A stretch of 64,000 bases of DNA, from assembly GCA_009780345.1 (NCBI GenBank), contig WRAG01000001.1:7267-71266 (forward strand). Reading direction: 5' to 3'. The notes beneath the pieces were generated by a model that did not search any database, was not told the DNA's origin, and saw only the letters and a list, made by a program, of their open reading frames with translations. Position 1 is the first letter of the stretch. Each line of letters opens with the position of its first letter. The stretch is from Oscillospiraceae bacterium. Its GTDB lineage: Bacteria; Bacillota; Clostridia; Monoglobales; WRAG01. Made by a program: the position numbers and the translations under genes. This document shows positions 1 to 64,000 of the stretch, one piece after another.

Positions 1-136
1 ACGGCTCGTTTGCCGTAACATTTTTAATCCCCACCGCGCTCTTCTCATCCATTTCAACAATTTTATCCACCAGCAAAAACGGGTACCTATGCGGAATAAT
101 TTCTTGAATCTGTTCGTTCGTAAGTATTGTTTCCAT
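1..136 (-). CDS. fabZ: 3-hydroxyacyl-ACP dehydratase FabZ, N-terminal fragment (gene continues past window start)
   Basis: Reverse translation from ATG at 136-134 gives [45 protein letters not shown], which carries the Fab[12 protein letters not shown] signature. AAGGA RBS lies upstream. Too short for the ORF track. Confidence 0.8.
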
Positions 137-169
137 ATTTTCAAATCCTTTAATAATAATTTATTTTTA

Positions 170-684
170 ATATGTCAAGGACTAGCCCTTGACAATCCCA
201 CAAGTTTTTGCGCGGGAAAAACTTGACTAAAACCGTCGCCCTCCCCGTCGCGACCCTTCCCGACAAAAAGCGTCGGGCGGGTGCCCCGCTGACGGAACCG
301 CGGGCGAAAGTTACTGCAAACATAGCGCGTTCTGTACAAACAACATCTCGCGCTTTCAGGCGCGGGTCAGTTTCGAACGAGCGCGGCGTTATATCTCGGT
401 ACTTTTTCCGCGAACGCGGCTAGCTAACCCAGCTTTTATGTCGCCGCTTGCGGCACAAATCGCGGGGTTTGCGTTTGTGACCGCCAGGCGACCGGGATTG
501 GCAAGGGCAGAGCCCTTGTCGCCCGTCCGGCAGGACACAATGCCCACAGAGCCCCGCTCTGAATAATGGGTTCAAGGGCAAAGCCCTAAAACCCCCGCGC
601 CCATAGGGCGCACATATGCGCTTGTCAGCGCAAGACAACCTATGCGTCTATCGACGCAAAACGGTCTAAAGGCGCGTCGCGCCT
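170..684 (+). repeat. Family C long composite palindromic repeat, copy C1 (most diverged)
   Basis: Chain of short perfect hairpins (GTCAAGGACTAGCCCTTGAC, CAAGGGCAGAGCCCTTG, GCGCCCATAGGGCGC). Shares the 53-nt block GGCGACCGGGATTGGCAAGGGCAGAGCCCTTGTCGCCCGTCCGGCAGGACACA (487-539) with C2 and C3. Fills the mreB-fabZ gap. Confidence 0.75.
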
Positions 685-1692
685 TTACTTCCTCTTCGCA
701 ATCGAATTCGACTGCAACATCGCGATATTCTCAAGCGCTTTCCCTGTCCCCATCGCAACCCGCTCAACAGCGTTGTCCACAACGATACAAGAAATTCCGG
801 TTTCCTGCTCCAAAAGTTTATCCATTCCCCAAATCATCGCGCCGCCGCCGGTCATAATCATTCCCGATTCGCTTATATCACACACAAGTTCGGGCGGCGT
901 CTTTTCAAGAACAAACTTCACCGCGTCCACAATTTGATTCGCGGTTTCCTCAAACGCCTCCAAAATTTCAGTGCTTGTCATCACAATGGTTTGCGGCAAC
1001 CCTGTTACCAAGCTTCGTCCGCGAATTTCCATGGTCTCTTCGGTCGGCTTTGGAAATACGCAGCCAACTTTAACTTTCATCTCCTCCGCGGTTCGCTCGC
1101 CGATTAAAACGTTATATTTCTTTCGTATGTATCTTATAATCGCCTCGTCAAATTTATCTCCCGCCGTCTTAATCGAACGGCTGACAACAATACTTCCAAG
1201 CGAAATAACAGCAACATCGGTCGTTCCGCCGCCGATATCAACAACCATACAACCGCACGGCTTTCCGATGTCGATTCCAACGCCGATTGCCGCGGCGATA
1301 GGTTCCTCAATCAAATACGCGCGGCTTGCGCCCGCTTGAATCGCCGCATCGATAACCGCCCGCTCTTCAACCTCGGTAACGCCGCTCGGAACGCATATAA
1401 TAATTCGCGGCTTGAAAAACCCGCGCTTCACAACCTTATTGATAAAATATTTAAGCATACGTTCGGTCATTTGATAATCTGATATAACTCCGTCACGAAG
1501 CGGCCGCACCGCGACAATATTGCCCGGCGTTCGCCCAAGCATACGCTGCGCCTCATACCCAACCGCCAAAAGCTTGTTGCTGGAGTTATCCATAGCAACA
1601 ACCGACGGTTCGTTTAAAACAATCCCTTTTCCTTTCACATAGACAAGAACGGATGCCGTTCCCAAATCAATTCCAATATCCTGACCGAACAT
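685..1692 (-). CDS. mreB: Rod shape-determining protein MreB
   Basis: MFGQDIGIDLGTASVLVYVKGKGIVLNEPSVVA..., actin-like ATPase motifs. Start moved to the internal ATG at 1692, which is preceded by GAAGGGA. Confidence 0.95.
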   Translation of the reverse strand: MFGQDIGIDLGTASVLVYVKGKGIVLNEPSVVAMDNSSNKLLAVGYEAQRMLGRTPGNIVAVRPLRDGVISDYQMTERMLKYFINKVVKRGFFKPRIIICVPSGVTEVEERAVIDAAIQAGASRAYLIEEPIAAAIGVGIDIGKPCGCMVVDIGGGTTDVAVISLGSIVVSRSIKTAGDKFDEAIIRYIRKKYNVLIGERTAEEMKVKVGCVFPKPTEETMEIRGRSLVTGLPQTIVMTSTEILEAFEETANQIVDAVKFVLEKTPPELVCDISESGMIMTGGGAMIWGMDKLLEQETGISCIVVDNAVERVAMGTGKALENIAMLQSNSIAKRK

Positions 1693-1748
1693 AATACATC
1701 GTTTCCCTTCGTTTAAATTTACAATTTTCCAATATAAATATATCACTA

Positions 1749-4700
1749 CTATTCAACGTTGTCAACATTTATCAACATATTATTTTCAAAAAAGTAAAGA
1801 TATTTCTCCCCAACTTCCATCTCCAATATCTCCGCCAACCCGCGCGCGTAGTATTCAAGCGCGGTTTTATACTCCTTCGCCCGCGCAAAAACGCTGTTAT
1901 CACTCACTTTGTCAGTCTTATAATCAATGATAACCAACTTCCCATTTTCAACGAAATAGCAGTCCACAACCCCCTGAACCAATATCTCTTCCCCGCTATG
2001 AACATAGTTCGATAACTCCGGCAAAATCTCCGCCGCCGGAACTTTCATGTAAAACTTGACTTCCTTCTGAATCTCCCGCGCCGCTCGAACGCGCAACCCG
2101 AGCGGCGACTCAAAAAACCTCGCAACCGCCGCAACATCCACCGCGCCCGCCTGCTCGTTCGTCAACATTTCAGACCGAACCATTTTCGCAAGCTGCTCTC
2201 GAATCTCCTCAACACTTCCGACATTCCGCTCGTCCAAATGCTGCATAACAAAGTGAGTGATAACTCCCCGCTGAACTCCCGACAGTTCAGCGGTTTGATA
2301 CTCAAGTTTGGGCGGTGTATAACCGCTCTGCCGGGTGCTCAACACCAAATCTTGACGGTCATTTTGATGCATAGCGGCGTCATCGTCACTTGAAGTACAT
2401 AAAGTACATCTGCGCTCCTCTTCCTTGCTCTGCATTCCAAATGCCTCGCCAATATTTTGGCGTTGAGCACCCGGCAGAGCGGTAAAATACGGCACAGAAA
2501 CATCGTCCTCCGCCATCTGTTGCCGCTTAATCTCGCTAACCGATAGCTTTACAGGGATTTTATTCAAATGTCCGTAAGGATATACGAAATCTTCGTAGTT
2601 TTCCTCAACCGCTTCATCTGATTGCGGGGCGTCGAGGACGCCGCCCCCTACAACCACCGCAAATTCCGCGGAATCATTGATGTTAACCTCTCGAAACTCC
2701 GCAAACGGGCAACTCTCAACCACAGGAACAATCCAATCCAAGTGCGACTTCGCCGTCGCCGCGGAATACGGCGAGAGTTTATCGTCAATTGTAAAGCTTA
2801 TTTTCGCCTGCCGTGACTCGAAATGCCGATCCGGCGTGCCGATAATAAGTAACTTCTCCTTCGCCCGCGTAATCGCGACATACAAAAGCCGCATTTCCTC
2901 CGAAATCATATCTTTCCGCTTCCAAAACGCGACAACGTCCCGCGCAACCGACGGATACTGCACGCGCCGCGCCGGGTCGATATAATACCCGCCGATTCCG
3001 CAATCAGCATGCCATAAAAACTTCGGATGCGTAATATCCTGCGTAAAAAACGTCTTGCCGGCGCTAAGCATAATAACGATAGGGAATTCCAGCCCCTTTG
3101 ACGTATGTATGCTCATAATCCGCGCCACGTTTTCGCTCTCCGACACAATTTTCGCCAGCGACAAATCCCGCCCTTCCGCAATCAGCGTATTTATAAAGTG
3201 ATTAAAGCTGAACAACCCTTTAAACCGCGACTGTTGAAACTCCCCCGCCCGCTCGAACAAAAGCCGCAAGTTCGCTTGCATTCTCTCGCCGCCCTGCAAT
3301 GTTTTTACGTGCTCGTAAAATCCGAACCTCTCATAGATATGCCAAATCAGCTGGTCAACGCCAAGCTCGGCGGACAAGTCACGCAACTGCTCAAGCTCCG
3401 CTATAAATTCCATACATCGAACGCTTCCGCCGTCAGCCGCCTCGGTCAAAGCGATATAGAACGGCATATTTTTCCGCTTGTTACACAAGCGAATCTCCGC
3501 AAGCTCGTCCGGCTCAAACCCGAACATCACACTCCGCAAAACTGCGATCAGCGGAATATCCTGCAACGGATTGTCGATAATTTGCAAGAACGATAGAATC
3601 GTCGCGACTTCCCACTTATCAAGATAACTCTCGCCCACGTCGGCGTAGGCGGGGATGTTTGCCGCAAACAATTGCTGTTCAATGGATTTGGCGATTCCGC
3701 CTTTGACCGAGCGAGAGAGAATCGCGAAATCACGATACGTCGCGGGGCGCAATTCGCCGCTTACTTTGTCGGTGACAAGCACTTCTTTGTTGTCAATAAT
3801 TTCGCGAATCCGTTTCGCGGCAAAAATCGCCTCTCTATCGATTTTTTCTAAATCCTCGTCAGAGTTTTTTGTTGCTTCGGTTGACATAATTGATTCGTCT
3901 CTGTTTACATAATTTTCGCCGTCATTTTTTTCGGTTTTTATGTCAACCATCGTGTAAACTTCGGTGGTAAGATTGTTATTTCGATCGTCAGAAAGCGGAT
4001 ATTCCGCGCCGCGAATAAGTTCCTCATCGGCGGTATAGTTAACATCCCCCACCGTCGCCGACATCGCCGCGCGGAATATAAAATTGGCGAAATCGATAAT
4101 ATTATCACGACTTCGAAAGTTTTTGTAAAGCTTGATTAGGCGCCCTTGCGAATCTTCATGCTTATACGCGTGATACCGTTCCAAAAACAGCGTCGGAACC
4201 GCGCCGCGGAACTGGTATATACTTTGCTTAATATCGCCGACCATGAAAATATTGCGATCATCCCGCGAAATCGCTGTAAATATCTCGTTTTGCAGCGAGT
4301 TTATATCCTGATACTCGTCTATCAAAATTTCGCAATATCGTTTAGAAAGCTGCGCCGCCAGCGGCGTGCGCTCGCCCGATTTGCGAAGCAGCAGGCGCAG
4401 CATTTCATGCTCCAAGTCGTTGAAATCCAGCATGTTGCGCTCCAGCTTTTTCCGCTTATATCGCCGCTCGAACGCGATTACAAGTTTAACCAGCGCAGAT
4501 AGCGCGGGAACGGTTTTGGAGATATATCCAACCGAAGATTCCGCGTCGAAAGAGGTAAGGTCGTAAAGTTCGCCGAATTTTGCCTTTGGCATAACTTTCG
4601 AACGCCCGTTTTTCAGCTCTTTTAGCGCATTTATGCTATTGATTATCTCGCCGTAACTATCGTTCGGCATATCTTCATACATCAAGAGCAAATCCGAATC

Positions 4701-5381
4701 ACCGGAGAGGTAAAACCGCACCATTTCCTTGAATTGTTCAAGCATATTGGCGTCCAACTCGCCCGTTTCGGCAGTCTTTTTGTAAGTTTGCAATGATTCG
4801 ATCAACCATCGATTCGGGCGCGGCAAATTCCGTGAAAACCTATGCAAATCAAGGATAATTTTGCGAATATCCTTATCGTCCCGCCCGTTTCCGTAGCCGT
4901 CAAATAGCGCGGCAACGTCCGCCCTGCGCGATACCGCCCCAAACGCCTTATCCAACGTCTCGGTCAACGCCTCGCCTTTGAGAATGTCGCACTCGTTTTC
5001 CGAGCCGATTGCGAATCCGGCGGGAATATTGGTCAAGTGGATGTTGTTTTTGATAATTTCGAGACAGAACGAGTGAATGGTGGAAATATTCGCGCGGTTG
5101 ATATGTATGGCTTGCCGCCGAAGGTGCGCGTTACCGGGTTCATCAAGCAACACCTTGTTAATCTTCTCCGAAATTTTGGCTTTCATTTCGGCGGCGGTTT
5201 TTTCGGTGAATGTTAGGATAAGAAGTTCGTCGATATTTACGTTTTGGGTAAGGATTTTCTGTATCACCCGTTCGGAAAGCACGGCGGTTTTGCCTGATCC
5301 CGCGGCGGCAGCAAGCAAAATGTTTTCTCCGGTATATGTGATTCCCTCTTGCTGCTCCGGCGTCCATTTCATTGCCGACAT
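1749..5381 (-). CDS. addA: ATP-dependent helicase/nuclease AddA (UvrD-like helicase with C-terminal PD-(D/E)xK nuclease)
   Basis: 1210 aa. Walker A AAAGSGKTAVL, UvrD motifs (DEYQD, FMVGDIKQSIYQFRGA), C-terminal nuclease motif VQGVVDCYF...IIDYKTD. Confidence 0.9.
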   Translation of the reverse strand: MSAMKWTPEQQEGITYTGENILLAAAAGSGKTAVLSERVIQKILTQNVNIDELLILTFTEKTAAEMKAKISEKINKVLLDEPGNAHLRRQAIHINRANISTIHSFCLEIIKNNIHLTNIPAGFAIGSENECDILKGEALTETLDKAFGAVSRRADVAALFDGYGNGRDDKDIRKIILDLHRFSRNLPRPNRWLIESLQTYKKTAETGELDANMLEQFKEMVRFYLSGDSDLLLMYEDMPNDSYGEIINSINALKELKNGRSKVMPKAKFGELYDLTSFDAESSVGYISKTVPALSALVKLVIAFERRYKRKKLERNMLDFNDLEHEMLRLLLRKSGERTPLAAQLSKRYCEILIDEYQDINSLQNEIFTAISRDDRNIFMVGDIKQSIYQFRGAVPTLFLERYHAYKHEDSQGRLIKLYKNFRSRDNIIDFANFIFRAAMSATVGDVNYTADEELIRGAEYPLSDDRNNNLTTEVYTMVDIKTEKNDGENYVNRDESIMSTEATKNSDEDLEKIDREAIFAAKRIREIIDNKEVLVTDKVSGELRPATYRDFAILSRSVKGGIAKSIEQQLFAANIPAYADVGESYLDKWEVATILSFLQIIDNPLQDIPLIAVLRSVMFGFEPDELAEIRLCNKRKNMPFYIALTEAADGGSVRCMEFIAELEQLRDLSAELGVDQLIWHIYERFGFYEHVKTLQGGERMQANLRLLFERAGEFQQSRFKGLFSFNHFINTLIAEGRDLSLAKIVSESENVARIMSIHTSKGLEFPIVIMLSAGKTFFTQDITHPKFLWHADCGIGGYYIDPARRVQYPSVARDVVAFWKRKDMISEEMRLLYVAITRAKEKLLIIGTPDRHFESRQAKISFTIDDKLSPYSAATAKSHLDWIVPVVESCPFAEFREVNINDSAEFAVVVGGGVLDAPQSDEAVEENYEDFVYPYGHLNKIPVKLSVSEIKRQQMAEDDVSVPYFTALPGAQRQNIGEAFGMQSKEEERRCTLCTSSDDDAAMHQNDRQDLVLSTRQSGYTPPKLEYQTAELSGVQRGVITHFVMQHLDERNVGSVEEIREQLAKMVRSEMLTNEQAGAVDVAAVARFFESPLGLRVRAAREIQKEVKFYMKVPAAEILPELSNYVHSGEEILVQGVVDCYFVENGKLVIIDYKTDKVSDNSVFARAKEYKTALEYYARGLAEILEMEVGEKYLYFFENNMLINVDNVE

Positions 5382-6311
5382 CTATTTCACCTCGATTATC
5401 GTTCCTTTTAGATACTCCAACTCACCCGCGGGAGTGGTAAAGTTGAAAATAAGCTTGTATGCTTGCAACTCTTGATGTTTCTGCGTTTTATCGTTGTATC
5501 GCACGTTGCTGTTGTACTTGCCGTCGCCGACAAGGGGATGCCCTATATGCGCAAATTGCGCGCGGATTTGGTGGGTTCGCCCGCTGATCAATTGCACTTC
5601 AATCAGCGTGTCATTGCCGTCAAAGCTGATCGTTTTGTAGCGGCTAACCGCTTTCGATGTGCCGATTTTCGGCTTGTCGTAAGCGTATACGCGGTTTTGC
5701 TTGCTGTCTTTAAACAGATAGTGTACCAGCTCGCCGCTTTGCGGCGCGATTTTGCCGCGAACCTTGGCGAGATAGAATTTGTCGATCTCGCGGTGTTTGA
5801 TTTTATCGTTTATAACCCGCAACGCCTCGGCGGTTTTCGCGGTGATTACAAGTCCGGCGGTGTTTCGGTCGATTCGATGGCATAGCGCCGGCGCGAACGA
5901 CTGCTCCGCCTCGGGGTGATACTCGCCCTTTTGATAGAGATACGCTTGCACGTAGTTGATCAGCGTGTGACGCCGCTCGTTTGCGTCTTCGTGGCAAAGC
6001 AAGCCCGCAGGCTTGTTGGCGACGAGTATATAATCGTCCTCGTATACGATGTCTAGTGAAAATTTTATGTTTAAAATACCTATATTATTTTCGGTTTCGA
6101 AGAATTCGTCGTTGATGTAAAGCTGTAGCTTGTCGTCAAGCTGAAGCTTGTAGGAGATGTCTGATTTTTTGCCGTTGACTTTGATACGCCCTTTGCGGAT
6201 TCCTTTGTATATCAGACTTTGCGGGGCGCTTTCAAGATATTTGAACAGAAACTTGTCAAGCCGCTGGTTCGCGTCGTTTTTTTGGATAATTATTTCCCGC
6301 AAAGTATTCAC
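5382..6311 (-). CDS. RluA-family 23S rRNA pseudouridine synthase with N-terminal S4 domain
   Basis: S4-like N-terminus (RLDKFL...), catalytic HRIDRNTAGL motif, GRTHQIRAQ motif. Confidence 0.9.
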   Translation of the reverse strand: MNTLREIIIQKNDANQRLDKFLFKYLESAPQSLIYKGIRKGRIKVNGKKSDISYKLQLDDKLQLYINDEFFETENNIGILNIKFSLDIVYEDDYILVANKPAGLLCHEDANERRHTLINYVQAYLYQKGEYHPEAEQSFAPALCHRIDRNTAGLVITAKTAEALRVINDKIKHREIDKFYLAKVRGKIAPQSGELVHYLFKDSKQNRVYAYDKPKIGTSKAVSRYKTISFDGNDTLIEVQLISGRTHQIRAQFAHIGHPLVGDGKYNSNVRYNDKTQKHQELQAYKLIFNFTTPAGELEYLKGTIIEVK

Positions 6312-6383
6312 CCCTTTGGTTTGTGCTATTTACGGGCGGCCAATGACCGCCCCTACAAGATATTGTAACATATGAAGTAATAA

Positions 6384-6413
6384 TTGACAATAGGATTGTG
6401 GGAATGGTATAAT
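6384..6413 (+). promoter_or_regulatory. Sigma-70-type promoter (TTGACA, 18-nt spacer, TGgTATAAT)
   Basis: TTGACA at 6384-6389 and TATAAT at 6408-6413 with a TG extension, upstream of the 6438 CDS. Confidence 0.55.
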
Positions 6414-6437
6414 TGGTTTGTTAAAGGAGGAGATATC

Positions 6438-6620
6438 ATGTCTTGTGTGAAAACGTGCGCATGCCCTAAAACGACTTGCCCGAATCACGGCAAATGTTGC
6501 GAATGTGTTGCAAATCATAGAGAAAAGGATAGTTTGACGTTTTGCTTATTCCCCGACAATGGCGGGGATAAAAGCGTGAAAAATTATTATAAGAAGCTGA
6601 AAGAACGGTTTGAAGGATAA
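6438..6620 (+). CDS. Small cysteine-rich protein, unknown function
   Basis: MSCVKTCACPKTTCPNHGKCCECVANHREKD... AGGAGG RBS precedes ATG 6438. The ORF-track N-terminal extension was discarded. Confidence 0.7.
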   Translation: MSCVKTCACPKTTCPNHGKCCECVANHREKDSLTFCLFPDNGGDKSVKNYYKKLKERFEG

Positions 6621-6649
6621 TAGTATCAAATAGAGGGAGGACTTTACAT

Positions 6650-7639
6650 ATGAAAATTCGAATCGGCATTTGCGGTTACGGCAATTTGGGCAGGGGCGCG
6701 GAGGCGGGAATCGCGCAAAACCCCGACATGGAACTTGTCGCGGTTTTTACCCGCAGAAAGCCTGTCGAATCGCTGAAAATCAACTCTGACGTGCCTGTGG
6801 TTCATGTTAGTGATGTTGAATATTGGAAAGATAAAATCGACGTGATGATTCTGTGCGGCGGAAGCGCGAATGATTTGCCCGAACAGACGCCGACGTTTGC
6901 GAAAATCTTTAATACGGTGGATAGTTTCGACACGCATGCCAAAATTCCCGAATATTTCAAAACAGTAGACGCCGCGGCGGTTGCGGGCGGCAAAATTTCG
7001 ATTATATCTATCGGCTGGGATCCCGGATTGTTTTCGGTAATGAGATTGTACGCCGGAGCGGTGCTTCCGAGCGGCAATACCTATACATTTTGGGGGCCCG
7101 GCGTAAGTCAGGGGCATTCGGACGCGATTCGGCGAATTGACGGCGTGGCTGACGCGATTCAGTATACGATTCCCGTTGACGAAGCGGTTGAGCGAGTTAA
7201 AAGCGGCAAAAAAGTTGAGTTCGAAACCCGAGAAAAACACAAAAGAGTGTGTTATGTGGCTGTGGATTCTATATGTGGCGATGAGGACAAGGCAAGGATT
7301 GAAAAAGAGATTAAGGAAATGCCGAATTATTTTGCGGATTATGATACGACGGTTAATTTTATTTCGCAAGATGAGCTTAGAACGAATCACGGCAAGCTTA
7401 TGCACGGCGGGCAGGTGATACACGCCGGCAAGACGAGGGATAATAACAATCAGGTTATCGAATTTTCGCTTAAACTGGACTCGAATCCGGAATTTACGGC
7501 GTCGGTGCTTTTAGCCTATGCGCGGGCGGCATATAGGCTGTCGGCTACGGGCGAGAAAGGCGCGCGAACGATATTCGATATACCACCGATATTACTCTCG
7601 GGCAGGGATAGGGACGATGTGGTTAGGGATTTGTTGTAG
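6650..7639 (+). CDS. ddh: meso-Diaminopimelate D-dehydrogenase
   Basis: MKIRIGICGYGNLGRGAEAGIAQNPDMELVAVFTRR...GWDPGLFS...WGPGVSQGHSDA, typical Ddh sequence. GGAGG RBS. Confidence 0.9.
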   Translation: MKIRIGICGYGNLGRGAEAGIAQNPDMELVAVFTRRKPVESLKINSDVPVVHVSDVEYWKDKIDVMILCGGSANDLPEQTPTFAKIFNTVDSFDTHAKIPEYFKTVDAAAVAGGKISIISIGWDPGLFSVMRLYAGAVLPSGNTYTFWGPGVSQGHSDAIRRIDGVADAIQYTIPVDEAVERVKSGKKVEFETREKHKRVCYVAVDSICGDEDKARIEKEIKEMPNYFADYDTTVNFISQDELRTNHGKLMHGGQVIHAGKTRDNNNQVIEFSLKLDSNPEFTASVLLAYARAAYRLSATGEKGARTIFDIPPILLSGRDRDDVVRDLL

Positions 7640-7644
7640 AAATT

Positions 7645-7672
7645 AAAAAAAGAGCCGAAAGGCTCTTTTTTT
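7645..7672. terminator. Bidirectional intrinsic terminator
   Basis: AAAAAAAGAGCC-GAAA-GGCTCTTTTTTT between convergent genes. Confidence 0.85.
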
Positions 7673-7682
7673 GATTTTGCGC

Positions 7683-8234
7683 TTAACTCTTAGTAAAAAA
7701 TTTCTCCAAATCTACCCACTCGCTTGCTAACACATACAAAAGCGCGTAAACCATAAGGTTATCCCCGTCCTCCTCGCTGTCGAGGAAGATAAGAATCATT
7801 GCGATAAGAAGCAAATCTTCCGCCGATAGAAATCCTAAAATTTTTCCGCTTTCCGGATTGTAAATTGATGAAGGAATAAAGGAAAGTATAGGGTTTTTAT
7901 TATTTTTCGACGGCGGCAAAGGTTCATGCTCATGCTCGTTTTCACGCTCATGTTCGTGTTCATGGTGGTGCGTTTGCTCATGTTCGTGACGCCGCGCGTG
8001 TTCGCTTTCGCGGCGCGGACGCTCGTATCGATGATTTGCATGATGATAACCGTCGTGGCGGCGGTCGCTACGACGGTTGGTTGTATGATGATGTCTGTTT
8101 TCGCCGGAACCTGACCGCGTTGGCTCGGACGATCTTTTTATTGTTCTTTGCTCTTTGTTCTCTGCGCTATTTGCGTATCGTCTATACATTGTTGTTTCAT
8201 CTACTTTCATGCTTACAAATCTTTCATCTTTCAT
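7683..8234 (-). CDS. His/Arg/Glu-rich protein with hydrophobic C-terminal segment, unknown function
   Basis: Contains HEHEQTHHHEHEHERENEHEHE and a C-terminal LLLIAMILIFL segment. The start is ambiguous because a 24-bp tandem duplication spans it (alternative start MKVDETT). Confidence 0.6.
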   Translation of the reverse strand: MKDERFVSMKVDETTMYRRYANSAENKEQRTIKRSSEPTRSGSGENRHHHTTNRRSDRRHDGYHHANHRYERPRRESEHARRHEHEQTHHHEHEHERENEHEHEPLPPSKNNKNPILSFIPSSIYNPESGKILGFLSAEDLLLIAMILIFLDSEEDGDNLMVYALLYVLASEWVDLEKFFTKS

Positions 8235-8236
8235 GC

Positions 8237-8623
8237 TTACAAATCTTTCATCAACGGCGCGAATTTGGCAAGACTCATAAGCTTCGCCGCCATATCAAGC
8301 TTTCCTTTTCGCCCGTCGCTTAAATACGGTTTAAGCGAGTGTAGCATAGAGGCATGGCGGCTATTTCCGCCGACGCTGCCGCCTGTTGAATTCATTTTCG
8401 AAAAGGCTTTCTGCATTTTCATTACCATATCCATATCTATATTGCCGAAAGGTGAAGAACTATCGCTATTGTCGGAAGTTTCTGTATCGGAAACCTCCGC
8501 GCTGTCAGGCGATTCGGCATTATTTAAGCTGAAATTGGATATGATATTTTGAATATTCGCTTGCCCTTCTTCTGTTGCCATCATTTGTTTAAGTTTTTCC
8601 ACCGCTCCGCTTAGATCAGCCAA
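8237..8623 (-). CDS. Hypothetical protein
   Basis: ORF of 128 aa in an operon-like array with its neighbours. C-terminal LKPYLSDGRKGKLDMAAKLMSLAKFAPLMKDL. Family not recognised. Confidence 0.6.
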   Translation of the reverse strand: MADLSGAVEKLKQMMATEEGQANIQNIISNFSLNNAESPDSAEVSDTETSDNSDSSSPFGNIDMDMVMKMQKAFSKMNSTGGSVGGNSRHASMLHSLKPYLSDGRKGKLDMAAKLMSLAKFAPLMKDL

Positions 8624-8682
8624 GTCGTCGCACCCCCTTCGTCAAAATTTTTACAAACCCTATTTATACTACTATATGAGCT

Positions 8683-8919
8683 CTACTTCCCGAATATCTC
8701 ACTAATCTTATTCAGCATATTAGCCTGTTTCAGCTGTTTTTCAAGATTCGGGTTCTTTTTAAGAACTTCGTTAACCTCGTTCATATTAATATTATCCGTG
8801 CTTCCTCCGTTTGCAACGTTCTTCACCTGGTTCATCTGCTCGGGGGTAAGCCCCAACTGCTTCATACCTTGCTGCAACTGCTCCGGACTAATTTGAGATA
8901 GCATTTTTTGCAGGTCCAT
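8683..8919 (-). CDS. Hypothetical small protein
   Basis: 78-aa ORF with a GGAGCGATAG-type RBS region. Q/N/K-rich. Family not recognised. Confidence 0.5.
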   Translation of the reverse strand: MDLQKMLSQISPEQLQQGMKQLGLTPEQMNQVKNVANGGSTDNINMNEVNEVLKKNPNLEKQLKQANMLNKISEIFGK

Positions 8920-9027
8920 ACTATCGCTCCTTTCACTAGATTATCCTACTACACTATAGTATGAATTTTCAAAAAAATAGTGCAAAAAAAAGAAAAGTAT
9001 GGTATAATCCTTTTGGGAAGTGATAAT

Positions 9028-9792
9028 ATGCTTTTAGCAATTGACGTTGGAAATACAAATATTGTCGCGGGAATTTTTCAAAACGACAAATTAATCGCAA
9101 ATTTTCGCATGGCAACCGATAAGCAGAAGTCGTCAGACGAAATCGGCTTGCTTATGACGCAGCTTCTCTCTCTTGAGGGAATCGACAAATCCAACATAGA
9201 AGATATTATAATATCGTCGGTTGTGCCGCCGGTTATGTATTCGCTGACCAACGCTTGCCGCCGATATATCGGGCGAGAGCCGCTTATCGTCGGGCAGGAT
9301 ATTTTACCCGATATCAACGTGAGATACGATAATCCGAAAGAAGTCGGCGCGGACAGAATCGTAAACGCGGTTGCCGCGCGGGCGAAGTACGACTCGCCCC
9401 TCGTTATCGTCGATTTCGGAACGGCGACAACGTTTTGCGCTATCGACAAGAACGGCGACTATCTCGGTGGCGTGATTGCGTCGGGAATAAAAATTTCGAT
9501 GGATGCGCTTTTCGAAAAAGCCGCGAAGTTGCCACGGATTGAGATAGTTAAGCCAAATAAAGTGATTGGAACGAACACGGTCGAGTCTATGCAATCGGGC
9601 GCGGTTTACGGATATGTAGGGCAGGTTGAGTATATCGTCGGGCGGATTAAGGAAGAACTCGACGCGCCGAATAGTAAGGTTGTCGCCACAGGCGGACTTG
9701 CGGCGCTAATCGCCCAACATACCGACAGCATTGATTTTGTGGATAGACTACTGACGCTTGAGGGGCTGAGGATGATATATTCGGGGGTTTAG
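9028..9792 (+). CDS. coaX: Type III pantothenate kinase
   Basis: MLLAIDVGNTNIVAGIF...GADRIVNAVAA...VDFGTATTF, CoaX motifs. Extended -10 TGgTATAAT at 9000-9008 argues against the upstream GTG of the ORF track. Confidence 0.9.
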   Translation: MLLAIDVGNTNIVAGIFQNDKLIANFRMATDKQKSSDEIGLLMTQLLSLEGIDKSNIEDIIISSVVPPVMYSLTNACRRYIGREPLIVGQDILPDINVRYDNPKEVGADRIVNAVAARAKYDSPLVIVDFGTATTFCAIDKNGDYLGGVIASGIKISMDALFEKAAKLPRIEIVKPNKVIGTNTVESMQSGAVYGYVGQVEYIVGRIKEELDAPNSKVVATGGLAALIAQHTDSIDFVDRLLTLEGLRMIYSGV

Positions 9793-9819
9793 GGCGGATG
9801 CCCTAAAAAGGAGAAAATC

Positions 9820-10659
9820 ATGTTCGACAACATCAAAGGACAGGAAAAAGCCAAAGAATTACTGACGCGCGCGTTGAACGACGGAAAAGTCGGGCACGCT
9901 TATATTTTCGAGGGCGCGAGCGGAACCGGAAAGCTTGATATGGCGCTTGCGTTCGCCGCCGCGATTACGGGGGTAGACGATGTAACTTCCAGCCCCGATA
10001 TACGCATTATCACCAACGAATTATACGACTCATCGAAAGCGGAGCAGAAGCAGTTGTCGGTCGATACCGTGCGGCACATGAAAGCGGAGGTTTATATCAA
10101 ACCATACGGCGAGCGGAAAGTTTATATTATCCCAAACGCGGACACGAAAACGACCGCGTCGGCGTTTATAGCGATGCAAAACAGCTTGCTGAAAGTGTTT
10201 GAAGAGCCGCCGGGATATTGTACCATAATACTTCTTGCCGAGAACGCGAACATGTTTTTGCCGACAATTTTGTCCCGCGCGGTGGTTATAAAATTTTCGC
10301 CTCTTGACAAAGATGAATATATGCGGTATCTTTTAACTGATGAAGGCGTTTCAACTCTGCGTGAGGATACGATAAAATATATGGGGCAACTGATGGGCGG
10401 AAGTTACGCCGCGGCATACGATTTTATTGCGTATGCAAAGAAGAATAAGAAGAGCAGCGGTGCGATTCTTGAAATTATAGGCTTATATTTGAACGATTTG
10501 CTTCATGAACGGAAGATAGACGCACAAACGGCGGTCGGAATGCTTGATGTATACTTGAAATATCACAAAATGATCGCCGCGAACGGGAATTATAACGCGT
10601 GTATTGAATGTATGCTGTTAGGAATTTTAGATGAAGTTAAGCAAAACTACAATAAATAA
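9820..10659 (+). CDS. holB: DNA polymerase III subunit delta prime
   Basis: GHAYIFEGASGTGK... and SRAVVIKF motifs. The holB-ricT order is typical of Firmicutes. Confidence 0.85.
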   Translation: MFDNIKGQEKAKELLTRALNDGKVGHAYIFEGASGTGKLDMALAFAAAITGVDDVTSSPDIRIITNELYDSSKAEQKQLSVDTVRHMKAEVYIKPYGERKVYIIPNADTKTTASAFIAMQNSLLKVFEEPPGYCTIILLAENANMFLPTILSRAVVIKFSPLDKDEYMRYLLTDEGVSTLREDTIKYMGQLMGGSYAAAYDFIAYAKKNKKSSGAILEIIGLYLNDLLHERKIDAQTAVGMLDVYLKYHKMIAANGNYNACIECMLLGILDEVKQNYNK

Positions 10660-10667
10660 GTTTTCGC

Positions 10668-10753
10668 AAAATTGAGTGCAGTTTGGGTTTTGGACTGATT
10701 GCCGCGTATCTTGTATACGCAAGTGAGGGAAAAACCCGAAATGTGCCAATTTT
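10668..10753 (-). repeat. Family B repeat, short form, inverted orientation
   Basis: AAAATTGAGTGCAGTTTGGGTTTT...CCGCGTATCTTGTATACGCAAGTGAGGG...CGAAATGTGCCAATTTT. Mirror image of the forward copies at 45303 and 53527. Confidence 0.8.
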
Positions 10754-10781
10754 ATGAAAACACTAGGAAAGAGGAAAAAAC

Positions 10782-11642
10782 ATGGAGATTATTGGGGTGC
10801 GCTTTAATAAGGCGGGGAAAGTTTATTACTTCACGCCGAAAGGCGAGCAGTTTAAAACCGGTGATAAGGCGGTTGTTGAAACAACGCGCGGGCTTGAAAT
10901 GGGGAACGTTGTGTTCGGAAACAAATCGACCGACGGTATGAAGATTGAAAAGCAACTTAAGTCGGTTACGCGAAAGGCGACGGCGGAAGACATTTCAAAA
11001 TCCGAACATTTTAAGAAAAAGGAAGCCGAAACGTTTAAAACCGCGTCGGAGAAGATCGCCGAGCATAATCTTGAAATGAAACTTGTCGATGTGGAATATA
11101 CATTTGACGGTTCGAAAATCTTGTTTTACTTTACCGCCGAGGGGCGAGTTGACTTCCGTGAACTTGTGCGAACCCTTGCGGGTGTGTTCCGTACGCGGAT
11201 CGAATTCCGCCAAATCGGGGTTCGCGACGAATCCAAGCATATGGGCGGCTACGGCGTATGCGGACGGAACTTGTGCTGCTCGTCTTTCCTTGACGAATTC
11301 CATCCCGTTTCCATCAAAATGGCGAAAGAGCAGGGGCTAAGCCTTAACCCCGTAAAAATTTCCGGCGTTTGCGGGCGGCTTATGTGCTGCTTGCAGTACG
11401 AGCATGAAGTGTATGAGGAATTGTTGAAAGTTACGCCGAATTTCGGTTCGATTGTGAAAACTCCTGACGGTGAGGGAATGGTTGTCGATGTGCAAGTCTT
11501 AAAGGGTATGGTTCGAGTGAAGTTTGTTGACGGCGATGCGGTGTCGTTTAAACCTTATGAGATAAAGGATTTGAAAGTTATCAAAAGAGGCGCGGTCAAA
11601 AAAGAGAAACCCGAAAAGGTTGATAAGAAAAATTCAGATTAA
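10782..11642 (+). CDS. ricT: PSP1-domain protein RicT/YaaT (stage 0 sporulation protein-like)
   Basis: GCGRNLCCSSFL...CGRLMCCLQYE cysteine motifs of the PSP1/YaaT family. Located downstream of holB. Confidence 0.9.
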   Translation: MEIIGVRFNKAGKVYYFTPKGEQFKTGDKAVVETTRGLEMGNVVFGNKSTDGMKIEKQLKSVTRKATAEDISKSEHFKKKEAETFKTASEKIAEHNLEMKLVDVEYTFDGSKILFYFTAEGRVDFRELVRTLAGVFRTRIEFRQIGVRDESKHMGGYGVCGRNLCCSSFLDEFHPVSIKMAKEQGLSLNPVKISGVCGRLMCCLQYEHEVYEELLKVTPNFGSIVKTPDGEGMVVDVQVLKGMVRVKFVDGDAVSFKPYEIKDLKVIKRGAVKKEKPEKVDKKNSD

Positions 11643-11719
11643 GTGTTGACAGCTGTTGAATTTTAGTATAAAATGAAGATAACGAATTATATTTAAGATA
11701 CGAGGAGGTTGTGACGAAA

Positions 11720-11887
11720 ATGGCATATACAATTAACGATGATTGCATCAGCTGTGGCGTGTGCGAACCTACATGCCCGACTGACGCTATATCTGCAGGT
11801 GACAGCATATATCAAATCGACGCTGAAAAGTGCATAGACTGTGGAGTTTGCGCTCCGGCTTGCCCGGTTGACGCGATAAAAGCGTAA
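11720..11887 (+). CDS. fdx: Clostridial-type 2x[4Fe-4S] ferredoxin (55 aa)
   Basis: Hand translation: [55 protein letters not shown]. Two CxxCxxCxxxCP motifs and a GAGGAGG RBS. Below the ORF-track cutoff. Confidence 0.9.
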
Positions 11888-11925
11888 TAAAAGGGTAAGT
11901 CCGTTAGGGCTTGCCTTTTTTGTAT

Positions 11926-12452
11926 GTTTTTGCCGCCTGCGGCGGCGGGCTTAAAACTTTTTCAGCGAAGTCGCTGTAGCATTTGCGCTTGTCAGCGCAG
12001 GACGACAAGGGTGTGTTGACACCCTTGTCAAGCCCCAAAAATTTTTTAACAAAAAATTTAGTAAAACTGGCGGCGCAAACGCGCTATGGCGCTATTAAAA
12101 GCGCGCCGCTTATTGAGGACTGCAAACAATATCCTCTCAACGAAGTATCTACGGCGGCAAAAGCCGCATGCTCGACTGAAACGGCGTTTTATCTTGCTAG
12201 TCTTTCCGCGAATGCGGTTCGCTAACCCTGTTTTTTCGTCGCCGGCTTTGGCGTTTGTGTCCATAGGCGACCGGGATTGGCAAGGGCAGAGCCCTTGTCG
12301 CCCGTCCGGCAGGACACACGCCCTCGGGACGGATCCGAAAAAGCACGCGCCCGCAGGCGCAAAAGCCTGCCGTCGCAGCGGCAAAAATGGGTTTTAGGGC
12401 AGCGTCCTACATCCCCGCGCCGTGGCGCAAAAACTAGGCCAAAGCCCTAAAG
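11926..12452 (+). repeat. Family C long composite palindromic repeat, copy C2
   Basis: Colinear with C3 (inverted) and C4 over several hundred nt (…GACAAGGGTGTGTTGACACCCTTGTC…GGCGGCAAAAGCCGC…GGCGACCGGGATTGGCAAGGGCAGAGCCCTTGTCGCC…). Ends in GCCCTAAAGGAGC, which provides the next gene's RBS. Confidence 0.85.
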
Positions 12453-12463
12453 GAGCAAATCAC

Positions 12464-13276
12464 ATGAAAGTATACGCCTTAGTCGGCGCGAGCGGAACCG
12501 GCAAAAGTCATCACAGCATGTTTGCCGCCAAGCAATTGGGCGCGGAATGTATGATTGATGACGGTCTTCTAATCGCCAATCATCAAATTGTCGCGGGAAA
12601 ATCCGCCAAACAAGAGCCGACCAAGATGGCGTCGGTTCGCCGCGCTATATTTTCAAGTCAAACTCACCGTGACGAAGTGCGCCTTGCGATTGAAAAACAT
12701 AAATTTCGGTCTATTCTAATTATCGGAACGTCGGACAGAATGGTTTCGCAAATCGCGAGCGGTATCGGAGTCGGCGAAATTGACGAAATCATCCGAATCG
12801 AAGATATCCGAACCGAAGATGAGATCGAGCGGGCAAAAAATATTAGGTTTAAGCAGGGAAAGCACGTAATTCCCGTTCCAACTTTCGAGGTGAAGAAGCA
12901 TTTTTCGGGATATTTTATGCACCCGCTCGCGATGTTGAGCAAAAACAAATCTACTTATCGAGTGGAAGAAAAAACGGTAATGCGCCCGACTTACAGCTAT
13001 CTCGGGCATTTCGAGATCTCGGATAAGGCGATTATCGACATCTGCGCGTATAAAGCGCGGCAGAATTCGGAAATTACACGAGTTTTAAGGGTTGGCGTCC
13101 ATATGCTCAGCGATAAAAGCGTCGTGATTGACGTTGACGTTGTAATGAAATTTCCGAATAAGATTCATATTGTGGGGCGAGAGCTTGCGGATGTAATCCG
13201 CACCGATGTGGAGGAGCATACTTCCATCAATGTTAGAAAAATCAGAATAAACGTAAAGGGACTGCGGTTTGAGTGA
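12464..13276 (+). CDS. P-loop NTPase fused to a C-terminal Asp23/Gls24-like domain
   Basis: N-terminal Walker A VGASGTGKSH. The C-terminal ~110 aa follow the Asp23 pattern (ISDKAIIDICAYKA...VIDVDVVMKFPNKIHIVGRELADVIRTDVEEHTSINVRKIRINVKGL). Start set at ATG 12464 after AAAGGAGC. Confidence 0.8.
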   Translation: MKVYALVGASGTGKSHHSMFAAKQLGAECMIDDGLLIANHQIVAGKSAKQEPTKMASVRRAIFSSQTHRDEVRLAIEKHKFRSILIIGTSDRMVSQIASGIGVGEIDEIIRIEDIRTEDEIERAKNIRFKQGKHVIPVPTFEVKKHFSGYFMHPLAMLSKNKSTYRVEEKTVMRPTYSYLGHFEISDKAIIDICAYKARQNSEITRVLRVGVHMLSDKSVVIDVDVVMKFPNKIHIVGRELADVIRTDVEEHTSINVRKIRINVKGLRFE

Positions 13277-13390
13277 AATCACGCAATCTTCCGCCGAAAC
13301 TTCGCCTGCAAAAAGTCCTCAACGTATAGCCCATACGCCTGCGGCTTTTCGAGGCTCGTTTCGACGAAATATTACGCAATTTGACACAAA
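13268..13390 (+). repeat. Family A repeat (A1 core), forward
   Basis: TTTGAGTGAAATCACGCAAT...GTCCTCAACGTATAGCCCATACGCCTGCGG...TTACGCAATTTGACACAAA. The left end contains the upstream gene's last codons and its TGA stop. Confidence 0.9.
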
Positions 13391-13404
13391 CCGGAGGAAT
13401 AAAA

Positions 13405-14235
13405 ATGGTAGAAATTGATTTAGGATTTGCGCCGAATTTGGAGCATATTTTCGAGTGCGGGCAGTGCTTTCGCTGGAATATGCAGCCGGACGGCTCGTAT
13501 ATCGGAGTTGCCGGCGGCGAAGCGGTTCGCGCAAGCGTATGCGGAAGCAAACTAACGTTAGACGGCACCGATAACACCGAATTTTGGTCGAACTACTTTG
13601 ATACGGCGTTCGATTACGAGGGCGCGAAAACCAAGTTCAGCAAAGATAAAATTTTGAAAAAATGTATCGAATACGGTTATGGAATCAGAATTTTGCGGCA
13701 AGATTTGTTTGAGACGATTATTTCCTTTATTATTTCAGCGAATAATAATATTCCAAGGATTAAAAAGATTATCGAAAATTTATGCCGCATTTGCGGCGAG
13801 AGAATTGAGTTTGATGGTAATGAATACTACACTTTCCCGACGGCGGAGGCGATTGTAAACGCGGGTTTAGAGAAACTTTCGACAATTCATGCCGGTTATA
13901 GGGATAAGTACATACTTGGCGCGGCGCAAGCGGTGCTGAATGGAGATGTAAACTTAAATGAAATTGTCGCGCTTCCTACCGACGCGGCACGACGGGAATT
14001 ATTGAAAATTATCGGAGTTGGCCCGAAAGTCGCGGATTGCGTTTTGCTGTTTGGAATGTCACGGTTTGACGTGTTTCCGTCCGACGTTTGGATTAAGCGG
14101 ATTTTGGATGAGGCGTATAACGTTCCGCCGAAAGAAATTTGTGAATTTGCGGAGAATAAGTTCGGCAAGTATCGCGGATTGGCGCAGCAGTACCTATTCT
14201 ACTACTATCGAGATAATATGAAAAAGCTTGCGTAA
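13405..14235 (+). CDS. ogg: 8-oxoguanine DNA glycosylase / HhH-GPD family (Ogg-type)
   Basis: CGQCFRW near the N-terminus, ISANNNIPRIKKII, HhH-GPD GVGPKVADCVLLFG...FPSDVWIKRI. ATG 13405 follows GGAGG. Confidence 0.85.
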   Translation: MVEIDLGFAPNLEHIFECGQCFRWNMQPDGSYIGVAGGEAVRASVCGSKLTLDGTDNTEFWSNYFDTAFDYEGAKTKFSKDKILKKCIEYGYGIRILRQDLFETIISFIISANNNIPRIKKIIENLCRICGERIEFDGNEYYTFPTAEAIVNAGLEKLSTIHAGYRDKYILGAAQAVLNGDVNLNEIVALPTDAARRELLKIIGVGPKVADCVLLFGMSRFDVFPSDVWIKRILDEAYNVPPKEICEFAENKFGKYRGLAQQYLFYYYRDNMKKLA

Positions 14236-14278
14236 AAATTATTTGAGTAATTTATAAAAACATATATATCATAAATAA

Positions 14279-14383
14279 ATTTGCATCAAATTGCGTGAGG
14301 TTTTGCAGAAAACGCACGGGAGCGTGTATATAAGATACCCGACCGGGCGTTTTCGGCGAAAGATTGCGTAATTTCATGCAAAT
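14279..14383 (-). repeat. Family A repeat (A2 core), inverted
   Basis: TTTGCATCAAATTGCGTGAGG...GGGAGCGTGTATATAAGATACCCGACC...TTGCGTAATTTCATGCAAA. Confidence 0.85.
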
Positions 14384-14404
14384 ACCAAAGGAGAGGTATA
14401 AATT

Positions 14405-15256
14405 ATGTTAGTTACTGGTAATGAGATACTACAACACGCGCATAAGAATAGGTATGCGGCACCCGCGTTTAACGTGGTAAACATGGAAATGCTTCAAGCG
14501 GTAATCGCCGCGGCGGAAGCGGAGAAAGCGCCGGTTTTGGTGCAAACTACCGAGGGCGCGCTGAAGTACGCGGGAATCAAATATTTAAGTTTGATGATTC
14601 GCTATGCGGCGGAGAACGCGAAAGTTCCGGTTGCGTTTCACTTAGATCATGGAACGACTTTCGAGACGGCGATTCAATGTGTTCGCAACGGTTGGACATC
14701 GGTTATGATTGACGGATCGCACCATTCGTTGGAGGAAAATATCGCGTTGACAAAAAGTGTGACAAAAGTTGCGCACGCTTGCGGAGTGTCGGTTGAGGCG
14801 GAACTTGGACGACTTGGCGGCGTTGAGGATAATATCGTCGTTGACGAGAAAGACGCAATGCACACCAATCCTGCCGAGGCAAAGCAGTTTGTCGCTGAAA
14901 CTAAGGTGGATTATCTTGCAATCGCTATCGGAACGGCGCACGGAAAGTATAATGGAGTTCCGAAACTTGACTTTGACAGACTTGATACGATTAAGAAAAT
15001 GCTTGATATGCCGATCGTTCTTCACGGCGCGTCGGGTGTCGCGGAAGATGATATCAAAAAAGCGATCTCGCTTGGAGTTAACAAAATCAATATCGACACA
15101 GATTTGCGGGTTGCGTTTACCGACGCGGTAAAAGACGTGTTCGCTAAAACGCCGGACGAATTTGACTTGCGCAAAATTTGCGGCCCCGGTCGGGACGCGG
15201 TAAAAGAAGTTGTCGCGGCGAAAATGAGGTTATTTGGGGCGTCTAATAAAGCATAA
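14405..15256 (+). CDS. fba: Class II fructose-1,6-bisphosphate aldolase
   Basis: YAAPAFNVVNME...HLDHG...MIDGSH...AIGTAHG...LHGASG motifs. Confidence 0.95.
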   Translation: MLVTGNEILQHAHKNRYAAPAFNVVNMEMLQAVIAAAEAEKAPVLVQTTEGALKYAGIKYLSLMIRYAAENAKVPVAFHLDHGTTFETAIQCVRNGWTSVMIDGSHHSLEENIALTKSVTKVAHACGVSVEAELGRLGGVEDNIVVDEKDAMHTNPAEAKQFVAETKVDYLAIAIGTAHGKYNGVPKLDFDRLDTIKKMLDMPIVLHGASGVAEDDIKKAISLGVNKINIDTDLRVAFTDAVKDVFAKTPDEFDLRKICGPGRDAVKEVVAAKMRLFGASNKA

Positions 15257-15826
15257 ATGTTTTTGAGCCGCCACGGCGGCGGGTTTTTAGGGCTTTGCCC
15301 TAAAAACCCATTTGTTCGGGTCAGACCCAGAAGCTTGTGTCCTGCCGGACGGGCGGTAAGGGCTCTGCCCTTACCAATCCCGGTCGCCTATGGACGCAAA
15401 CGCCAAAAAGCGGCGATTTGCGCCAAAGCCGGCGACGATAAAAGCATTGGTTAGCGAACCGCGTTCGCGGAAAGACTAGCGAGATATAGCACTGTTTCGA
15501 TCGAGCATGCGGCTTTTGCCGCCGTAGTTATTTGACTAATACCGTATATGTTTGCACTATTTTAGCGGCGCGTTTACAATAGCGCGAAAGCGCGTGTGCG
15601 CTGCAAGTTTGGTAAAACTTTTTAAAGTTTTTTGGGGATTGACAAGGGTTTCAATAAACCCTTGTCGTCCTGCCCTGACAAGGGCAAAAAGCTGCAGAGC
15701 CTCGCTCTGAAAAAGGGTTTTTAGGGCATTCGCCCTAAAAAAACCCGCGCCCATTGGGCGCAAGAATTTTGATAAAACTTTTTCCAAAAGTTTTTAGGTT
15801 TTTAGGGCAAGGCCCTAAAAAAGGAG
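15257..15826 (-). repeat. Family C long composite palindromic repeat, copy C3 (inverted relative to C2/C4)
   Basis: Reverse complement is colinear with C2. Hairpins include GGGTTTTTAGGGCTTTGCCCTAAAAACCC, GACAAGGGTTTCAATAAACCCTTGTC and GCGCCCATTGGGCGC. Ends in GCCCTAAAAAAGGAGG just before ATG 15834. Confidence 0.85.
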
Positions 15827-15833
15827 GATTCCT

Positions 15834-16427
15834 ATGACATTACAAGAACTACTCGCTAACGCAAAAACCGAAAAAGAAGCAAGATACGAAATATTGCTAA
15901 AGCACATCAACAACGGCGTAAAAATTGTGGACATCGACACCACATATATTGACGCGGCGGTTGAAATCGGCGAGGGAACCACAATTTATCCCTGCACATA
16001 CATACATAAGGACGTTAAAATCGGCAAAAGTTGCTCTGTCGGGCCGTTTGCTTATATTCGCCCGGGAAGCACGATTGGCGATAATGTTAAAATCGGCGAT
16101 TTTGTTGAGGTGAAGAACGCGAATATCGGCGACGGAACGAAAATATCGCATCTTACCTATATCGGTGACGCCGACGTCGGAAAACGTGTTAACTTCGGTT
16201 GCGGAACGGTGATTGTCAACTATGACGGCAAATCGAAATATCGAAGCACCGTTGAAGATGACGCGTTTGTAGGGTGTAACACGAATTTGGTGTCGCCGGT
16301 TACTGTGAAAAAGGGCGCATACATCGCGGCGGGTTCGACTATTACAGACGAGGTTCCCGAAGGCGCGCTTGCAATCGCTCGCGAGCGGCAGATTACCAAA
16401 GAGGGCTGGATTGATAAGAGGAAGTAG
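15834..16427 (+). CDS. GlmU-like left-handed beta-helix acetyltransferase domain only (no uridyltransferase domain)
   Basis: 197 aa with hexapeptide repeats ([45 protein letters not shown]...), matching the C-terminal half of GlmU. Sits at the canonical glmU position upstream of prs. Confidence 0.75.
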
Positions 16428-16436
16428 GAAAAGCCA

Positions 16437-17048
16437 ATGACGTTGAATCTAGAAATTATCGAATTGCTGAAAAAAGAGGGTTGCAATATCGTTGGGTTTG
16501 CAGATTTGCGGATTTTTCCCGAAGATGTGCGGAAAGGCTCGGATGTCGGCATTATAATGGGAATACCTTATACGCCGAAAGCCGTGCAAGATAAAATAAA
16601 AGATGTGAAGATTCCCCACGGTTCTTTGGAAAGATATAACGAAGCGGTTTCGTCGTTTCTAAAGGAAAAAGGATATAAAAGAAATAAAACTTACTCAAAA
16701 ATGACAATAACATACAAAATGTTGGCAGCATTGGCAGGGATCGGTTGGGTCGGCAGGTGCGCTCTTTTGACTACAAAAGATTTAGGTCCGGCGCTACGCT
16801 TTACTGCTTTGCTGACAAACGCGCCACTTGAATGCGGAACCCCGATTACAAAATCGTTGTGTCCTCCGGATTGTAGTGCGTGCGCTGACATTTGTCCGGC
16901 AAATGCGGTAAAGACAGGGTTATGGGAGCGAGGGGTTCATCGTGACGAGTTTTTCGATGTCAACGCCTGTAAAAAAGGCAGAAGTCAATGCCACGGATTG
17001 TGCATTTCAATCTGCCCGTACACTCAAAAAGGATTTGGTTATGTGTAG
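16437..17048 (+). CDS. 4Fe-4S cluster protein, epoxyqueuosine-reductase (QueG)-like
   Basis: GIGWVGRCALLTTKDLGPALRFTALLTNAPL and CPPDCSACADICP motifs. Confidence 0.65.
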   Translation: MTLNLEIIELLKKEGCNIVGFADLRIFPEDVRKGSDVGIIMGIPYTPKAVQDKIKDVKIPHGSLERYNEAVSSFLKEKGYKRNKTYSKMTITYKMLAALAGIGWVGRCALLTTKDLGPALRFTALLTNAPLECGTPITKSLCPPDCSACADICPANAVKTGLWERGVHRDEFFDVNACKKGRSQCHGLCISICPYTQKGFGYV

Positions 17049-17134
17049 GCGTATAATATGTTTTAATACGGCAGTTTTTGGTAGAGTAAATCACATAAAA
17101 AGATAATACATAAGAAAAAGGGGCGAGAAAATCC

Positions 17135-18094
17135 ATGCAAGTACACGGAAAAGACATAAAAGTTTTTTCGGGAAACGCTAACGAGCCGCTGGCTCGCAAA
17201 ATCGCAGACCGGCTTGGCGTTCCGCTGGGCGAATGCAAAGTTTCGCAGTTTAGCGATGGTGAGATAAGGCTTGATATTTACGAAACGGTGCGGGGCAGCG
17301 ATGTGTTTGTGGTGCAATCCACAAGTGAGCCGGTGAACCATAACCTTATGGAACTTTTGATTATGATTGACGCGTTTAAGCGCGCGTCGGCGGGGCGAAT
17401 TACGGCGGTAATTCCGTATTACGGCTATGCGCGGCAGGATAGAAAGGCGAAAGCGCGCGATCCAATTTCGGCGAAGTTGGTTGCCGATCTTATTACTGTC
17501 GCGGGCGCCGACCGAGTGCTTACAATGGATTTGCACGTTGCGCAGATACAAGGATTTTTCGATATGCCTGTTGATCATCTTTTGGGAATCCCGCCGATTA
17601 TCGCGCCTTACTACTCCGAGAAATTCCAAGACTCGAAAGATGAGATTGTGGTTGTGTCGCCCGACTTAGGGTCGGTTACAAGGGTTCGAAGTTTCGCCGA
17701 GCGGCTTGATATTCCTCTGGCAATAGTGGACAAACGCCGCCCGAAAGCGAATGTTTCGGAAGTTATGAATATTATCGGCGATATTCAGGATAAGAAGGTA
17801 ATTTTGGTGGACGATTTGATTGACACAGCCGGAACTATTGTGAACAGCGCGCAAGCGCTTATGGAACGCGGCGCGAAAGAGATATATGCGTGTTGTACGC
17901 ACGGAGTTTTATCCGGTCCTGCGATTGAGCGGATTGCCAAGTCGGAGATAAAGGAACTTGTTGTGCTTGACACAATTAATCTTCCGGAGACAAAGCGGAT
18001 TGATAAAATTAAGATATTATCGGTCGCGCCTGTTTTCGCCGACGCGATACAACGGATATACGACGATGTTTCGGTCAGTACGTTGTTTATATAG
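17135..18094 (+). CDS. prs: Ribose-phosphate pyrophosphokinase
   Basis: [16 protein letters not shown]...[10 protein letters not shown]...[10 protein letters not shown]...[11 protein letters not shown] motifs. Confidence 0.97.
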
Positions 18095-18095
18095 A

Positions 18096-18122
18096 AAAAA
18101 CCGCCTTTCGGCGGTTTTTTAT
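18096..18122. terminator. Bidirectional intrinsic terminator
   Basis: AAAAAACCGCC-TTTC-GGCGGTTTTTT between convergent prs and tex. Confidence 0.85.
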
Positions 18123-18160
18123 ATTTTAAAGCACAAAAGGCACAGACCGCAGAGCGCAAC

Positions 18161-20461
18161 CTACACATCCTTCATCGTCAGCGAAATCCTCATCTTCGCG
18201 ACATCAACATCAAGAACTTTCACTTTCACTATATCACCGACGGCGACAACGTCCATCGGGTGTTTTACAAATTTGTCCGCCAACTGCGAGATATGGACAA
18301 GCCCGTCTTGGTGAACGCCAACATCCACGAACGCGCCGAAGTCAATAACGTTGCGCACCGTACCTGTCATAATCATTCCGGGTTTCAAATCCTTGATATC
18401 CATAACATCGTCGCGCAAAACCGGCTGTTCAATATCATCGCGCGGATCTCGTCCCGGTTTTTGCAGCGATTCGACAATGTCACGTAAAGTGGGAACGCCG
18501 ACTTCGATTTCTTCTGCAAGCTTTGTCATATCAGCGCGTTCAGCCTTTTCTTTTAGCAGCACAAGCTTGCCGGCGTTCACGTCGTCCATCGTATATTCCA
18601 ATTTTTCAAGCAACTTTTCTGCCGCGGCGTATGACTCGGGGTGAACCGACGTGTTGTCGAGTATATTTTTCCCTGCGGAGATTCGCATAAATCCCGCGCA
18701 CTGCAAAAACGCTTTCGCGCCAAGCTTTGCAACCTTTAAAAGCTCTTTTCGCGTCTTAAATGCGCCAACTTCCTCGCGGTATGCCACAATATTTTTCGCC
18801 ACCGTTAAATTTATCCCGGAAATATAGCTCATAAGCGCGTAGGACGCGGTGTTTAGGTCAACTCCGACATCGTTTACGCAATCTTCGACAACGCCACCCA
18901 ACGCCTCGCCCAACCGTTTCTGATTTACGTCATGCTGATACTGCCCGACGCCCACGTTTTGCGCGTCGATCTTTACAAGCTCGGCAAGCGGATCTTGCAA
19001 CCGCCGACCGATTGAAATCGCGCCACGGATTGTTACGTCAAAATCGGGGAACTCCTCCGCGCCCTGCTTTGATGCCGAATAAATTGACGCGCCTGCCTCG
19101 TTGACAATTGCGTATTTCACGTCGCTAAAACCGAACTCTCGAATCGTTTCGGCAATAAAAATTTCGCTCTCTTTCGACGCCGTGCCGTTGCCGATTGCGA
19201 TTAGCGTTACGCCATGTTTGTCTACCATTCGTTTAACGAACTTCTTCGCCTCAGCGATGCGGGCGTCTGATTGTGTTGGATAAATCACGCCGCTATCAAG
19301 CACTTTCCCCGTTTCGTCCACAACCGCCATTTTGCAGCCCGTTCGATATCCCGGGTCAAGCGCAAGCACAACTTTCCCTTTGATTGGCGGCTGCATAAGC
19401 AGGTTTTTCAAGTTTTCCTTGAATACCTTTATCGCTTGCTCTTCCGCAACAACCGACAGTTCCCCGCGGATTTCGTTGGCGATGGAAGGTTCAATCAGCC
19501 GTTTATAGCTATCCTCGACGGCAGCTTCGACATAGCTCGTGGTGATCGAAAATGTTTCACGTGAAACATCGTCACGACAAACTGCGCTTTGCTCGTTTTC
19601 GGACACAAACCGTCCGAAAAGCTCACTCGCTTCGTTGTCGCTCCTCTTTCCCAAAACGTCCACTTCGTTGGGGCGTTTTGGGAGCTCTTTTAAAATCTTC
19701 CTTTTCAAATATGCCAAAATTTTATCAATCGGCGGATCAATTTTGACGTTTAGAAATTCTTCTTTCTCACCGCGGTTGATCGCCAAAACTCTGTGCGGCT
19801 GCACTTTGCAAACCGGCTCGGAATATTCATAATACAGCCGATAAACGCTGTCCTCCTCTTTTGCTGCTTTCGATTCAAGCGTTCCGTCACGGAAAGTTAC
19901 ATCGCGGATAGCCTTTCTAAACTCCGCGTTATCCGAAACGTCCTCGGCGATAATATCGCACGCTCCCGCAAGCGCGTCCTCGGCGGTTTTGACTTCAAGC
20001 CCCTCTTTTACATCGTCGCCTACGTTAATATATTCGCTTGCGATTTCTAAAATGTCGCCGTCGACAAGTTCCTGCGCCATCAAAATTTCAGCAAGCGGCT
20101 CAAGCCCGCGTTCCCGCGCAATCATTGCGCGTGTGCGACGTTTGGGTTTGTACGGACGATAAATATCTTCGATTTCGGCAAGTTTCTCCGCTTTATCGAG
20201 GGCGGCGTTGATTTCGTCGGTCATTTTGCCTTGTTCGTCGATTAGGCGGCGAACTTCCTCGCGGCGATCGTTGAGATTGCGTAAGTAAGTAAGCCTGTCG
20301 AATACGTCGCGAAGCGTAACATCGTCAAGTTCGCCGGTTGCCTCCTTTCGATAGCGGGCAATGAACGGAATGGTGTTTCCGTCGTCGATAAGCTCGACAA
20401 ACGCCTCTATTTGCTGGCGTTTTAGATTGAATTCTTGCGTTAAAATTTGTATGATATCCAT
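18161..20461 (-). CDS. tex: Transcription accessory protein Tex (S1 RNA-binding domain protein)
   Basis: 766 aa. N-terminal Tex domain (IPFIARYRKE), YqgF-like and HhH domains, C-terminal S1 domain (GTVRNVIDFGAFVDVG). Confidence 0.93.
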   Translation of the reverse strand: MDIIQILTQEFNLKRQQIEAFVELIDDGNTIPFIARYRKEATGELDDVTLRDVFDRLTYLRNLNDRREEVRRLIDEQGKMTDEINAALDKAEKLAEIEDIYRPYKPKRRTRAMIARERGLEPLAEILMAQELVDGDILEIASEYINVGDDVKEGLEVKTAEDALAGACDIIAEDVSDNAEFRKAIRDVTFRDGTLESKAAKEEDSVYRLYYEYSEPVCKVQPHRVLAINRGEKEEFLNVKIDPPIDKILAYLKRKILKELPKRPNEVDVLGKRSDNEASELFGRFVSENEQSAVCRDDVSRETFSITTSYVEAAVEDSYKRLIEPSIANEIRGELSVVAEEQAIKVFKENLKNLLMQPPIKGKVVLALDPGYRTGCKMAVVDETGKVLDSGVIYPTQSDARIAEAKKFVKRMVDKHGVTLIAIGNGTASKESEIFIAETIREFGFSDVKYAIVNEAGASIYSASKQGAEEFPDFDVTIRGAISIGRRLQDPLAELVKIDAQNVGVGQYQHDVNQKRLGEALGGVVEDCVNDVGVDLNTASYALMSYISGINLTVAKNIVAYREEVGAFKTRKELLKVAKLGAKAFLQCAGFMRISAGKNILDNTSVHPESYAAAEKLLEKLEYTMDDVNAGKLVLLKEKAERADMTKLAEEIEVGVPTLRDIVESLQKPGRDPRDDIEQPVLRDDVMDIKDLKPGMIMTGTVRNVIDFGAFVDVGVHQDGLVHISQLADKFVKHPMDVVAVGDIVKVKVLDVDVAKMRISLTMKDV
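19553..19568. promoter_or_regulatory. parS: parS site (inside tex coding sequence)
   Basis: TGTTTCACGTGAAACA, a perfect 16-bp palindrome matching the Firmicutes parS consensus tGTTNCACGTGAAACa. Confidence 0.8.
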
Positions 20462-20488
20462 ATTTTCTCTCCTTTGTTCGTTAGAAAA

Positions 20489-20504
20489 TGTTTCACGTGA
20501 AACA
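20489..20504. promoter_or_regulatory. parS: parS site in the tex/parA divergent intergenic region
   Basis: TGTTTCACGTGAAACA lies 6 nt upstream of the parA -35 box. Confidence 0.85.
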
Positions 20505-20510
20505 TTTTGC

Positions 20511-20539
20511 TTGACATTTTTCTACACATTCATTATAAT
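20511..20539 (+). promoter_or_regulatory. Sigma-70-type promoter of parAB
   Basis: TTGACA (20511-20516), 17-nt spacer, TATAAT (20534-20539). Confidence 0.65.
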
Positions 20540-20562
20540 AATAACTATATCATATTATAGGA

Positions 20563-21354
20563 ATGGTGTCAATTATGAAAAATGGAAAGGTTTTCGCGAT
20601 AGCTAATCAGAAGGGCGGAGTGGGGAAAACTACTACCGCTGTTAATCTTAGCGCGTGTTTGGGCGCGGCAGGGAAGCAAGTTCTTCTTATCGATTTGGAT
20701 CCGCAGGGCAACTCTACCAGTGGCGTTGGAATTGAAAAAACAAGCGTCGAATCAAGCATTTATGACGTACTTATAAACGACACGCCAATGGTTTCGTCGA
20801 TTTTGAAAACTGAATTTGACGGGCTTTGGCTTTGCCCGTCCGGCATTGATTTGGCGGGCGCGGAAATTGAGTTGGTTATGCAGGAGGCGCGCGAAAACAA
20901 GCTAAAGCGCGCAATCGCGGACGTTGCGGCGAATTATGATTATATTCTTATCGACTGCCCGCCGTCGTTAGGGTTGCTTACGCTGAACGCGTTTACTGCT
21001 GCGAACGGGGTAATCGTTCCTATTCAGTGCGAGTATTACGCGTTGGAGGGATTGAGTCAGCTTACCGCAACAATTCGGCGCGTTAAGTCGGTTTACAACC
21101 ACGCGCTCGACATCGAAGGCGTGGTTCTTACCATGTTCGACGGGCGCACGAATTTGTCCATTCAGGTTGTGGACGAGGTTAAGAAATTTTTCGGAAATAA
21201 GGTTTACGCAACCATTATTCCGCGGAACGTGCGTTTGTCGGAAGCGCCGAGCTTCGGGCAACCCATTATCACATACGATATTAATTCACGGGGCGCGGAA
21301 GTATATATTGAACTTGCAAAGGAAATTATCGAAGCGAACGAGGGGAGGAAATAG
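20563..21354 (+). CDS. parA: Chromosome partitioning ATPase ParA/Soj
   Basis: KVFAIANQKGGVGKTTT deviant Walker A. Start could instead be ATG 20575. Confidence 0.95.
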   Translation: MVSIMKNGKVFAIANQKGGVGKTTTAVNLSACLGAAGKQVLLIDLDPQGNSTSGVGIEKTSVESSIYDVLINDTPMVSSILKTEFDGLWLCPSGIDLAGAEIELVMQEARENKLKRAIADVAANYDYILIDCPPSLGLLTLNAFTAANGVIVPIQCEYYALEGLSQLTATIRRVKSVYNHALDIEGVVLTMFDGRTNLSIQVVDEVKKFFGNKVYATIIPRNVRLSEAPSFGQPIITYDINSRGAEVYIELAKEIIEANEGRK

Positions 21355-21356
21355 AT

Positions 21357-22271
21357 ATGCCAGGTAAAAAAGGATTGGGAAAAGGGTTAGGAGCATTGTT
21401 CGTTGACGCGGGCGAGACGGCAAGCGCGGAGCGTGGAACGGTTGATTTCGGACATAGTGAACCGTTGCCCGGCGAGTGGATTTCTACCATTAAACTGATA
21501 GATATTGAGCCGAACCGCAATCAACCGCGGCAACATTTCGACGCCGATGCGTTGGAAACGCTTGCACAGTCCATTAAGGAATACGGCGTTATGCAGCCGA
21601 TTTTGGTGCAAAAAACCGAGAACGACACTTACAGAATCATTGCCGGCGAGCGGCGGTGGCGCGCGTCAAAGGTGGCGGGACTTAAAGAAATTCCGTGTAT
21701 TATCAAGGATTACGACGAACTTGCGCGGATGTCGGTGAGTTTGATTGAGAATTTGCAGCGGGAGAATTTGAATCCTATCGAAGAAGCGGAGGGTTATCGG
21801 CTGCTAATGGACACTTTCGGGTTAAGCCAAGAAGCAGTTTCCGAGCGGATGGGGAAAAGTCGTTCGGCGATTGCGAACTCGCTACGACTTTGCGGACTTT
21901 CGGATGAGATTAAGGAGTTGGTCAAGTCGGACAAGCTTTCGGCGGGACACGCGCGGACGTTGCTTGGTGTTCCCGGCAAGGCGAATCAGCTTGAAATCGC
22001 GAAAAAGGTGATCAAAGACGGGTTAAGCGTTCGGCAGTTGGAGGCGTTGATTAAATCTTTGAACAAGCCGACCGAGAAAAAGGCGAATAAGGATAACAAC
22101 AAGGCAAGCCCGTTTGAATTGGCGCGACAAGATATGGAACGACGAATTTCGTCGAAGCTTGGTGCGGATGTAAAAATCACTCAAAAGAAGTCGAAAATGA
22201 AAATTGAGATTAATTGCGCGCAAGAACCTGAATTGGAAAGAATTATCCAAATTTTGCTAGATTTAAGATGA
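21357..22271 (+). CDS. parB: Chromosome partitioning protein ParB/Spo0J
   Basis: PNRNQPRQHF, IIAGERRWRA and ENLQRENLNPIEEA ParB boxes, plus HTH. Confidence 0.95.
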   Translation: MPGKKGLGKGLGALFVDAGETASAERGTVDFGHSEPLPGEWISTIKLIDIEPNRNQPRQHFDADALETLAQSIKEYGVMQPILVQKTENDTYRIIAGERRWRASKVAGLKEIPCIIKDYDELARMSVSLIENLQRENLNPIEEAEGYRLLMDTFGLSQEAVSERMGKSRSAIANSLRLCGLSDEIKELVKSDKLSAGHARTLLGVPGKANQLEIAKKVIKDGLSVRQLEALIKSLNKPTEKKANKDNNKASPFELARQDMERRISSKLGADVKITQKKSKMKIEINCAQEPELERIIQILLDLR

Positions 22272-22291
22272 TTTTTACAAAATATGGGGTT

Positions 22292-22392
22292 AAAATTTGC
22301 GGGATAATTTGGAAAAATTCGAAATCGGCAATATAGTTAATCGTTTTCAATCAAAATTTCAAATTTGAGCCGTTTTTTGCGCAAATTTGACA
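22292..22392. repeat. Degenerate family B-like remnant
   Basis: GGAAAAATTCGAAATCGGCAAT resembles the inverted B left end (AAAAATTCAAAATGTGCCAAT). AAAATTTCAAATTTGAGCC and GCGCAAATTTGACA resemble B/A right ends. Decayed copy. Confidence 0.4.
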
Positions 22393-22446
22393 TTGTATGA
22401 TTTTTCCATAATATGTTCATACTAATTTCAGAGGTGCAAATTACGT

Positions 22447-22749
22447 ATGAAACGATTTTTTACTATATTGATTGTTTTGCTGATGATCGCGGGCGGATTG
22501 TACGGCGCGTGGACGGCGTTGGAATTTTTTGACAATGTTCGGTTGAATTATCGTGAGGAGTTGGCGCGAAGTCAGTTGCTTAATCAAAACGCGCAGCAGC
22601 GGATTACCGATTTGATTGCGGAGAATACCGAACTTCGGTCAGAGTTAGAAGAGCTACGAAATCTGCCCGCTTTCGCGGCGCAGGTAATGAATATTGAAGT
22701 TTTAGAGGAGGACGAGGAATATGTTGGATATCAAACTGATACGGAGTGA
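22447..22749 (+). CDS. Small membrane-anchored coiled-coil protein, unknown function
   Basis: N-terminal TM segment [19 protein letters not shown] followed by a coiled-coil-like stretch. Its 3' end overlaps the serS start. Confidence 0.6.
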
Positions 22750-23992
22750 GCCGGAGGTTGTGAAAGCCGGGCTTTCGCGGCGCAGGGAAGATACCGGGCG
22801 GATAGATGAAATTATAGCATTAGACGGCAGACGGCGGGAAATTTTGTTTGAAGTTGAGCAAATGAAAGCGCGGCAAAATACCGTGTCGAAAGAGATTCCG
22901 CAGTTGAAGAAAGCGGGCGAAGACACAACAGCAATTTTTGCCGAAATGAAAGATCTGTCCGATAAAATTAAGCAATTTGATGAACAGTTGCGTGAGATTG
23001 ATGGTGAGATTGAGGCGATTGCGCTGCAACTTCCGAATTTGCCACATGAAAGCGTTCCCGACGGAACGAGCGACGAGGATAATGTTGAGGTTCGCAAGTG
23101 GGGCGAGGCGCCAAAGTTTGATTTCGAGCCGAAAGCGCATTGGGATATTGGCGAGGGATTGAATATTCTTGATTTTGCTTGCGGGGCAAAGGTTACGGGG
23201 GCGCGGTTTACGGTGTATCGCGGGCTTGGGGCGCGGTTGGAGCGCGCGTTGATTAATTTCTTTCTTGACACGCACACCGAAAACGGCTATACCGAGGTTT
23301 TACCGCCATTTATGGTACATAGAGCGAGTATGATGGGGACGGGGCAGTTGCCGAAGTTTGAGGAGGACGCGTTTAAAATTTCCGGCAGCGATTATTTTCT
23401 TGTTCCGACGGCGGAAGTGCCTGTTACCAACATGTTGCGGGATGAGATTGTTGCGGGTGACGAGCTTCCTATTAAATATACCGCGTATTCGGCGTGTTTC
23501 CGAAGCGAAGCGGGAAGCGCGGGGCGAGATACGCGCGGGCTTATTCGGCAGCATCAATTTAATAAAGTCGAGCTTGTGAAGTTCGCGAAACCGGAGCAGT
23601 CGCCGGACGAACTTGAGCGGTTAACCGCCGACGCGGAGCGGATTTTGCAGTTGTTAGGATTGCCGTATCGTACGGTTAAGCTTTGCACCGGAGATTTGGG
23701 ATTCAGCTCGGCGATGACATATGATATTGAAGTTTGGATGCCGAGTTATGGGCGGTATGTCGAGATTTCGTCGTGCAGCAACTTTTTGGACTTCCAAGCG
23801 AGGCGCGCGAATATCAAGTTTAAGGAAAATCCCGCCGATAAGGCGCAGTTTGTGCACACATTGAATGGTTCGGGCGTTGCGGTCGGGCGCTCTGTCGCTG
23901 CGATTTTGGAGAATTATCAGAATGAGGACGGAAGTGTGGTTGTGCCTGAAGTTTTGCGGAAGTATATGAGTGTAGAGGTGATAGGGCGGTAG
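22721..23992 (+). CDS. serS: Seryl-tRNA synthetase
   Basis: MLDIKLIR... N-terminal coiled coil. Class II motifs ([32 protein letters not shown]). Confidence 0.97.
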
Positions 23993-24478
23993 CCCTAAAA
24001 CCGCGAGGTTGTCTTACGCTGACAAGCGCATATGTGCGGCTGCTGCCGCAGAGCGATAAGGACTTGTCGAAGCCCTTGTCAAGCCCCGAAAAACTTTAAA
24101 AAGTTTTATCAAACAGGCGGCGCAAACGCGCTTTCGCGCTATTAAAAGCGCGCCGCTACAAAAGGACTGCAAACAAATTGCACATCAATTAAGTAACTAC
24201 GGCGGCAAAAGCCGCCATCTTGAGCAAAAATTCGTCCCGCGCCTAGAAGCGCGAGATATTGTTTGGTTAGGAGTGAGTTGATTGCACTTGCTTCCGCGCC
24301 ACGTGCGCTCGGTTTTTGAGCGTGTTCGTGAGCGCGGCGCTTTTGATCAAACTTTTGGCGCACAAAAGTTTGCTGGATTGTCAAGGACTGGTCCTTGCCG
24401 CGTCTGCGCGTGCCCGCGCAAAGCCTGCCGCCGTAGCGGCAAAAACTCGCGCCCGTTGGGCGCAAAAAGGAGCAATCT
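23982..24478 (+). repeat. Family C long composite palindromic repeat, copy C4
   Basis: Begins with hairpin TAGGGC-GGTA-GCCCTA, which contains the serS stop codon. Colinear with C2 (…CCCTTGTCAAGCCCC…GGCGGCGCAAACGCGCT…GGCGGCAAAAGCCGCC…). Ends GCGCCCGTTGGGCGCAAAAAGGAGC before the thyA ATG. Confidence 0.85.
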
Positions 24479-24479
24479 T

Positions 24480-25310
24480 ATGAGCATCGCAGATAAAATT
24501 TTCATCGATATGTGCCGCGACATTCTCGACAACGGCTACACTTCCGAGGGTGAGGAAATCCGCCCGAAGTGGGAGGACGGCACCGACGCGCATTATATTA
24601 AGAAGTTTGGCGTGGTGAATCGGTATGATTTGTCGAAAGAGTTTCCGATTTTGACGTTGCGCCCGACTTATTTGAAGAGCTGTATTGACGAGCTTTTGTG
24701 GATTTGGCAGAAGAAGTCGAACAATATCGGTGAGTTGAACAGTAAAATTTGGAATCAGTGGGCGGATGAGGACGGCAGTATCGGCAAGGCTTACGGCTAT
24801 CAGCTTGCGCAGAAGCACAAGTATAAAGAGGGCGAGTTTGACCAAGTTGACCGCGCGTTGTATGATTTGAAACACACGCCGTATAGTCGGCGGATTATGA
24901 CGAACATCTACAACCATGCCGACTTGCACGCCATGAATCTTTATCCTTGCGCGTACAGCGTGACGTTTAATGTGACCGGCGATCGTCTGAACGCCATACT
25001 GAATCAGCGATCGCAAGACATTTTGGCGGCGAACAATTGGAATGTTTGCCAGTATGCGATTTTGGTACATATGTTTGCGCAAGTTTCGGGATTGAAAGTT
25101 GGCGAGCTTATTCACGTTATCGCGGATGCGCATATATATGATCGGCATGTGCCGATTATTGAAGAATTGATTACACGCGCGCCGTATCTGGCGCCGAAGT
25201 TGGTTGTAAATCCGGAAGTTAAGGATTTTTATGATTTTACAGTAGATGATTTTGTGCTAGAGAACTATCAGGCGGGCGAGCAGGTTCGTAACATTCCAAT
25301 AGCTGAGTAG
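24480..25310 (+). CDS. thyA: Thymidylate synthase (ThyA type)
   Basis: Starts MSIADKIFIDMCRDIL. Motifs include ELLWIW, RRIMTNIYN, LYPCAY and QRSQDILAANNWNVCQYAILVHM. ATG 24480 follows AAGGAGC. The ORF-track N-terminal extension lies in repeat C4. Confidence 0.95.
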   Translation: MSIADKIFIDMCRDILDNGYTSEGEEIRPKWEDGTDAHYIKKFGVVNRYDLSKEFPILTLRPTYLKSCIDELLWIWQKKSNNIGELNSKIWNQWADEDGSIGKAYGYQLAQKHKYKEGEFDQVDRALYDLKHTPYSRRIMTNIYNHADLHAMNLYPCAYSVTFNVTGDRLNAILNQRSQDILAANNWNVCQYAILVHMFAQVSGLKVGELIHVIADAHIYDRHVPIIEELITRAPYLAPKLVVNPEVKDFYDFTVDDFVLENYQAGEQVRNIPIAE

Positions 25311-25611
25311 TTTGCGTGAAATCACGCAATCTTCCGCCGAAACTTCACCCACGAAAAATCCTCAACGTACCATTTGTACGCCTGCGGAAACAAGACGCCA
25401 TTAAAAGTTTTGTGAAACAAAACATACATAAATGGCGTTTCAACGGCGGTTTTTGCCGTTCTTTTTCGGGGCTCGTTTCGGCGGAATCTGGGAGAGTTGT
25501 CAAAAACTTGTTTTTGCTAACAACTCCCCTGTGAAAACTGCCCAAGAGAGCAAGGCGATTTTTGCCGCCGCTTAATTGGCTGCAGTTGACCACCACGCAA
25601 TTTGACGCAAA
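25311..25611 (+). repeat. Family A repeat, composite (A1 core with nested insertions including module F)
   Basis: Starts TTTGCGTGAAATCACGCAAT directly after the thyA TAG and ends CACGCAATTTGACGCAAA before the folA RBS. The interior carries GGGAGAGTTGTCAAAAACTTGTTTTTGCTAACAACTCCCC, which is also seen at 40426 and 54117. Confidence 0.85.
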
Positions 25612-25628
25612 CTAAGGAGCGAAATAAT

Positions 25629-26099
25629 ATGAATCTAATTGTGGCAGTAGACAAAAACTGGGGAATCGGTTGCGATAACAAGCTTCTCGCCCATATTCCC
25701 GAGGATATGAAATTTTTTCGCGTAATGACGACTGACAAAACCGTCGTTATGGGGCGGAAGACGTTTGATAGCTTGCCGAACGGAGCGTTGCCAAATCGGA
25801 ATAACATTGTATTATCCCGAGATGAAAATTTCAAGGCAGATAACGTTAGAGTTCATAACTCCATAGGTATTGGCGATGATAGCGTTTTCGTAATCGGCGG
25901 TGAATCAATTTATAAGCAATATCTTCCGCTTTGCACGCGTGCATACGTCACTAAAATTGACGCCGAATTTGAGGCGGATCGATATATGGAAAATTTGGAT
26001 AAAGATCCTGACTGGGCGGTTGAAAGTTCAAAAAAAATGTCTACGCAAAGCGGCATAAACATTGAGTTTGTTACGTATGTGAATACTAAATTGGTTTAG
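25629..26099 (+). CDS. folA: Dihydrofolate reductase
   Basis: MNLIVAVDKNWGIG...MGRKTFDSLP...LPNRNNIVLSR. Located downstream of thyA. Confidence 0.93.
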   Translation: MNLIVAVDKNWGIGCDNKLLAHIPEDMKFFRVMTTDKTVVMGRKTFDSLPNGALPNRNNIVLSRDENFKADNVRVHNSIGIGDDSVFVIGGESIYKQYLPLCTRAYVTKIDAEFEADRYMENLDKDPDWAVESSKKMSTQSGINIEFVTYVNTKLV

Positions 26100-26569
26100 T
26101 CGGCTTTCATTGCTTGCGCAAAGTGCGCGATTTTATCGTTATCGATAGTGTCTTTATAATCGGTTTGCTTCGTTACTAACTTGTATATAAATCGCTCGGC
26201 ACCGCCGACCTTTTTCGGATCAAATATTCCGCCCGCGAAAAACTTCGCCTTGGCAGCTTGCAAAAGTTGCGGCGGGAAGTTTTGGTTGAACACTTCGGCT
26301 TCCTTTTCGGTTTCAAATCCGGAAAGAAATAAGCCCACTCTTTTTTTGCATAATTCATCGGCGTTTTGAGAGATGAAAGTTTTCGCTTCCTTGCGAATTG
26401 CGCCCGCGTAAATCGAACTTCCGATAATTACGCAGTCAAACTGCGACAACTTTGGAATGTCTTTTTGCTTTAGGTCACAAACAACTGCAACCTCTATGTT
26501 TTTTGCGATACGCCGCGCGATTTCTTCCGCGGCGCCGTATTTTGACGCATAAAGAATCAAAGTTTTCAT
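26096..26569 (-). CDS. Flavodoxin-domain protein
   Basis: MKTLILYASKYGAAEEIARRIA..., flavodoxin-like fold signature. Confidence 0.8.
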   Translation of the reverse strand: MKTLILYASKYGAAEEIARRIAKNIEVAVVCDLKQKDIPKLSQFDCVIIGSSIYAGAIRKEAKTFISQNADELCKKRVGLFLSGFETEKEAEVFNQNFPPQLLQAAKAKFFAGGIFDPKKVGGAERFIYKLVTKQTDYKDTIDNDKIAHFAQAMKAD

Positions 26570-26592
26570 GGTTTTATGCCCTCTTACTAAAT

Positions 26593-27696
26593 CTAAAAAT
26601 TAATTACCTTATAACGATAGCGTACGTTTAGCACCAGCCCGACCGCCATCATATTTGCCAGCATCGATGAGCCGCCATAGCTTATAAACGGCAATGGAAC
26701 GCCGGTTACCGGCATTAGACCGATTGCCATTCCGATACTTTGAATAGTTTGGAACATCAACATTCCTGAAACTCCGAGGGCGATATATTTGCCTAGGGAG
26801 TTTTTTGCTTTATTCGCGATATAAAGGCAGCGCAAGGTTATTCCGAGTAGAAGAAGTAACACAACCATGCTTCCGATAAATCCGAATTCTTCGCTTATTA
26901 CCGAAAATATGAAGTCGTTATGCCGTTCGGGCAGGAAGCCGAATTGGGTGGAACCGCGGAGGTAGCCTCTGCCGAATATTTGTCCCGAGCCGACCGCGAT
27001 TCTTGACTGCAACACTTGAAATCCGGCGCCGGCGGGGTCAAGGTAAGGGTTGAAAAAACTTATAATACGCAACTGTTGATAATCTCGCAACACAAAGAAC
27101 CATATTATCGGAAGCGCCGCAACAAAGCCGCCGATTGCTGCCAAAATATACTTATAATTTATCCCCGCGAACCAAATCATCATCAACGCGATAGAAACAA
27201 ATACAAGGGTCGTTCCCAAATCCGGTTGCATTAGTGTAAGTGCGATGATCGGTGCGGCGTGCAATGCTAAAAACCCTATATTTTTCGGCTTGTTGATATC
27301 CTCATCTATCAAAGATAGATGCTTCGCGAATGTGATGATAAATCCGATTTTTACAAATTCGGTCGGCTGGAATCCGATAGGGCCGATTCGAATCCATCTT
27401 TGTCCGCCTAGTTGCGCGTGCCCGATTTGGGGAATCAGAACTAGAATTAAAAGTAGCAAACACAAACCGTATATAGCGTAAGATAAGCCGCACAAATATT
27501 CGTAATCTATTTTGATAATAACAGCTATTACCACAAGTCCGACGACAAGTGAGACAATTTGGGTTATTACAAATTGCGATGGATTTATAAACGTGCTTAC
27601 GGCGCTTGAAATTGCAATAATACCTATGGTTCCGGCGATCAGAACCATAGATAATAGAAAGAAATCAATATTCTTAAAGAGTTTTCGGTTTAACAT
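26593..27696 (-). CDS. FtsW/RodA/SpoVE family peptidoglycan glycosyltransferase
   Basis: Polytopic membrane protein with the C-terminal motif PVTGVPLPFISYGGSS. Start set at MLNRKLF (27696) after GGAGAAGA. Confidence 0.9.
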   Translation of the reverse strand: MLNRKLFKNIDFFLLSMVLIAGTIGIIAISSAVSTFINPSQFVITQIVSLVVGLVVIAVIIKIDYEYLCGLSYAIYGLCLLLLILVLIPQIGHAQLGGQRWIRIGPIGFQPTEFVKIGFIITFAKHLSLIDEDINKPKNIGFLALHAAPIIALTLMQPDLGTTLVFVSIALMMIWFAGINYKYILAAIGGFVAALPIIWFFVLRDYQQLRIISFFNPYLDPAGAGFQVLQSRIAVGSGQIFGRGYLRGSTQFGFLPERHNDFIFSVISEEFGFIGSMVVLLLLLGITLRCLYIANKAKNSLGKYIALGVSGMLMFQTIQSIGMAIGLMPVTGVPLPFISYGGSSMLANMMAVGLVLNVRYRYKVINF

Positions 27697-27710
27697 AGTA
27701 TCTTCTCCAG

Positions 27711-27740
27711 CTTGCGTGAAATCACGCAATTTGACGCAAG
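27711..27740 (+). repeat. Minimal family A unit (both ends, no core)
   Basis: CTTGCGTGAAATCACGCAATTTGACGCAAG is the left end joined directly to the right end. Confidence 0.75.
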
Positions 27741-27744
27741 CTTA

Positions 27745-28389
27745 CTAAATTTTTTTATATGAGATAGCGACACCGTCGCCTAATGGTAATATTGAAGTGT
27801 CTAGTTTATCATTATCCATAATTTCCGTAATATATTCGCGCAAATTGCGGATAATTGTACATTTTCGTTTTACCCAAAGTTCGTCGGTCGCGACCATTCC
27901 TTGATAAAGTATATTATCGCTTATCAAAATTCCGCCGTTTCGCAAAATTCTGATGCAATGCGGCAGAAATTGAAGATATTGCCCTTTCGCGGCGTCCATA
28001 AAGATTAAATCGAAACTGCTATCCGAAAACTCGGATAAAACATCCTTCGCGTCGCCGGTTATAACTTCAATTTGGTTATCTAACTTCGCGGCGGAGATAT
28101 TTTCCCGGGCAATAGTTGCCATACTTTCGGATTTTTCTATCGATTTAATGTCAATTTCGCTTGACAGTTCAGCAATGGCGATTGCGGAATATCCGATTGC
28201 CGTTCCGATTTCGAGAATTTTTTTAGGTTTTGCGATGGAACATATCACTTCGATAAAACGTAACGTTTCGGGCTGTGAAATTGGAACATTGTTCTTCTCG
28301 GCGTAAGTTTCAAGTTCCTTTAGAAGTCCGGTTTTCTGCGGCGTGCTTTTTTGAATATATTCATTAATATAAGGATAGTTGATATTCAT
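27745..28389 (-). CDS. Class I SAM-dependent O-methyltransferase (YrrM/caffeoyl-CoA OMT-like)
   Basis: ILEIGTAIGYSA SAM motif and DLIFMDAAKGQY. Start at MNINYPY (28389) overlaps the mltG stop by 1 nt. Confidence 0.85.
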   Translation of the reverse strand: MNINYPYINEYIQKSTPQKTGLLKELETYAEKNNVPISQPETLRFIEVICSIAKPKKILEIGTAIGYSAIAIAELSSEIDIKSIEKSESMATIARENISAAKLDNQIEVITGDAKDVLSEFSDSSFDLIFMDAAKGQYLQFLPHCIRILRNGGILISDNILYQGMVATDELWVKRKCTIIRNLREYITEIMDNDKLDTSILPLGDGVAISYKKI

Positions 28390-29420
28390 TATTGCCCTCT
28401 GTTTCTGTGCGCTTGCTCTCGTTCGCGTGAAGCGGCGTTGTGCTCTGCCAATGTTCGGCTGAACACGTGTCCGGTTCCGTCGATATTGGCAGTAAAGTAT
28501 ATGTAATCGTGGGTTTCCCACTCCATTGCCGCTTGAAGCGAAAGAAGTCCGGGTGAAGCGATTGGACCTACCGGAAGCCCTGCGTGCATATAAGTATTGT
28601 ACGGTGAATCCATTCGTGTTTGCGCGATTGACAAAACCGCGGGACGTGTTCCTAAATCGAAAGTATACTTAACAGTTGCGCAGGATTGAAGCAACATTCC
28701 GATTCTGATTCTATTATAGAATACTCCGGCGATTGTAGGTCGTTCGGCATTGTTTACCGCTTCGCGCTCGACTATCGACGCCATGATTACGATTTCGTCG
28801 AGCGTTTGAGTCGGATTTATTCGATTGTAAACCGGTATAACGTTGCTTTCGAACGCTTGAAGCATCATATTTATGATATCCCATTCGGTGTGTGTCGGTA
28901 GAATATCATACGTTGCGGGGAAAAGATAACCCTCTAAACGATGGATTCGATTTGCCGTCGGGATTGCTCTTACAAAGTCGAAATCGAACACGCCGTTTTC
29001 CACTTCGCGCATAAATCGATCACGGTCGATTAAGCCACGGCTATACAGCCTGTCCACTATATTGCGAAGCTCGAAACCTTCGGGAATTGTAACTCGCTCG
29101 GTTCCGTCCGGAATAATAGGTTGCGGGATTCTTTGCAAAACTTCAATTATTTCGGCATAGCTCATATTGCCGTTTAGAACATGGTCGCCTTGCTGAAACA
29201 TTATATTATTCTGATTTGAAGCGTATCTTCTGAAGCTTCTCGCGCTTGATACGATGTTTTCCCGGCTCAAAATTTCAGAAATTTGGTTAAGTCCGGCGCC
29301 GGCAGGAATGGTAATCACTACGTCTTCTCCGCTTCCGCCGCGGCAACTGACGAAAAATACAATCGTCGCAACTGCTATGATAACAACAATTATAATAAGT
29401 AAAGTCAATAATTTTTTCAT
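28389..29420 (-). CDS. mltG: Endolytic murein transglycosylase MltG (YceG-like)
   Basis: N-terminal TM segment. IMASIVEREA, AGVFYNRIRIGMLLQSCATV and SPYNTY motifs. Confidence 0.92.
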   Translation of the reverse strand: MKKLLTLLIIIVVIIAVATIVFFVSCRGGSGEDVVITIPAGAGLNQISEILSRENIVSSARSFRRYASNQNNIMFQQGDHVLNGNMSYAEIIEVLQRIPQPIIPDGTERVTIPEGFELRNIVDRLYSRGLIDRDRFMREVENGVFDFDFVRAIPTANRIHRLEGYLFPATYDILPTHTEWDIINMMLQAFESNVIPVYNRINPTQTLDEIVIMASIVEREAVNNAERPTIAGVFYNRIRIGMLLQSCATVKYTFDLGTRPAVLSIAQTRMDSPYNTYMHAGLPVGPIASPGLLSLQAAMEWETHDYIYFTANIDGTGHVFSRTLAEHNAASREREQAHRNRGQ

Positions 29421-29450
29421 GATAATTCCTCCTTGAATTAAAGATACATC

Positions 29451-30392
29451 CTAACGAAAAAATACAAAATATTGTACGGCAACCGTTATTACCATACACA
29501 GTATAATGGGTACACTGAAGATATTGCGAAGTAAAAGCGGCGCGGCTTTTTTATCTTTATACTTCGGCGCGTTTGGAGTTATAATTCTAAATATAAATAT
29601 TGAAACGATAAACACAACAATCGCGCCTAAAATCATAAATACCGTAAGCGGAACGTTTATATAGCCCGCGGAATGGGAAAGCTGAAAAAACAAAAACGCC
29701 GTTAGATTATTTATAAAATGATAAAGTATTGCGGCGTAAATCGAATTTGTGCGCAGCATTACCATCACCGTCATAAGTCCTAAGAATATTAGCCCTGCGA
29801 AGTTGAATATATTCGGGTGAACCAACGCAAACACGAATGTTGAAAATAAAACCGCGAATATCGTTGATTGCCGCTCGGTTCCGCCGAATATAACGCCACG
29901 GAATAGAATTTCTTCAAGTATCGCGGGAATGATCGCCATTACGGCGACTCCCACAATAAATTCTATAGAATTGCTCGAAATTATGATACTTTCCGCCATC
30001 TCTATTTGAAAAACGTTCGTCTGTAATAATACCATAGGTACGTTTAATATTGCCATTATAAACTGCCCCGCGGCGGCGAGAATTACGATCATTAATCCTT
30101 GCATAAATGAAAATTTGTTTAATCGAAGCGATATTTTTTGAGATTCAGGCTCTCTGACCGTCTTGAAGTAAATAACCAAAGGTATCAAAACCGCCAAAAT
30201 GTGTATTATCAACATTCGCGCGTAGTTTAGAAGTGTTGTGGTTTCTATAAAACTGAAAATCGCGTCAATTGAAAGGGTTACTACATTTAGAGATATAAGC
30301 ACCCAAAAAATTAGCCATCGAATTTGGCGCATACTTTTCTTTTGTTCGTGAATCAATATTTTGTCGTTTTTTAAGCTTTGTCTATCTTCCAA
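29451..30392 (-). CDS. CPBP family intramembrane glutamic endopeptidase
   Basis: Multi-pass membrane protein with EEILFRG, FALVH and HFINN motifs. Confidence 0.85.
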   Translation of the reverse strand: MEDRQSLKNDKILIHEQKKSMRQIRWLIFWVLISLNVVTLSIDAIFSFIETTTLLNYARMLIIHILAVLIPLVIYFKTVREPESQKISLRLNKFSFMQGLMIVILAAAGQFIMAILNVPMVLLQTNVFQIEMAESIIISSNSIEFIVGVAVMAIIPAILEEILFRGVIFGGTERQSTIFAVLFSTFVFALVHPNIFNFAGLIFLGLMTVMVMLRTNSIYAAILYHFINNLTAFLFFQLSHSAGYINVPLTVFMILGAIVVFIVSIFIFRIITPNAPKYKDKKAAPLLLRNIFSVPIILCMVITVAVQYFVFFR

Positions 30393-31116
30393 TTTTCTTA
30401 CTCCTCATTACTGTAATCATAAATTTCGGAAGTGCCATAAACCTACCTATTCTTGACGGTTGTTTTAGTAAACGGTAGAACCATTCAAGATTTAGTTTTA
30501 TAAATATCTTCGGCGCGCGTTTTACGTTGCCGGCAAATACGTCAAGCGCGCCGCCGAGACCTAGCGCTAATTTTACATTTAATTTATCGCGATTCTCGTA
30601 TATCCATTTTTCCTGTTTCGGCGCGCCGAGGCAGGCGAATAAGATGTCAGCGTTTGATTGATTGATTTGTTCGATAATTTCCGGTGTTTCTTCGTCTTTG
30701 AAATATCCGTTTCGGGTTCCGGCGATTTTTAAGGTTGAATGTTTTTCGATCAACTTTTCCGCCGCGGTATCGGCGATATTTGGAGCGGCGCCGAATAAGA
30801 ATATTGATTTTCCGGCTTGCGACGCGTATTCTATTAAAGCGGTTGCCAAATCAAAGCCGGCGACACGCTCGACAAGCGGCGTTTTTAATATTTTCGCGCC
30901 GTAAACAACCCCGATTCCGTCAGGCGTACAGATTGACGCGGAATTTAGGATATTTTCGAAGGTTTCGTCGTTACGCGCAAGCATAATGATTTCGGGATTT
31001 GGGGTAAATATCATGTCCGTTTCATTCGTTTCAATCAATGATTTTGCTTTTTCAAAAGTATCGTTAAAACTTAGATTATCAATATTTACGCCCAGTATGT
31101 TTATCTTATTATTCAT
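30382..31116 (-). CDS. tagA: WecB/TagA/CpsF family glycosyltransferase
   Basis: ILGVNIDNLSF...TPNPEI...CLGAPKQEKW...LEWFYRL motifs. Confidence 0.88.
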   Translation of the reverse strand: MNNKINILGVNIDNLSFNDTFEKAKSLIETNETDMIFTPNPEIIMLARNDETFENILNSASICTPDGIGVVYGAKILKTPLVERVAGFDLATALIEYASQAGKSIFLFGAAPNIADTAAEKLIEKHSTLKIAGTRNGYFKDEETPEIIEQINQSNADILFACLGAPKQEKWIYENRDKLNVKLALGLGGALDVFAGNVKRAPKIFIKLNLEWFYRLLKQPSRIGRFMALPKFMITVMRSKKIGR

Positions 31117-31461
31117 ATAGTTTCACCGTTTAACATTGTAGCACATTATTTCAGAAAATTCAACATATTATTATATAAAATAAATATAAACTTTTATAGT
31201 TGTAGTAGTAATAATGGTGTTAAAAATGTTGATAAGTGTATGAATGTGTTTTAAAGTATGAAAAAATTATGTATAAAACTTGTGGATTGTTTGTAAAAGA
31301 TATAAACATCATAGATATAGTATTTTTGTAAAAAGTTATGCACAAGTTATTGAGGTTGATAGTGTTCATTGTGTGCAGTAAAAAATTTAAAAAATGTTAT
31401 TGTATTTTGTAGAATTATATGATAAACTTAAATGAATACAAATAAAAAAGGAAGTGGACAT
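31117..31461. other. oriC: Putative chromosomal origin region (oriC-like AT-rich gap upstream of dnaN)
   Basis: 345-bp non-coding gap at a divergent gene-orientation switch. It is very AT-rich (9 G/C in nt 31141-31200). DnaA-box-like 9-mers are TTATGCACA (31336-31344), TGTTGATAA (31227-31235) and TGTGGATTG (31281-31289). Confidence 0.55.
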
Positions 31462-32568
31462 ATGAAATTAAGATGTACGAAGGAAAGTTTGATTGACGCT
31501 ATAAATATCGTATCTAAGGCGGTGTCGGCGAGGTCGACTATCGCCGTTATTGAGGGGATTCATATTAAAGCGATTGAAGGGAATACGCTTCGACTTACTG
31601 GAAACGATTTTGAGATTGGAATTGAGTGTGTTATTGACGCGCAGGTGGAAACTCCGGGTGAAATTGTTGTAAACGCGAAGATGTTTGGAGATATTGTGCG
31701 CAAACTTCCGGAAGATGCTGTGGACGTTGAACTTTTGGAGAATAATTTGACGAGGATTAAAAGCGGGAAGTCGAAATTCGAGATTCCCGGAATTGTTGCG
31801 ACCGAATTTCCGGAATTGCCGGCGTTTGACTCGGAATATAGTATCAGCATAAGCAAAACAAATATCAAAAAGATGATTAATAATACAATATTTTCGGTTG
31901 GAACGAGCGAGAATAAGATTGTGCTGACCGGATGTTTGCTTGAAACGCTTGGCGAGAAGATTCGAATGGTTGCGGTTGACGGATATCGTCTTGCTATGAG
32001 AGATGAGAAGTTGCCGAAAGAGTATGAAGAGAGAAGCGTTATTATTCCGTCGAAGGCGCTTTCGGAGTTGAATAAAATTTTGAAAGACGGCGACGAGGAA
32101 ATTGAGATTAACTATACGCAGAAGCATGCGGTGTTTTTGTTTGATAATTGTAAGATGGTGACGCGGTTGATCGAGGGCGAGTATATAAACTATCGTCAGA
32201 TTATGCCGACGGATAGCGGGATTGAGATTAAGTGCGATGTTCGCGCTTTGGTGGATTCGATTGAGCGGGCGGCGCTTGTGAATACCAGCGATATCAATAA
32301 AAGTCCGATTAAGATGAAAATTGGCGGCGATAATATTAATATCAGTTGTCAGACCAGCGTTGGAACGGTTGATGATAATCTTGCGGCGGAGACGGGCGAC
32401 GCCGATTTGGAAATTGGGTTTAATCATAAGTTTTTGCTTGACGCGCTTCACGCTTGCGAGGGTGAGGAAGTTGTTTTGAAGATGAAAGCGGCTAACTTGC
32501 CGTGCGTTATCGAGCCGGCGGAGGGAAATGACTATTATTATTTGATATTGCCTGTTAGGTTGGGATAA
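31462..32568 (+). CDS. dnaN: DNA polymerase III beta sliding clamp
   Basis: MKLRCTKESLIDAINIVSKAVS... 368 aa of typical DnaN sequence. Start at ATG 31462 after AAAGGAAGTGG. Confidence 0.95.
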   Translation: MKLRCTKESLIDAINIVSKAVSARSTIAVIEGIHIKAIEGNTLRLTGNDFEIGIECVIDAQVETPGEIVVNAKMFGDIVRKLPEDAVDVELLENNLTRIKSGKSKFEIPGIVATEFPELPAFDSEYSISISKTNIKKMINNTIFSVGTSENKIVLTGCLLETLGEKIRMVAVDGYRLAMRDEKLPKEYEERSVIIPSKALSELNKILKDGDEEIEINYTQKHAVFLFDNCKMVTRLIEGEYINYRQIMPTDSGIEIKCDVRALVDSIERAALVNTSDINKSPIKMKIGGDNINISCQTSVGTVDDNLAAETGDADLEIGFNHKFLLDALHACEGEEVVLKMKAANLPCVIEPAEGNDYYYLILPVRLG

Positions 32569-32592
32569 AAACATTAATTAGGAGGCGTTATC

Positions 32593-33504
32593 GTGGAAAA
32601 TACTACTATAGCTATCATCGTTATTGCTTCTATTGTTGGATTTATTTTGCTGACCGGGATATTTACCGTGCGGCAACAGTCGGTCGCGATTATTGAGCGA
32701 TTCGGTAAATTCAGAAGAACGGCGAACGCGGGTTTACATTATCGTGTGCCGCTTGGTATTGATCGCGTGGTTTATCGAGTGCAGTTGCGCGTGCAACAAA
32801 ATCATATGGTTATCGAAACGAAAACGCAGGATAATGTTTTCGTGCATATGAACGTCGCGGTTCATTATCAAGTTGACCCTGTTAAAGTGAAAGAGGCGTA
32901 TTATTCGTTGGTTGATCCTGTTCGGCAGCTAACTTCATATGTTGAGGACGCAATTCGTTCGTCGTTGCCGAAATATACGTTGGATGAATCTTTTGAGCGT
33001 GAGGGCGATATTGCGAGGGACGTTCACAAACAACTTAGCGAAGAGATGGCGAAGTTTGGTTATGTTATTATTCGTACTTTGATCACTTCGATTGAGCCTG
33101 CGAAAGAAGTTAGAGAGGCGATGAACGCCATCAACGCGGCGCAACGTCAAAAAATGGCGGCGCAGGAATTGGCGAACGCCGATAAAATTCGTGTGGTGAC
33201 TGCGGCGGAAGCCGAAGCGGATCGTAACCGATTGCACGGCGAGGGTATTGCAAATCAGCGTAAGGCTATTATTGACGGGTTGAATAGTTCGTTTGGCGAG
33301 TTAAAATCAACAGGATTGAACGAAAAAGATGTTATGAGCATTTTGCTGACCGAGCAATATCTTGATATGTTAGGTTCGTTTGCGAAACAAGGTACGCATA
33401 CGATTTTGCTACCCAATAATGCGACGGGATCGGAAGATATACGCGCTCAAATTTTGAGCGCGCTTGCGGTGAATGAGAAGCGGCGAAATGAGGATGAAAA
33501 ATAA
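32593..33504 (+). CDS. SPFH/band 7 domain membrane protein
   Basis: N-terminal TM segment then an SPFH domain (VRQQSVAIIERFGKF...). GTG start after AGGAGG. Confidence 0.85.
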   Translation: MENTTIAIIVIASIVGFILLTGIFTVRQQSVAIIERFGKFRRTANAGLHYRVPLGIDRVVYRVQLRVQQNHMVIETKTQDNVFVHMNVAVHYQVDPVKVKEAYYSLVDPVRQLTSYVEDAIRSSLPKYTLDESFEREGDIARDVHKQLSEEMAKFGYVIIRTLITSIEPAKEVREAMNAINAAQRQKMAAQELANADKIRVVTAAEAEADRNRLHGEGIANQRKAIIDGLNSSFGELKSTGLNEKDVMSILLTEQYLDMLGSFAKQGTHTILLPNNATGSEDIRAQILSALAVNEKRRNEDEK

Positions 33505-34295
33505 TGTTGAGGAACTTAAATGCGTGTAAGTTGAAGTGGATTGCGATTATCGGAATGGTTCTTAGCCACATGACCTATGCATGGTGGGATATTATGCCTT
33601 TTTGGTTAAGCATGGTGCTTAATGGTCTTGGAGGGCTTACATTTGCCATTATGGCTTACTTTGTGGTTGAAGGATATCGGCATACCTCTAATCTTTTGAA
33701 ATATATAGGGCGATTACTTTTGTTTGGATTAATTGCGGCACCTTTTCATTTTTTAGTTATAGGATTTCCGTCTTTAAACATCATGTTTACCATAGCTTTG
33801 GGATTGGTTGTTTTATTGCTGTATGATAAGATAAAAATTAAGGCGCTGTTTTGGGTACTGTATGTGATAGTGATAGTTCCGGTTTCGCTGATTTTTGAAA
33901 TGTATTTTATCGGAGTTACGATGATATTGCTGTTTCATATTATTAAGAACGAAAATGCGAGACGAATTGTGCCGCCGATTTTTGCGGGCGTGTGCTGGCT
34001 TGGACTTGCAGGGCTTACATTATGGAGCTTATCTATGCTCGGAGGAGCGGTAGATCCGGCTTATGGCGGATTATTCCGTAATGCGCATCTTCAAATGGAT
34101 TTCCATTTTATGATGACGTTGATACCTTTTGGTGTTGTTTGCGCTCTTACTTCGGTTTTGCTTAAAAACTATAACGGAGAGCGCGGAAAGCGGATGAAGT
34201 GGACATTTTATGTTATTTATCCGTTACATTTTGCTGTGCTTGCGGCGATTGGTATTGCGATAGGGACGATAAGTTTAAGTATGTTTGGATTTTAG
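33504..34295 (+). CDS. TraX family membrane protein
   Basis: LKWIAIIGMVLSHM N-terminal motif in a polytopic membrane protein. Confidence 0.75.
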   Translation: MLRNLNACKLKWIAIIGMVLSHMTYAWWDIMPFWLSMVLNGLGGLTFAIMAYFVVEGYRHTSNLLKYIGRLLLFGLIAAPFHFLVIGFPSLNIMFTIALGLVVLLLYDKIKIKALFWVLYVIVIVPVSLIFEMYFIGVTMILLFHIIKNENARRIVPPIFAGVCWLGLAGLTLWSLSMLGGAVDPAYGGLFRNAHLQMDFHFMMTLIPFGVVCALTSVLLKNYNGERGKRMKWTFYVIYPLHFAVLAAIGIAIGTISLSMFGF

Positions 34296-34324
34296 GATTT
34301 TAAGTTGAAATAGGAGGAATTACT

Positions 34325-34627
34325 GTGGCTAACGCGGTTTATTATGTTTCTTTTAAGCTTAAAAAGGGGACTGTTGTAGAGGATTTTTTGGCTGCGGCGG
34401 AGAATTTGAATAACGAGTTTATATCCAAGCAGAGAGGATATGTTTCGTGGAAGCAAATGGTTGACGGCGACACTTGGGCAGATGTTTTAACTTTTGAAAC
34501 GATGGACGATCTTGAGAATTTTCAGGTTGTGTCGAGCAATCCAAGCGAAGTGGCGAAAAAGTTTTATTCGTTTATCAATTTGCCCAGCTGTAAGAGTCAC
34601 TTTTTCTCGGTTGAGAGAAGTTATTAA
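34325..34627 (+). CDS. Hypothetical protein (possible dimeric alpha/beta-barrel fold)
   Basis: 100-aa ORF with a GTG start after AGGAGG. Family not confidently recognised. Confidence 0.55.
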   Translation: MANAVYYVSFKLKKGTVVEDFLAAAENLNNEFISKQRGYVSWKQMVDGDTWADVLTFETMDDLENFQVVSSNPSEVAKKFYSFINLPSCKSHFFSVERSY

Positions 34628-34661
34628 TAAGATGATATTAATAAAAGAGGAGTTTTTAATT

Positions 34662-35204
34662 ATGAGAAAAATATTGATGATTATATTAGCAGTATTTGCA
34701 ATGATGATATTTGTGGGCTGTGGTGGAAATGGCGGAGGACGAGCAAGCGATCTTGGGTTTGGGGAATTTCGTGATACTCAAACGGGTACAACCATGTCCA
34801 TTGGGGATTTAAAATCAGATTTTGAACAAGCGTTTGGCGTAGGGCAATTATATGATTCAGGGCGAACAAGAGATACTTATGAATATTTTGACGGTCTTAT
34901 GCGAGCAACTTTTGAGCGTTCAAGCGGAGAGCTAGTACTTATTCGTTTTTATGCACCGGAAAGGGCTCCGCAAGAGGGCAGATTTGAAATTTTGGACATC
35001 TGGCTTGGTATGACACGGGAAGAGTTGATTGAAGTTGAAGGCACTATGGCTTTCCAACTTGAAACCGCCGGTATGACAGGGCGGAGTATCAGCCCTGAGG
35101 GCGAGATACGTTCTGTAACAGGTCCTCGAAGGAACACATATGGCGCTTTGGCAACGGTTGAAGGCGATTATGTTGTGATGATACAGCTTTCTTGGGAAGA
35201 TTAG
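34662..35204 (+). CDS. Putative lipoprotein
   Basis: MRKILMIILAVFAMMIFVGCGGNGGG has a signal peptide plus lipobox (FVGC). AAGAGGAG RBS. The ORF-track upstream extension was discarded. Confidence 0.75.
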   Translation: MRKILMIILAVFAMMIFVGCGGNGGGRASDLGFGEFRDTQTGTTMSIGDLKSDFEQAFGVGQLYDSGRTRDTYEYFDGLMRATFERSSGELVLIRFYAPERAPQEGRFEILDIWLGMTREELIEVEGTMAFQLETAGMTGRSISPEGEIRSVTGPRRNTYGALATVEGDYVVMIQLSWED

Positions 35205-35232
35205 CATTTAAGCAGTAAGAGGAAATGGGTTT

Positions 35233-36336
35233 ATGCAGATAAAGAGATTATCACTCAAGAGTTTTCGTAACTATGAGAGTGAAGAGTTTGAATTTAATAG
35301 CGGCGTGACCGTGATATATGGAAATAATGCACAGGGCAAGACGAATGTTCTTGAAGCTGTGCATTTATTTTCTATGGGGAAATCTCATCGCACACATAAA
35401 GATAAGGAAATGATTTTGTTCGGCAATGATACCTCGACTGCGGTGCTGGATTTTGTATCGTGCGGGATGGAAAATCGGTCGGAAATTGTGATTAACAAGG
35501 ATGCGCGAAAGCTTATCAAAGTGAATGGGATTTTGATTCCGAAAATCAGCGTTCTTATGGGGCGGTTTAACGTTGTTTTGTTTTGTCCCGAGCATTTGGC
35601 GTTGGTGAAAGACCAGCCGCGCGGGCGGCGGAAGAATTTGGACGCGTTTATCAGTCAGTTGCGTCCGAATTATTTTTCTGCGCTTTTGCAATACCAGAAG
35701 ATTGTCGCGGGGAAGAATATGTTGCTTGGAAAATCAGGGAATTTCGCATTTGACGGCGTACTTGATGTTTGGAACGAGAAGCTTGTGAGCGTTGCGGCGG
35801 AGATTTTGAAGTATCGGCATGAGTATATCAAGCGATTGGAAGTCGTTATGGCGGAGGTTTTGCGGGATATATCCGGTGGAGCGGAAGAATTTTCGATGAA
35901 GTATAACTCTTGCGTCGGTGATATTGACGGCAAGAGTTCGGAGGAGATTCGGGAGCTGCTGTCCGACAAGCTTGCGCGGTCAGCCGGGCGGGAGCGGGAG
36001 TTGCAGAAATGTGTCGTGGGGCCGCATAGGGATGATATTACTTTCTATATTAATGGGAAGGAAGCGAGGGCGTTTGGGTCGCAGGGGCAACAGAAAACGG
36101 TCGCGCTTGCGTTGAAGCTTGCGGAAGTTAGGATTATTCGGGAGGAGATTGGGGAATTTCCGGTGCTTTTGCTTGACGATATTATGAGTGAGTTGGACGG
36201 GAGTCGGCGCGGGTACATATTGAGTGAGATTAGAGATATGCAGGTGATTATCACCGCGACGGACAGAGATATGTTTGAGGGGTTGGGCGAAGATGTTTGC
36301 TACATTAGGGTGGAGAGCGGAAGGGTTGCGGACTAA
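35233..36336 (+). CDS. recF: DNA replication and repair protein RecF
   Basis: GNNAQGKTNVLEA Walker A, the SQGQQKT signature and LLLDDIMSELD Walker B. Confidence 0.95.
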   Translation: MQIKRLSLKSFRNYESEEFEFNSGVTVIYGNNAQGKTNVLEAVHLFSMGKSHRTHKDKEMILFGNDTSTAVLDFVSCGMENRSEIVINKDARKLIKVNGILIPKISVLMGRFNVVLFCPEHLALVKDQPRGRRKNLDAFISQLRPNYFSALLQYQKIVAGKNMLLGKSGNFAFDGVLDVWNEKLVSVAAEILKYRHEYIKRLEVVMAEVLRDISGGAEEFSMKYNSCVGDIDGKSSEEIRELLSDKLARSAGRERELQKCVVGPHRDDITFYINGKEARAFGSQGQQKTVALALKLAEVRIIREEIGEFPVLLLDDIMSELDGSRRGYILSEIRDMQVIITATDRDMFEGLGEDVCYIRVESGRVAD

Positions 36337-36512
36337 TCCTCCCGCTCTAAAATAATTTCACCTTTTTCGGCTTCATATTCTTCTATGCAATTTTGGGTTA
36401 TGAATTCTAGCTGTGCATTTAACGAGCGGCGATTTTTCTTAGCGATATAAGTTATTTTTTTCAGCATTTCTTCTTTAAATCTTATACCTGTTTGAATCTT
36501 TTCAGTAGGCAT
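36333..36512 (-). CDS. Ribbon-helix-helix (Arc/CopG-like) DNA-binding protein, 59 aa
   Basis: Hand translation: MPTEKIQTGIRFKEEMLKKITYIAKKNRRSLNAQLEFITQNCIEEYEAEKGEIILERED. Shows the RHH pattern (beta strand, then RSLNAQLE helix). Its stop overlaps the recF stop. Below the ORF-track cutoff. Confidence 0.7.
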   Translation of the reverse strand: MPTEKIQTGIRFKEEMLKKITYIAKKNRRSLNAQLEFITQNCIEEYEAEKGEIILERED

Positions 36513-36597
36513 GATAACACTCCTCTGTCATTTTGATAACATTTTATTATAAAAAACCTTGACTGTCTACAAACAATGTGTTATCATATTGTTATCA
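36512..36597. promoter_or_regulatory. Divergent control region with four 8-bp operator-like repeats and a TTGACT-17-TATCAT promoter
   Basis: TGATAACA at 36512 and 36534. The inverted form TGTTATCA at 36579 and 36590. Plus-strand -35 at 36559-36564 and -10 at 36582-36587. Confidence 0.5.
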
Positions 36598-36608
36598 GAG
36601 GTGAAAAT

Positions 36609-36749
36609 ATGAAGAGGAAAATATACTTAATAAAATGGATAATACTTCATTTTTGTATGCAGAGAAGCATAAAAATGTCACATTGGTTTGCTGATAAGTT
36701 TTTCAATTTAGTGGAAAAAGAGATGAATTGCCGAAAAACTGTAAAATAA
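36609..36749 (+). CDS. Possible small basic/hydrophobic peptide (46 aa), speculative
   Basis: GAGGTG RBS 5 nt before the ATG. MKRKIYLIKWIILHFCMQRSIKMSHWFADKFFNLVEKEMNCRKTVK. Divergent from the RHH gene. No homology recognised. Confidence 0.3.
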   Translation: MKRKIYLIKWIILHFCMQRSIKMSHWFADKFFNLVEKEMNCRKTVK

Positions 36750-36752
36750 TGC

Positions 36753-36781
36753 TTGACATATGGGGTTAGATGTTGTATACT
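36753..36781 (+). promoter_or_regulatory. Strong sigma-70-type promoter, likely the S10 operon promoter
   Basis: TTGACA (36753-36758), 17-nt spacer, TATACT (36776-36781), about 430 nt upstream of rpsJ. Confidence 0.65.
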
Positions 36782-37057
36782 ATTCAAGCACGTCTAAGAC
36801 AGACGATGATTTCAGAGATGGCAAACACTTGATATTCAAGGGGTTTGGGAACTTTGGAGGAGATTGTCCGGTTTCAAAAAAGCGGGCGTTTGCGTGCGAG
36901 GTAGTATCGAAAATTCAGATTTTATTGAAAAGTGGGCAGTTTTTAAGGTTGTCTATGTTTCGAAGTCTGTTTTGCCCGAAATCGTTATGCCGTAAGGCTT
37001 AGCGGTGCTTCGGGAAATTTTATAGTAATATAAAGTACGCCCGGCACAGTGTGAAAT

Positions 37058-37180
37058 TTTGCGTGAAATTACGCAATATTCCGTCGAAACATCGCCCACA
37101 GAAAATCCTCAACGTATAACCCATACGTCTGCGGTTTTCCGGGACTCGTTTCGACGAAATATTACGCAATTTGACGCAAA
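37058..37180 (+). repeat. Family A repeat (A1 core), forward, in the rpsJ leader
   Basis: TTTGCGTGAAATTACGCAAT...AATCCTCAACGTATAACCCATACGTCTGCGG...TTACGCAATTTGACGCAAA. Confidence 0.9.
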
Positions 37181-37210
37181 ATTAAGAATTTTATTAAGGA
37201 GGGCTATTTT

Positions 37211-37519
37211 ATGGCGGCAGAAAAAATTAGAATCAGACTTAAATCTTACGATCACAATTTGGTTGATCAATCGGCGGCGAAGATCGTGGATACCGCAACG
37301 AGAACGGGGGCGAAAATTTCGGGTCCTATTCCGTTGCCGACGAAGAAGGAGATTATCACTATCCTTCGCGCGGTGCATAAGTACAAAGACAGCCGTGAGC
37401 AGTTTGAACTGAGAACGCACAAACGTTTGATTGATGTTTTGGGTCCGACGGCGAAAACGATTGACGCGCTGAAGAACTTGGATTTACCGGCGGGCGTTGA
37501 TATTGAAATTAAGATATAA
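37211..37519 (+). CDS. rpsJ: 30S ribosomal protein S10
   Basis: [18 protein letters not shown]...GPIPLPT...[14 protein letters not shown]-like sequence. Confidence 0.98.
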
Positions 37520-37521
37520 AA

Positions 37522-37644
37522 TTTGCGTGAAATCACGCAATCTTTCGTCGAAACTGCAATGACGAAAAATCCTCAACGTATCACATATACGCCTGCGGTT
37601 TTTCGCATCTTGTTTCAACGAAATCTCACGCAATTTGACGCAAA
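37522..37644 (+). repeat. Family A repeat (A1 core), forward
   Basis: Starts 2 nt after the rpsJ TAA. Central hairpin CGTAT-CACAT-ATACG. Ends CACGCAATTTGACGCAAA. Confidence 0.9.
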
Positions 37645-37716
37645 TTTGGGTATATGTGTTGCGTGAAGGTCATGTCGGTGGAATGTGCCGACCAATAACC
37701 GAAAGGAGAAGTATTA

Positions 37717-38349
37717 ATGAAGAAAGCGATTTTAGGTAAGAAAATCGGAATGACGCAGATATTTGGCGAAAACGGCGTGGTAATTCCGATCACTGTTGTT
37801 GAAGCGGGGCCGTGTCCTATCGTTCAAAAGAAAGATATGGAAAAAGACGGTTACGAAAGCGTGCAAATGGCTTTTATGGACAAAAAAGAAAAGCATACCA
37901 CTAAGCCGTTGCAAGGACATTACAAAAAAGCGGGTGTCGGGCTTAAAAGATTTCTAAAAGAATTTAAACTTGACAATTACGCGGATTTGAATGTCGGAGA
38001 CGAAATTAAAGTTGATATATTCGAGGACGGAGAAGTTATTGACGTTACCGGAACCAGCAAAGGTCACGGATTCCAGGGTACGGTTAAGCGTCACGGAACG
38101 CACAGAGGTCCGATGAGTCACGGTTCGCATTATCACAGAGGACCGGGTTCAATGGGCGGATGTTCTACTCCGTCGAGAGTATTTAAAGGTAAAAGGTTGC
38201 CCGGACACATGGGTGTGGATACCGTTACCATTCAAAATTTAGAACTTGTTAAAGTTGATACGGAACGGAACTTGCTTCTTATTAAAGGCGCGGTTCCGGG
38301 ACCTAAGGGCGGACTGGTTGTTGTTCGGAACGCGGTTAAAGGAGGATAA
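37717..38349 (+). CDS. rplC: 50S ribosomal protein L3
   Basis: [12 protein letters not shown]...[11 protein letters not shown]. Confidence 0.98.
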
Positions 38350-38595
38350 TTTGCGTGAAATCACGCAATCTTTCGCAGAAACTGCGAGGACAAAAAGTCC
38401 TCGACGTATAACTCATACGCCTGTGGCTTTTATATGGAGGGCTCCCAAAAAACGAGAGCCATTGCTCGAAATTTTTTGGGAAAGAGGAGCCGCCGCACGC
38501 AAGGCGAAGCTTTTGCCACGATTTTTGTGGCAAAACGAGCAACGAGTGCGAGTGGGGACGATGTTTCGACGAAATCTCACGTAATTTGACGCAAA
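38350..38595 (+). repeat. Family A repeat, composite (A1 core with a nested ~120-bp module E)
   Basis: Starts immediately after the rplC TAA. The insert GGAGGGCTCCCAAAAAACGAG...TTTTTTGGGAAAGAGGAGCC... (from 38437) is related to modules at 45697, 48040, 52305 and 56175. Ends TCACGTAATTTGACGCAAA. Confidence 0.88.
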
Positions 38596-38620
38596 TTTAG
38601 TTTGGAAGGGAGTAATAAAA

Positions 38621-39244
38621 ATGCCTAAAGTACCATTAATGGATAAGACAGGTAAGAACATTGGAGATATTGAGCTTAGCGAAAACGTGTTCGGAGTTGA
38701 CGTTAACACTGATGTAATGCACGAAGTTGTTGTAAACTATCTTGCGAATCAGCGTCAAGGAACACAAAGCACGAAAACGCGCGCGGAAGTTCGAGGCGGC
38801 GGTAAGAAGCCGTGGAGACAAAAAGGTACGGGTCGTGCTCGTCACGGTAGTACTCGTTCTCCGATATGGACAGGCGGTGGCGTAACGTTTGCGCCGAAAC
38901 CGAGAGATTACAGTTATACGGTTAACAAAAAAGTGAAGCGTCTTGCTTTGAAATCGGCGTTGTCAAGTAAAGTTTTGGCTGAGAACGTTATCGTGCTTGA
39001 CGGATTCAAGATGGACGAGATTAAGACGAAAGAAGTTGCTACGGTTTTGAAAAACATGGGAATCGTGGGGAAAGCGTTGATCGTTCTTCCCGAAAACGAC
39101 CAAACAGTCGTGCGCAGCGCGAGAAATATTCGCGGCGTTGACGCTACATTCGTTGGACAGATCAATACTTATGAAGTTTTGAACCATACGAAATGTATCA
39201 TTCTAAAAGACGCGGTGGCTAAGCTTGAGGAGGTGTACGCATAA
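38621..39244 (+). CDS. rplD: 50S ribosomal protein L4
   Basis: [30 protein letters not shown]. Confidence 0.98.
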
Positions 39245-39531
39245 TGAAAACGGCTTATGACATTATTAGAAAGCCTATCATTACCGAGCAGAGTATGGAA
39301 GGCGTTCAAGACAAGAAGTACACGTTCGAAGTTGCGGTTGGCGCAAACAAGATTGAAATTAAAAAGGCGATTGAAGAAATATTTAAGGTGAAAGTTGACA
39401 AAGTTACCACCATGAATATGAAAGGCAAGCCGAAAAGAATGGGAGTTCACGCAGGATTTCGTCCGGATTGGAAGAAAGCAATGGTGAAGTTGACTCCTGA
39501 TAGTAAATCTATCGAATTATTTGAGGGTTAA
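39244..39531 (+). CDS. rplW: 50S ribosomal protein L23
   Basis: [12 protein letters not shown]...[17 protein letters not shown]. Start overlaps the rplD stop. Confidence 0.97.
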
Positions 39532-39557
39532 TATCGAGTTGAAGGGAGAAAGAGCTA

Positions 39558-40391
39558 ATGGCTATTAAAAAGTATAGACCTATTACGCCTTCGTTGCGTC
39601 AGATGACATGTTCGGCTTTTGCTGAGATTGATAAAGTAAAGCCGGAGAAGTCGCTTCTTAGAAAACTTAAGAAGAATGCAGGACGAAACGCGCATGGTAA
39701 AATTACGGTTCGTCACCGCGGAGGCGGCGCGAAACGTAAGTACAGAATTATTGATTTTAAACGTAACAAAGATGGAATGAAAGCAACTGTTTTATCAATC
39801 GAGTATGATCCGAACAGAACGTCTAACATTGCGCTTTTGGAATATCCGGATGGTGAAAGAACATACATCATCGCGCCGGTTGGACTTAAAAAAGGTCATA
39901 TCATTGAGTCGGGCGTGCAAGCCGACATCTTGCCGGGTAACGCGAAAGAGCTTAAAGACATTCCGGTTGGTACGATGATTTACAACATCGAGTTGAAGCC
40001 CGGTAAAGGCGGACAACTTGTTAGATCGGCGGGGAACACGGCGCAGCTTATGGCTCTTGAGGGACTTTACGCGCAAATCAGACTTCCGTCGGGCGAGATG
40101 AGATTGGTTCGAAACAACTGCCGCGCGACAATCGGGCAGGTTGGAAACACCGATCACGAGAACATAAACATCGGTAAAGCGGGACGTAAACGACATATGG
40201 GATGGCGTCCTACCGTTCGTGGTGTTGTTATGAATCCGTGTGATCACCCTCACGGTGGTGGTGAAGGTAAGTCGCCTATCGGACGGCCGAGCCCTGTTAC
40301 TCCTTGGGGTAAGCCGGCGTTGGGATATAAAACGCGGAATAAGAAGAAGCATTCTAGCAAGTATATAGTTAAAGGCAGAAATTCTCGATAA
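39558..40391 (+). CDS. rplB: 50S ribosomal protein L2
   Basis: [14 protein letters not shown]...[18 protein letters not shown]. Confidence 0.98.
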
Positions 40392-40403
40392 TTATTTTCG
40401 TCA

Positions 40404-40792
40404 AATTGGCACATTTTGAATTTTTGGGAGAGTTGTCGAAAACTTGTTTTCGCTAACAGCTCCCCTGCAAGGCTTTCCAAAGAGCATGAGTCGTTTGTTG
40501 ACGAAGTGCGATTTGCTGAAAGCTACTGCCGCCCACTTGCGTACTTTGTGTACGCGGCGTGGCAGGGCGCGCAAAAGCGGCGCGGCTTTAAATGAGACTT
40601 GGCTTTGCTGATTTTTGCAAAGTCATAGCCGAATTATGCAGGGGCGTAACATTTTGTAAAACAAAATGCACAGCCATCTGCCAAAATTCAAACTGCACGC
40701 AATTTGACGAAAATATGAGATTTGGTTTCACGCAATTTGACGCAAATTTTAGGAATTTGACAAAAATGTGGAATTTGGGTTTATGCAATTGA
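40404..40792 (+). repeat. Family B repeat, large composite (B core with nested modules F and G, plus extra A-type right-end half-sites)
   Basis: AATTGGCACATTTTGAATTTTT, then module F (GGGAGAGTTGTCGAAAAC...), CCCACTTGCGTACTTTGTGTACGCGGCGTGG, then module G (TTTAAATGAGACTTGGC...), AAAATTCAAACTGCACGCAATTTGACGAAAA, TCACGCAATTTGACGCAAA. Confidence 0.88.
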
Positions 40793-40829
40793 GAAGTATA
40801 GAAGTATAATGGAAAGAGAGGTAAACTTT

Positions 40830-41111
40830 ATGGGACGTAGTGTTAAAAAAGGACCTTTTATTGAAGAAAGTTTGATGAAAAAGATAGTTGCGCAAAATGC
40901 GGCGGGGACGAAGAACGTTATCAAGTCTTGGTCGCGCGCGTCTACTATATTCCCTGAAATGGTTGGACATACAATCGCGATTCATGACGGACGTAAGCAT
41001 GTTCCTGTTTATGTGAGCGAGGATATGGTTGGACATAAACTTGGTGAGTTCGCGCCGACCAGAACATATCGTGGTCATTCGGGATCGAAAACGTCAAACA
41101 CCGGTAAATAA
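40830..41111 (+). CDS. rpsS: 30S ribosomal protein S19
   Basis: [15 protein letters not shown]...[15 protein letters not shown]. Start at ATG 40830 after GAGAGG. Confidence 0.97.
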
Positions 41112-41115
41112 CCGG

Positions 41116-41238
41116 TTTGCGTGAAATCACGCAATCTTTCGCCGAAACTTCACCTGCGAAAAATCCTCAACGTATAACCCATACGCCTGCGGTTTTTCGA
41201 GACTTGTTTCGCCGAAATCTTACGCAATTTGACGCAAA
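41116..41238 (+). repeat. Family A repeat (A1 core), forward, near-consensus copy
   Basis: TTTGCGTGAAATCACGCAATCTTTCGCCGAAAC...AATCCTCAACGTATAACCCATACGCCTGCGG...GTTTCGCCGAAATCTTACGCAATTTGACGCAAA. Confidence 0.92.
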
Positions 41239-41289
41239 CCGTGTTTGTGTCTTGAATAAAATGTATTTTACAAAATAGAGGTGAAAGTT

Positions 41290-41628
41290 ATGGAAGCTAA
41301 GGCAAAAGTTACACATATTCGTATTGCGCCGCGAAAAGTTCGAATTGTTATCGACCTTATTCGCAACAAGCCGGTCGGGCACGCCATTGCGATATTGAAA
41401 AATACGCCGAAAGTGGCAAGTCCTGTTGTGGAAAAGCTTTTGAATTCCGCAATCGCTAACGCGCAAAACAATCATAACATGAATGTAGACAACTTGTACA
41501 TTTCACAAGTTTATGCAGATCAAGGGCCGACCTTGAAGCGGATTATTCCGCGGGCGAAAGGTATGGCTAACAGAATCCAAAAGAAGACCAGCCATATTAC
41601 GTTGGTGCTTGCGGAAAGGGAGGTTTAA
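41290..41628 (+). CDS. rplV: 50S ribosomal protein L22
   Basis: [25 protein letters not shown]. Confidence 0.97.
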
Positions 41629-41631
41629 AGC

Positions 41632-42429
41632 ATGGGACAAAAAGTGCATCCTCACGGACTTAGAGTCGGAGTTATCAAAGGCTGGGACTCACGCTGGATT
41701 GCGTCGGACAGCGACTTTGGCGATAATATCGTGGAAGATTACAATATTCGCAAAATGCTGAAGAAAAAGCTTTACGCTGCCGGTGTTGCTAAGATTGAAA
41801 TTGAAAAAGCGGCGGGGAAAATCCGTTTGTTTATTCATGCGGCGAAACCGGGTATCATTATCGGTAAAGGCGGAACCGAGATTGAAAAAATCAAGCAATC
41901 GGTTGAAAAGCTTACTGGCAAAAGCGTTGCTTTGAACATCGTTGATGTTAAAGTTGCGGATATGAACGCGCAACTTGTTGCGGAAAATATCGCGGCGCAG
42001 CTTGAAAAACGTATTTCGTTCCGTAAAGCTATGAAGCAATCTATGGGACGTACCATGAAAATGGGCGCGAGAGGGATTAAAACGCAAGTTTCAGGACGTT
42101 TGGGCGGCGCGGAAATCGCGAGATCTGAGCATTATCACGAAGGAACTATTCCGCTTCAAACTTTGCGAGCGGATATTGACTATGGATTCGCGGAAGCGGA
42201 TACAACTTACGGAAAAATCGGCGTTAAAGTTTGGATTTACAAAGGCGAAATATTGCCGGAGGGCAAAAGAGGCGTGGATTTGAATAAACCTATCCCGCAA
42301 CCGACCGCTCCGCCAAGACCGCCGAGACCTGCTCGTCCTGCGGGAGATCGTCCTGCACGACCTGCCGGAAACAGACCTGCGGGCAATCGTCCGCCGAGAA
42401 AACCCTCCACGGAAGGAGGAAACAGATAA
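41632..42429 (+). CDS. rpsC: 30S ribosomal protein S3 (with Pro/Arg-rich C-terminal tail)
   Basis: [13 protein letters not shown]... KH domain. Tail is [46 protein letters not shown]. Confidence 0.97.
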
Positions 42430-43049
42430 TGTTATTACCAAAAAGAGTGAAACGCAGAAGAGTTATGCGTGGCAAAATGAAAGGCAAAGCGCAACGCGGC
42501 ACGAAAATCGCTTACGGTGATTTCGGTCTTGTGGCGACTACGCCGGCTTGGGTTAGAAGTAACCAAATAGAAGCGGCGCGTATCGCGATGACTCGTTATA
42601 TCAAGCGTGGCGGTAAAGTTTGGATTAAAATTTTCCCGGATAAGCCGGTTACCGAAAAGCCTGCTGAAACCCGTATGGGTAGCGGTAAAGGTTCGCCTGA
42701 GTATTGGGTAGCGGTTGTTAAACCCGGACGCGTGCTTTTTGAGATTTCAGGGGTGCCGGAAGACACTGCTCGCGAAGCTATGAGACGCGGAATGCACAAA
42801 CTTCCGCTTAAATGTAAGTTTGTCACCCGCGCCGAGCAAGAGAAAGAAGCGGAACTTGAAAAAGCGGCGGAGGCGGCAAAAGCGGCTCCTAAAAAGCCTG
42901 CCGAAACTAAAGCTAAAAAAGCGGCGGCTCCTAAAAAAGCCGCGAAAAAAGAAGAAGCGGTTGAAGTTGCCGAAATTAAAGTTGATGTTGCCGAAGAGGT
43001 TGTTGAAAAAGCGGCTGACGTTGGCGGTAAGGAGGGCGGCGAAGAATGA
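42429..43049 (+). CDS. rplP: 50S ribosomal protein L16 (with ~65-aa Lys/Ala/Glu-rich C-terminal extension)
   Basis: [19 protein letters not shown]...[24 protein letters not shown]. At 206 aa it is longer than the usual ~140-145 aa. Confidence 0.95.
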
Positions 43050-43252
43050 AAATAAGAGATATTCGTGATATGACATCAAATGAGTTGACCGGAAAATTGA
43101 AAGAGTTAAAAGAAGAAATGTTTAATCTTCGGTTCCAAAACGCGACGAATCAATTGGAAAATCCGATGAGAATTGCTGTCGTTAGGAAAGATATTGCGAA
43201 GGTTATGACTGTACTAAAAGAGCAGGAGCTCGGACTAAGGGTGGAGGGATAA
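43046..43252 (+). CDS. rpmC: 50S ribosomal protein L29
   Basis: [32 protein letters not shown] overlap with rplP. Confidence 0.97.
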
Positions 43253-43256
43253 TATT

Positions 43257-43523
43257 ATGACTGAAACTATGCAAAGAAATTATCGTAAAACCCGTACGGG
43301 CAAGGTTGTAAGCGATAAAATGGACAAAACCATCGTTGTTGCTATTGAAAACCGGGTAAAGCACGGACTTTACGGTAAAATCGTAAAAAGAACATACAAA
43401 CTTAAAGCCCATGACGAGCAAAATACTTGCGGCGTAGGTGATACGGTTAAAGTTATGGAATGCCGTCCGTTATCTCGGGATAAAAGATGGCGTTTGGTTG
43501 AAGTAGTAGAAAAAGCGAAGTAA
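43257..43523 (+). CDS. rpsQ: 30S ribosomal protein S17
   Basis: [22 protein letters not shown]...[29 protein letters not shown]. Confidence 0.97.
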
Positions 43524-43524
43524 A

Positions 43525-43645
43525 CTTGTAAATTTTCCGCTATTTTTTCCGAAACTGCAAGACAGAAAATGCTCAACGTATAACCCATACGCCTGTGCTT
43601 TTCCGCTTTTGTTTCGAAAATCTAGCAAAAAATTTACTGCGTTTA
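43525..43645 (+). repeat. Family A repeat (A1 core), decayed ends
   Basis: Core AATGCTCAACGTATAACCCATACGCCTGTGC is retained. The ends have degenerated (CTTGTAAATTTTCCGCTA / TAGCAAAAAATTTACTGCG). Confidence 0.7.
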
Positions 43646-43674
43646 TTCATTGAAGGATAGGAGGCTGGAACGTT

Positions 43675-44043
43675 ATGGTACAGCAACAGTCAATTTTAAA
43701 GATTGCCGATAATAGCGGAGCGAAAGAAATTATGTGTATCCGTGTTTTGGGCGGTTCGGTTCGACGATATGGCAATGTTGGCGACGTTATTGTTGCGTCG
43801 GTTAAGAAAGCCGCGCCGGGCGGAGGAGTTAAAAAAGGTGAAGTTATCAGAGCCGTTATCGTGCGCACCGTTAAAGGTGTTAAGCGAAAAGATGGTTCGG
43901 TTATTAAATTTGACGAAAACGCGGCGGTTATTATCAGAGAAGATAAAAACCCGAGAGGTACGCGTATATTCGGACCTGTGGCACGTGAGTTAAGAGACAA
44001 GGAGTATATGAAAATTATATCCTTGGCGCCTGAGGTTTTATAA
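43675..44043 (+). CDS. rplN: 50S ribosomal protein L14
   Basis: [28 protein letters not shown]. Confidence 0.98.
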
Positions 44044-44045
44044 AA

Positions 44046-44244
44046 TTTTGGCACATTTCGGATTTTTCGCCCACTTGCGTACTTTATGTACGCGGCGTGG
44101 CAGGGCACACAAAAGCGGTGTGGCTTTAAATGAGACTTGACTTTGTTGGATTTTGCAAAGTCATAGCCGAATTATGCAGGGGCGTAACATTTTGTAAAAC
44201 AAAATGCACAGCCATCTGCCAAAATCCAAACTGTACTCAAAATT
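44046..44244 (+). repeat. Family B repeat with nested module G
   Basis: TTTTGGCACATTTCGGATTTTTCGCCCACTTGCGTACTTTATGTACGCGGCGTGG, then module G (near-identical to 40583-40682), then AAAATCCAAACTGTACTCAAAAT. Confidence 0.88.
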
Positions 44245-44279
44245 TTATAAAACAAATTAGTGGTTTAGGAGGAAAAAAC

Positions 44280-44609
44280 ATGGCTATAGCAAAGATGCAT
44301 GTTAAAAGCGGGGACAATGTTATTGTTCTCTCGGGCAAGGATAAAGGCAAAAAAGGCAAAGTTCTTGCGGTTATGCCGGAAAAACGCATGGTTATTGTTG
44401 AAGGCGTTAGTGTGGCAAGCAAGCACAAAAAGCCTCGCAAACAAGGTGAGGTTGGCGGAATCATTAAACAAGAAACGCCGATTTACGCTTGCAAAGTTAT
44501 GAATATTTGTTCTAAATGCTCTTCGCCGGCGAGAGTCGGACGCAAAATCCTGAACGACGGAGAACACGTTCGATATTGTAAGAAGTGCGGAGAAACTTTC
44601 AGTAAGTAA
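44280..44609 (+). CDS. rplX: 50S ribosomal protein L24
   Basis: MHVKSGDNVIVLSGKDKGKKGKVL KOW motif. Start at ATG 44280 after AGGAGG. The ORF-track extension lies in the repeat. Confidence 0.96.
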   Translation: MAIAKMHVKSGDNVIVLSGKDKGKKGKVLAVMPEKRMVIVEGVSVASKHKKPRKQGEVGGIIKQETPIYACKVMNICSKCSSPARVGRKILNDGEHVRYCKKCGETFSK

Positions 44610-44628
44610 GACGCATCTGAAATTTTAG

Positions 44629-44729
44629 TTTGTGTCAAATTGCGTGAGATTTCGGCGAAAACGCAAGGAGCGTGTATACAGATACCCGACGAAGCGGTTT
44701 CGGCGGAAGGTCGCGTAATTTCACGCAAA
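44629..44729 (-). repeat. Family A repeat (A2 core), inverted
   Basis: TTTGTGTCAAATTGCGTGAGAT...GGAGCGTGTATACAGATACCCGAC...CGCGTAATTTCACGCAAA. Confidence 0.88.
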
Positions 44730-44756
44730 CCCTATAATAAAGAGGTGAATTGAACA

Positions 44757-45293
44757 ATGAGATTGCAAGAGAAATATAAAAGCGAAGTTGCGCCGGCGAT
44801 AATGAAAAAATTTGGATATAAAAGCGTTATGCAAATTCCGAAGCTTGAAAAAGTCGTTATCAACATGGGCGTAGGGGACGCGAAAGATAATGCTAAAGCA
44901 ATTGAAAGCGCCGTTGCGGACTTGGCGGCAATTACCGGACAAAAGCCTGTTATCACTAGGGCGAAAAAGTCGGTTGCGACGTTTAAAGTTCGTGAAGGCA
45001 TGAACATTGGTTGCAAAGTTACTTTGCGCGGAGAGATGATGTACGATTTTGTGCAACGGCTGTTTAACGCTGCTTTGCCGCGCGTGCGTGACTTCCGCGG
45101 AATCAGCGCGGACGCTTTTGACGGACGCGGTAACTATTCTATGGGAATTAAAGAGCAGTTGATTTTCCCGGAGATATCTTATGATAAGATTGATAAAATC
45201 AGAGGTATGGATATTATATTCGTTACCACAGCTAATACGGACGAAGAGGCGAAAGAGTTGTTAACTCTTATGGGAGCACCGTTTAAGAGCTAA
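44757..45293 (+). CDS. rplE: 50S ribosomal protein L5
   Basis: [40 protein letters not shown]. Confidence 0.98.
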
Positions 45294-45302
45294 TTTATTT
45301 TT

Positions 45303-45405
45303 AATTGGCACATTTTGAATTTTTCGCCCCCTTGCGTACCTATGTACGCGGCAGGGCAAGGCGCGCAAAAGCCGCGCGGCGCCAAAATCCAAACTGCGCT
45401 CAATT
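45303..45405 (+). repeat. Family B repeat, short form, forward
   Basis: AATTGGCACATTTTGAATTTTTCGCCCCCTTGCGTACCTATGTACGCGGCAGGG...GCGCGCAAAAGCCGCGCGGCGCCAAAATCCAAACTGCGCTCAATT. Confidence 0.88.
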
Positions 45406-45463
45406 AAAAATAAATTATGAAAATTATGTTTTTAATTAGCAAGGAAGGAGTGGTTGTTAGACT

Positions 45464-45649
45464 ATGGCAAAATTAGCGATGAAATTAAAGCAGCAAAGAC
45501 CGCAAAAATATTCTACGCGTGAGTACAATCGCTGCAAAATTTGCGGCAGACCGCACGCGTATTTGAGAAAGTTCGGAATATGCCGTATATGTTTTAGAGA
45601 ACTTGCGTATCGCGGGTATATACCCGGCGTTAAAAAAGCAAGCTGGTAA
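45464..45649 (+). CDS. rpsN: 30S ribosomal protein S14, short zinc-ribbon (type Z) form
   Basis: 61 aa. [23 protein letters not shown]. Confidence 0.97.
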
Positions 45650-45881
45650 TTTGCGTGAAACTACGCACATTTTGGATTTTTCGCTCCCTTGCGTGCAAGG
45701 GCTCCCGCAAAGTCGGTTTGTGACTTTGTGGGAAAAAGGAGCAACAGCGCAATATGCGAAATTTTCGGACGGTTTTTGTCCGAAAACGAGTAAGGTGGAG
45801 CTTGTTGTGACGGCGGCGGGACACAGCGCGCCCAAAATCGGCGCGGCATCAAAATCCAAACTGCACGCAGTTTAACACAAA
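45650..45881 (+). repeat. Long family B variant framed by family A-type ends (B ends plus module E core)
   Basis: Starts directly after the rpsN TAA with TTTGCGTGAAACTACGCA fused to CATTTTGGATTTTT. The core is ...CAAGGGCTCCCGCAAAG...GGGAAAAAGGAGCAAC... It ends AAAATCCAAACTGCACGCAGTTTAACACAAA. Confidence 0.88.
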
Positions 45882-45946
45882 TTAAATTATGGAGGCAAGT
45901 GGCTAATCGAAAAGTCAAACTGCCTTTTAGAAGGAGGAAACTATAA

Positions 45947-46345
45947 ATGCAAATAACAGATCCAATTGCGGATATGCTTACCAGGATACGGAACGCAAAC
46001 ACGGAGAGACACGAAAAAGTAAGTATTCCTGCATCGAACATGAAAAAATCGATTGCGAATATCCTTTTGAAAGAAGGATATATCAAAAATGTTGAAACTG
46101 CTGACGACGGCGGACAAGGTGTTATCAAACTTACCTTGAAATACGGCGCGGATAAGCAAAAAGTTTTGACGGGCTTGAAAAGAGTTAGCAAACCGGGTCT
46201 TAGAGTTTACGCGGCGAAAGATGAGTTGCCGCGCGTTCTTAAAGGACTTGGAATCGCTATTATATCTACATCTAAAGGGATTATGACTGATAAAGAAGCG
46301 AGAAAAGAGAATGTTGGCGGAGAAGTATTAGCTTTCATTTGGTAG
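45947..46345 (+). CDS. rpsH: 30S ribosomal protein S8
   Basis: [18 protein letters not shown]. Confidence 0.98.
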
Positions 46346-46352
46346 GACCAGG

Positions 46353-46545
46353 GAAATTAGATTAAAAAGTTGGGCGAATACGCAAAATTAGGTCAGATTT
46401 TGTGAAACACGAGCGTCGCTGTATAAATATACAGCAGTCGAAGTGTTTCACAAAAAACAAAAATGCAAAATCTAATGGCTTGCAAAGCAAGCCTACCCGA
46501 AATATAAATGCTTTGCATTTTTGTGGTGTGACCAATTTTGAGGAT
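46353..46545. repeat. Structured intergenic element (A2-like hairpin core plus conserved block D)
   Basis: Hairpin GTGAAACACGAGCGTCGCTGTATAAATATACAGCAGTCGAAGTGTTTCAC, hairpin GGCTTGCAAAGCAAGCC, and the 35-nt block AAATGCTTTGCATTTTTGTGGTGTGACCAATTTTG (46506-46540), which is identical to 56400-56434. Confidence 0.75.
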
Positions 46546-46571
46546 TCGTAATATAAGGAGGATAAGAAATT

Positions 46572-47117
46572 ATGTCCAGGATAGGTAGAAAACCTATTGA
46601 AGTACCGGCGGGCGTTGATGTTACTATTGGCGCGGGTAATGAAATTACCACAAAAGGGCCGCTTGGAACTTTAAATATGACAATGCATACCGATATGGTT
46701 ATCAAAAAAGACGGGAATGTAATCACGGTTGAACGACCAAGCGAGAACAAAATGCACAAATCGTTGCATGGCTTGACTCGTACATTGGTTTCGAACATGG
46801 TGGAAGGCGTTTCCGCAGGGTACAAAAAAGAACTTGAAATTAACGGCGTAGGTTACAGAGCGGCGTTACAAGGTAGCACGCTTGTTTTGAACTTGGGATA
46901 TTCACATCCGGTTGAGATGGAAGCGCCCGAAGGAATTAAAATCGAAGTGCCTAGCAATACCCAAATTATTATTTCGGGTATTAACAAACAGATGGTTGGC
47001 GAGTTCGCTGCGAAAGTCAGAGAAAAACGCCCGCCTGAGCCTTACAAAGGTAAGGGAATAAAATATACAACTGAGAGAATTAGACGTAAAGAAGGAAAGG
47101 CAGGTGCGAAGAAATGA
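46572..47117 (+). CDS. rplF: 50S ribosomal protein L6
   Basis: [17 protein letters not shown]. Confidence 0.98.
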
Positions 47118-47476
47118 TTAAAAAGCAGAGCAGTAATATATCGCGCCTTGCGCGGCATCAAAGAGTTCGCAAAAAAATCAGCGGAACGCCTGAATGTCCC
47201 AGACTTTGCGTTTTCAGAAGCTTGTCTCACATTTATGCGCAAGTGATTGACGATGTAAGCGGCAAAACGCTTGTTTCCGCGTCTACATTGGATGCTGATT
47301 TAAAAGGCAGCTATGGCGGCAACAAAGACGCGGCGAAAAAAGTGGGATTAAGTATAGCGAAAAAGGCAACCGACGCGGGAATCAAAGATGTTGTGTTTGA
47401 CCGCGGCGGATATGTATATCATGGGCGGGTTGCTGAATTAGCGGCCGGCGCGCGCGAAGGAGGTTTGAATTTCTAA
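47114..47476 (+). CDS. rplR: 50S ribosomal protein L18
   Basis: [34 protein letters not shown]. Confidence 0.97.
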
Positions 47477-47994
47477 TGGCTGAAAAAGGTGAAAGAACCA
47501 GAAAACAGGAGCGCGTTGACGCTTCGGTGCTTGATATAAAAGAAAAAGTGGTATCTCTTAACCGCGTTGCGAAGGTTGTTAAAGGTGGACGAACTTTTAG
47601 GTTCAGCGCGCTTGTGGTTGTTGGCGACGAGAACGGACATGTGGGATTCGGAAGCGGAAAGGCCGCTGAAATTCCGGAGGCGATTCGCAAAGGGATTGAA
47701 GACGCGAAGAAAAACATGATTACCGTGCCGATTGTGAACACTACTATACCTCACGAGGTTATTGGCGTTTACGGCGCGGGCAAAGTTCTTCTTAAACCGG
47801 CGGCGGAAGGTACCGGCGTTATCGCCGGCGGCGCGGCGCGTGCGGTACTTGAGCTTAGCGGAATTCGCGATATTCGTACGAAATGTTTGCGCAGTAATAA
47901 TCCGCGCAACGTTGTCGCGGCGACTATCGAAGGATTGGCGAGTTTGAAAAGTTTGGAAGAAGTTGAAAAGCTTAGAGGTATCAAGTTATCATAA
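47476..47994 (+). CDS. rpsE: 30S ribosomal protein S5
   Basis: [27 protein letters not shown]. Confidence 0.98.
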
Positions 47995-47995
47995 G

Positions 47996-48228
47996 TTTGT
48001 CTGAACTTGGCATATTTTGAATTTTTCGCCCTCTTGCGTACAAGGGTTCCCGAAACGCCCCAACGAAGTGGACGTTTTGGGAAAAAGGAACAACAAACGA
48101 AGTGTTCGAGCTTTTCAGACGGTGTTTGTCTGAAAACGAGTGAAGCGAAGTTTGTTGTGACGGCGGCGAGGCACAGCGCGCAAAGACAGCGCGGCTCCAA
48201 AATTCAAACTATGCTCAATTTCAAACAA
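47996..48228 (+). repeat. Long family B variant (B ends plus module E core)
   Basis: TTTGTCTGAACTTGGCATATTTTGAATTTTTCGCCCTCTTGCGTACAAGGGTTCCCG...GGGAAAAAGGAACAAC...CCAAAATTCAAACTATGCTCAATTTCAAAC. Colinear with 45650 and 56130. Confidence 0.85.
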
Positions 48229-48284
48229 ACTGTCAGCATAATGCTAATGCTAATTTAGTTTGGCATTGAAAGGAAGAGTTAAAA

Positions 48285-48467
48285 ATGGCTAAAGTGTTAA
48301 AAATTACGCTTATGAGAAGCACAGCGGGACGCAAGAAAGACCAAATCGCGACCGTTCAAGCGCTCGGGCTTAGAAAAATCAGACATACGGTAGAGCAAAA
48401 AGACAATCCGGCGATTCGAGGTATGATTAATAGAGTTTCGCATCTTGTATCGGTGGAAGAAGTCTAA
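48285..48467 (+). CDS. rpmD: 50S ribosomal protein L30
   Basis: [28 protein letters not shown]. Confidence 0.97.
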
Positions 48468-48561
48468 AAATTTTGAGCTATCAACAATTTGCCGCAAATT
48501 AAGCGAGCGGCACGCCGAAGAAACATCACGGCGGAGTATGTTTTGCCGAAAATTCGGCAAA
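48466..48561. repeat. Orphan B/A right-end remnant plus hairpin
   Basis: AAAAATTTTGAGCTATCAACAATTTGCCGCAAA resembles AAAATTCAAACTGCACGCAATTTGACGCAAA. It is followed by hairpin TTTTGCCGAAAATTCGGCAAA. Confidence 0.5.
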
Positions 48562-48582
48562 GCAAGATTAGGAGAGATTGAT

Positions 48583-49017
48583 ATGAACTTAAACGAACTA
48601 TCTCCGAGTATTGGTCGTAAGAAAAAATTCCGTGTTGGTCGCGGTCACGCGAGCGGAAACGGAAAGACCTGCGGAAAAGGACATAAAGGACAAAATTCAA
48701 GATCGGGCGGCGGAGTTCGTCCCGGATTTGAGGGCGGACAAATGCCGCTTCACAGAAGGCTTCCGAAACGCGGATTTACCAATATATTCGCGAAAGAATA
48801 TGTGGAAGTGAACGTTTCTGACCTTAACAGATTTGAGGGTAACGAAGTTACCGCCGAAGCTTTGAAAGCGGCGGGAATTATCTCGAAAATTAAGGATGGA
48901 ATCGTTATCTTAGGGCGCGGCGAGCTTGAAAAAGGCTTGACTGTTAAAGCGAAAAGATTCAGTAAATCAGCAAGCGAAAAAATAACAAAAGCCGGCGGCA
49001 AAACAGAAATAGTTTAG
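48583..49017 (+). CDS. rplO: 50S ribosomal protein L15
   Basis: [37 protein letters not shown]. Start at ATG 48583 after AGGAGAG. Confidence 0.97.
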
Positions 49018-49102
49018 TTTAATCGAGTGCAGTTTGGTGTTTGGACTGACCGACGTGTACATTGGGTACATGAGGGAGGGAAAACGCCAAAATGTGCCGA
49101 GT
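49018..49102 (-). repeat. Family B repeat, short form, inverted
   Basis: TTTAATCGAGTGCAGTTTGGTGTTTGGACTGACCGACGTGTACATTGGGTACATGAGGGAGGGAAAACGCCAAAATGTGCCGAG. Confidence 0.8.
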
Positions 49103-49128
49103 AAACTAAACCGCTTAGGAGGATTACT

Positions 49129-50436
49129 ATGTTTTCTACTATTAGAAACGCGTGGGCTATACCTGATTTAAGAAAAAAACTTCTTTATACAATCGGACTG
49201 TTGATTGTATTTAGATTGGGAAGTTATATACCTGTTCCCGGGTTTGATTATAACCTTTTGGGAAGCTGGGTAGGAGAAGGAACTTTGCTAAGCCTTTTGG
49301 ACACGATGTCCGGGGGCGCGCTTAATAACGCGACCATATTCGCTATGGGAATTGCGCCGTACATTAACGCATCTATTATTATGCAACTTTTGACTGTTGC
49401 GGTTCCCGCGTTTGAAAGAATGCAGCGTGAGGGCGAAGAAGGCAGAAAGAAGCTTGCGCAATATCAAAGATACGGAACGGTTTTACTTGCAATTGTTCAA
49501 GCGTTCGGGCTTTACACTTTGCTTAGCCGTCCGGGATTTGCGGGCGATGTAAGCCTTGTTGCTAACCCGGGTTGGCAGTCTATGCTTATAATAGTTATCT
49601 CGCTTACCGCAGGAACCGCGTTTCTTATGTGGTTGGGTGAGCAGATTACCGAAAAAGGAATTGGGAACGGGATATCCTTGATAATCTTCGCAGGTATTGT
49701 TTCGCAAGTTCCGAACATGTTTATGGGCACGGTTCATAACTTGAGAGATGGAAATCTTTCTTATCCGCTACTTATAGGTATTTTGGCGGTCGGACTTGCG
49801 GTTATCGGGCTTATCGTTATGATGAATGAGGCGGAACGCCGAATTCCGGTGCAATACGCGAAGCGTGTTGTCGGTCGGAAGATGTACGGCGGTCAAAGCA
49901 CGCATATTCCGATTAAAGTTGCGAGCGCAGGAGTTATCCCAATCATCTTCGCGATGTCTATCATCATGTTCCCGGCAACTATTGCGGCTATGTTCGGCGT
50001 GCCGATTGACGGAACGGGAACAGGATTTTGGCCAATGGTTCTTAGTTGGTTAACGCCGCAACATTGGGCGTATGCGGTCTTGGTATTCTTGCTTATTATA
50101 TTCTTTACCTACTTCTACACGGCGATACAGTTTAATCCGGTTGAGATGTCTAATAACATGAAGAAAAACGGCGGATTTATTCCGGGAATCAGACCGGGGC
50201 GTCCGACGGCGGAGTACATTCAACGAGTTCTTGGAAAAATTACCATGGCGGGCGCGATATTTATTGCATTTATCGCGGTATTCCCGATTGTAATGGGATT
50301 AGGATTCATTGACGGAATGGGTGCGTTCGCTATCGGTGGCGCGGGACTTTTGATCGTTGTCGGTGTTGCGCTTGAAACAGTAAGACAGCTTGAATCTCAA
50401 ATGTTGATGAGGCATTATAAGGGCTTTCTTGAATAG
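49129..50436 (+). CDS. secY: Preprotein translocase subunit SecY
   Basis: 435 aa, 10-TM SecY pattern. Contains GIAPYINASIIMQLL. Confidence 0.98.
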   Translation: MFSTIRNAWAIPDLRKKLLYTIGLLIVFRLGSYIPVPGFDYNLLGSWVGEGTLLSLLDTMSGGALNNATIFAMGIAPYINASIIMQLLTVAVPAFERMQREGEEGRKKLAQYQRYGTVLLAIVQAFGLYTLLSRPGFAGDVSLVANPGWQSMLIIVISLTAGTAFLMWLGEQITEKGIGNGISLIIFAGIVSQVPNMFMGTVHNLRDGNLSYPLLIGILAVGLAVIGLIVMMNEAERRIPVQYAKRVVGRKMYGGQSTHIPIKVASAGVIPIIFAMSIIMFPATIAAMFGVPIDGTGTGFWPMVLSWLTPQHWAYAVLVFLLIIFFTYFYTAIQFNPVEMSNNMKKNGGFIPGIRPGRPTAEYIQRVLGKITMAGAIFIAFIAVFPIVMGLGFIDGMGAFAIGGAGLLIVVGVALETVRQLESQMLMRHYKGFLE

Positions 50437-50444
50437 ATTGTAAA

Positions 50445-50567
50445 TTTGCGTGAAATCACGCAATCTTTTGTCGAAATTACGTGGTCGGAAAATCCTCAAC
50501 GTATAACCCATACGCCTGCGGTTTTCCGCCACTTATTTCAACAAAATCTCACGCGATTTGACGCAAA
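50445..50567 (+). repeat. Family A repeat (A1 core), forward
   Basis: TTTGCGTGAAATCACGCAAT...AATCCTCAACGTATAACCCATACGCCTGCGG...TCACGCGATTTGACGCAAA. Confidence 0.9.
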
Positions 50568-50593
50568 TTTTGAATAAAAGGTGGTGGGGACTT

Positions 50594-51238
50594 GTGAAGC
50601 TAGTTATTTTAGGCGCTCCGGGTGCGGGCAAAGGCACGCAGGCGGAACAACTTGAGGCTTATCTAAGAGTTCCCACCATTTCAACAGGAATGATGGTAAG
50701 AAAAGCGATTCGAGAGCAAACCGAGTTCGGCAAGCTCTCGAAAGCATATATTGATGACGGGCAGCTTGTTCCCGACGACGCGATGATCAAAGTTCTTGAC
50801 GAACGGTTGCGGAAAAAGGATTGCCGGCATGGATTTATTCTTGACGGATATCCTCGAACCGTACATCAAGCGAAAGATTTGGAAAATAAGGGAATAATTA
50901 TCGATAAAGTTTTATCGGTTGAGGTTCCTGACGAGCTGATTGTCGAACGGTTATCAGGGCGGCTTGAATGTGGGAATTGCGGCGCGTCTTACCACGTTAA
51001 GTATCGCGCGCCGATGGAAGAGGGAATTTGCGACGTTTGCGACAGCCCGCTTATTCGCCGGGACGATGACATTCCCGAGATTATCCTAAAAAGATTGGCC
51101 GCTTACCACGAAAAAACGGCGCCGCTTAAAGAATATTATGCAAAACAAGGCAAACTTTGCGTCGCTGAGGGGCAAGGAGATATCAAAGACACCATTAATG
51201 AGGTATTTAAGGTGCTTGAACTGGGCGTGACGGATTAA
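50594..51238 (+). CDS. adk: Adenylate kinase (zinc-lid type)
   Basis: (V/M)KLVILGAPGAGKGTQ. Lid is CGNCGASYH...CDVCDS. GTG 50594 was chosen because the ORF-track N-terminus lies in the repeat. The start is uncertain by a few codons. Confidence 0.93.
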   Translation: MKLVILGAPGAGKGTQAEQLEAYLRVPTISTGMMVRKAIREQTEFGKLSKAYIDDGQLVPDDAMIKVLDERLRKKDCRHGFILDGYPRTVHQAKDLENKGIIIDKVLSVEVPDELIVERLSGRLECGNCGASYHVKYRAPMEEGICDVCDSPLIRRDDDIPEIILKRLAAYHEKTAPLKEYYAKQGKLCVAEGQGDIKDTINEVFKVLELGVTD

Positions 51239-52011
51239 TGGTAACGATTAAATCAAAACTTGAAATTGAGAAAATGCGGCGTGCAGGCAAGATTGTTTAT
51301 GAGACGTTAAGCCTTATCAAACAGCACACTAAGCCGGGAGTTACCACATTGGAGCTTGACGCGCTTGCCGAGAAGTATATCAGAAAATGCGGCGCGATTC
51401 CGAGCTTTAAAGGGTACAACGGATTTCCGAAAAGTGTTTGTATTAGCGTGAACGAAGAAGTTATTCACGGAATTCCGTCTAAGCGAGTGCTTTTGGACGG
51501 AGATATCATTTCGGTGGATGTTGGCGCTTGCGTTGACGGATACCACGGCGACGCGGCGAGGACGTTTGCGGTTGGCAATATCAGCCGCGAGGCGAAAAAG
51601 TTGATTTCGGTGACGAGGCAAAGCTTTTTCGATGCTCTTCTGTTTATGAAAGAGGGACATCGGGTGTCAGACATATCTGCGGCGGTGCAAAATTGCGTCG
51701 AAGAAAACGGATTTTCGGTTGTTCGCGCGTATTGCGGTCACGGAATCGGGAAAGACTTGCATGAAGCGCCCGAAGTTCCGAACTATGTAAGAGATGACGG
51801 TTCTAATCCGGCTAAAAATGTTTCACGTGGAACACGGCTGTATGCCGGAATGACGCTGGCGGTTGAGCCTATGGTAAACATGGGGACATCGGAGATATAC
51901 GTTAAGCCGGACAAGTGGACGGTTGTGACGAAAGACGGAAAGTTGTCGGCGCATTATGAGAATACTGTGTTGATTACCAAAAATGAGCCGATAGTGCTGA
52001 CGCGTGGGTAG
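51238..52011 (+). CDS. map: Type I methionine aminopeptidase
   Basis: Sequence includes VCISVNEEVIHGIP, VDGYHGDAARTF, GHGIG and HYENTVLIT. Confidence 0.96.
   Translation: MVTIKSKLEIEKMRRAGKIVYETLSLIKQHTKPGVTTLELDALAEKYIRKCGAIPSFKGYNGFPKSVCISVNEEVIHGIPSKRVLLDGDIISVDVGACVDGYHGDAARTFAVGNISREAKKLISVTRQSFFDALLFMKEGHRVSDISAAVQNCVEENGFSVVRAYCGHGIGKDLHEAPEVPNYVRDDGSNPAKNVSRGTRLYAGMTLAVEPMVNMGTSEIYVKPDKWTVVTKDGKLSAHYENTVLITKNEPIVLTRG
51819..51834. promoter_or_regulatory. parS: parS site inside the map coding sequence
   Basis: TGTTTCACGTGGAACA is the reverse complement of the B. subtilis consensus TGTTCCACGTGAAACA. It encodes NVSRGT in frame. Confidence 0.75.
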
Positions 52012-52022
52012 AGAGGTAAGTT

Positions 52023-52316
52023 ATGGAAGATATAACCTTAAAATTAGGAGATATTGTTTTTTCCAAGGCGGGGCGGGATATGAATCGCCATTACATTGTG
52101 ATGAGGATTGCTGAGCCTTATATTTGGACTTGTGACGGAGATTTACACAAGGTTGAGAAATTCAAGAAAAAGAAGATCAAACATACCAAATATATGGGTT
52201 GTCAATCTGAATATATAAAAAACAAGCTGACCGGCGGTGAAAAGGTTACAAACAGCGAGATTCGCCGAGCTATTTCGGAGTTTGTTGAGAGTGAACAAGA
52301 GGGAGAGGGCTCCTGA
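52023..52316 (+). CDS. KOW-domain RNA-binding protein (map-infA linked)
   Basis: LGDIVFSKAGRDMNRHYIVMRI KOW-like motif. The last codons and stop lie in repeat module E. Confidence 0.8.
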   Translation: MEDITLKLGDIVFSKAGRDMNRHYIVMRIAEPYIWTCDGDLHKVEKFKKKKIKHTKYMGCQSEYIKNKLTGGEKVTNSEIRRAISEFVESEQEGEGS

Positions 52317-52470
52317 AAAATGAGGACCTAAGTCCGAAATTTTTTGGGAAAAAGGAGCAACCCCGGAGCGCATGAGCTTTTGGGGTAGGTAATGATGGTT
52401 GGCATTTATGCCAACAATTACATTGCATCATTTCAACACGATTTGTGTGTTCTTTTTGCCACAAAACGAA
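52305..52470. repeat. Module E-related structured element
   Basis: GAGGGCTCCTGAAAAATGAGG...GAAATTTTTTGGGAAAAAGGAGCAACC... parallels 38437-38490. It is followed by hairpin GGTTGGCATTTATGCCAACAA. Confidence 0.65.
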
Positions 52471-52492
52471 TTAAGTGAAGGAGGTTGTGACG

Positions 52493-52711
52493 ATGCCGAA
52501 AGAAGATATGTTGGAAATAGAAGGTACGGTGCTGGAGGCGTTGCCTAACGCCACGTTTCAGGTAGAGCTTGAGAACGGGCATCAAATTTTGGCGCATATA
52601 TCCGGAAAGCTTCGTATGCACTATATTCGAATACTTCCGGGAGACAAAGTTACGGTGGAAATTTCGCCGTATGACCTAACAAAAGGTAGAATTACATGGA
52701 GAGGAAAGTAG
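52493..52711 (+). CDS. infA: Translation initiation factor IF-1
   Basis: [53 protein letters not shown]. Confidence 0.98.
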
Positions 52712-52726
52712 CGTTCGAGGGAATAA

Positions 52727-52845
52727 AATTTGCAACGAATAAATTTGTAAAAGAATGCGTGCATTGCGGTGAAAATCGTGAGGAAGCGTGTATAAATATA
52801 CCCGACTGAGGGATTTTCGCCGCAAGGTGCGTATTCTCTTACAAA
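52727..52845 (-). repeat. Family A repeat (A2 core), inverted, degenerate ends
   Basis: Core GAGGAAGCGTGTATAAATATACCCGACTGAGGG is flanked by GCGGTGAAAATC / GATTTTCGCCGC arms. Confidence 0.65.
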
Positions 52846-52868
52846 TAGTAATATAGGAGGAAAATTTA

Positions 52869-52982
52869 ATGAAAGTACAACCATCAGTAAAACCAATTTG
52901 CGAGAAATGCAAAATCATAAAACGAAAAGGCCGGGTTATGGTTATTTGTGAGAATCCGAAGCATAAGCAGAAACAAGGTTAG
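52869..52982 (+). CDS. rpmJ: 50S ribosomal protein L36
   Basis: Hand translation: [46 protein letters not shown]. Below the ORF-track cutoff. Confidence 0.97.
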
Positions 52983-53093
52983 TTATCAAAATATCTATCG
53001 GGCTGAATTCGGGCGTGGTTTAGCACAATCGATTATTTTTGTGCGGAAATTATGCGCTGTAATCCGATAGATGTGTGATATATAAAATTTAGA

Positions 53094-53122
53094 TTTGCGT
53101 CAAATTGTATAATTTCATGCAA
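53094..53122 (-). repeat. Minimal family A unit (both ends, no core), inverted
   Basis: TTTGCGTCAAATTGTATAATTTCATGCAAA is the mirror of the 27711 minimal unit. Confidence 0.65.
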
Positions 53123-53145
53123 ATGTTATGGAAGGAGGAGAATTT

Positions 53146-53514
53146 ATGGCACGTATCGCCGGTGTTGACTTACCGAAAGAAAAACGAGTGGAAATTGGTC
53201 TTACTTATATTTTTGGAATCGGGCTTTCCACTTCAAAAAAGCTTTTGGCGACAACAAGCATAAGCCCTGACGTTCGAGTTAAAGATTTGACCGAGGAAGA
53301 AGTTTCTAAACTTCGTGAAGCGATTGACCGCGACTGCAAAGTTGAGGGTGATCTAAGACGGGATGTTGCGCTTGATATAAAGCGGCTTATTGAGATTAAT
53401 TGCTATCGCGGAATGAGGCACAGAAAGAACTTGCCGGTTCGCGGGCAAAGGTCTAAAACCAACGCGCGAACGCGTAAGGGGCCTAAGCGTACAGTAGCAA
53501 ACAAGAAGAAATAG
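53146..53514 (+). CDS. rpsM: 30S ribosomal protein S13
   Basis: [26 protein letters not shown]. Confidence 0.98.
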
Positions 53515-53526
53515 TATTTGATAATT

Positions 53527-53626
53527 TTTGGCACATTTTGAATTTTTCGCCCACTTGCGTACCTTTGTACGCGGCGTGGCACAGTGCGCAAAAGCAGCGC
53601 AGCTCCAAAATTCAAACTGCACTCAA
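53527..53626 (+). repeat. Family B repeat, short form, forward
   Basis: TTTTGGCACATTTTGAATTTTTCGCCCACTTGCGTACCTTTGTACGCGGCGTGGCACAGTGCGCAAAAGCAGCGCAGCTCCAAAATTCAAACTGCACTCAAAA. Confidence 0.88.
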
Positions 53627-53684
53627 AATTTATCAAATATAGCAGAAGTTAATTGATTTTATTCGAATTGAGAGGTGAGCAAAA

Positions 53685-54083
53685 ATGCCGAAAGCAGTAG
53701 CTAAAAGAGGTACAAGGCGAAGAAGAGAGAAGAAGAATATCGAGCGTGGCGCGGCGCATATCAAGTCCACGTTTAATAATACAATCGTTACATTAACCGA
53801 TGTATCAGGCAATGCGTTGTCGTGGGCGAGCGCGGGCGGAATGGGATTCCGTGGCTCGAAGAAAAGCACACCATTTGCGGCGCAAATGGCGGCGGAAACA
53901 GCGGCGAAAGCGGCTATGGAGCATGGGCTAAAAACCGTTGAGGTTTATGTTAAAGGTCCCGGCGCGGGACGCGAGGCGGCAATTCGCGCGCTTCAAGGCG
54001 CAGGGTTGGAAGTTAATATGATTAAAGACGTTACGCCGATACCGCATAATGGGTGTAGGCCGCCGAAGAGACGTAGAGTTTAA
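53685..54083 (+). CDS. rpsK: 30S ribosomal protein S11
   Basis: [30 protein letters not shown]. Confidence 0.98.
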
Positions 54084-54086
54084 CAA

Positions 54087-54294
54087 TTTTCGCGAAATTG
54101 GCACATTTTGAATTTTTTGGCGAGTTGTCGAAAACGAGTTTTCGCTAACAACTTCCCTGCAAGGCTTTCTAAAGAGTACGAGTCGTTTGTTGACGAAGTG
54201 CGATTTGCTGAAAGCTACTGCCGCCCTCTTGCGTACTTTTGTACGCGGCGTGGCATAGCGGGCAAAAAATCCAAACTGCGCTCAATTTCACAAA
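54087..54294 (+). repeat. Family B repeat with nested module F
   Basis: TTTCGCGAAATTGGCACATTTTGAATTTTTT, then module F (GGCGAGTTGTCGAAAACGAG..., colinear with 40426-40527), CCCTCTTGCGTACTTTTGTACGCGGCGTGG, AAAAAATCCAAACTGCGCTCAATTTCAC. Confidence 0.88.
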
Positions 54295-54342
54295 AATCAT
54301 GTTTGTGAATTTTAAAATTTTTCGTATTGATAAGATTTTAAA

Positions 54343-54464
54343 TTTGCGTCAAATTGCGTGAGATTTCGTTGAAACAAGAGTCGGAAAACCGCAGGCGTAC
54401 ATCAAGTACGTTGAGGATTTTGCGGCTCGCAGGTTCGGCGAAAGGTTGCGTGATTTCACGCAAA
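54343..54464 (-). repeat. Family A repeat (A1 core), inverted
   Basis: TTTGCGTCAAATTGCGTGAGAT...CCGCAGGCGTACATCAAGTACGTTGAGGATT...TTGCGTGATTTCACGCAAA. Confidence 0.9.
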
Positions 54465-54486
54465 TGCTGAGAAAGGAGAGATAACT

Positions 54487-55110
54487 ATGGCTAGATATAC
54501 AGGTTCGGTATGTCGCTTGTGTCGTCGCGAGGGCGAGAAGTTGTTCCTAAAAGGCGATAGATGTTATACCGGAAAATGTGGCGTTGTTCGTCGCGCATAT
54601 GCGCCGGGGCAACACGGACAAGGACGTAAAAAATTGTCGCAGCATGGAGTTCAGCTTCGTGAAAAGCAAAAAACTAAACGCTATTACGGCGTATTAGAGG
54701 GGCAATTTAGAAAATATTTTGGAATGGCTGTTAAAAAACAAGGAATTACAGGTGAAAACTTGCTTCAAATTTTGGAAAGCCGGTTGGATAATGTAATTTA
54801 CAGAGTAGGGCTTGCAAGTTCGCGCGCTGAGGCGAGGCAGCTTGTGAATCACGGACATTTTACCATTAACGGTAAAAAGGTGAACATACCGTCTTACTTG
54901 GTGAAAGCGGGAGAAGTTATATCTGTTCGTGAAAAGTCGCGTGGCAGTAGCCGTATCAAAGATTTGATGGACGGTCGCGGTCGGGCGGTTCCGAAATGGC
55001 TTGATATGGACAGAAATACTATGACTGCAAGAGTTGTGGCATTGGCAAGTCGTGAGGATATTGATCTTCCGATACAAGAACACTTGATAGTTGAGTTGTA
55101 TTCTAAGTAG
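54487..55110 (+). CDS. rpsD: 30S ribosomal protein S4
   Basis: [27 protein letters not shown]4 domain present. Confidence 0.98.
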
Positions 55111-55178
55111 TATATAGCCCGATGGTGATATATACTGGATTATAGCAGTGTATTATAATTAAAAAAGGGGGCTAGGTT

Positions 55179-56129
55179 TTGATTGAGATAGAAAGACCGA
55201 GAGTAGAACGGGTGAATTCCGATTCGGATAACGTGCATGGCGTATTTGTGGTCGAGCCGTTAGAGCGTGGATACGGAATTACCCTTGGGAACTCACTTCG
55301 CAGGATACTTTTGTCGTCACTTCCCGGTGTTGCGGTTACTTCCATCAAGATTGAGGGAGTTTTGCACGAATTTTCTACCATTCCGGGAGTGAAGGAAGAT
55401 GTTACCGAGATTGTGCTTAATATCAAAGGGTTGCTTGCGAAACTTCATTCGGAAGGTATGAAAACTCTTTACATTGACGCGCAAGGCGAGGGAGCGATTA
55501 CCGCCGGAGATATTAAAAAGGACGCGGATGTTGAAATCCTAAATCCTGAGCATCACATCGCGACATTGACGTCGGACGCGCGGCTTTACATGGAAATTAC
55601 CATAGACAAAGGGCGCGGATACGTTGCGAGCGAAACGAATAAGCAGATGATGCAACCTGTGATTGGCGTTATTCCGACCGACAGTATTTACACGCCGGTA
55701 AGGAAAGTGAATTACACGGTTGAAAATACGCGCGTTGGAAACGTTACCGACTTTGATAAGTTGACAATTGATGTTTGGACAGACGGAACAATTGATCCGT
55801 CGGACGCGATAAGTCTTGGCGCGAAAATTATGAACGAGCACCTTAACTTGTTTATCGACCTTTCGGAAAATGCGAAAAACGCTGAAATTATGGTCGAAAA
55901 GGAAGAGAACAAGAAAGAAAAAGTGCTTGAAACCACAATCGAAGAGCTTGATTTGTCGGTTCGTTCGTATAATTGCTTGAAGCGCGCGGGAATTAATACG
56001 GTTCAAGATTTGACGACCAGATCGGAAAACGACATGATGAAAGTTCGGAATCTTGGGCGAAAATCGCTTGAGGAAGTTATCCATAAGTTGTTGGGGATGG
56101 GACTTTCGCTGGCGAAAGACGAAGAGTAG
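55179..56129 (+). CDS. rpoA: DNA-directed RNA polymerase subunit alpha
   Basis: [18 protein letters not shown] and C-terminal domain [19 protein letters not shown] start. Confidence 0.97.
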
Positions 56130-56358
56130 TTGCGCCAAATTACGCACATTTTGGATTTTTCCGCCCCCTTGTGTACAAGGGCTCCCGCAAAGTCGGTTTG
56201 TGACTTTGTGGGAAAAAGGAGCAACAACGGAACATGCGAGGTTTTCGGACGGGTTTTGTCCGAAAACGAGCAAAGTGGAATTTGTTGTGACGACGGCGGT
56301 GCATGGCGCCCAAAAGCGGCGCGGCGTTAAAATCCAAACTGCACGCAATTTGACACAA
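56130..56358 (+). repeat. Long family B variant framed by family A-type ends
   Basis: Starts directly after the rpoA TAG with TTGCGCCAAATTACGCACATTTTGGATTTTT. Contains ...GTACAAGGGCTCCCGCAAAGTCGG...GGGAAAAAGGAGCAAC... and ends AAAATCCAAACTGCACGCAATTTGACACAA. Colinear with 45650-45881. Confidence 0.88.
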
Positions 56359-56388
56359 CTACAAGAATAACAGTGATATAAAATTTTG

Positions 56389-56434
56389 TCAAAAATACAA
56401 AATGCTTTGCATTTTTGTGGTGTGACCAATTTTG
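56389..56434. repeat. Conserved block D upstream of rplQ
   Basis: Hairpin CAAAAATACAAA-ATGC-TTTGCATTTTTG. The 35 nt AAATGCTTTGCATTTTTGTGGTGTGACCAATTTTG (56400-56434) are identical to 46506-46540. Confidence 0.75.
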
Positions 56435-56463
56435 GCGAAATTACTGAGATAGGAGGATTAACA

Positions 56464-56805
56464 ATGGCTCATCAAAGAAAGCTTGGCAAAACTACCGACC
56501 AAAGATTGGCGATGTTGCGTCAGCTTACCACGTCGGTTTTAGAGCATGGAAGAATTGAGACTACCACAACGCGCGCGAAAGAAGTTCGCAAACTTGTGGA
56601 TAAGATGATTACGCTTGGAAAGACTAACACGCTTCATACCAGGCGGCAAGCACTTTCGTGGATGACACAGGAAGATACTGTTACGAAACTGTTTGAAGAA
56701 ATCGCGCCGAAGTACGCTGAGCGTAACGGCGGATATACGAGAATCATCAAAATCGGACCTCGACGCGGAGACGCGGCGGAGATTTCGGTATTGGAATTGG
56801 TGTAA
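56464..56805 (+). CDS. rplQ: 50S ribosomal protein L17
   Basis: [34 protein letters not shown]. Confidence 0.98.
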
Positions 56806-56808
56806 ATT

Positions 56809-56832
56809 AAAAGAGCCGCAAGGCTCTTTTTT
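56809..56832 (+). terminator. Intrinsic terminator ending the alpha operon
   Basis: AAAAGAGCC-GCAA-GGCTCTTTTTTG. Confidence 0.85.
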
Positions 56833-56860
56833 GTTAAATTTCTTAAATAGGTGAAGTTTT

Positions 56861-57997
56861 ATGAAAATTGTCGGAATTATTGCGGAATATAATCCGTTTC
56901 ATAACGGACACAAATTTCATATTGAAGAAGCGAAGCGATTGACAGGCGCGGATGCCGCCGTTGTTGTGATGAGCGGAAACTATGTGCAGCGCGGCGATGT
57001 TGCGGTTTTCGATAAGCAAACGCGTGCGCGCGCCGCCATTGCGTTCGGCGCGGACTTGGTGATTGAACTTCCGACCGTTTGCGCGGCGCAGTCGGCCGAG
57101 ATTTTCGCAAGGTCAAGCGTGTGCTTGATGGACGCGCTTAATTGCGTTGACTATCTTGCGTTCGGCGCGGAGGCGAGCGATATCGGGGATATTACGGAAG
57201 TTGCAAAATTTTTATCGGTTGAGAATGATGAATTTGACGGTGCGATTCGCGCGAAACTCAAAACCGGAATATCATACGCGTCCGCGCGAGCCGAAGCGGT
57301 TGCGGAGCTTTGCGGAGCGAAACAAGCGGAAATCTTGCAAGAGCCGAACAATATTTTGGCTGTGGAGTATTTGAAGGCGTTGTATACGTTAAAATCCGAT
57401 ATACAGCCGGTTTTGATTAAGCGTCGAGCGGTCGGGCATGACGATTCGAATGTGTGTGAAAATTTTGCGTCGGCAAGTTTAATTCGGAAGAAAATAAAAA
57501 CGGAAGGGCTTCAAAGCGTTGAGGCGCTTGTGCCGACGGAGTGTATAGAGCTTTACAAAACGGCGGAATTTCATACGATAGAGGCGGTTCAAGTCGCCAT
57601 TTTGGCGAACTTGCGGCGAATGACGCCGAATGATATTGCTAAAATTGCTGATGTTTCGGAAGGATTGGAAAATCGGATATCCGCGTTTGCGAAAGAGTAT
57701 AAAACGTTGGACGAACTGATTGACGCGGTGAAAACCAAGCGATATACGCACGCGCGAATGCGGCGAATTATGCTTCATTCATATCTCGGCATAACGCGAG
57801 AAGATATAATGCTGCCGCAATATCTGAAAATATTGGATTTCAGCCCAAAGGGGCAGGAGATCTTAAATAACTTAAAGCGGACAAAGCCCGCTCTGGCACT
57901 TGCGAAGAATTTTAGGCAGATTGAATCCGCGGACGCCGTCCGCATGTGGCAGGATGAGTTAAAATTCGACAGTTTATACGAACTTTGTGTACGTTAG
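56861..57997 (+). CDS. tmcAL: tRNA(Met) cytidine acetate ligase / YlbM-type nucleotidyltransferase
   Basis: MKIVGIIAEYNPFHNGHKFHIEEAK...VVVMSGNYVQRGD. Confidence 0.85.
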   Translation: MKIVGIIAEYNPFHNGHKFHIEEAKRLTGADAAVVVMSGNYVQRGDVAVFDKQTRARAAIAFGADLVIELPTVCAAQSAEIFARSSVCLMDALNCVDYLAFGAEASDIGDITEVAKFLSVENDEFDGAIRAKLKTGISYASARAEAVAELCGAKQAEILQEPNNILAVEYLKALYTLKSDIQPVLIKRRAVGHDDSNVCENFASASLIRKKIKTEGLQSVEALVPTECIELYKTAEFHTIEAVQVAILANLRRMTPNDIAKIADVSEGLENRISAFAKEYKTLDELIDAVKTKRYTHARMRRIMLHSYLGITREDIMLPQYLKILDFSPKGQEILNNLKRTKPALALAKNFRQIESADAVRMWQDELKFDSLYELCVR

Positions 57998-58191
57998 TTC
58001 TTGTTTTGACACTGTGATGCAATTAAGCTGTTCATGCTAATAGTATCGCCGAGCGCGGTAAAAAACGATCCGAGAAGCGCCAACTCGTCGCTGTCAAATT
58101 TTTCGGTTAAGATATTCGCTATGCCGAATACTGCGGCGGATAGGTTTGTCGGGCAGCAGACTTTGCTATTATTCAAAAAATCACCTCGCAA
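57994..58191 (-). CDS. Hypothetical small protein
   Basis: 65-aa ORF (…DELALLGSFFTALGDTISMNSLIASQ…). Family not recognised. Confidence 0.45.
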   Translation of the reverse strand: MRGDFLNNSKVCCPTNLSAAVFGIANILTEKFDSDELALLGSFFTALGDTISMNSLIASQCQNKN

Positions 58192-58269
58192 TTATATGGT
58201 TTTTATAGTTATTAATATGTCCGGTAGGATATATATGTGTGAAAAAAGATAGATTTTGTAAAATAATGG

Positions 58270-58298
58270 TTGACAAAACGGGAAACAAGATGTATAAT
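58270..58298 (+). promoter_or_regulatory. Sigma-70-type consensus promoter
   Basis: TTGACA (58270-58275), 17-nt spacer, TATAAT (58293-58298). A ~140-nt structured leader follows before ATG 58441. Confidence 0.65.
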
Positions 58299-58440
58299 GA
58301 ATGCATAATGAAATGGCAAGCAAAATCGCTTGCCTGCATTCATTGCGACGAGCAAGGAAATTGCCGCCATAAGCGCGGCACTCGTCTAAATGGATGAGGC
58401 TATACATAGCAAAAGTTAAAAGGACGAGGAGATGTAGAAA

Positions 58441-58713
58441 ATGTACGAGGATAAAACGCTTCAATGCAAGGACTGCAGCGCGGATTTTGTGTTTGAGGCA
58501 GGCGAACAACAGTTTTACGCGGAAAAAGGATTTGAAAACGAGCCTACAAGGTGCCGTGATTGCCGAAACGCGAAAAAATCCGCACGACGTAACAGAGAAA
58601 TGTTCAATGTTACTTGCGACGGATGTGGCGGCGAGGCTACGGTTCCTTTTAAGCCGACTAACGAGAAGCCGGTATACTGTAGCGAATGCTTCGCTAACCA
58701 ATCAGCGAACTAA
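58441..58713 (+). CDS. Zinc-ribbon protein (CxxC-x17-CxxC type repeats)
   Basis: LQCKDCSADFVFEAGEQQFYAEKGFENEPTRCRDCR...CDGCGGEATVPFKPTNEKPVYCSEC. Confidence 0.8.
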   Translation: MYEDKTLQCKDCSADFVFEAGEQQFYAEKGFENEPTRCRDCRNAKKSARRNREMFNVTCDGCGGEATVPFKPTNEKPVYCSECFANQSAN

Positions 58714-58738
58714 AAAAGAGCCGAAAGGCTCTTTTTTT
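58714..58738. terminator. Bidirectional intrinsic terminator
   Basis: AAAAAAGAGCC-GAAA-GGCTCTTTTTTT between convergent genes. Confidence 0.85.
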
Positions 58739-58755
58739 ATAATAAATTCACTTTT

Positions 58756-59028
58756 TTACTTTACGGCGTCTTTTAGGGCTTTGCCCGCTTTAAACGCGGG
58801 AACTTTACTTGCGGGGATTTTGATTTCTTTTCCCGTTGCCGGATTTCTTCTGATTCTGCCTGCGCGGTTACGAACTTCGAACGTTCCGAAGCCTATCAAT
58901 TGAATTTTGTCGCCCTTTTTAAGCGTGTTTGTTACAGAAGATGTAAAAGCGTTAAGCGCGTTTTCAGAGTCCTTCTTGGAAAGTCCGGTTTGGGTTGCGA
59001 TTGAAGTGATGAGTTCTTGTTTGTTCAT
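58756..59028 (-). CDS. hup: DNA-binding protein HU
   Basis: [11 protein letters not shown]...[28 protein letters not shown]. Confidence 0.97.
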
Positions 59029-59071
59029 TTTAATTCTCCTTTATATTTGTATTATGAAAAATTTGTGATTA

Positions 59072-61738
59072 TCACCAGCCATTTGCGCCGCACATTTCCA
59101 AAAATTCCTCTTTAGAAATTAATACTTGGCGTGGCTTTGTTCCCTCATACGGGCCGATAATGCCGCGTTCTTCCATTTGGTCGATGATTCGGGCGGCGCG
59201 CTGATATCCGATTTTGAAGCGGCGCTGCAACATCGCAACCGATGCTTGGGATAACTCTACCGCCATTTCGATTGCTTTTGGCAGAAGTTCGTCCGCGTTG
59301 CCGGGTTTGTCTTCCTCGTCCTCTTGTTTTTGCGTTTCATTTATGTTTTCGATTTGTTGAATAATTTCTTCGCTGTATTCCATCACGTTTTGAGATTTCA
59401 CATACTCTACAACGTTTTCGACATCGGCATCGGAGACGAAATTCCCTTGTATTCGCAGGGGTTTTGACGCTCCGTACGGATAGTAAAGCATATCTCCGCG
59501 CCCGAGAAGTTTTTCCGCGCCTTGCGTGTCGATTATCGTTCGGCTATCAATATGACTTGACACGGCGAAGGAAATTCGGGACGGAACGTTGGCCTTGATA
59601 ACGCCGGTGATAACGTCAACCGATGGACGCTGTGTCGCGATAACAAGATACATTCCCGCGGCGCGCGCCTTTGCGGCAAGGCGGCTGATAGAACTTTCCA
59701 CGTCTTGCTTCGCGACCATCATAAGGTCGGCAAGCTCGTCGATGATTATAATAATCTCGGGCAGTTTTGCCGACTCGTCTTCGCCGTTTCGCTCGACGAG
59801 CTCGTTGTAAGATGTGAGGTTGCGGCATTTGTTTGCCTCGAACAGCTTATAGCGGTTTTCCATCTCGAGAACCGCCCAGTTCAGCGCGCTTGCCGCTTTT
59901 TTCGAGTCGGTGACGACAGGGATAAACAGATGCGGAATTCCGTTGTATATTGTAAGTTCAACCATTTTCGGGTCGATCATGATCATTTTAACTTCGTTGG
60001 GCTTGGCTTTGTATAAAATACTGGTGACAAGCGAGTTGATACATACTGATTTTCCCGAGCCCGTCGCGCCGGCGACAAGTAAGTGAGGCATTTTCGCGAT
60101 GTCCGCGATAACTATGTTGCCCGCGATGTCTTTGCCTAGCGCGAACGCGGTTTTCGAGCGGAAATTCATAAAATCGTCGGTGTCGATAACCTCTTTTACC
60201 GATACGGTTTCGGGAACTTCGTTCGGAATTTCGATTCCGATTGCCGATTTTCCCGCGATTGGAGCGATTATAACTCCTGTCGCCGCGAGGGCGAGCGCGA
60301 TATCGTCGGTGAGGTTAGTGATTTTGTTGACTTTCACGCCCGAGCCGGGGATTACTTCGAATCGGGTAACGGTCGGGCCTTGCACCACCGTTTCGATTGT
60401 CGCTTCCACGCCGAAGCTTGCCAATGTGTCAAGCAGTTTGTTCGCCTTGGCGTTCAGCTCGTGCTTTAACTGCGTTGCGGTTTGCTTGCGAGGCGGCGGC
60501 TTGGAAAGCAGGCTAAGCGGCGGCGGTTTGTAGTTCGGAAGCGGCGCGTTTTCAAAACTCGGCATTGCGGTAAGCTTTTCGATTTCTTCAACGTTCCCGC
60601 TTTTCGCGCGTGAGATTGCCTCGTCCATTGGAACGCCCGCGTTAAGCGCGGCTTGAACGTCGGGATTCAAATTTTGGTCTTCCAGTTTTTGCGTTAGGCT
60701 TGGAGGCGCAAATTCGGCGGTGTTGTCTATTCCGGGCAGTTTTTGCGGCAAACTTGGCGGCTTAAATTCAGAGGTGTCGCTCGGGGGAGCGTCCGCGTCG
60801 GTTGGAATTTCCGCCTCGGTTTCAACTTCGATATTGTTTACCAATTCTTCTATATTGTCTATGGTTAGCTTAAATTGACGTTCGGGGGCAGTGGGTTGAG
60901 GTTCTTCTTTCGGAGCGTCATTTTCATTAAAATATTCGTCAAAGTATGTTTTTTCAATCGGGCCGTAACGCTCGCCGTTTGATGGGCGGATTACGCTTGC
61001 GGCGGGTTCAGATGGCTTCTGTTGTTGCGGAATTTCAAGCTGTTTGCGCTCGTTTTCTTGCGCTAATTGTTCCTGCCGTTCTAAACGCTCCTGCTCGGCG
61101 ATATAGCGTGCTTCTTTATTTTTCGCGCGCCATGCTTTAATTTTTTCGCCGAATTTTGAAAGTATTATTTGGATGGATATGCCGGTAATCAGCACAAATG
61201 TTACGATAATTCCGGTGATTGCCACGATCCACGCGCCAAAAACGCCGATAAGAGAAATCAGCGCATTTCCGATTAAACCGCCGACTAAACCGCCGTAAAC
61301 TCCGTATTGCCCCCACGCGTAAAGTCCCGACGGAAGGTTGTACGGGTCGGGTTGCTCGACCAAATGCCGAATAAGCGCGATAAATATCAGCGCCAAGATT
61401 GAAAGCAAATATTTGTGAGAGGTTTTTGTTTTAGGCGCGAGAAATGAGCTTATGCCAATCCACGCGAGCATAAAGCAAATGGTATACGCGGCGTTGGAGA
61501 ACAATCCGCGCAAAAGACCATTGATAAAATTGCCTATAATTCCCGAACTTTCCATAAATAGCGCGACAAACAGGTAAACAGCAAGCGCGAGAGTGATAAG
61601 TCCTATCACACCCGTTTTGATTTGAGCGCCGCGCGCCTCAGTTTCCGGCACATTTTTTGGCGACGAAGCGGTGCGCTTTGAGTTGCCGCTTGCGCGGGAT
61701 ACATTTTTTTGATTATTTGTATTTTTCTTTGGTGGCAT
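59072..61738 (-). CDS. ftsK: DNA translocase FtsK/SpoIIIE
   Basis: N-terminal TM segments, a Pro/Gln-rich linker, the motor domain ([24 protein letters not shown]) and a C-terminal gamma winged helix. Confidence 0.95.
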
Positions 61739-61753
61739 ATGTTCAATTTCCTC

Positions 61754-62668
61754 CTACGTTAAAAAGAAATTTGCGATTATGGCAAATGTTCCGACAGCCC
61801 AGCAATAGTACGCAAAATAATGGAATTTTCCTTTATCGATCAGCCTTAGCATATATTTGATTGCAATTATTCCCGAAATTGCCGCGGCGATTATGCCTGC
61901 TATGTAAGCGGCGGGGGAAAGAGCAAGCGCGTTGGTTATCATAGTGTCGGCGGCATAACCGCTCAACGTACTTAACGGGTCGGAGATTACGATGTATTCT
62001 GCCGCGCGTTCTTCAATTACGCCGGGAATTTGAACGACGGTCGCGCCAAGTATGGCAAGTATCGACATTAGGAACGAAAACTTTGCCGCGAATTTGCGGG
62101 TGAAGCCGGTTGCCTCGCCTGCGACAATGGTTGAGCCGGAGCGGGAAATTCCGGGGATTACAGCGAACATTTGCACAAATCCCACGAACAATGCTGAGCG
62201 GAACTTTGCGTTGCTTGCGTCTTTTCGACCTTGCGGAATTTTGACCGATAGGAATAGAAATGTTCCGGTAACGAGAAGAGCGATTCCGACAATTAATAAG
62301 CTTTGGAACAGGCGGTCTATCACACCAACAAACGGAACCATCAAAAACATCGGAAGCGTTGCGATAATCAGCATGATCAACATTCGTCGATATGGCTTAC
62401 CTTCGATTGGGTTTTTCTTTCTTTTGATTAAGTCGCGGATTAGGCCGAAAAATTCTACGACCAATTCTTTGATATCTTTAAAGAATATAATGAAAACCGA
62501 TACCAAAGTTCCTATATGAAGCAGCGTATCGAAAAACAGGCCGCCCGCGTATGTGCCTTGAAATCCGAACACCTCTCTGAAAATTACCAGATGCCCCGAA
62601 CTGCTGACCGGCAAAAATTCGGTAAGACCTTGAATTATGCCGAGAAAAATCGAAAATAATATATCCAT
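61754..62668 (-). CDS. uppP: Undecaprenyl-diphosphate phosphatase
   Basis: IIQGLTEFLPVSSSGHL and PGISRSGSTI motifs. Confidence 0.93.
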   Translation of the reverse strand: MDILFSIFLGIIQGLTEFLPVSSSGHLVIFREVFGFQGTYAGGLFFDTLLHIGTLVSVFIIFFKDIKELVVEFFGLIRDLIKRKKNPIEGKPYRRMLIMLIIATLPMFLMVPFVGVIDRLFQSLLIVGIALLVTGTFLFLSVKIPQGRKDASNAKFRSALFVGFVQMFAVIPGISRSGSTIVAGEATGFTRKFAAKFSFLMSILAILGATVVQIPGVIEERAAEYIVISDPLSTLSGYAADTMITNALALSPAAYIAGIIAAAISGIIAIKYMLRLIDKGKFHYFAYYCWAVGTFAIIANFFLT

Positions 62669-62684
62669 TTTGTACTCCTTTCGG

Positions 62685-62787
62685 TTTGCGTGAAATTACG
62701 CAATCTTCCGCCGAAAACGCTCGTTCGGGTATCATTTATACACGCTCCCTCCCGTTTTCGCCGAAATATCACGCAATTTGCCGCAAA
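62685..62787 (+). repeat. Family A repeat (A2 core), forward
   Basis: TTTGCGTGAAATTACGCAAT...CGTTCGGGTATCATTTATACACGCTCCC...TCACGCAATTTGCCGCAAA. Confidence 0.88.
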
Positions 62788-62938
62788 CTTGTTTGTGCTA
62801 ATTTGAAATTATTCGAGATTGAAAAAATGCTTGCTTGCAAGGGCATTTTTTCTTCGACAGCCGGGCAAATACCGCGAGGCTTGCCTCGCAATGCGCCGTA
62901 AAGCGCAAATCCAGGGATTGTCCTGGGGTAGATGCCCG

Positions 62939-63286
62939 TCATTTCAACCGATTGCTCTCGTCCACGAACACAACGGTTGGCTTGTGGGTTTTTGCGGCTT
63001 CGTAGTCTATCGAGCCGTATGCGATAATAATTACCGTGTCTTTCGGCGAAAACAAGTGCGCCGCCGCGCCGTTTAGGCAGATTTGACCGCTGTTTGCAGC
63101 GCCTTCGATGGCGTATGTTACGATTCGCGCGCCGTTGGTTAGATTAAGTACGTGTACTTTTTGGTTCGGCAAGATTTTTGCCGCCGTAAGCAAAGCTTTA
63201 TCTATAGTTATGCTTCCGATGTAGTCAAGATTCGCGTCGGTTACGGTTGCACGATGGATTTTGGAACACATTACTTCAATAATCAT
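62939..63286 (-). CDS. panD: Aspartate 1-decarboxylase
   Basis: [22 protein letters not shown] (self-cleavage G-S site). Confidence 0.95.
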
Positions 63287-64000
63287 GGTTTTTGCACCTC
63301 GTTTATGATTAAATTATCTATCAACCGCGTATTTCCGAATTTTACGGCTAACGCGATTAGAGTTGGCGGTTTTATGGTTTCGATTTCGTGGAATGTGGCG
63401 AAATCAACGATTTCCACATAATCAATTGTTGCCAAGTTTTTAGTATTTAATATGGAAGCTATTTTTTCTTTTATTATCGCTGCGTCGGTTTCGCCTGCGG
63501 TGATTAAAATTTGCGCGGCGGTTAAAGCTTCATATAATATCGTTGCCTGTTCACGTTCGGCGGGAGTGAGATACATGTTGCGGGAACTCATCGCGAGTCC
63601 GTCCAGTTCGCGGACGATTGGGCAAGGGATTATTTCCACCGACATATTTAGGTCAGCGACCATTTTGGATATAACCGCCAATTGTTGCGCGTCTTTTTGC
63701 CCGAAATACGCGCGGCGTGGTGAGACAATGTTAAACAGTTTCGCAACCACCGTTGTAACGCCGCGAAAGTGCGTTGGTCGTGATTTGCCGCATAAGCCTT
63801 GCGTTAAACTTTCGACGTTGATGTAGGTTGCGTAATTGGCGCCATACATTTCGGCGGCGGTTGGAGCGAAGATTACGTCCGCGCCTGATTCCGCCGAAAG
63901 TTCGGTGTCGCGATCTAACGTGCGCGGATATTTATCCAAATCTTCGTTCGCGCCGAACTGGGTTGGGTTTACGAAGATGCTGACGATTGTTATATCATTT
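63283..64000 (-). CDS. panC: Pantoate-beta-alanine ligase, C-terminal part (gene continues past window end)
   Basis: The reading frame stays open to nt 64000 (…[29 protein letters not shown]…). Typical PanC sequence. Confidence 0.92.

Follow-up and report, generated by a model that had tools for sequence, protein, structure and literature searches.

The analysed stretch of DNA (64,000 nt, hereafter the window) carries the housekeeping genes of an uncultured Clostridia/Eubacteriales bacterium, including the S10-spc-alpha ribosomal-protein operon on the + strand (37211-56805). For its ribosomal proteins S3 and L3, the best named relatives (~72-78% identity) come from unclassified Clostridia, Oscillospiraceae/Ruminococcaceae MAGs, and Ructibacterium. 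The operon is stretched to 19.6 kb by approximately eight copies of an intergenic repeat, here referred to as family A, and by as many copies of a sister family. Since the window sequence recurs at 99.9-100% identity in the independent public assemblies L092, L093, and L001, the repeats are no assembly artefacts. Several independent contigs that match the window terminate within a repeat.

A previous sequence-only reading of the window had listed 15 copies of the family A element. All 15 positions hold a member of the family, namely, nine with core type A1, four with core type A2, and two that consist of ends only. Several entries needed correction: the copies at 27711 and 53094 are 30-bp end-only copies, other repeats interrupt the A1 elements at 25311 (301 bp) and 38350 (246 bp), those at 43525 (A1 core) and 52727 (A2 core) have different ends, and the one at 54343 is reversed. 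The copies, along with a solitary end and a chimera, are as follows.

41116..41238, + strand: focal A1 copy, in the spacer from rpsS (40809-41111) to rplV (41290-41628); 136.7 bits
13268..13390, + strand: A1 copy; the upstream ORF 12422..13276 stops at a TGA within the left end of the copy
25311..25611, + strand: A1 copy in the thyA-folA spacer, with two repeats nested in it, the first following CCTGCGG, the second at AATCT^
37058..37180, + strand: A1 copy in the rpsJ leader
37522..37644, + strand: A1 copy in the rpsJ-rplC spacer
38350..38595, + strand: A1 copy split by another repeat, in the rplC-rplD spacer
43525..43640, + strand: A1 core and arms with different ends (CTTGTAAATTTTCCGC...), in the rpsQ-rplN spacer
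50445..50567, + strand: A1 copy in the secY-adk spacer
54343..54465, - strand: A1 copy in the rpsK-rpsD spacer, in reverse orientation
14280..14382, - strand: A2 copy, with ends and arms as in A1 and a different core, AGCGTGTATA...ATACCCGAC (mRNA strand)
44629..44729, - strand: A2 copy in the rplX-rplE spacer
52727..52850, - strand: A2 core with different ends (TTTGTAAAAGAATGCG...)
62685..62787, + strand: A2 copy upstream of the minus-strand gene 61754..62668; the core orientation matches the direction of transcription
27711..27740, + strand: end-only copy, CTTGCGTGAAAT[CACGCAAT]TTGACGCAAG, two ends fused at an 8-nt direct repeat
53094..53123, - strand: end-only copy immediately 5' of rpsM
40727..40746, + strand: solitary A-type right end (CACGCAATTTGACGCAAA) after a family B element
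45651..45892, + strand: chimera of an A-type left end (TTGCGTGAAACTACGCAC) and a family B body

Every A copy sits in a transcribed spacer, in the order stop codon, element, next Shine-Dalgarno site. The genes neighbouring the copies are functionally unrelated. With up to three mismatches allowed, the left end TTGCGTGAAATCACGCAA was matched 23 times in the window vs 0.15 expected, a number reached in none of 100 shuffles. A covariance model built from 11 copies and run over the window recovered its copies at E = 10^-17 to 10^-35; copies with an A2 core, with interruptions, or with ends only were also recovered, at weaker scores, and there were no further matches. The length of ~123 bp that had been given for the element holds for the unit from TTT to AAA, but the repeated unit is ~129 bp, with three more outer nucleotides on each side. 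These nucleotides are variable and mutually complementary (38 matches out of 57 vs 21.2 expected, p<0.0002). With its outer complementary triplets CGG/CCG the focal copy spans 41113-41241; the repeat family that contains it (D1) is 129 nt long, and its D1 unit is 91% identical to 13265-13393.

The A element is a nested palindrome: from the terminal palindrome, arms lead to a stem that is hypervariable yet complementary, and this is topped by an apical hairpin that is conserved. Its left end TTGCGTGAAATCACGCAA is a perfect 18-bp palindrome and its terminal inverted repeats match at ~15 of 19 positions, both as had been observed previously. The outermost shell reads TTTGCGTGAAAT[CACGCAAT]...[CACGCAAT]TTGACGCAAA; the 8-mer in brackets recurs in direct orientation, and it is exactly at this 8-mer that the A ends of the end-only copies are joined. 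The arms (CTTyCGCCGAAAC / GTTTCGnCGAAAT) enclose a 3-5-bp stem that is free in sequence while its complementarity is kept, with the variants GTGG/CCAC, ATG/CAT, GCCT/AGGC, CCC/GGG, GAG/CTC, and GCCCC/GGGGC. Between this free stem and the conserved core, T-CC-T-CA-A-CGTAY-loop-RTACG-CC-TG-C-GG, stands an A/T stem. The apical stems CGTAT-AACCC-ATACG, CGTAT-CACAT-ATACG (37577), CGTAC-CATTT-GTACG (25366), and, on the element strand, CGTAC-TTGAT-GTACG (54396) were confirmed exactly as quoted before. Against 0.98 expected, the window has 15 occurrences of the apical hairpin CGTAY-N3-7-RTACG, nine in A1 elements, five in elements of family B, and one in a reversed B element. The flanking blocks CCTCAA and CCTGCGG are constant, as had been claimed, except for single changes at 38350 and 43525.

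The proposal that conserved ends carry exchangeable cores describes one half of the exchange: the A2 core is found within A ends, but the A1 core is also found within other ends (43525, and the relative L096). The A2 core itself was confirmed at 14280, 44629, 52735, and 62685, while the claim that it lies between the same ends fails at 52727. At 14280, 44629, and 52735 the A2 core is reversed relative to the ends, and an alignment of the A1 and A2 cores is slightly better in the mRNA-sense orientation (p ~0.02-0.07).

The long interrupted hairpin that had been proposed is borne out by folding: the focal copy 41116-41238 forms a rod of -37.4 kcal/mol on the + strand (z = -5.1) and of -53.1 kcal/mol on the - strand (z = -6.8). 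Covariation was assessed on a rod of 49 pairs in 11 canonical A1 copies, with 500 shuffles as control. Twelve of the 49 pairs have changed on both sides, in 30 cells, a cell count that is inflated by kinship among the copies (the entire sample is small, at ~25 copies). The covariation score of 0.131 vs 0.051 in shuffles was reached by none of the 500, and sliding the pair partners destroys the signal. In a wider alignment (A5), to which two copies with alternative ends, one A2 copy, and one copy from another organism were added, double changes were seen in 31 of 49 pairs and all five measures gave 0 of 500 shuffles; this alignment was fitted to the model and leans towards it. The compensatory change that had been noticed in the apical stem therefore belongs to a statistically significant pattern (0/500 shuffles), and the lack of significant covariation that had been named earlier as a refutation is not what was seen.

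The two strands differ in how well they tolerate this pairing. Standard pairs occupy 87.9% of the cells on the strand previously taken as the element strand vs 98.1% on the complementary strand. Pairs on the element strand that are not Watson-Crick consist of 56 A·C or C·A cells in 13 columns vs one G·T cell in one column (binomial test by column, p = 0.002; p = 0.012 for the ten polymorphic columns). Folded as RNA, the complementary strand is more stable by 12-26 kcal/mol in all 11 A1 copies and in six of seven A2 copies; in the seventh A2 copy (L062) it is favoured by 4.5 kcal/mol. Because nearly all misfits on one strand are A·C, the transitions between G-C and A-T pairs pass via G·T/G·U on the other, and one particular strand must thus fold alone. 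Such strand-specific wobble is the signature of selection on the single-stranded fold of one strand, by which the hairpin is clearly maintained. In + oriented A1 copies the asymmetry would run opposite to that from leading-strand cytosine deamination, given the positive GC skew of the region.

The orthologous spacers of relatives, obtained by look-ups with exact proteins (ribosomal proteins 85-96% identical), are empty, filled, or hold another family. Polymorphism of presence and absence was seen at the rpsS-rplV, rpsQ-rplN, and rplC-rplD spacers and in the rpsJ leader. The rpsS-rplV spacer, which holds the focal A1 copy in the window, contains a family B element followed by the window's right end and flank (TACGCAATTTGACGCAAACCGAGTTTGTGTCTTG) in L094 (S3 96% identical), and is a repeat-free spacer of 31 bp in L096 (87%). 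In the rpsQ-rplN spacer, the A1 element with alternative ends is found in the window and L096, but in neither L094 nor L098; without the element the sequence is TTCAGA|GTTTGTT, with it TTCAAA[element]GTTTGAT, a clean junction free of any duplication. Two further sites are occupied in the window but not in relatives, the rpsJ leader being empty in L105/L106 and the rplC-rplD spacer in L107. In the empty rplC-rplD allele the Shine-Dalgarno site of rplD lies within the end of rplC, and in the filled allele there is a second Shine-Dalgarno site 3' of the element. The rplX-rplE spacer holds A2 in the window, another repeat in L094, and nothing in L096. The A1 copy at 25311..25611 has an orthologue in L071. 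These spacers show that the non-coding, multi-copy hairpin element has moved recently, in support of the earlier view of a mobile element, and copies have been gained, lost, and swapped between essential genes on the time scale over which ribosomal proteins diverged to 85-96% identity.

The ends bear on the manner of insertion. In 18 copies no direct-repeat signal of a target-site duplication (TSD) was detected at offsets 0-6 with k=2-5. Apparent duplications such as AAATTT or CCGG were rejected, as they are the palindrome extending outward: the termini read NNN-TTTGCG...CGCAAA-N'N'N'. There are no TA termini at the ends of A elements, and the left flanks of the copies contain no conserved target tetranucleotide. 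One way in which such a unit may arise is as a classical MITE, i.e., a deletion derivative of an IS with a DDE transposase, moved by cut-and-paste through its terminal inverted repeats. The length of 123 bp (<200 bp), the terminal inverted repeats (~15/19), and the lack of an ORF are those of a MITE, and termini are similar across families A, B, and the chimera at 45651, with those of family B reading TTTGCnnGAAATTGGCACA...CAATTTGACGAAAA. However, classical bacterial MITEs have TA termini and a TSD (PMC2229807), whereas the A elements have neither, including at the clean filled/empty junction. Recognition of inverted repeats in double-stranded DNA would not predict the complementary hypervariable stem or the strand-specific wobble, and no parent IS was found in the window or the loci, where no pair of ends encloses an ORF. 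The MITE reading, one of those offered earlier, is thus distinctly improbable.

Repeats of other families are inserted into the A elements at fixed points. A third family (GGGAGAGTTGTC...GTTGACC) is found at AATCT^, in the right arm of the window copy at 25311 and in the left arm in L082, and also at GAATTTTT^ of B elements; in each of these cases no nucleotides are duplicated. The A elements insert without target duplication and act as landing sites for other repeats of their superfamily.

The orientation of the copies is biased. Of 13 independent A1 copies, 11 lie in sense to the genes that flank them (p = 0.022), the exceptions being the copy at 54343 and the ssb-rpsR copy in L089, while the A2 ends are reversed in all seven copies (p = 0.016), including the one at 62685 beside minus-strand genes. 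In A1 it is consequently the poorly folding strand that is present in the mRNA, in A2 the well folding one, and a single model based on replication strand or on RNA function does not explain both. The 16 kb of added flanks held no more copies and no minus-strand contexts, so replication and transcription cannot be separated as the cause of the bias. In the simplest reading, the asymmetry of the shell would be intrinsic to propagation, and orientation would be filtered later by the effect of each core on expression.

Part of this pattern would also follow from a structured RNA module under host selection, e.g., a processing site, a 5' stabiliser, or a protein-binding motif that tunes operon expression, with spread being secondary. 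In its favour are the placement of all copies in transcribed spacers, after a stop codon and ahead of the following Shine-Dalgarno site, a bias of orientation with respect to transcription that extends to the A2 copy beside minus-strand genes, a pairing that tolerates G·U, and internal-loop nucleotides of the core that do not vary and that reappear in other organisms on different stems. Solo palindromes near Shine-Dalgarno sites (5-20 nt upstream) or promoters fit such a role as well, as does the effect of ERIC on mRNA stability, which depends on orientation (PMC2229807). Yet the mRNA of A1 is the poorly folding strand in 11 of 13 copies, with A·C misfits in 13 columns, close relatives lack the element in the same spacers, the neighbouring genes share no function, no Rfam family corresponds to the element, and copies are interrupted by other repeats without apparent harm. 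A host-selected RNA module is accordingly considered unlikely. Intrinsic termination shows no enrichment, with terminator-like sites at chance level (26 vs 25.0); only the left-end hairpin carries a weak TCTTT tail, and an outward promoter (TTGACG in the right end) found no support.

The statement that the window contains no transposase holds: Pfam searches of 34 non-ribosomal ORFs returned housekeeping genes only. No transposase, integrase, or Y1 enzyme was detected in the window and its 16-kb flanks (~80 kb of genome) or in contigs of the clade. For the Y1 enzymes, six-frame ORFs of all loci were searched with phmmer using IS608 TnpA and E. coli RAYT queries; with these approximate query sequences, the sole match was in an unrelated contig, L047. 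An ORF between two inverted A1 copies in L089, which resembled a REPtron, in which a single-copy tnpA_REP gene is bordered by its repeats, was rejected, as it is ssb between rpsF and rpsR. The PATE-like alternative that had been raised is not supported, given the lack of a conserved target tetranucleotide and of a detectable Y1 transposase. Searches with blastn against plasmids and phages gave no match, nor did Rfam at the gathering threshold; with E relaxed to 1, the only Rfam family matched on a copy was MIR7533, a spurious hit to a long hairpin. No match for the element sequences was found in the literature.

Beyond the clade, scanning representative genomes (a set that does not include the host species) for the left end gave 24 single chance matches in unrelated phyla; the match in L007 is just a terminator-like hairpin. 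In metagenomes, true copies were found only in Ga0123355_*, Ga0123352, and Ga0136643 contigs, from three related metagenomes, and the remaining matches are bare palindromes. Scans of viral contigs gave only chance matches for the right end and none for the A2 core, and found the A1 core in L104, L108, and L110. The IMG/VR contig L104 contains it twice, in rods of ~119 nt that score 56-61 bits against the whole model and differ in their arms, and in L108 and L110 the lower stems are AACCGC/GCGGTT and AGTCGTC/GATGACT. In L110 the core is found 66 bp 3' of a gene for a large serine recombinase, beside a truncated GH94 gene, which is a lead rather than evidence. Across organisms, the A1 core is more conserved than the ends.

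The bare 18-bp palindrome stands alone near Shine-Dalgarno sites or promoters in clade contigs (L081) and in unrelated sediment contigs, i.e., 5-20 nt upstream of the former or just past the latter. In unrelated contigs the solo palindrome stands between the promoter and the Shine-Dalgarno site of paralogous genes. These arrangements recall transcription-factor operators, and the length of ~123 bp and imperfect symmetry of the whole unit recall the chromosomal attC sites of integrons. The R''/R' consensus of attC is RYYYAAC/GTTRRRY. Ends that are operators, or units that are recombination sites such as attC, would be consistent with TTGCGTGAAATCACGCAA being a perfect palindrome that occurs alone between promoter and Shine-Dalgarno site in other contigs such as L081. 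An operator leaves 100 bp of structured body unexplained, and the window copies lie inside operons of canonical order, away from promoters, and vary between relatives, so that duplication of an operator along with the genes was rejected for them. As to attC, the consensus is absent, no integrase is nearby, and the flanks are the S10-spc-alpha operon rather than cassettes. Both forms of this explanation are extremely improbable.

Taken together, the A unit is interpreted as a non-autonomous palindromic intergenic mobile repeat, most like REPIN or ERIC, that spreads via a strand-specific single-stranded intermediate (probability roughly 0.6). Of the two readings offered before, a mobile MITE/PATE-like element and a structure-selected ssDNA or RNA module, the second is the better one, as the wobble is strongly strand-specific. 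Propagation would take place via a single-stranded hairpin intermediate, most likely DNA, handled in trans by an enzyme presumably encoded elsewhere in the genome. Transcription of the elements would be a passive consequence of their place in the host operons, and the orientations that survive may be filtered by selection on gene expression. Against this REPIN/ERIC-like repeat stand the lack of a mobilising enzyme in the window, the 16-kb flanks, and the ~80 kb of clade contigs, the absence of the REP foot GT[AG]G, and a well folding strand that is antisense to the mRNA in A1 and sense in A2. The conservation of the core above the ends across organisms is likewise the reverse of the REPIN pattern. 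The data do not demonstrate membership of the A elements in a RAYT-REP system or in a TSD-forming MITE family.

A bolder and rather doubtful proposal sees in the elements a superfamily of clostridial hairpin transposons, of a 'Russian-doll' type that would be new to description. The apical hairpin CCTCAA-CGTAY-loop-RTACG-CCTGCGG, a module that families A1, B, and contigs of other organisms have in common, might be recognised by a strand-specific single-strand DNA (or RNA-templated) enzyme, neither a RAYT nor a DDE transposase, that would move the elements, and insertion without duplication into the centres and arms of existing hairpins might build up spacers of concentric shells.

Small palindromic repeats of the REP/REPIN/ERIC type have been studied thoroughly in Proteobacteria, but there are barely any descriptions from Clostridia; here, the A repeats have invaded the most conserved operon of the cell and show turnover between close relatives. 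The wobble signature, the hypervariable 'barcode' stem, and the nesting make the copying mechanism and its substrate strand tractable, and the cognate enzyme, if identified, would represent a further mobilisation system, beyond the RAYT and DDE paradigms. The repeats also break metagenome assemblies exactly where the ribosomal marker genes lie, a concern for the binning and the phylogenomics of this lineage, and could be used as strain-typing markers.

Several known systems share features with the A elements. PATE and the IS200-IS605 elements are likewise free of a TSD, dependent on hairpins, and strand-specific, with a single-strand mechanism; the A elements differ in having no conserved 5' target tetranucleotide and no TnpA that could be found, and in forming a single long hairpin, whereas IS200-IS605 have distinct left-end and right-end hairpins. 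BIMEs and BOX elements are mosaic repeats made of modules. Recombination of modules, i.e., the same ends with other cores and the same core with other ends, is seen in the A elements too, but these modules are concentric within one hairpin, while those of BIMEs and BOX are concatenated. The repeat bcr1 shows compensatory changes. Like Correia/NEMIS and RUP (PMC2229807), and like bcr1, the A elements are non-coding, 100-160 bp in length, bordered by terminal inverted repeats, co-transcribed with their neighbours, and rod-like as transcripts; those systems have a TSD (TA or TTTAT) and the parent IS of RUP is known, neither of which applies to the A elements.

REPINs are REP doublets that form hairpins and that RAYT/TnpA_REP mobilises; they have conserved inverted ends, a spacer that preserves a hairpin by compensatory changes, and singlet remnants (PMC3116915), and the canonical REP hairpin has a 5' GT[AG]G at its foot (PMC6006769). 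The A elements are short extragenic palindromic repeats in many copies, as in REP/REPIN systems. They resemble REPINs in their length of ~100 nt, in two inverted ends each related to a short palindrome, in a less conserved spacer that keeps a long hairpin by compensatory change, in the existence of singlet remnants, in the absence of a TSD, and in a presumed folding of ssDNA (PMC3116915, PMC6006769). Unlike in REPINs, neither the ends (TTTGCGTGAAAT...) nor the core of the A elements bears GTAG or GTGG at the foot of a stem, no RAYT was found in the window, flanks, or clade contigs, the host belongs to the Clostridia and not to the Proteobacteria, the central hairpin is the part most conserved across organisms, and the elements nest.

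The ERIC/IRU elements of enterobacteria are reportedly described by Wilson & Sharp 2006. PMC2229807 (Table 1) assigns TA termini and a TSD to ERIC; the A elements have neither of these nor any sequence similarity to ERIC. In other respects the two are alike: ERIC/IRU elements are imperfect palindromes of 127 bp, nearly equal in size to the A elements, and located in transcribed intergenic regions within operons (PMC2229807). Both occur as longer variants that arise via insertions at fixed internal sites and as shorter variants that arise via internal deletions, no mobilising enzyme is known for ERIC and none was found for the A elements in the window, flanks, and clade contigs, and in both orientation matters for the fate of the mRNA.

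Copies of family A, a palindromic hairpin repeat of about 123 bp, are unevenly spread: 8 of the 15 lie within the 19.6-kb ribosomal-protein operon, versus none in 16 kb of window flanks (L111:1-8668, L114:15382-22665). dnaN (31432) and recF (35233) occur in window 31116-36336 without an adjoining dnaA; gene orientation flips at ~31.2 kb, and GC skew is positive throughout from 4 kb on.

The copy of the A1 core type at 37058 lies within the rpsJ 5' leader, because the TTGACA-17-TATACT sequence at 36753 is likely the S10-operon promoter; a promoter-like block is present twice in the window (36740-36779 and 58257-58296). At 13268-13276, the TGA stop codon of an upstream ORF (12422..13276, with an Asp23-like C-terminus) falls within the A1 left end, and the 3' end of this gene has therefore been reshaped by insertion. 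An Rfam Alpha_RBS match at 53091-53178, overlapping the end-only A copy immediately 5' of rpsM, scored below threshold (27.3 bits vs a gathering score of 38; E = 0.0087) and is probably due to chance.

Other ribosomal-protein spacers are occupied by family B, a second repeat family with A-like termini, which has the hairpin CGTAC-loop-GTACG in common with A and frequently has additional hairpins as cargo (up to 265 bp). At the L14-L24 site, L094 and L096, two relatives of the host, have an empty spacer. A third repeat (GGGAGAGTTGTC...GTTGACC, ~115 bp) sits within A1 and B elements at fixed insertion points, AATCT^ and GAATTTTT^, with no duplication at either. Additional unrelated repeat pairs include an exact 54-nt duplicate with copies 11.8 kb apart.

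Repeats other than family A (window coordinates unless a contig is named)
40395-40720, family B element
44037-44262, family B element
45294-45412, family B element
47996-48260, family B element
53517-53640, family B element
54087-54307, family B element
56130-56360, family B element
10670-10764, reversed, family B short form
49021-49115, reversed, family B short form
25489-25582, third repeat
40425-40518, third repeat
54117-54210, third repeat
L082:5815-5937, third repeat
486-539 and 12265-12318, unrelated repeat pair
11981-12129 and 24032-24176, unrelated repeat pair

Public assemblies of the lineage (L001, L093, L092, L107, and the P0121/P0122 contigs) break within or beside repeats, leaving ~1-kb contigs around rplC, which in practice hampers binning and the recovery of marker genes.

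The palindrome forming the A left end, TTGCGTGAAATCACGCAA, also occurs without the element body. In unrelated sediment contigs, paralogous genes carry it alone between a promoter -10 and their Shine-Dalgarno site, and in contigs of the host's clade (L048, L061, L081, L084, L088) it lies 5-20 nt upstream of start sites. The solitary form resembles either an operator or a hairpin that stabilises the 5' end.

Solitary palindromes in unrelated sediment contigs
L044:101 and 3174
L069:143 and 3548
L037:3060
L067:3272

The A1-type core is also found in IMG/VR contigs of other organisms. In L104:113-2748, toxin C-terminal cassettes of the RHS/YD type (…YYGARYLDPKYSRWLSGDP…) lie downstream of both foreign A1-like rods. 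In a human-microbiome contig (L110:327-4926), the core lies 66 bp past a large serine recombinase gene, has a reverse transcriptase gene beside it as well as a truncated GH94 gene, and may mark the edge of an integrated element.
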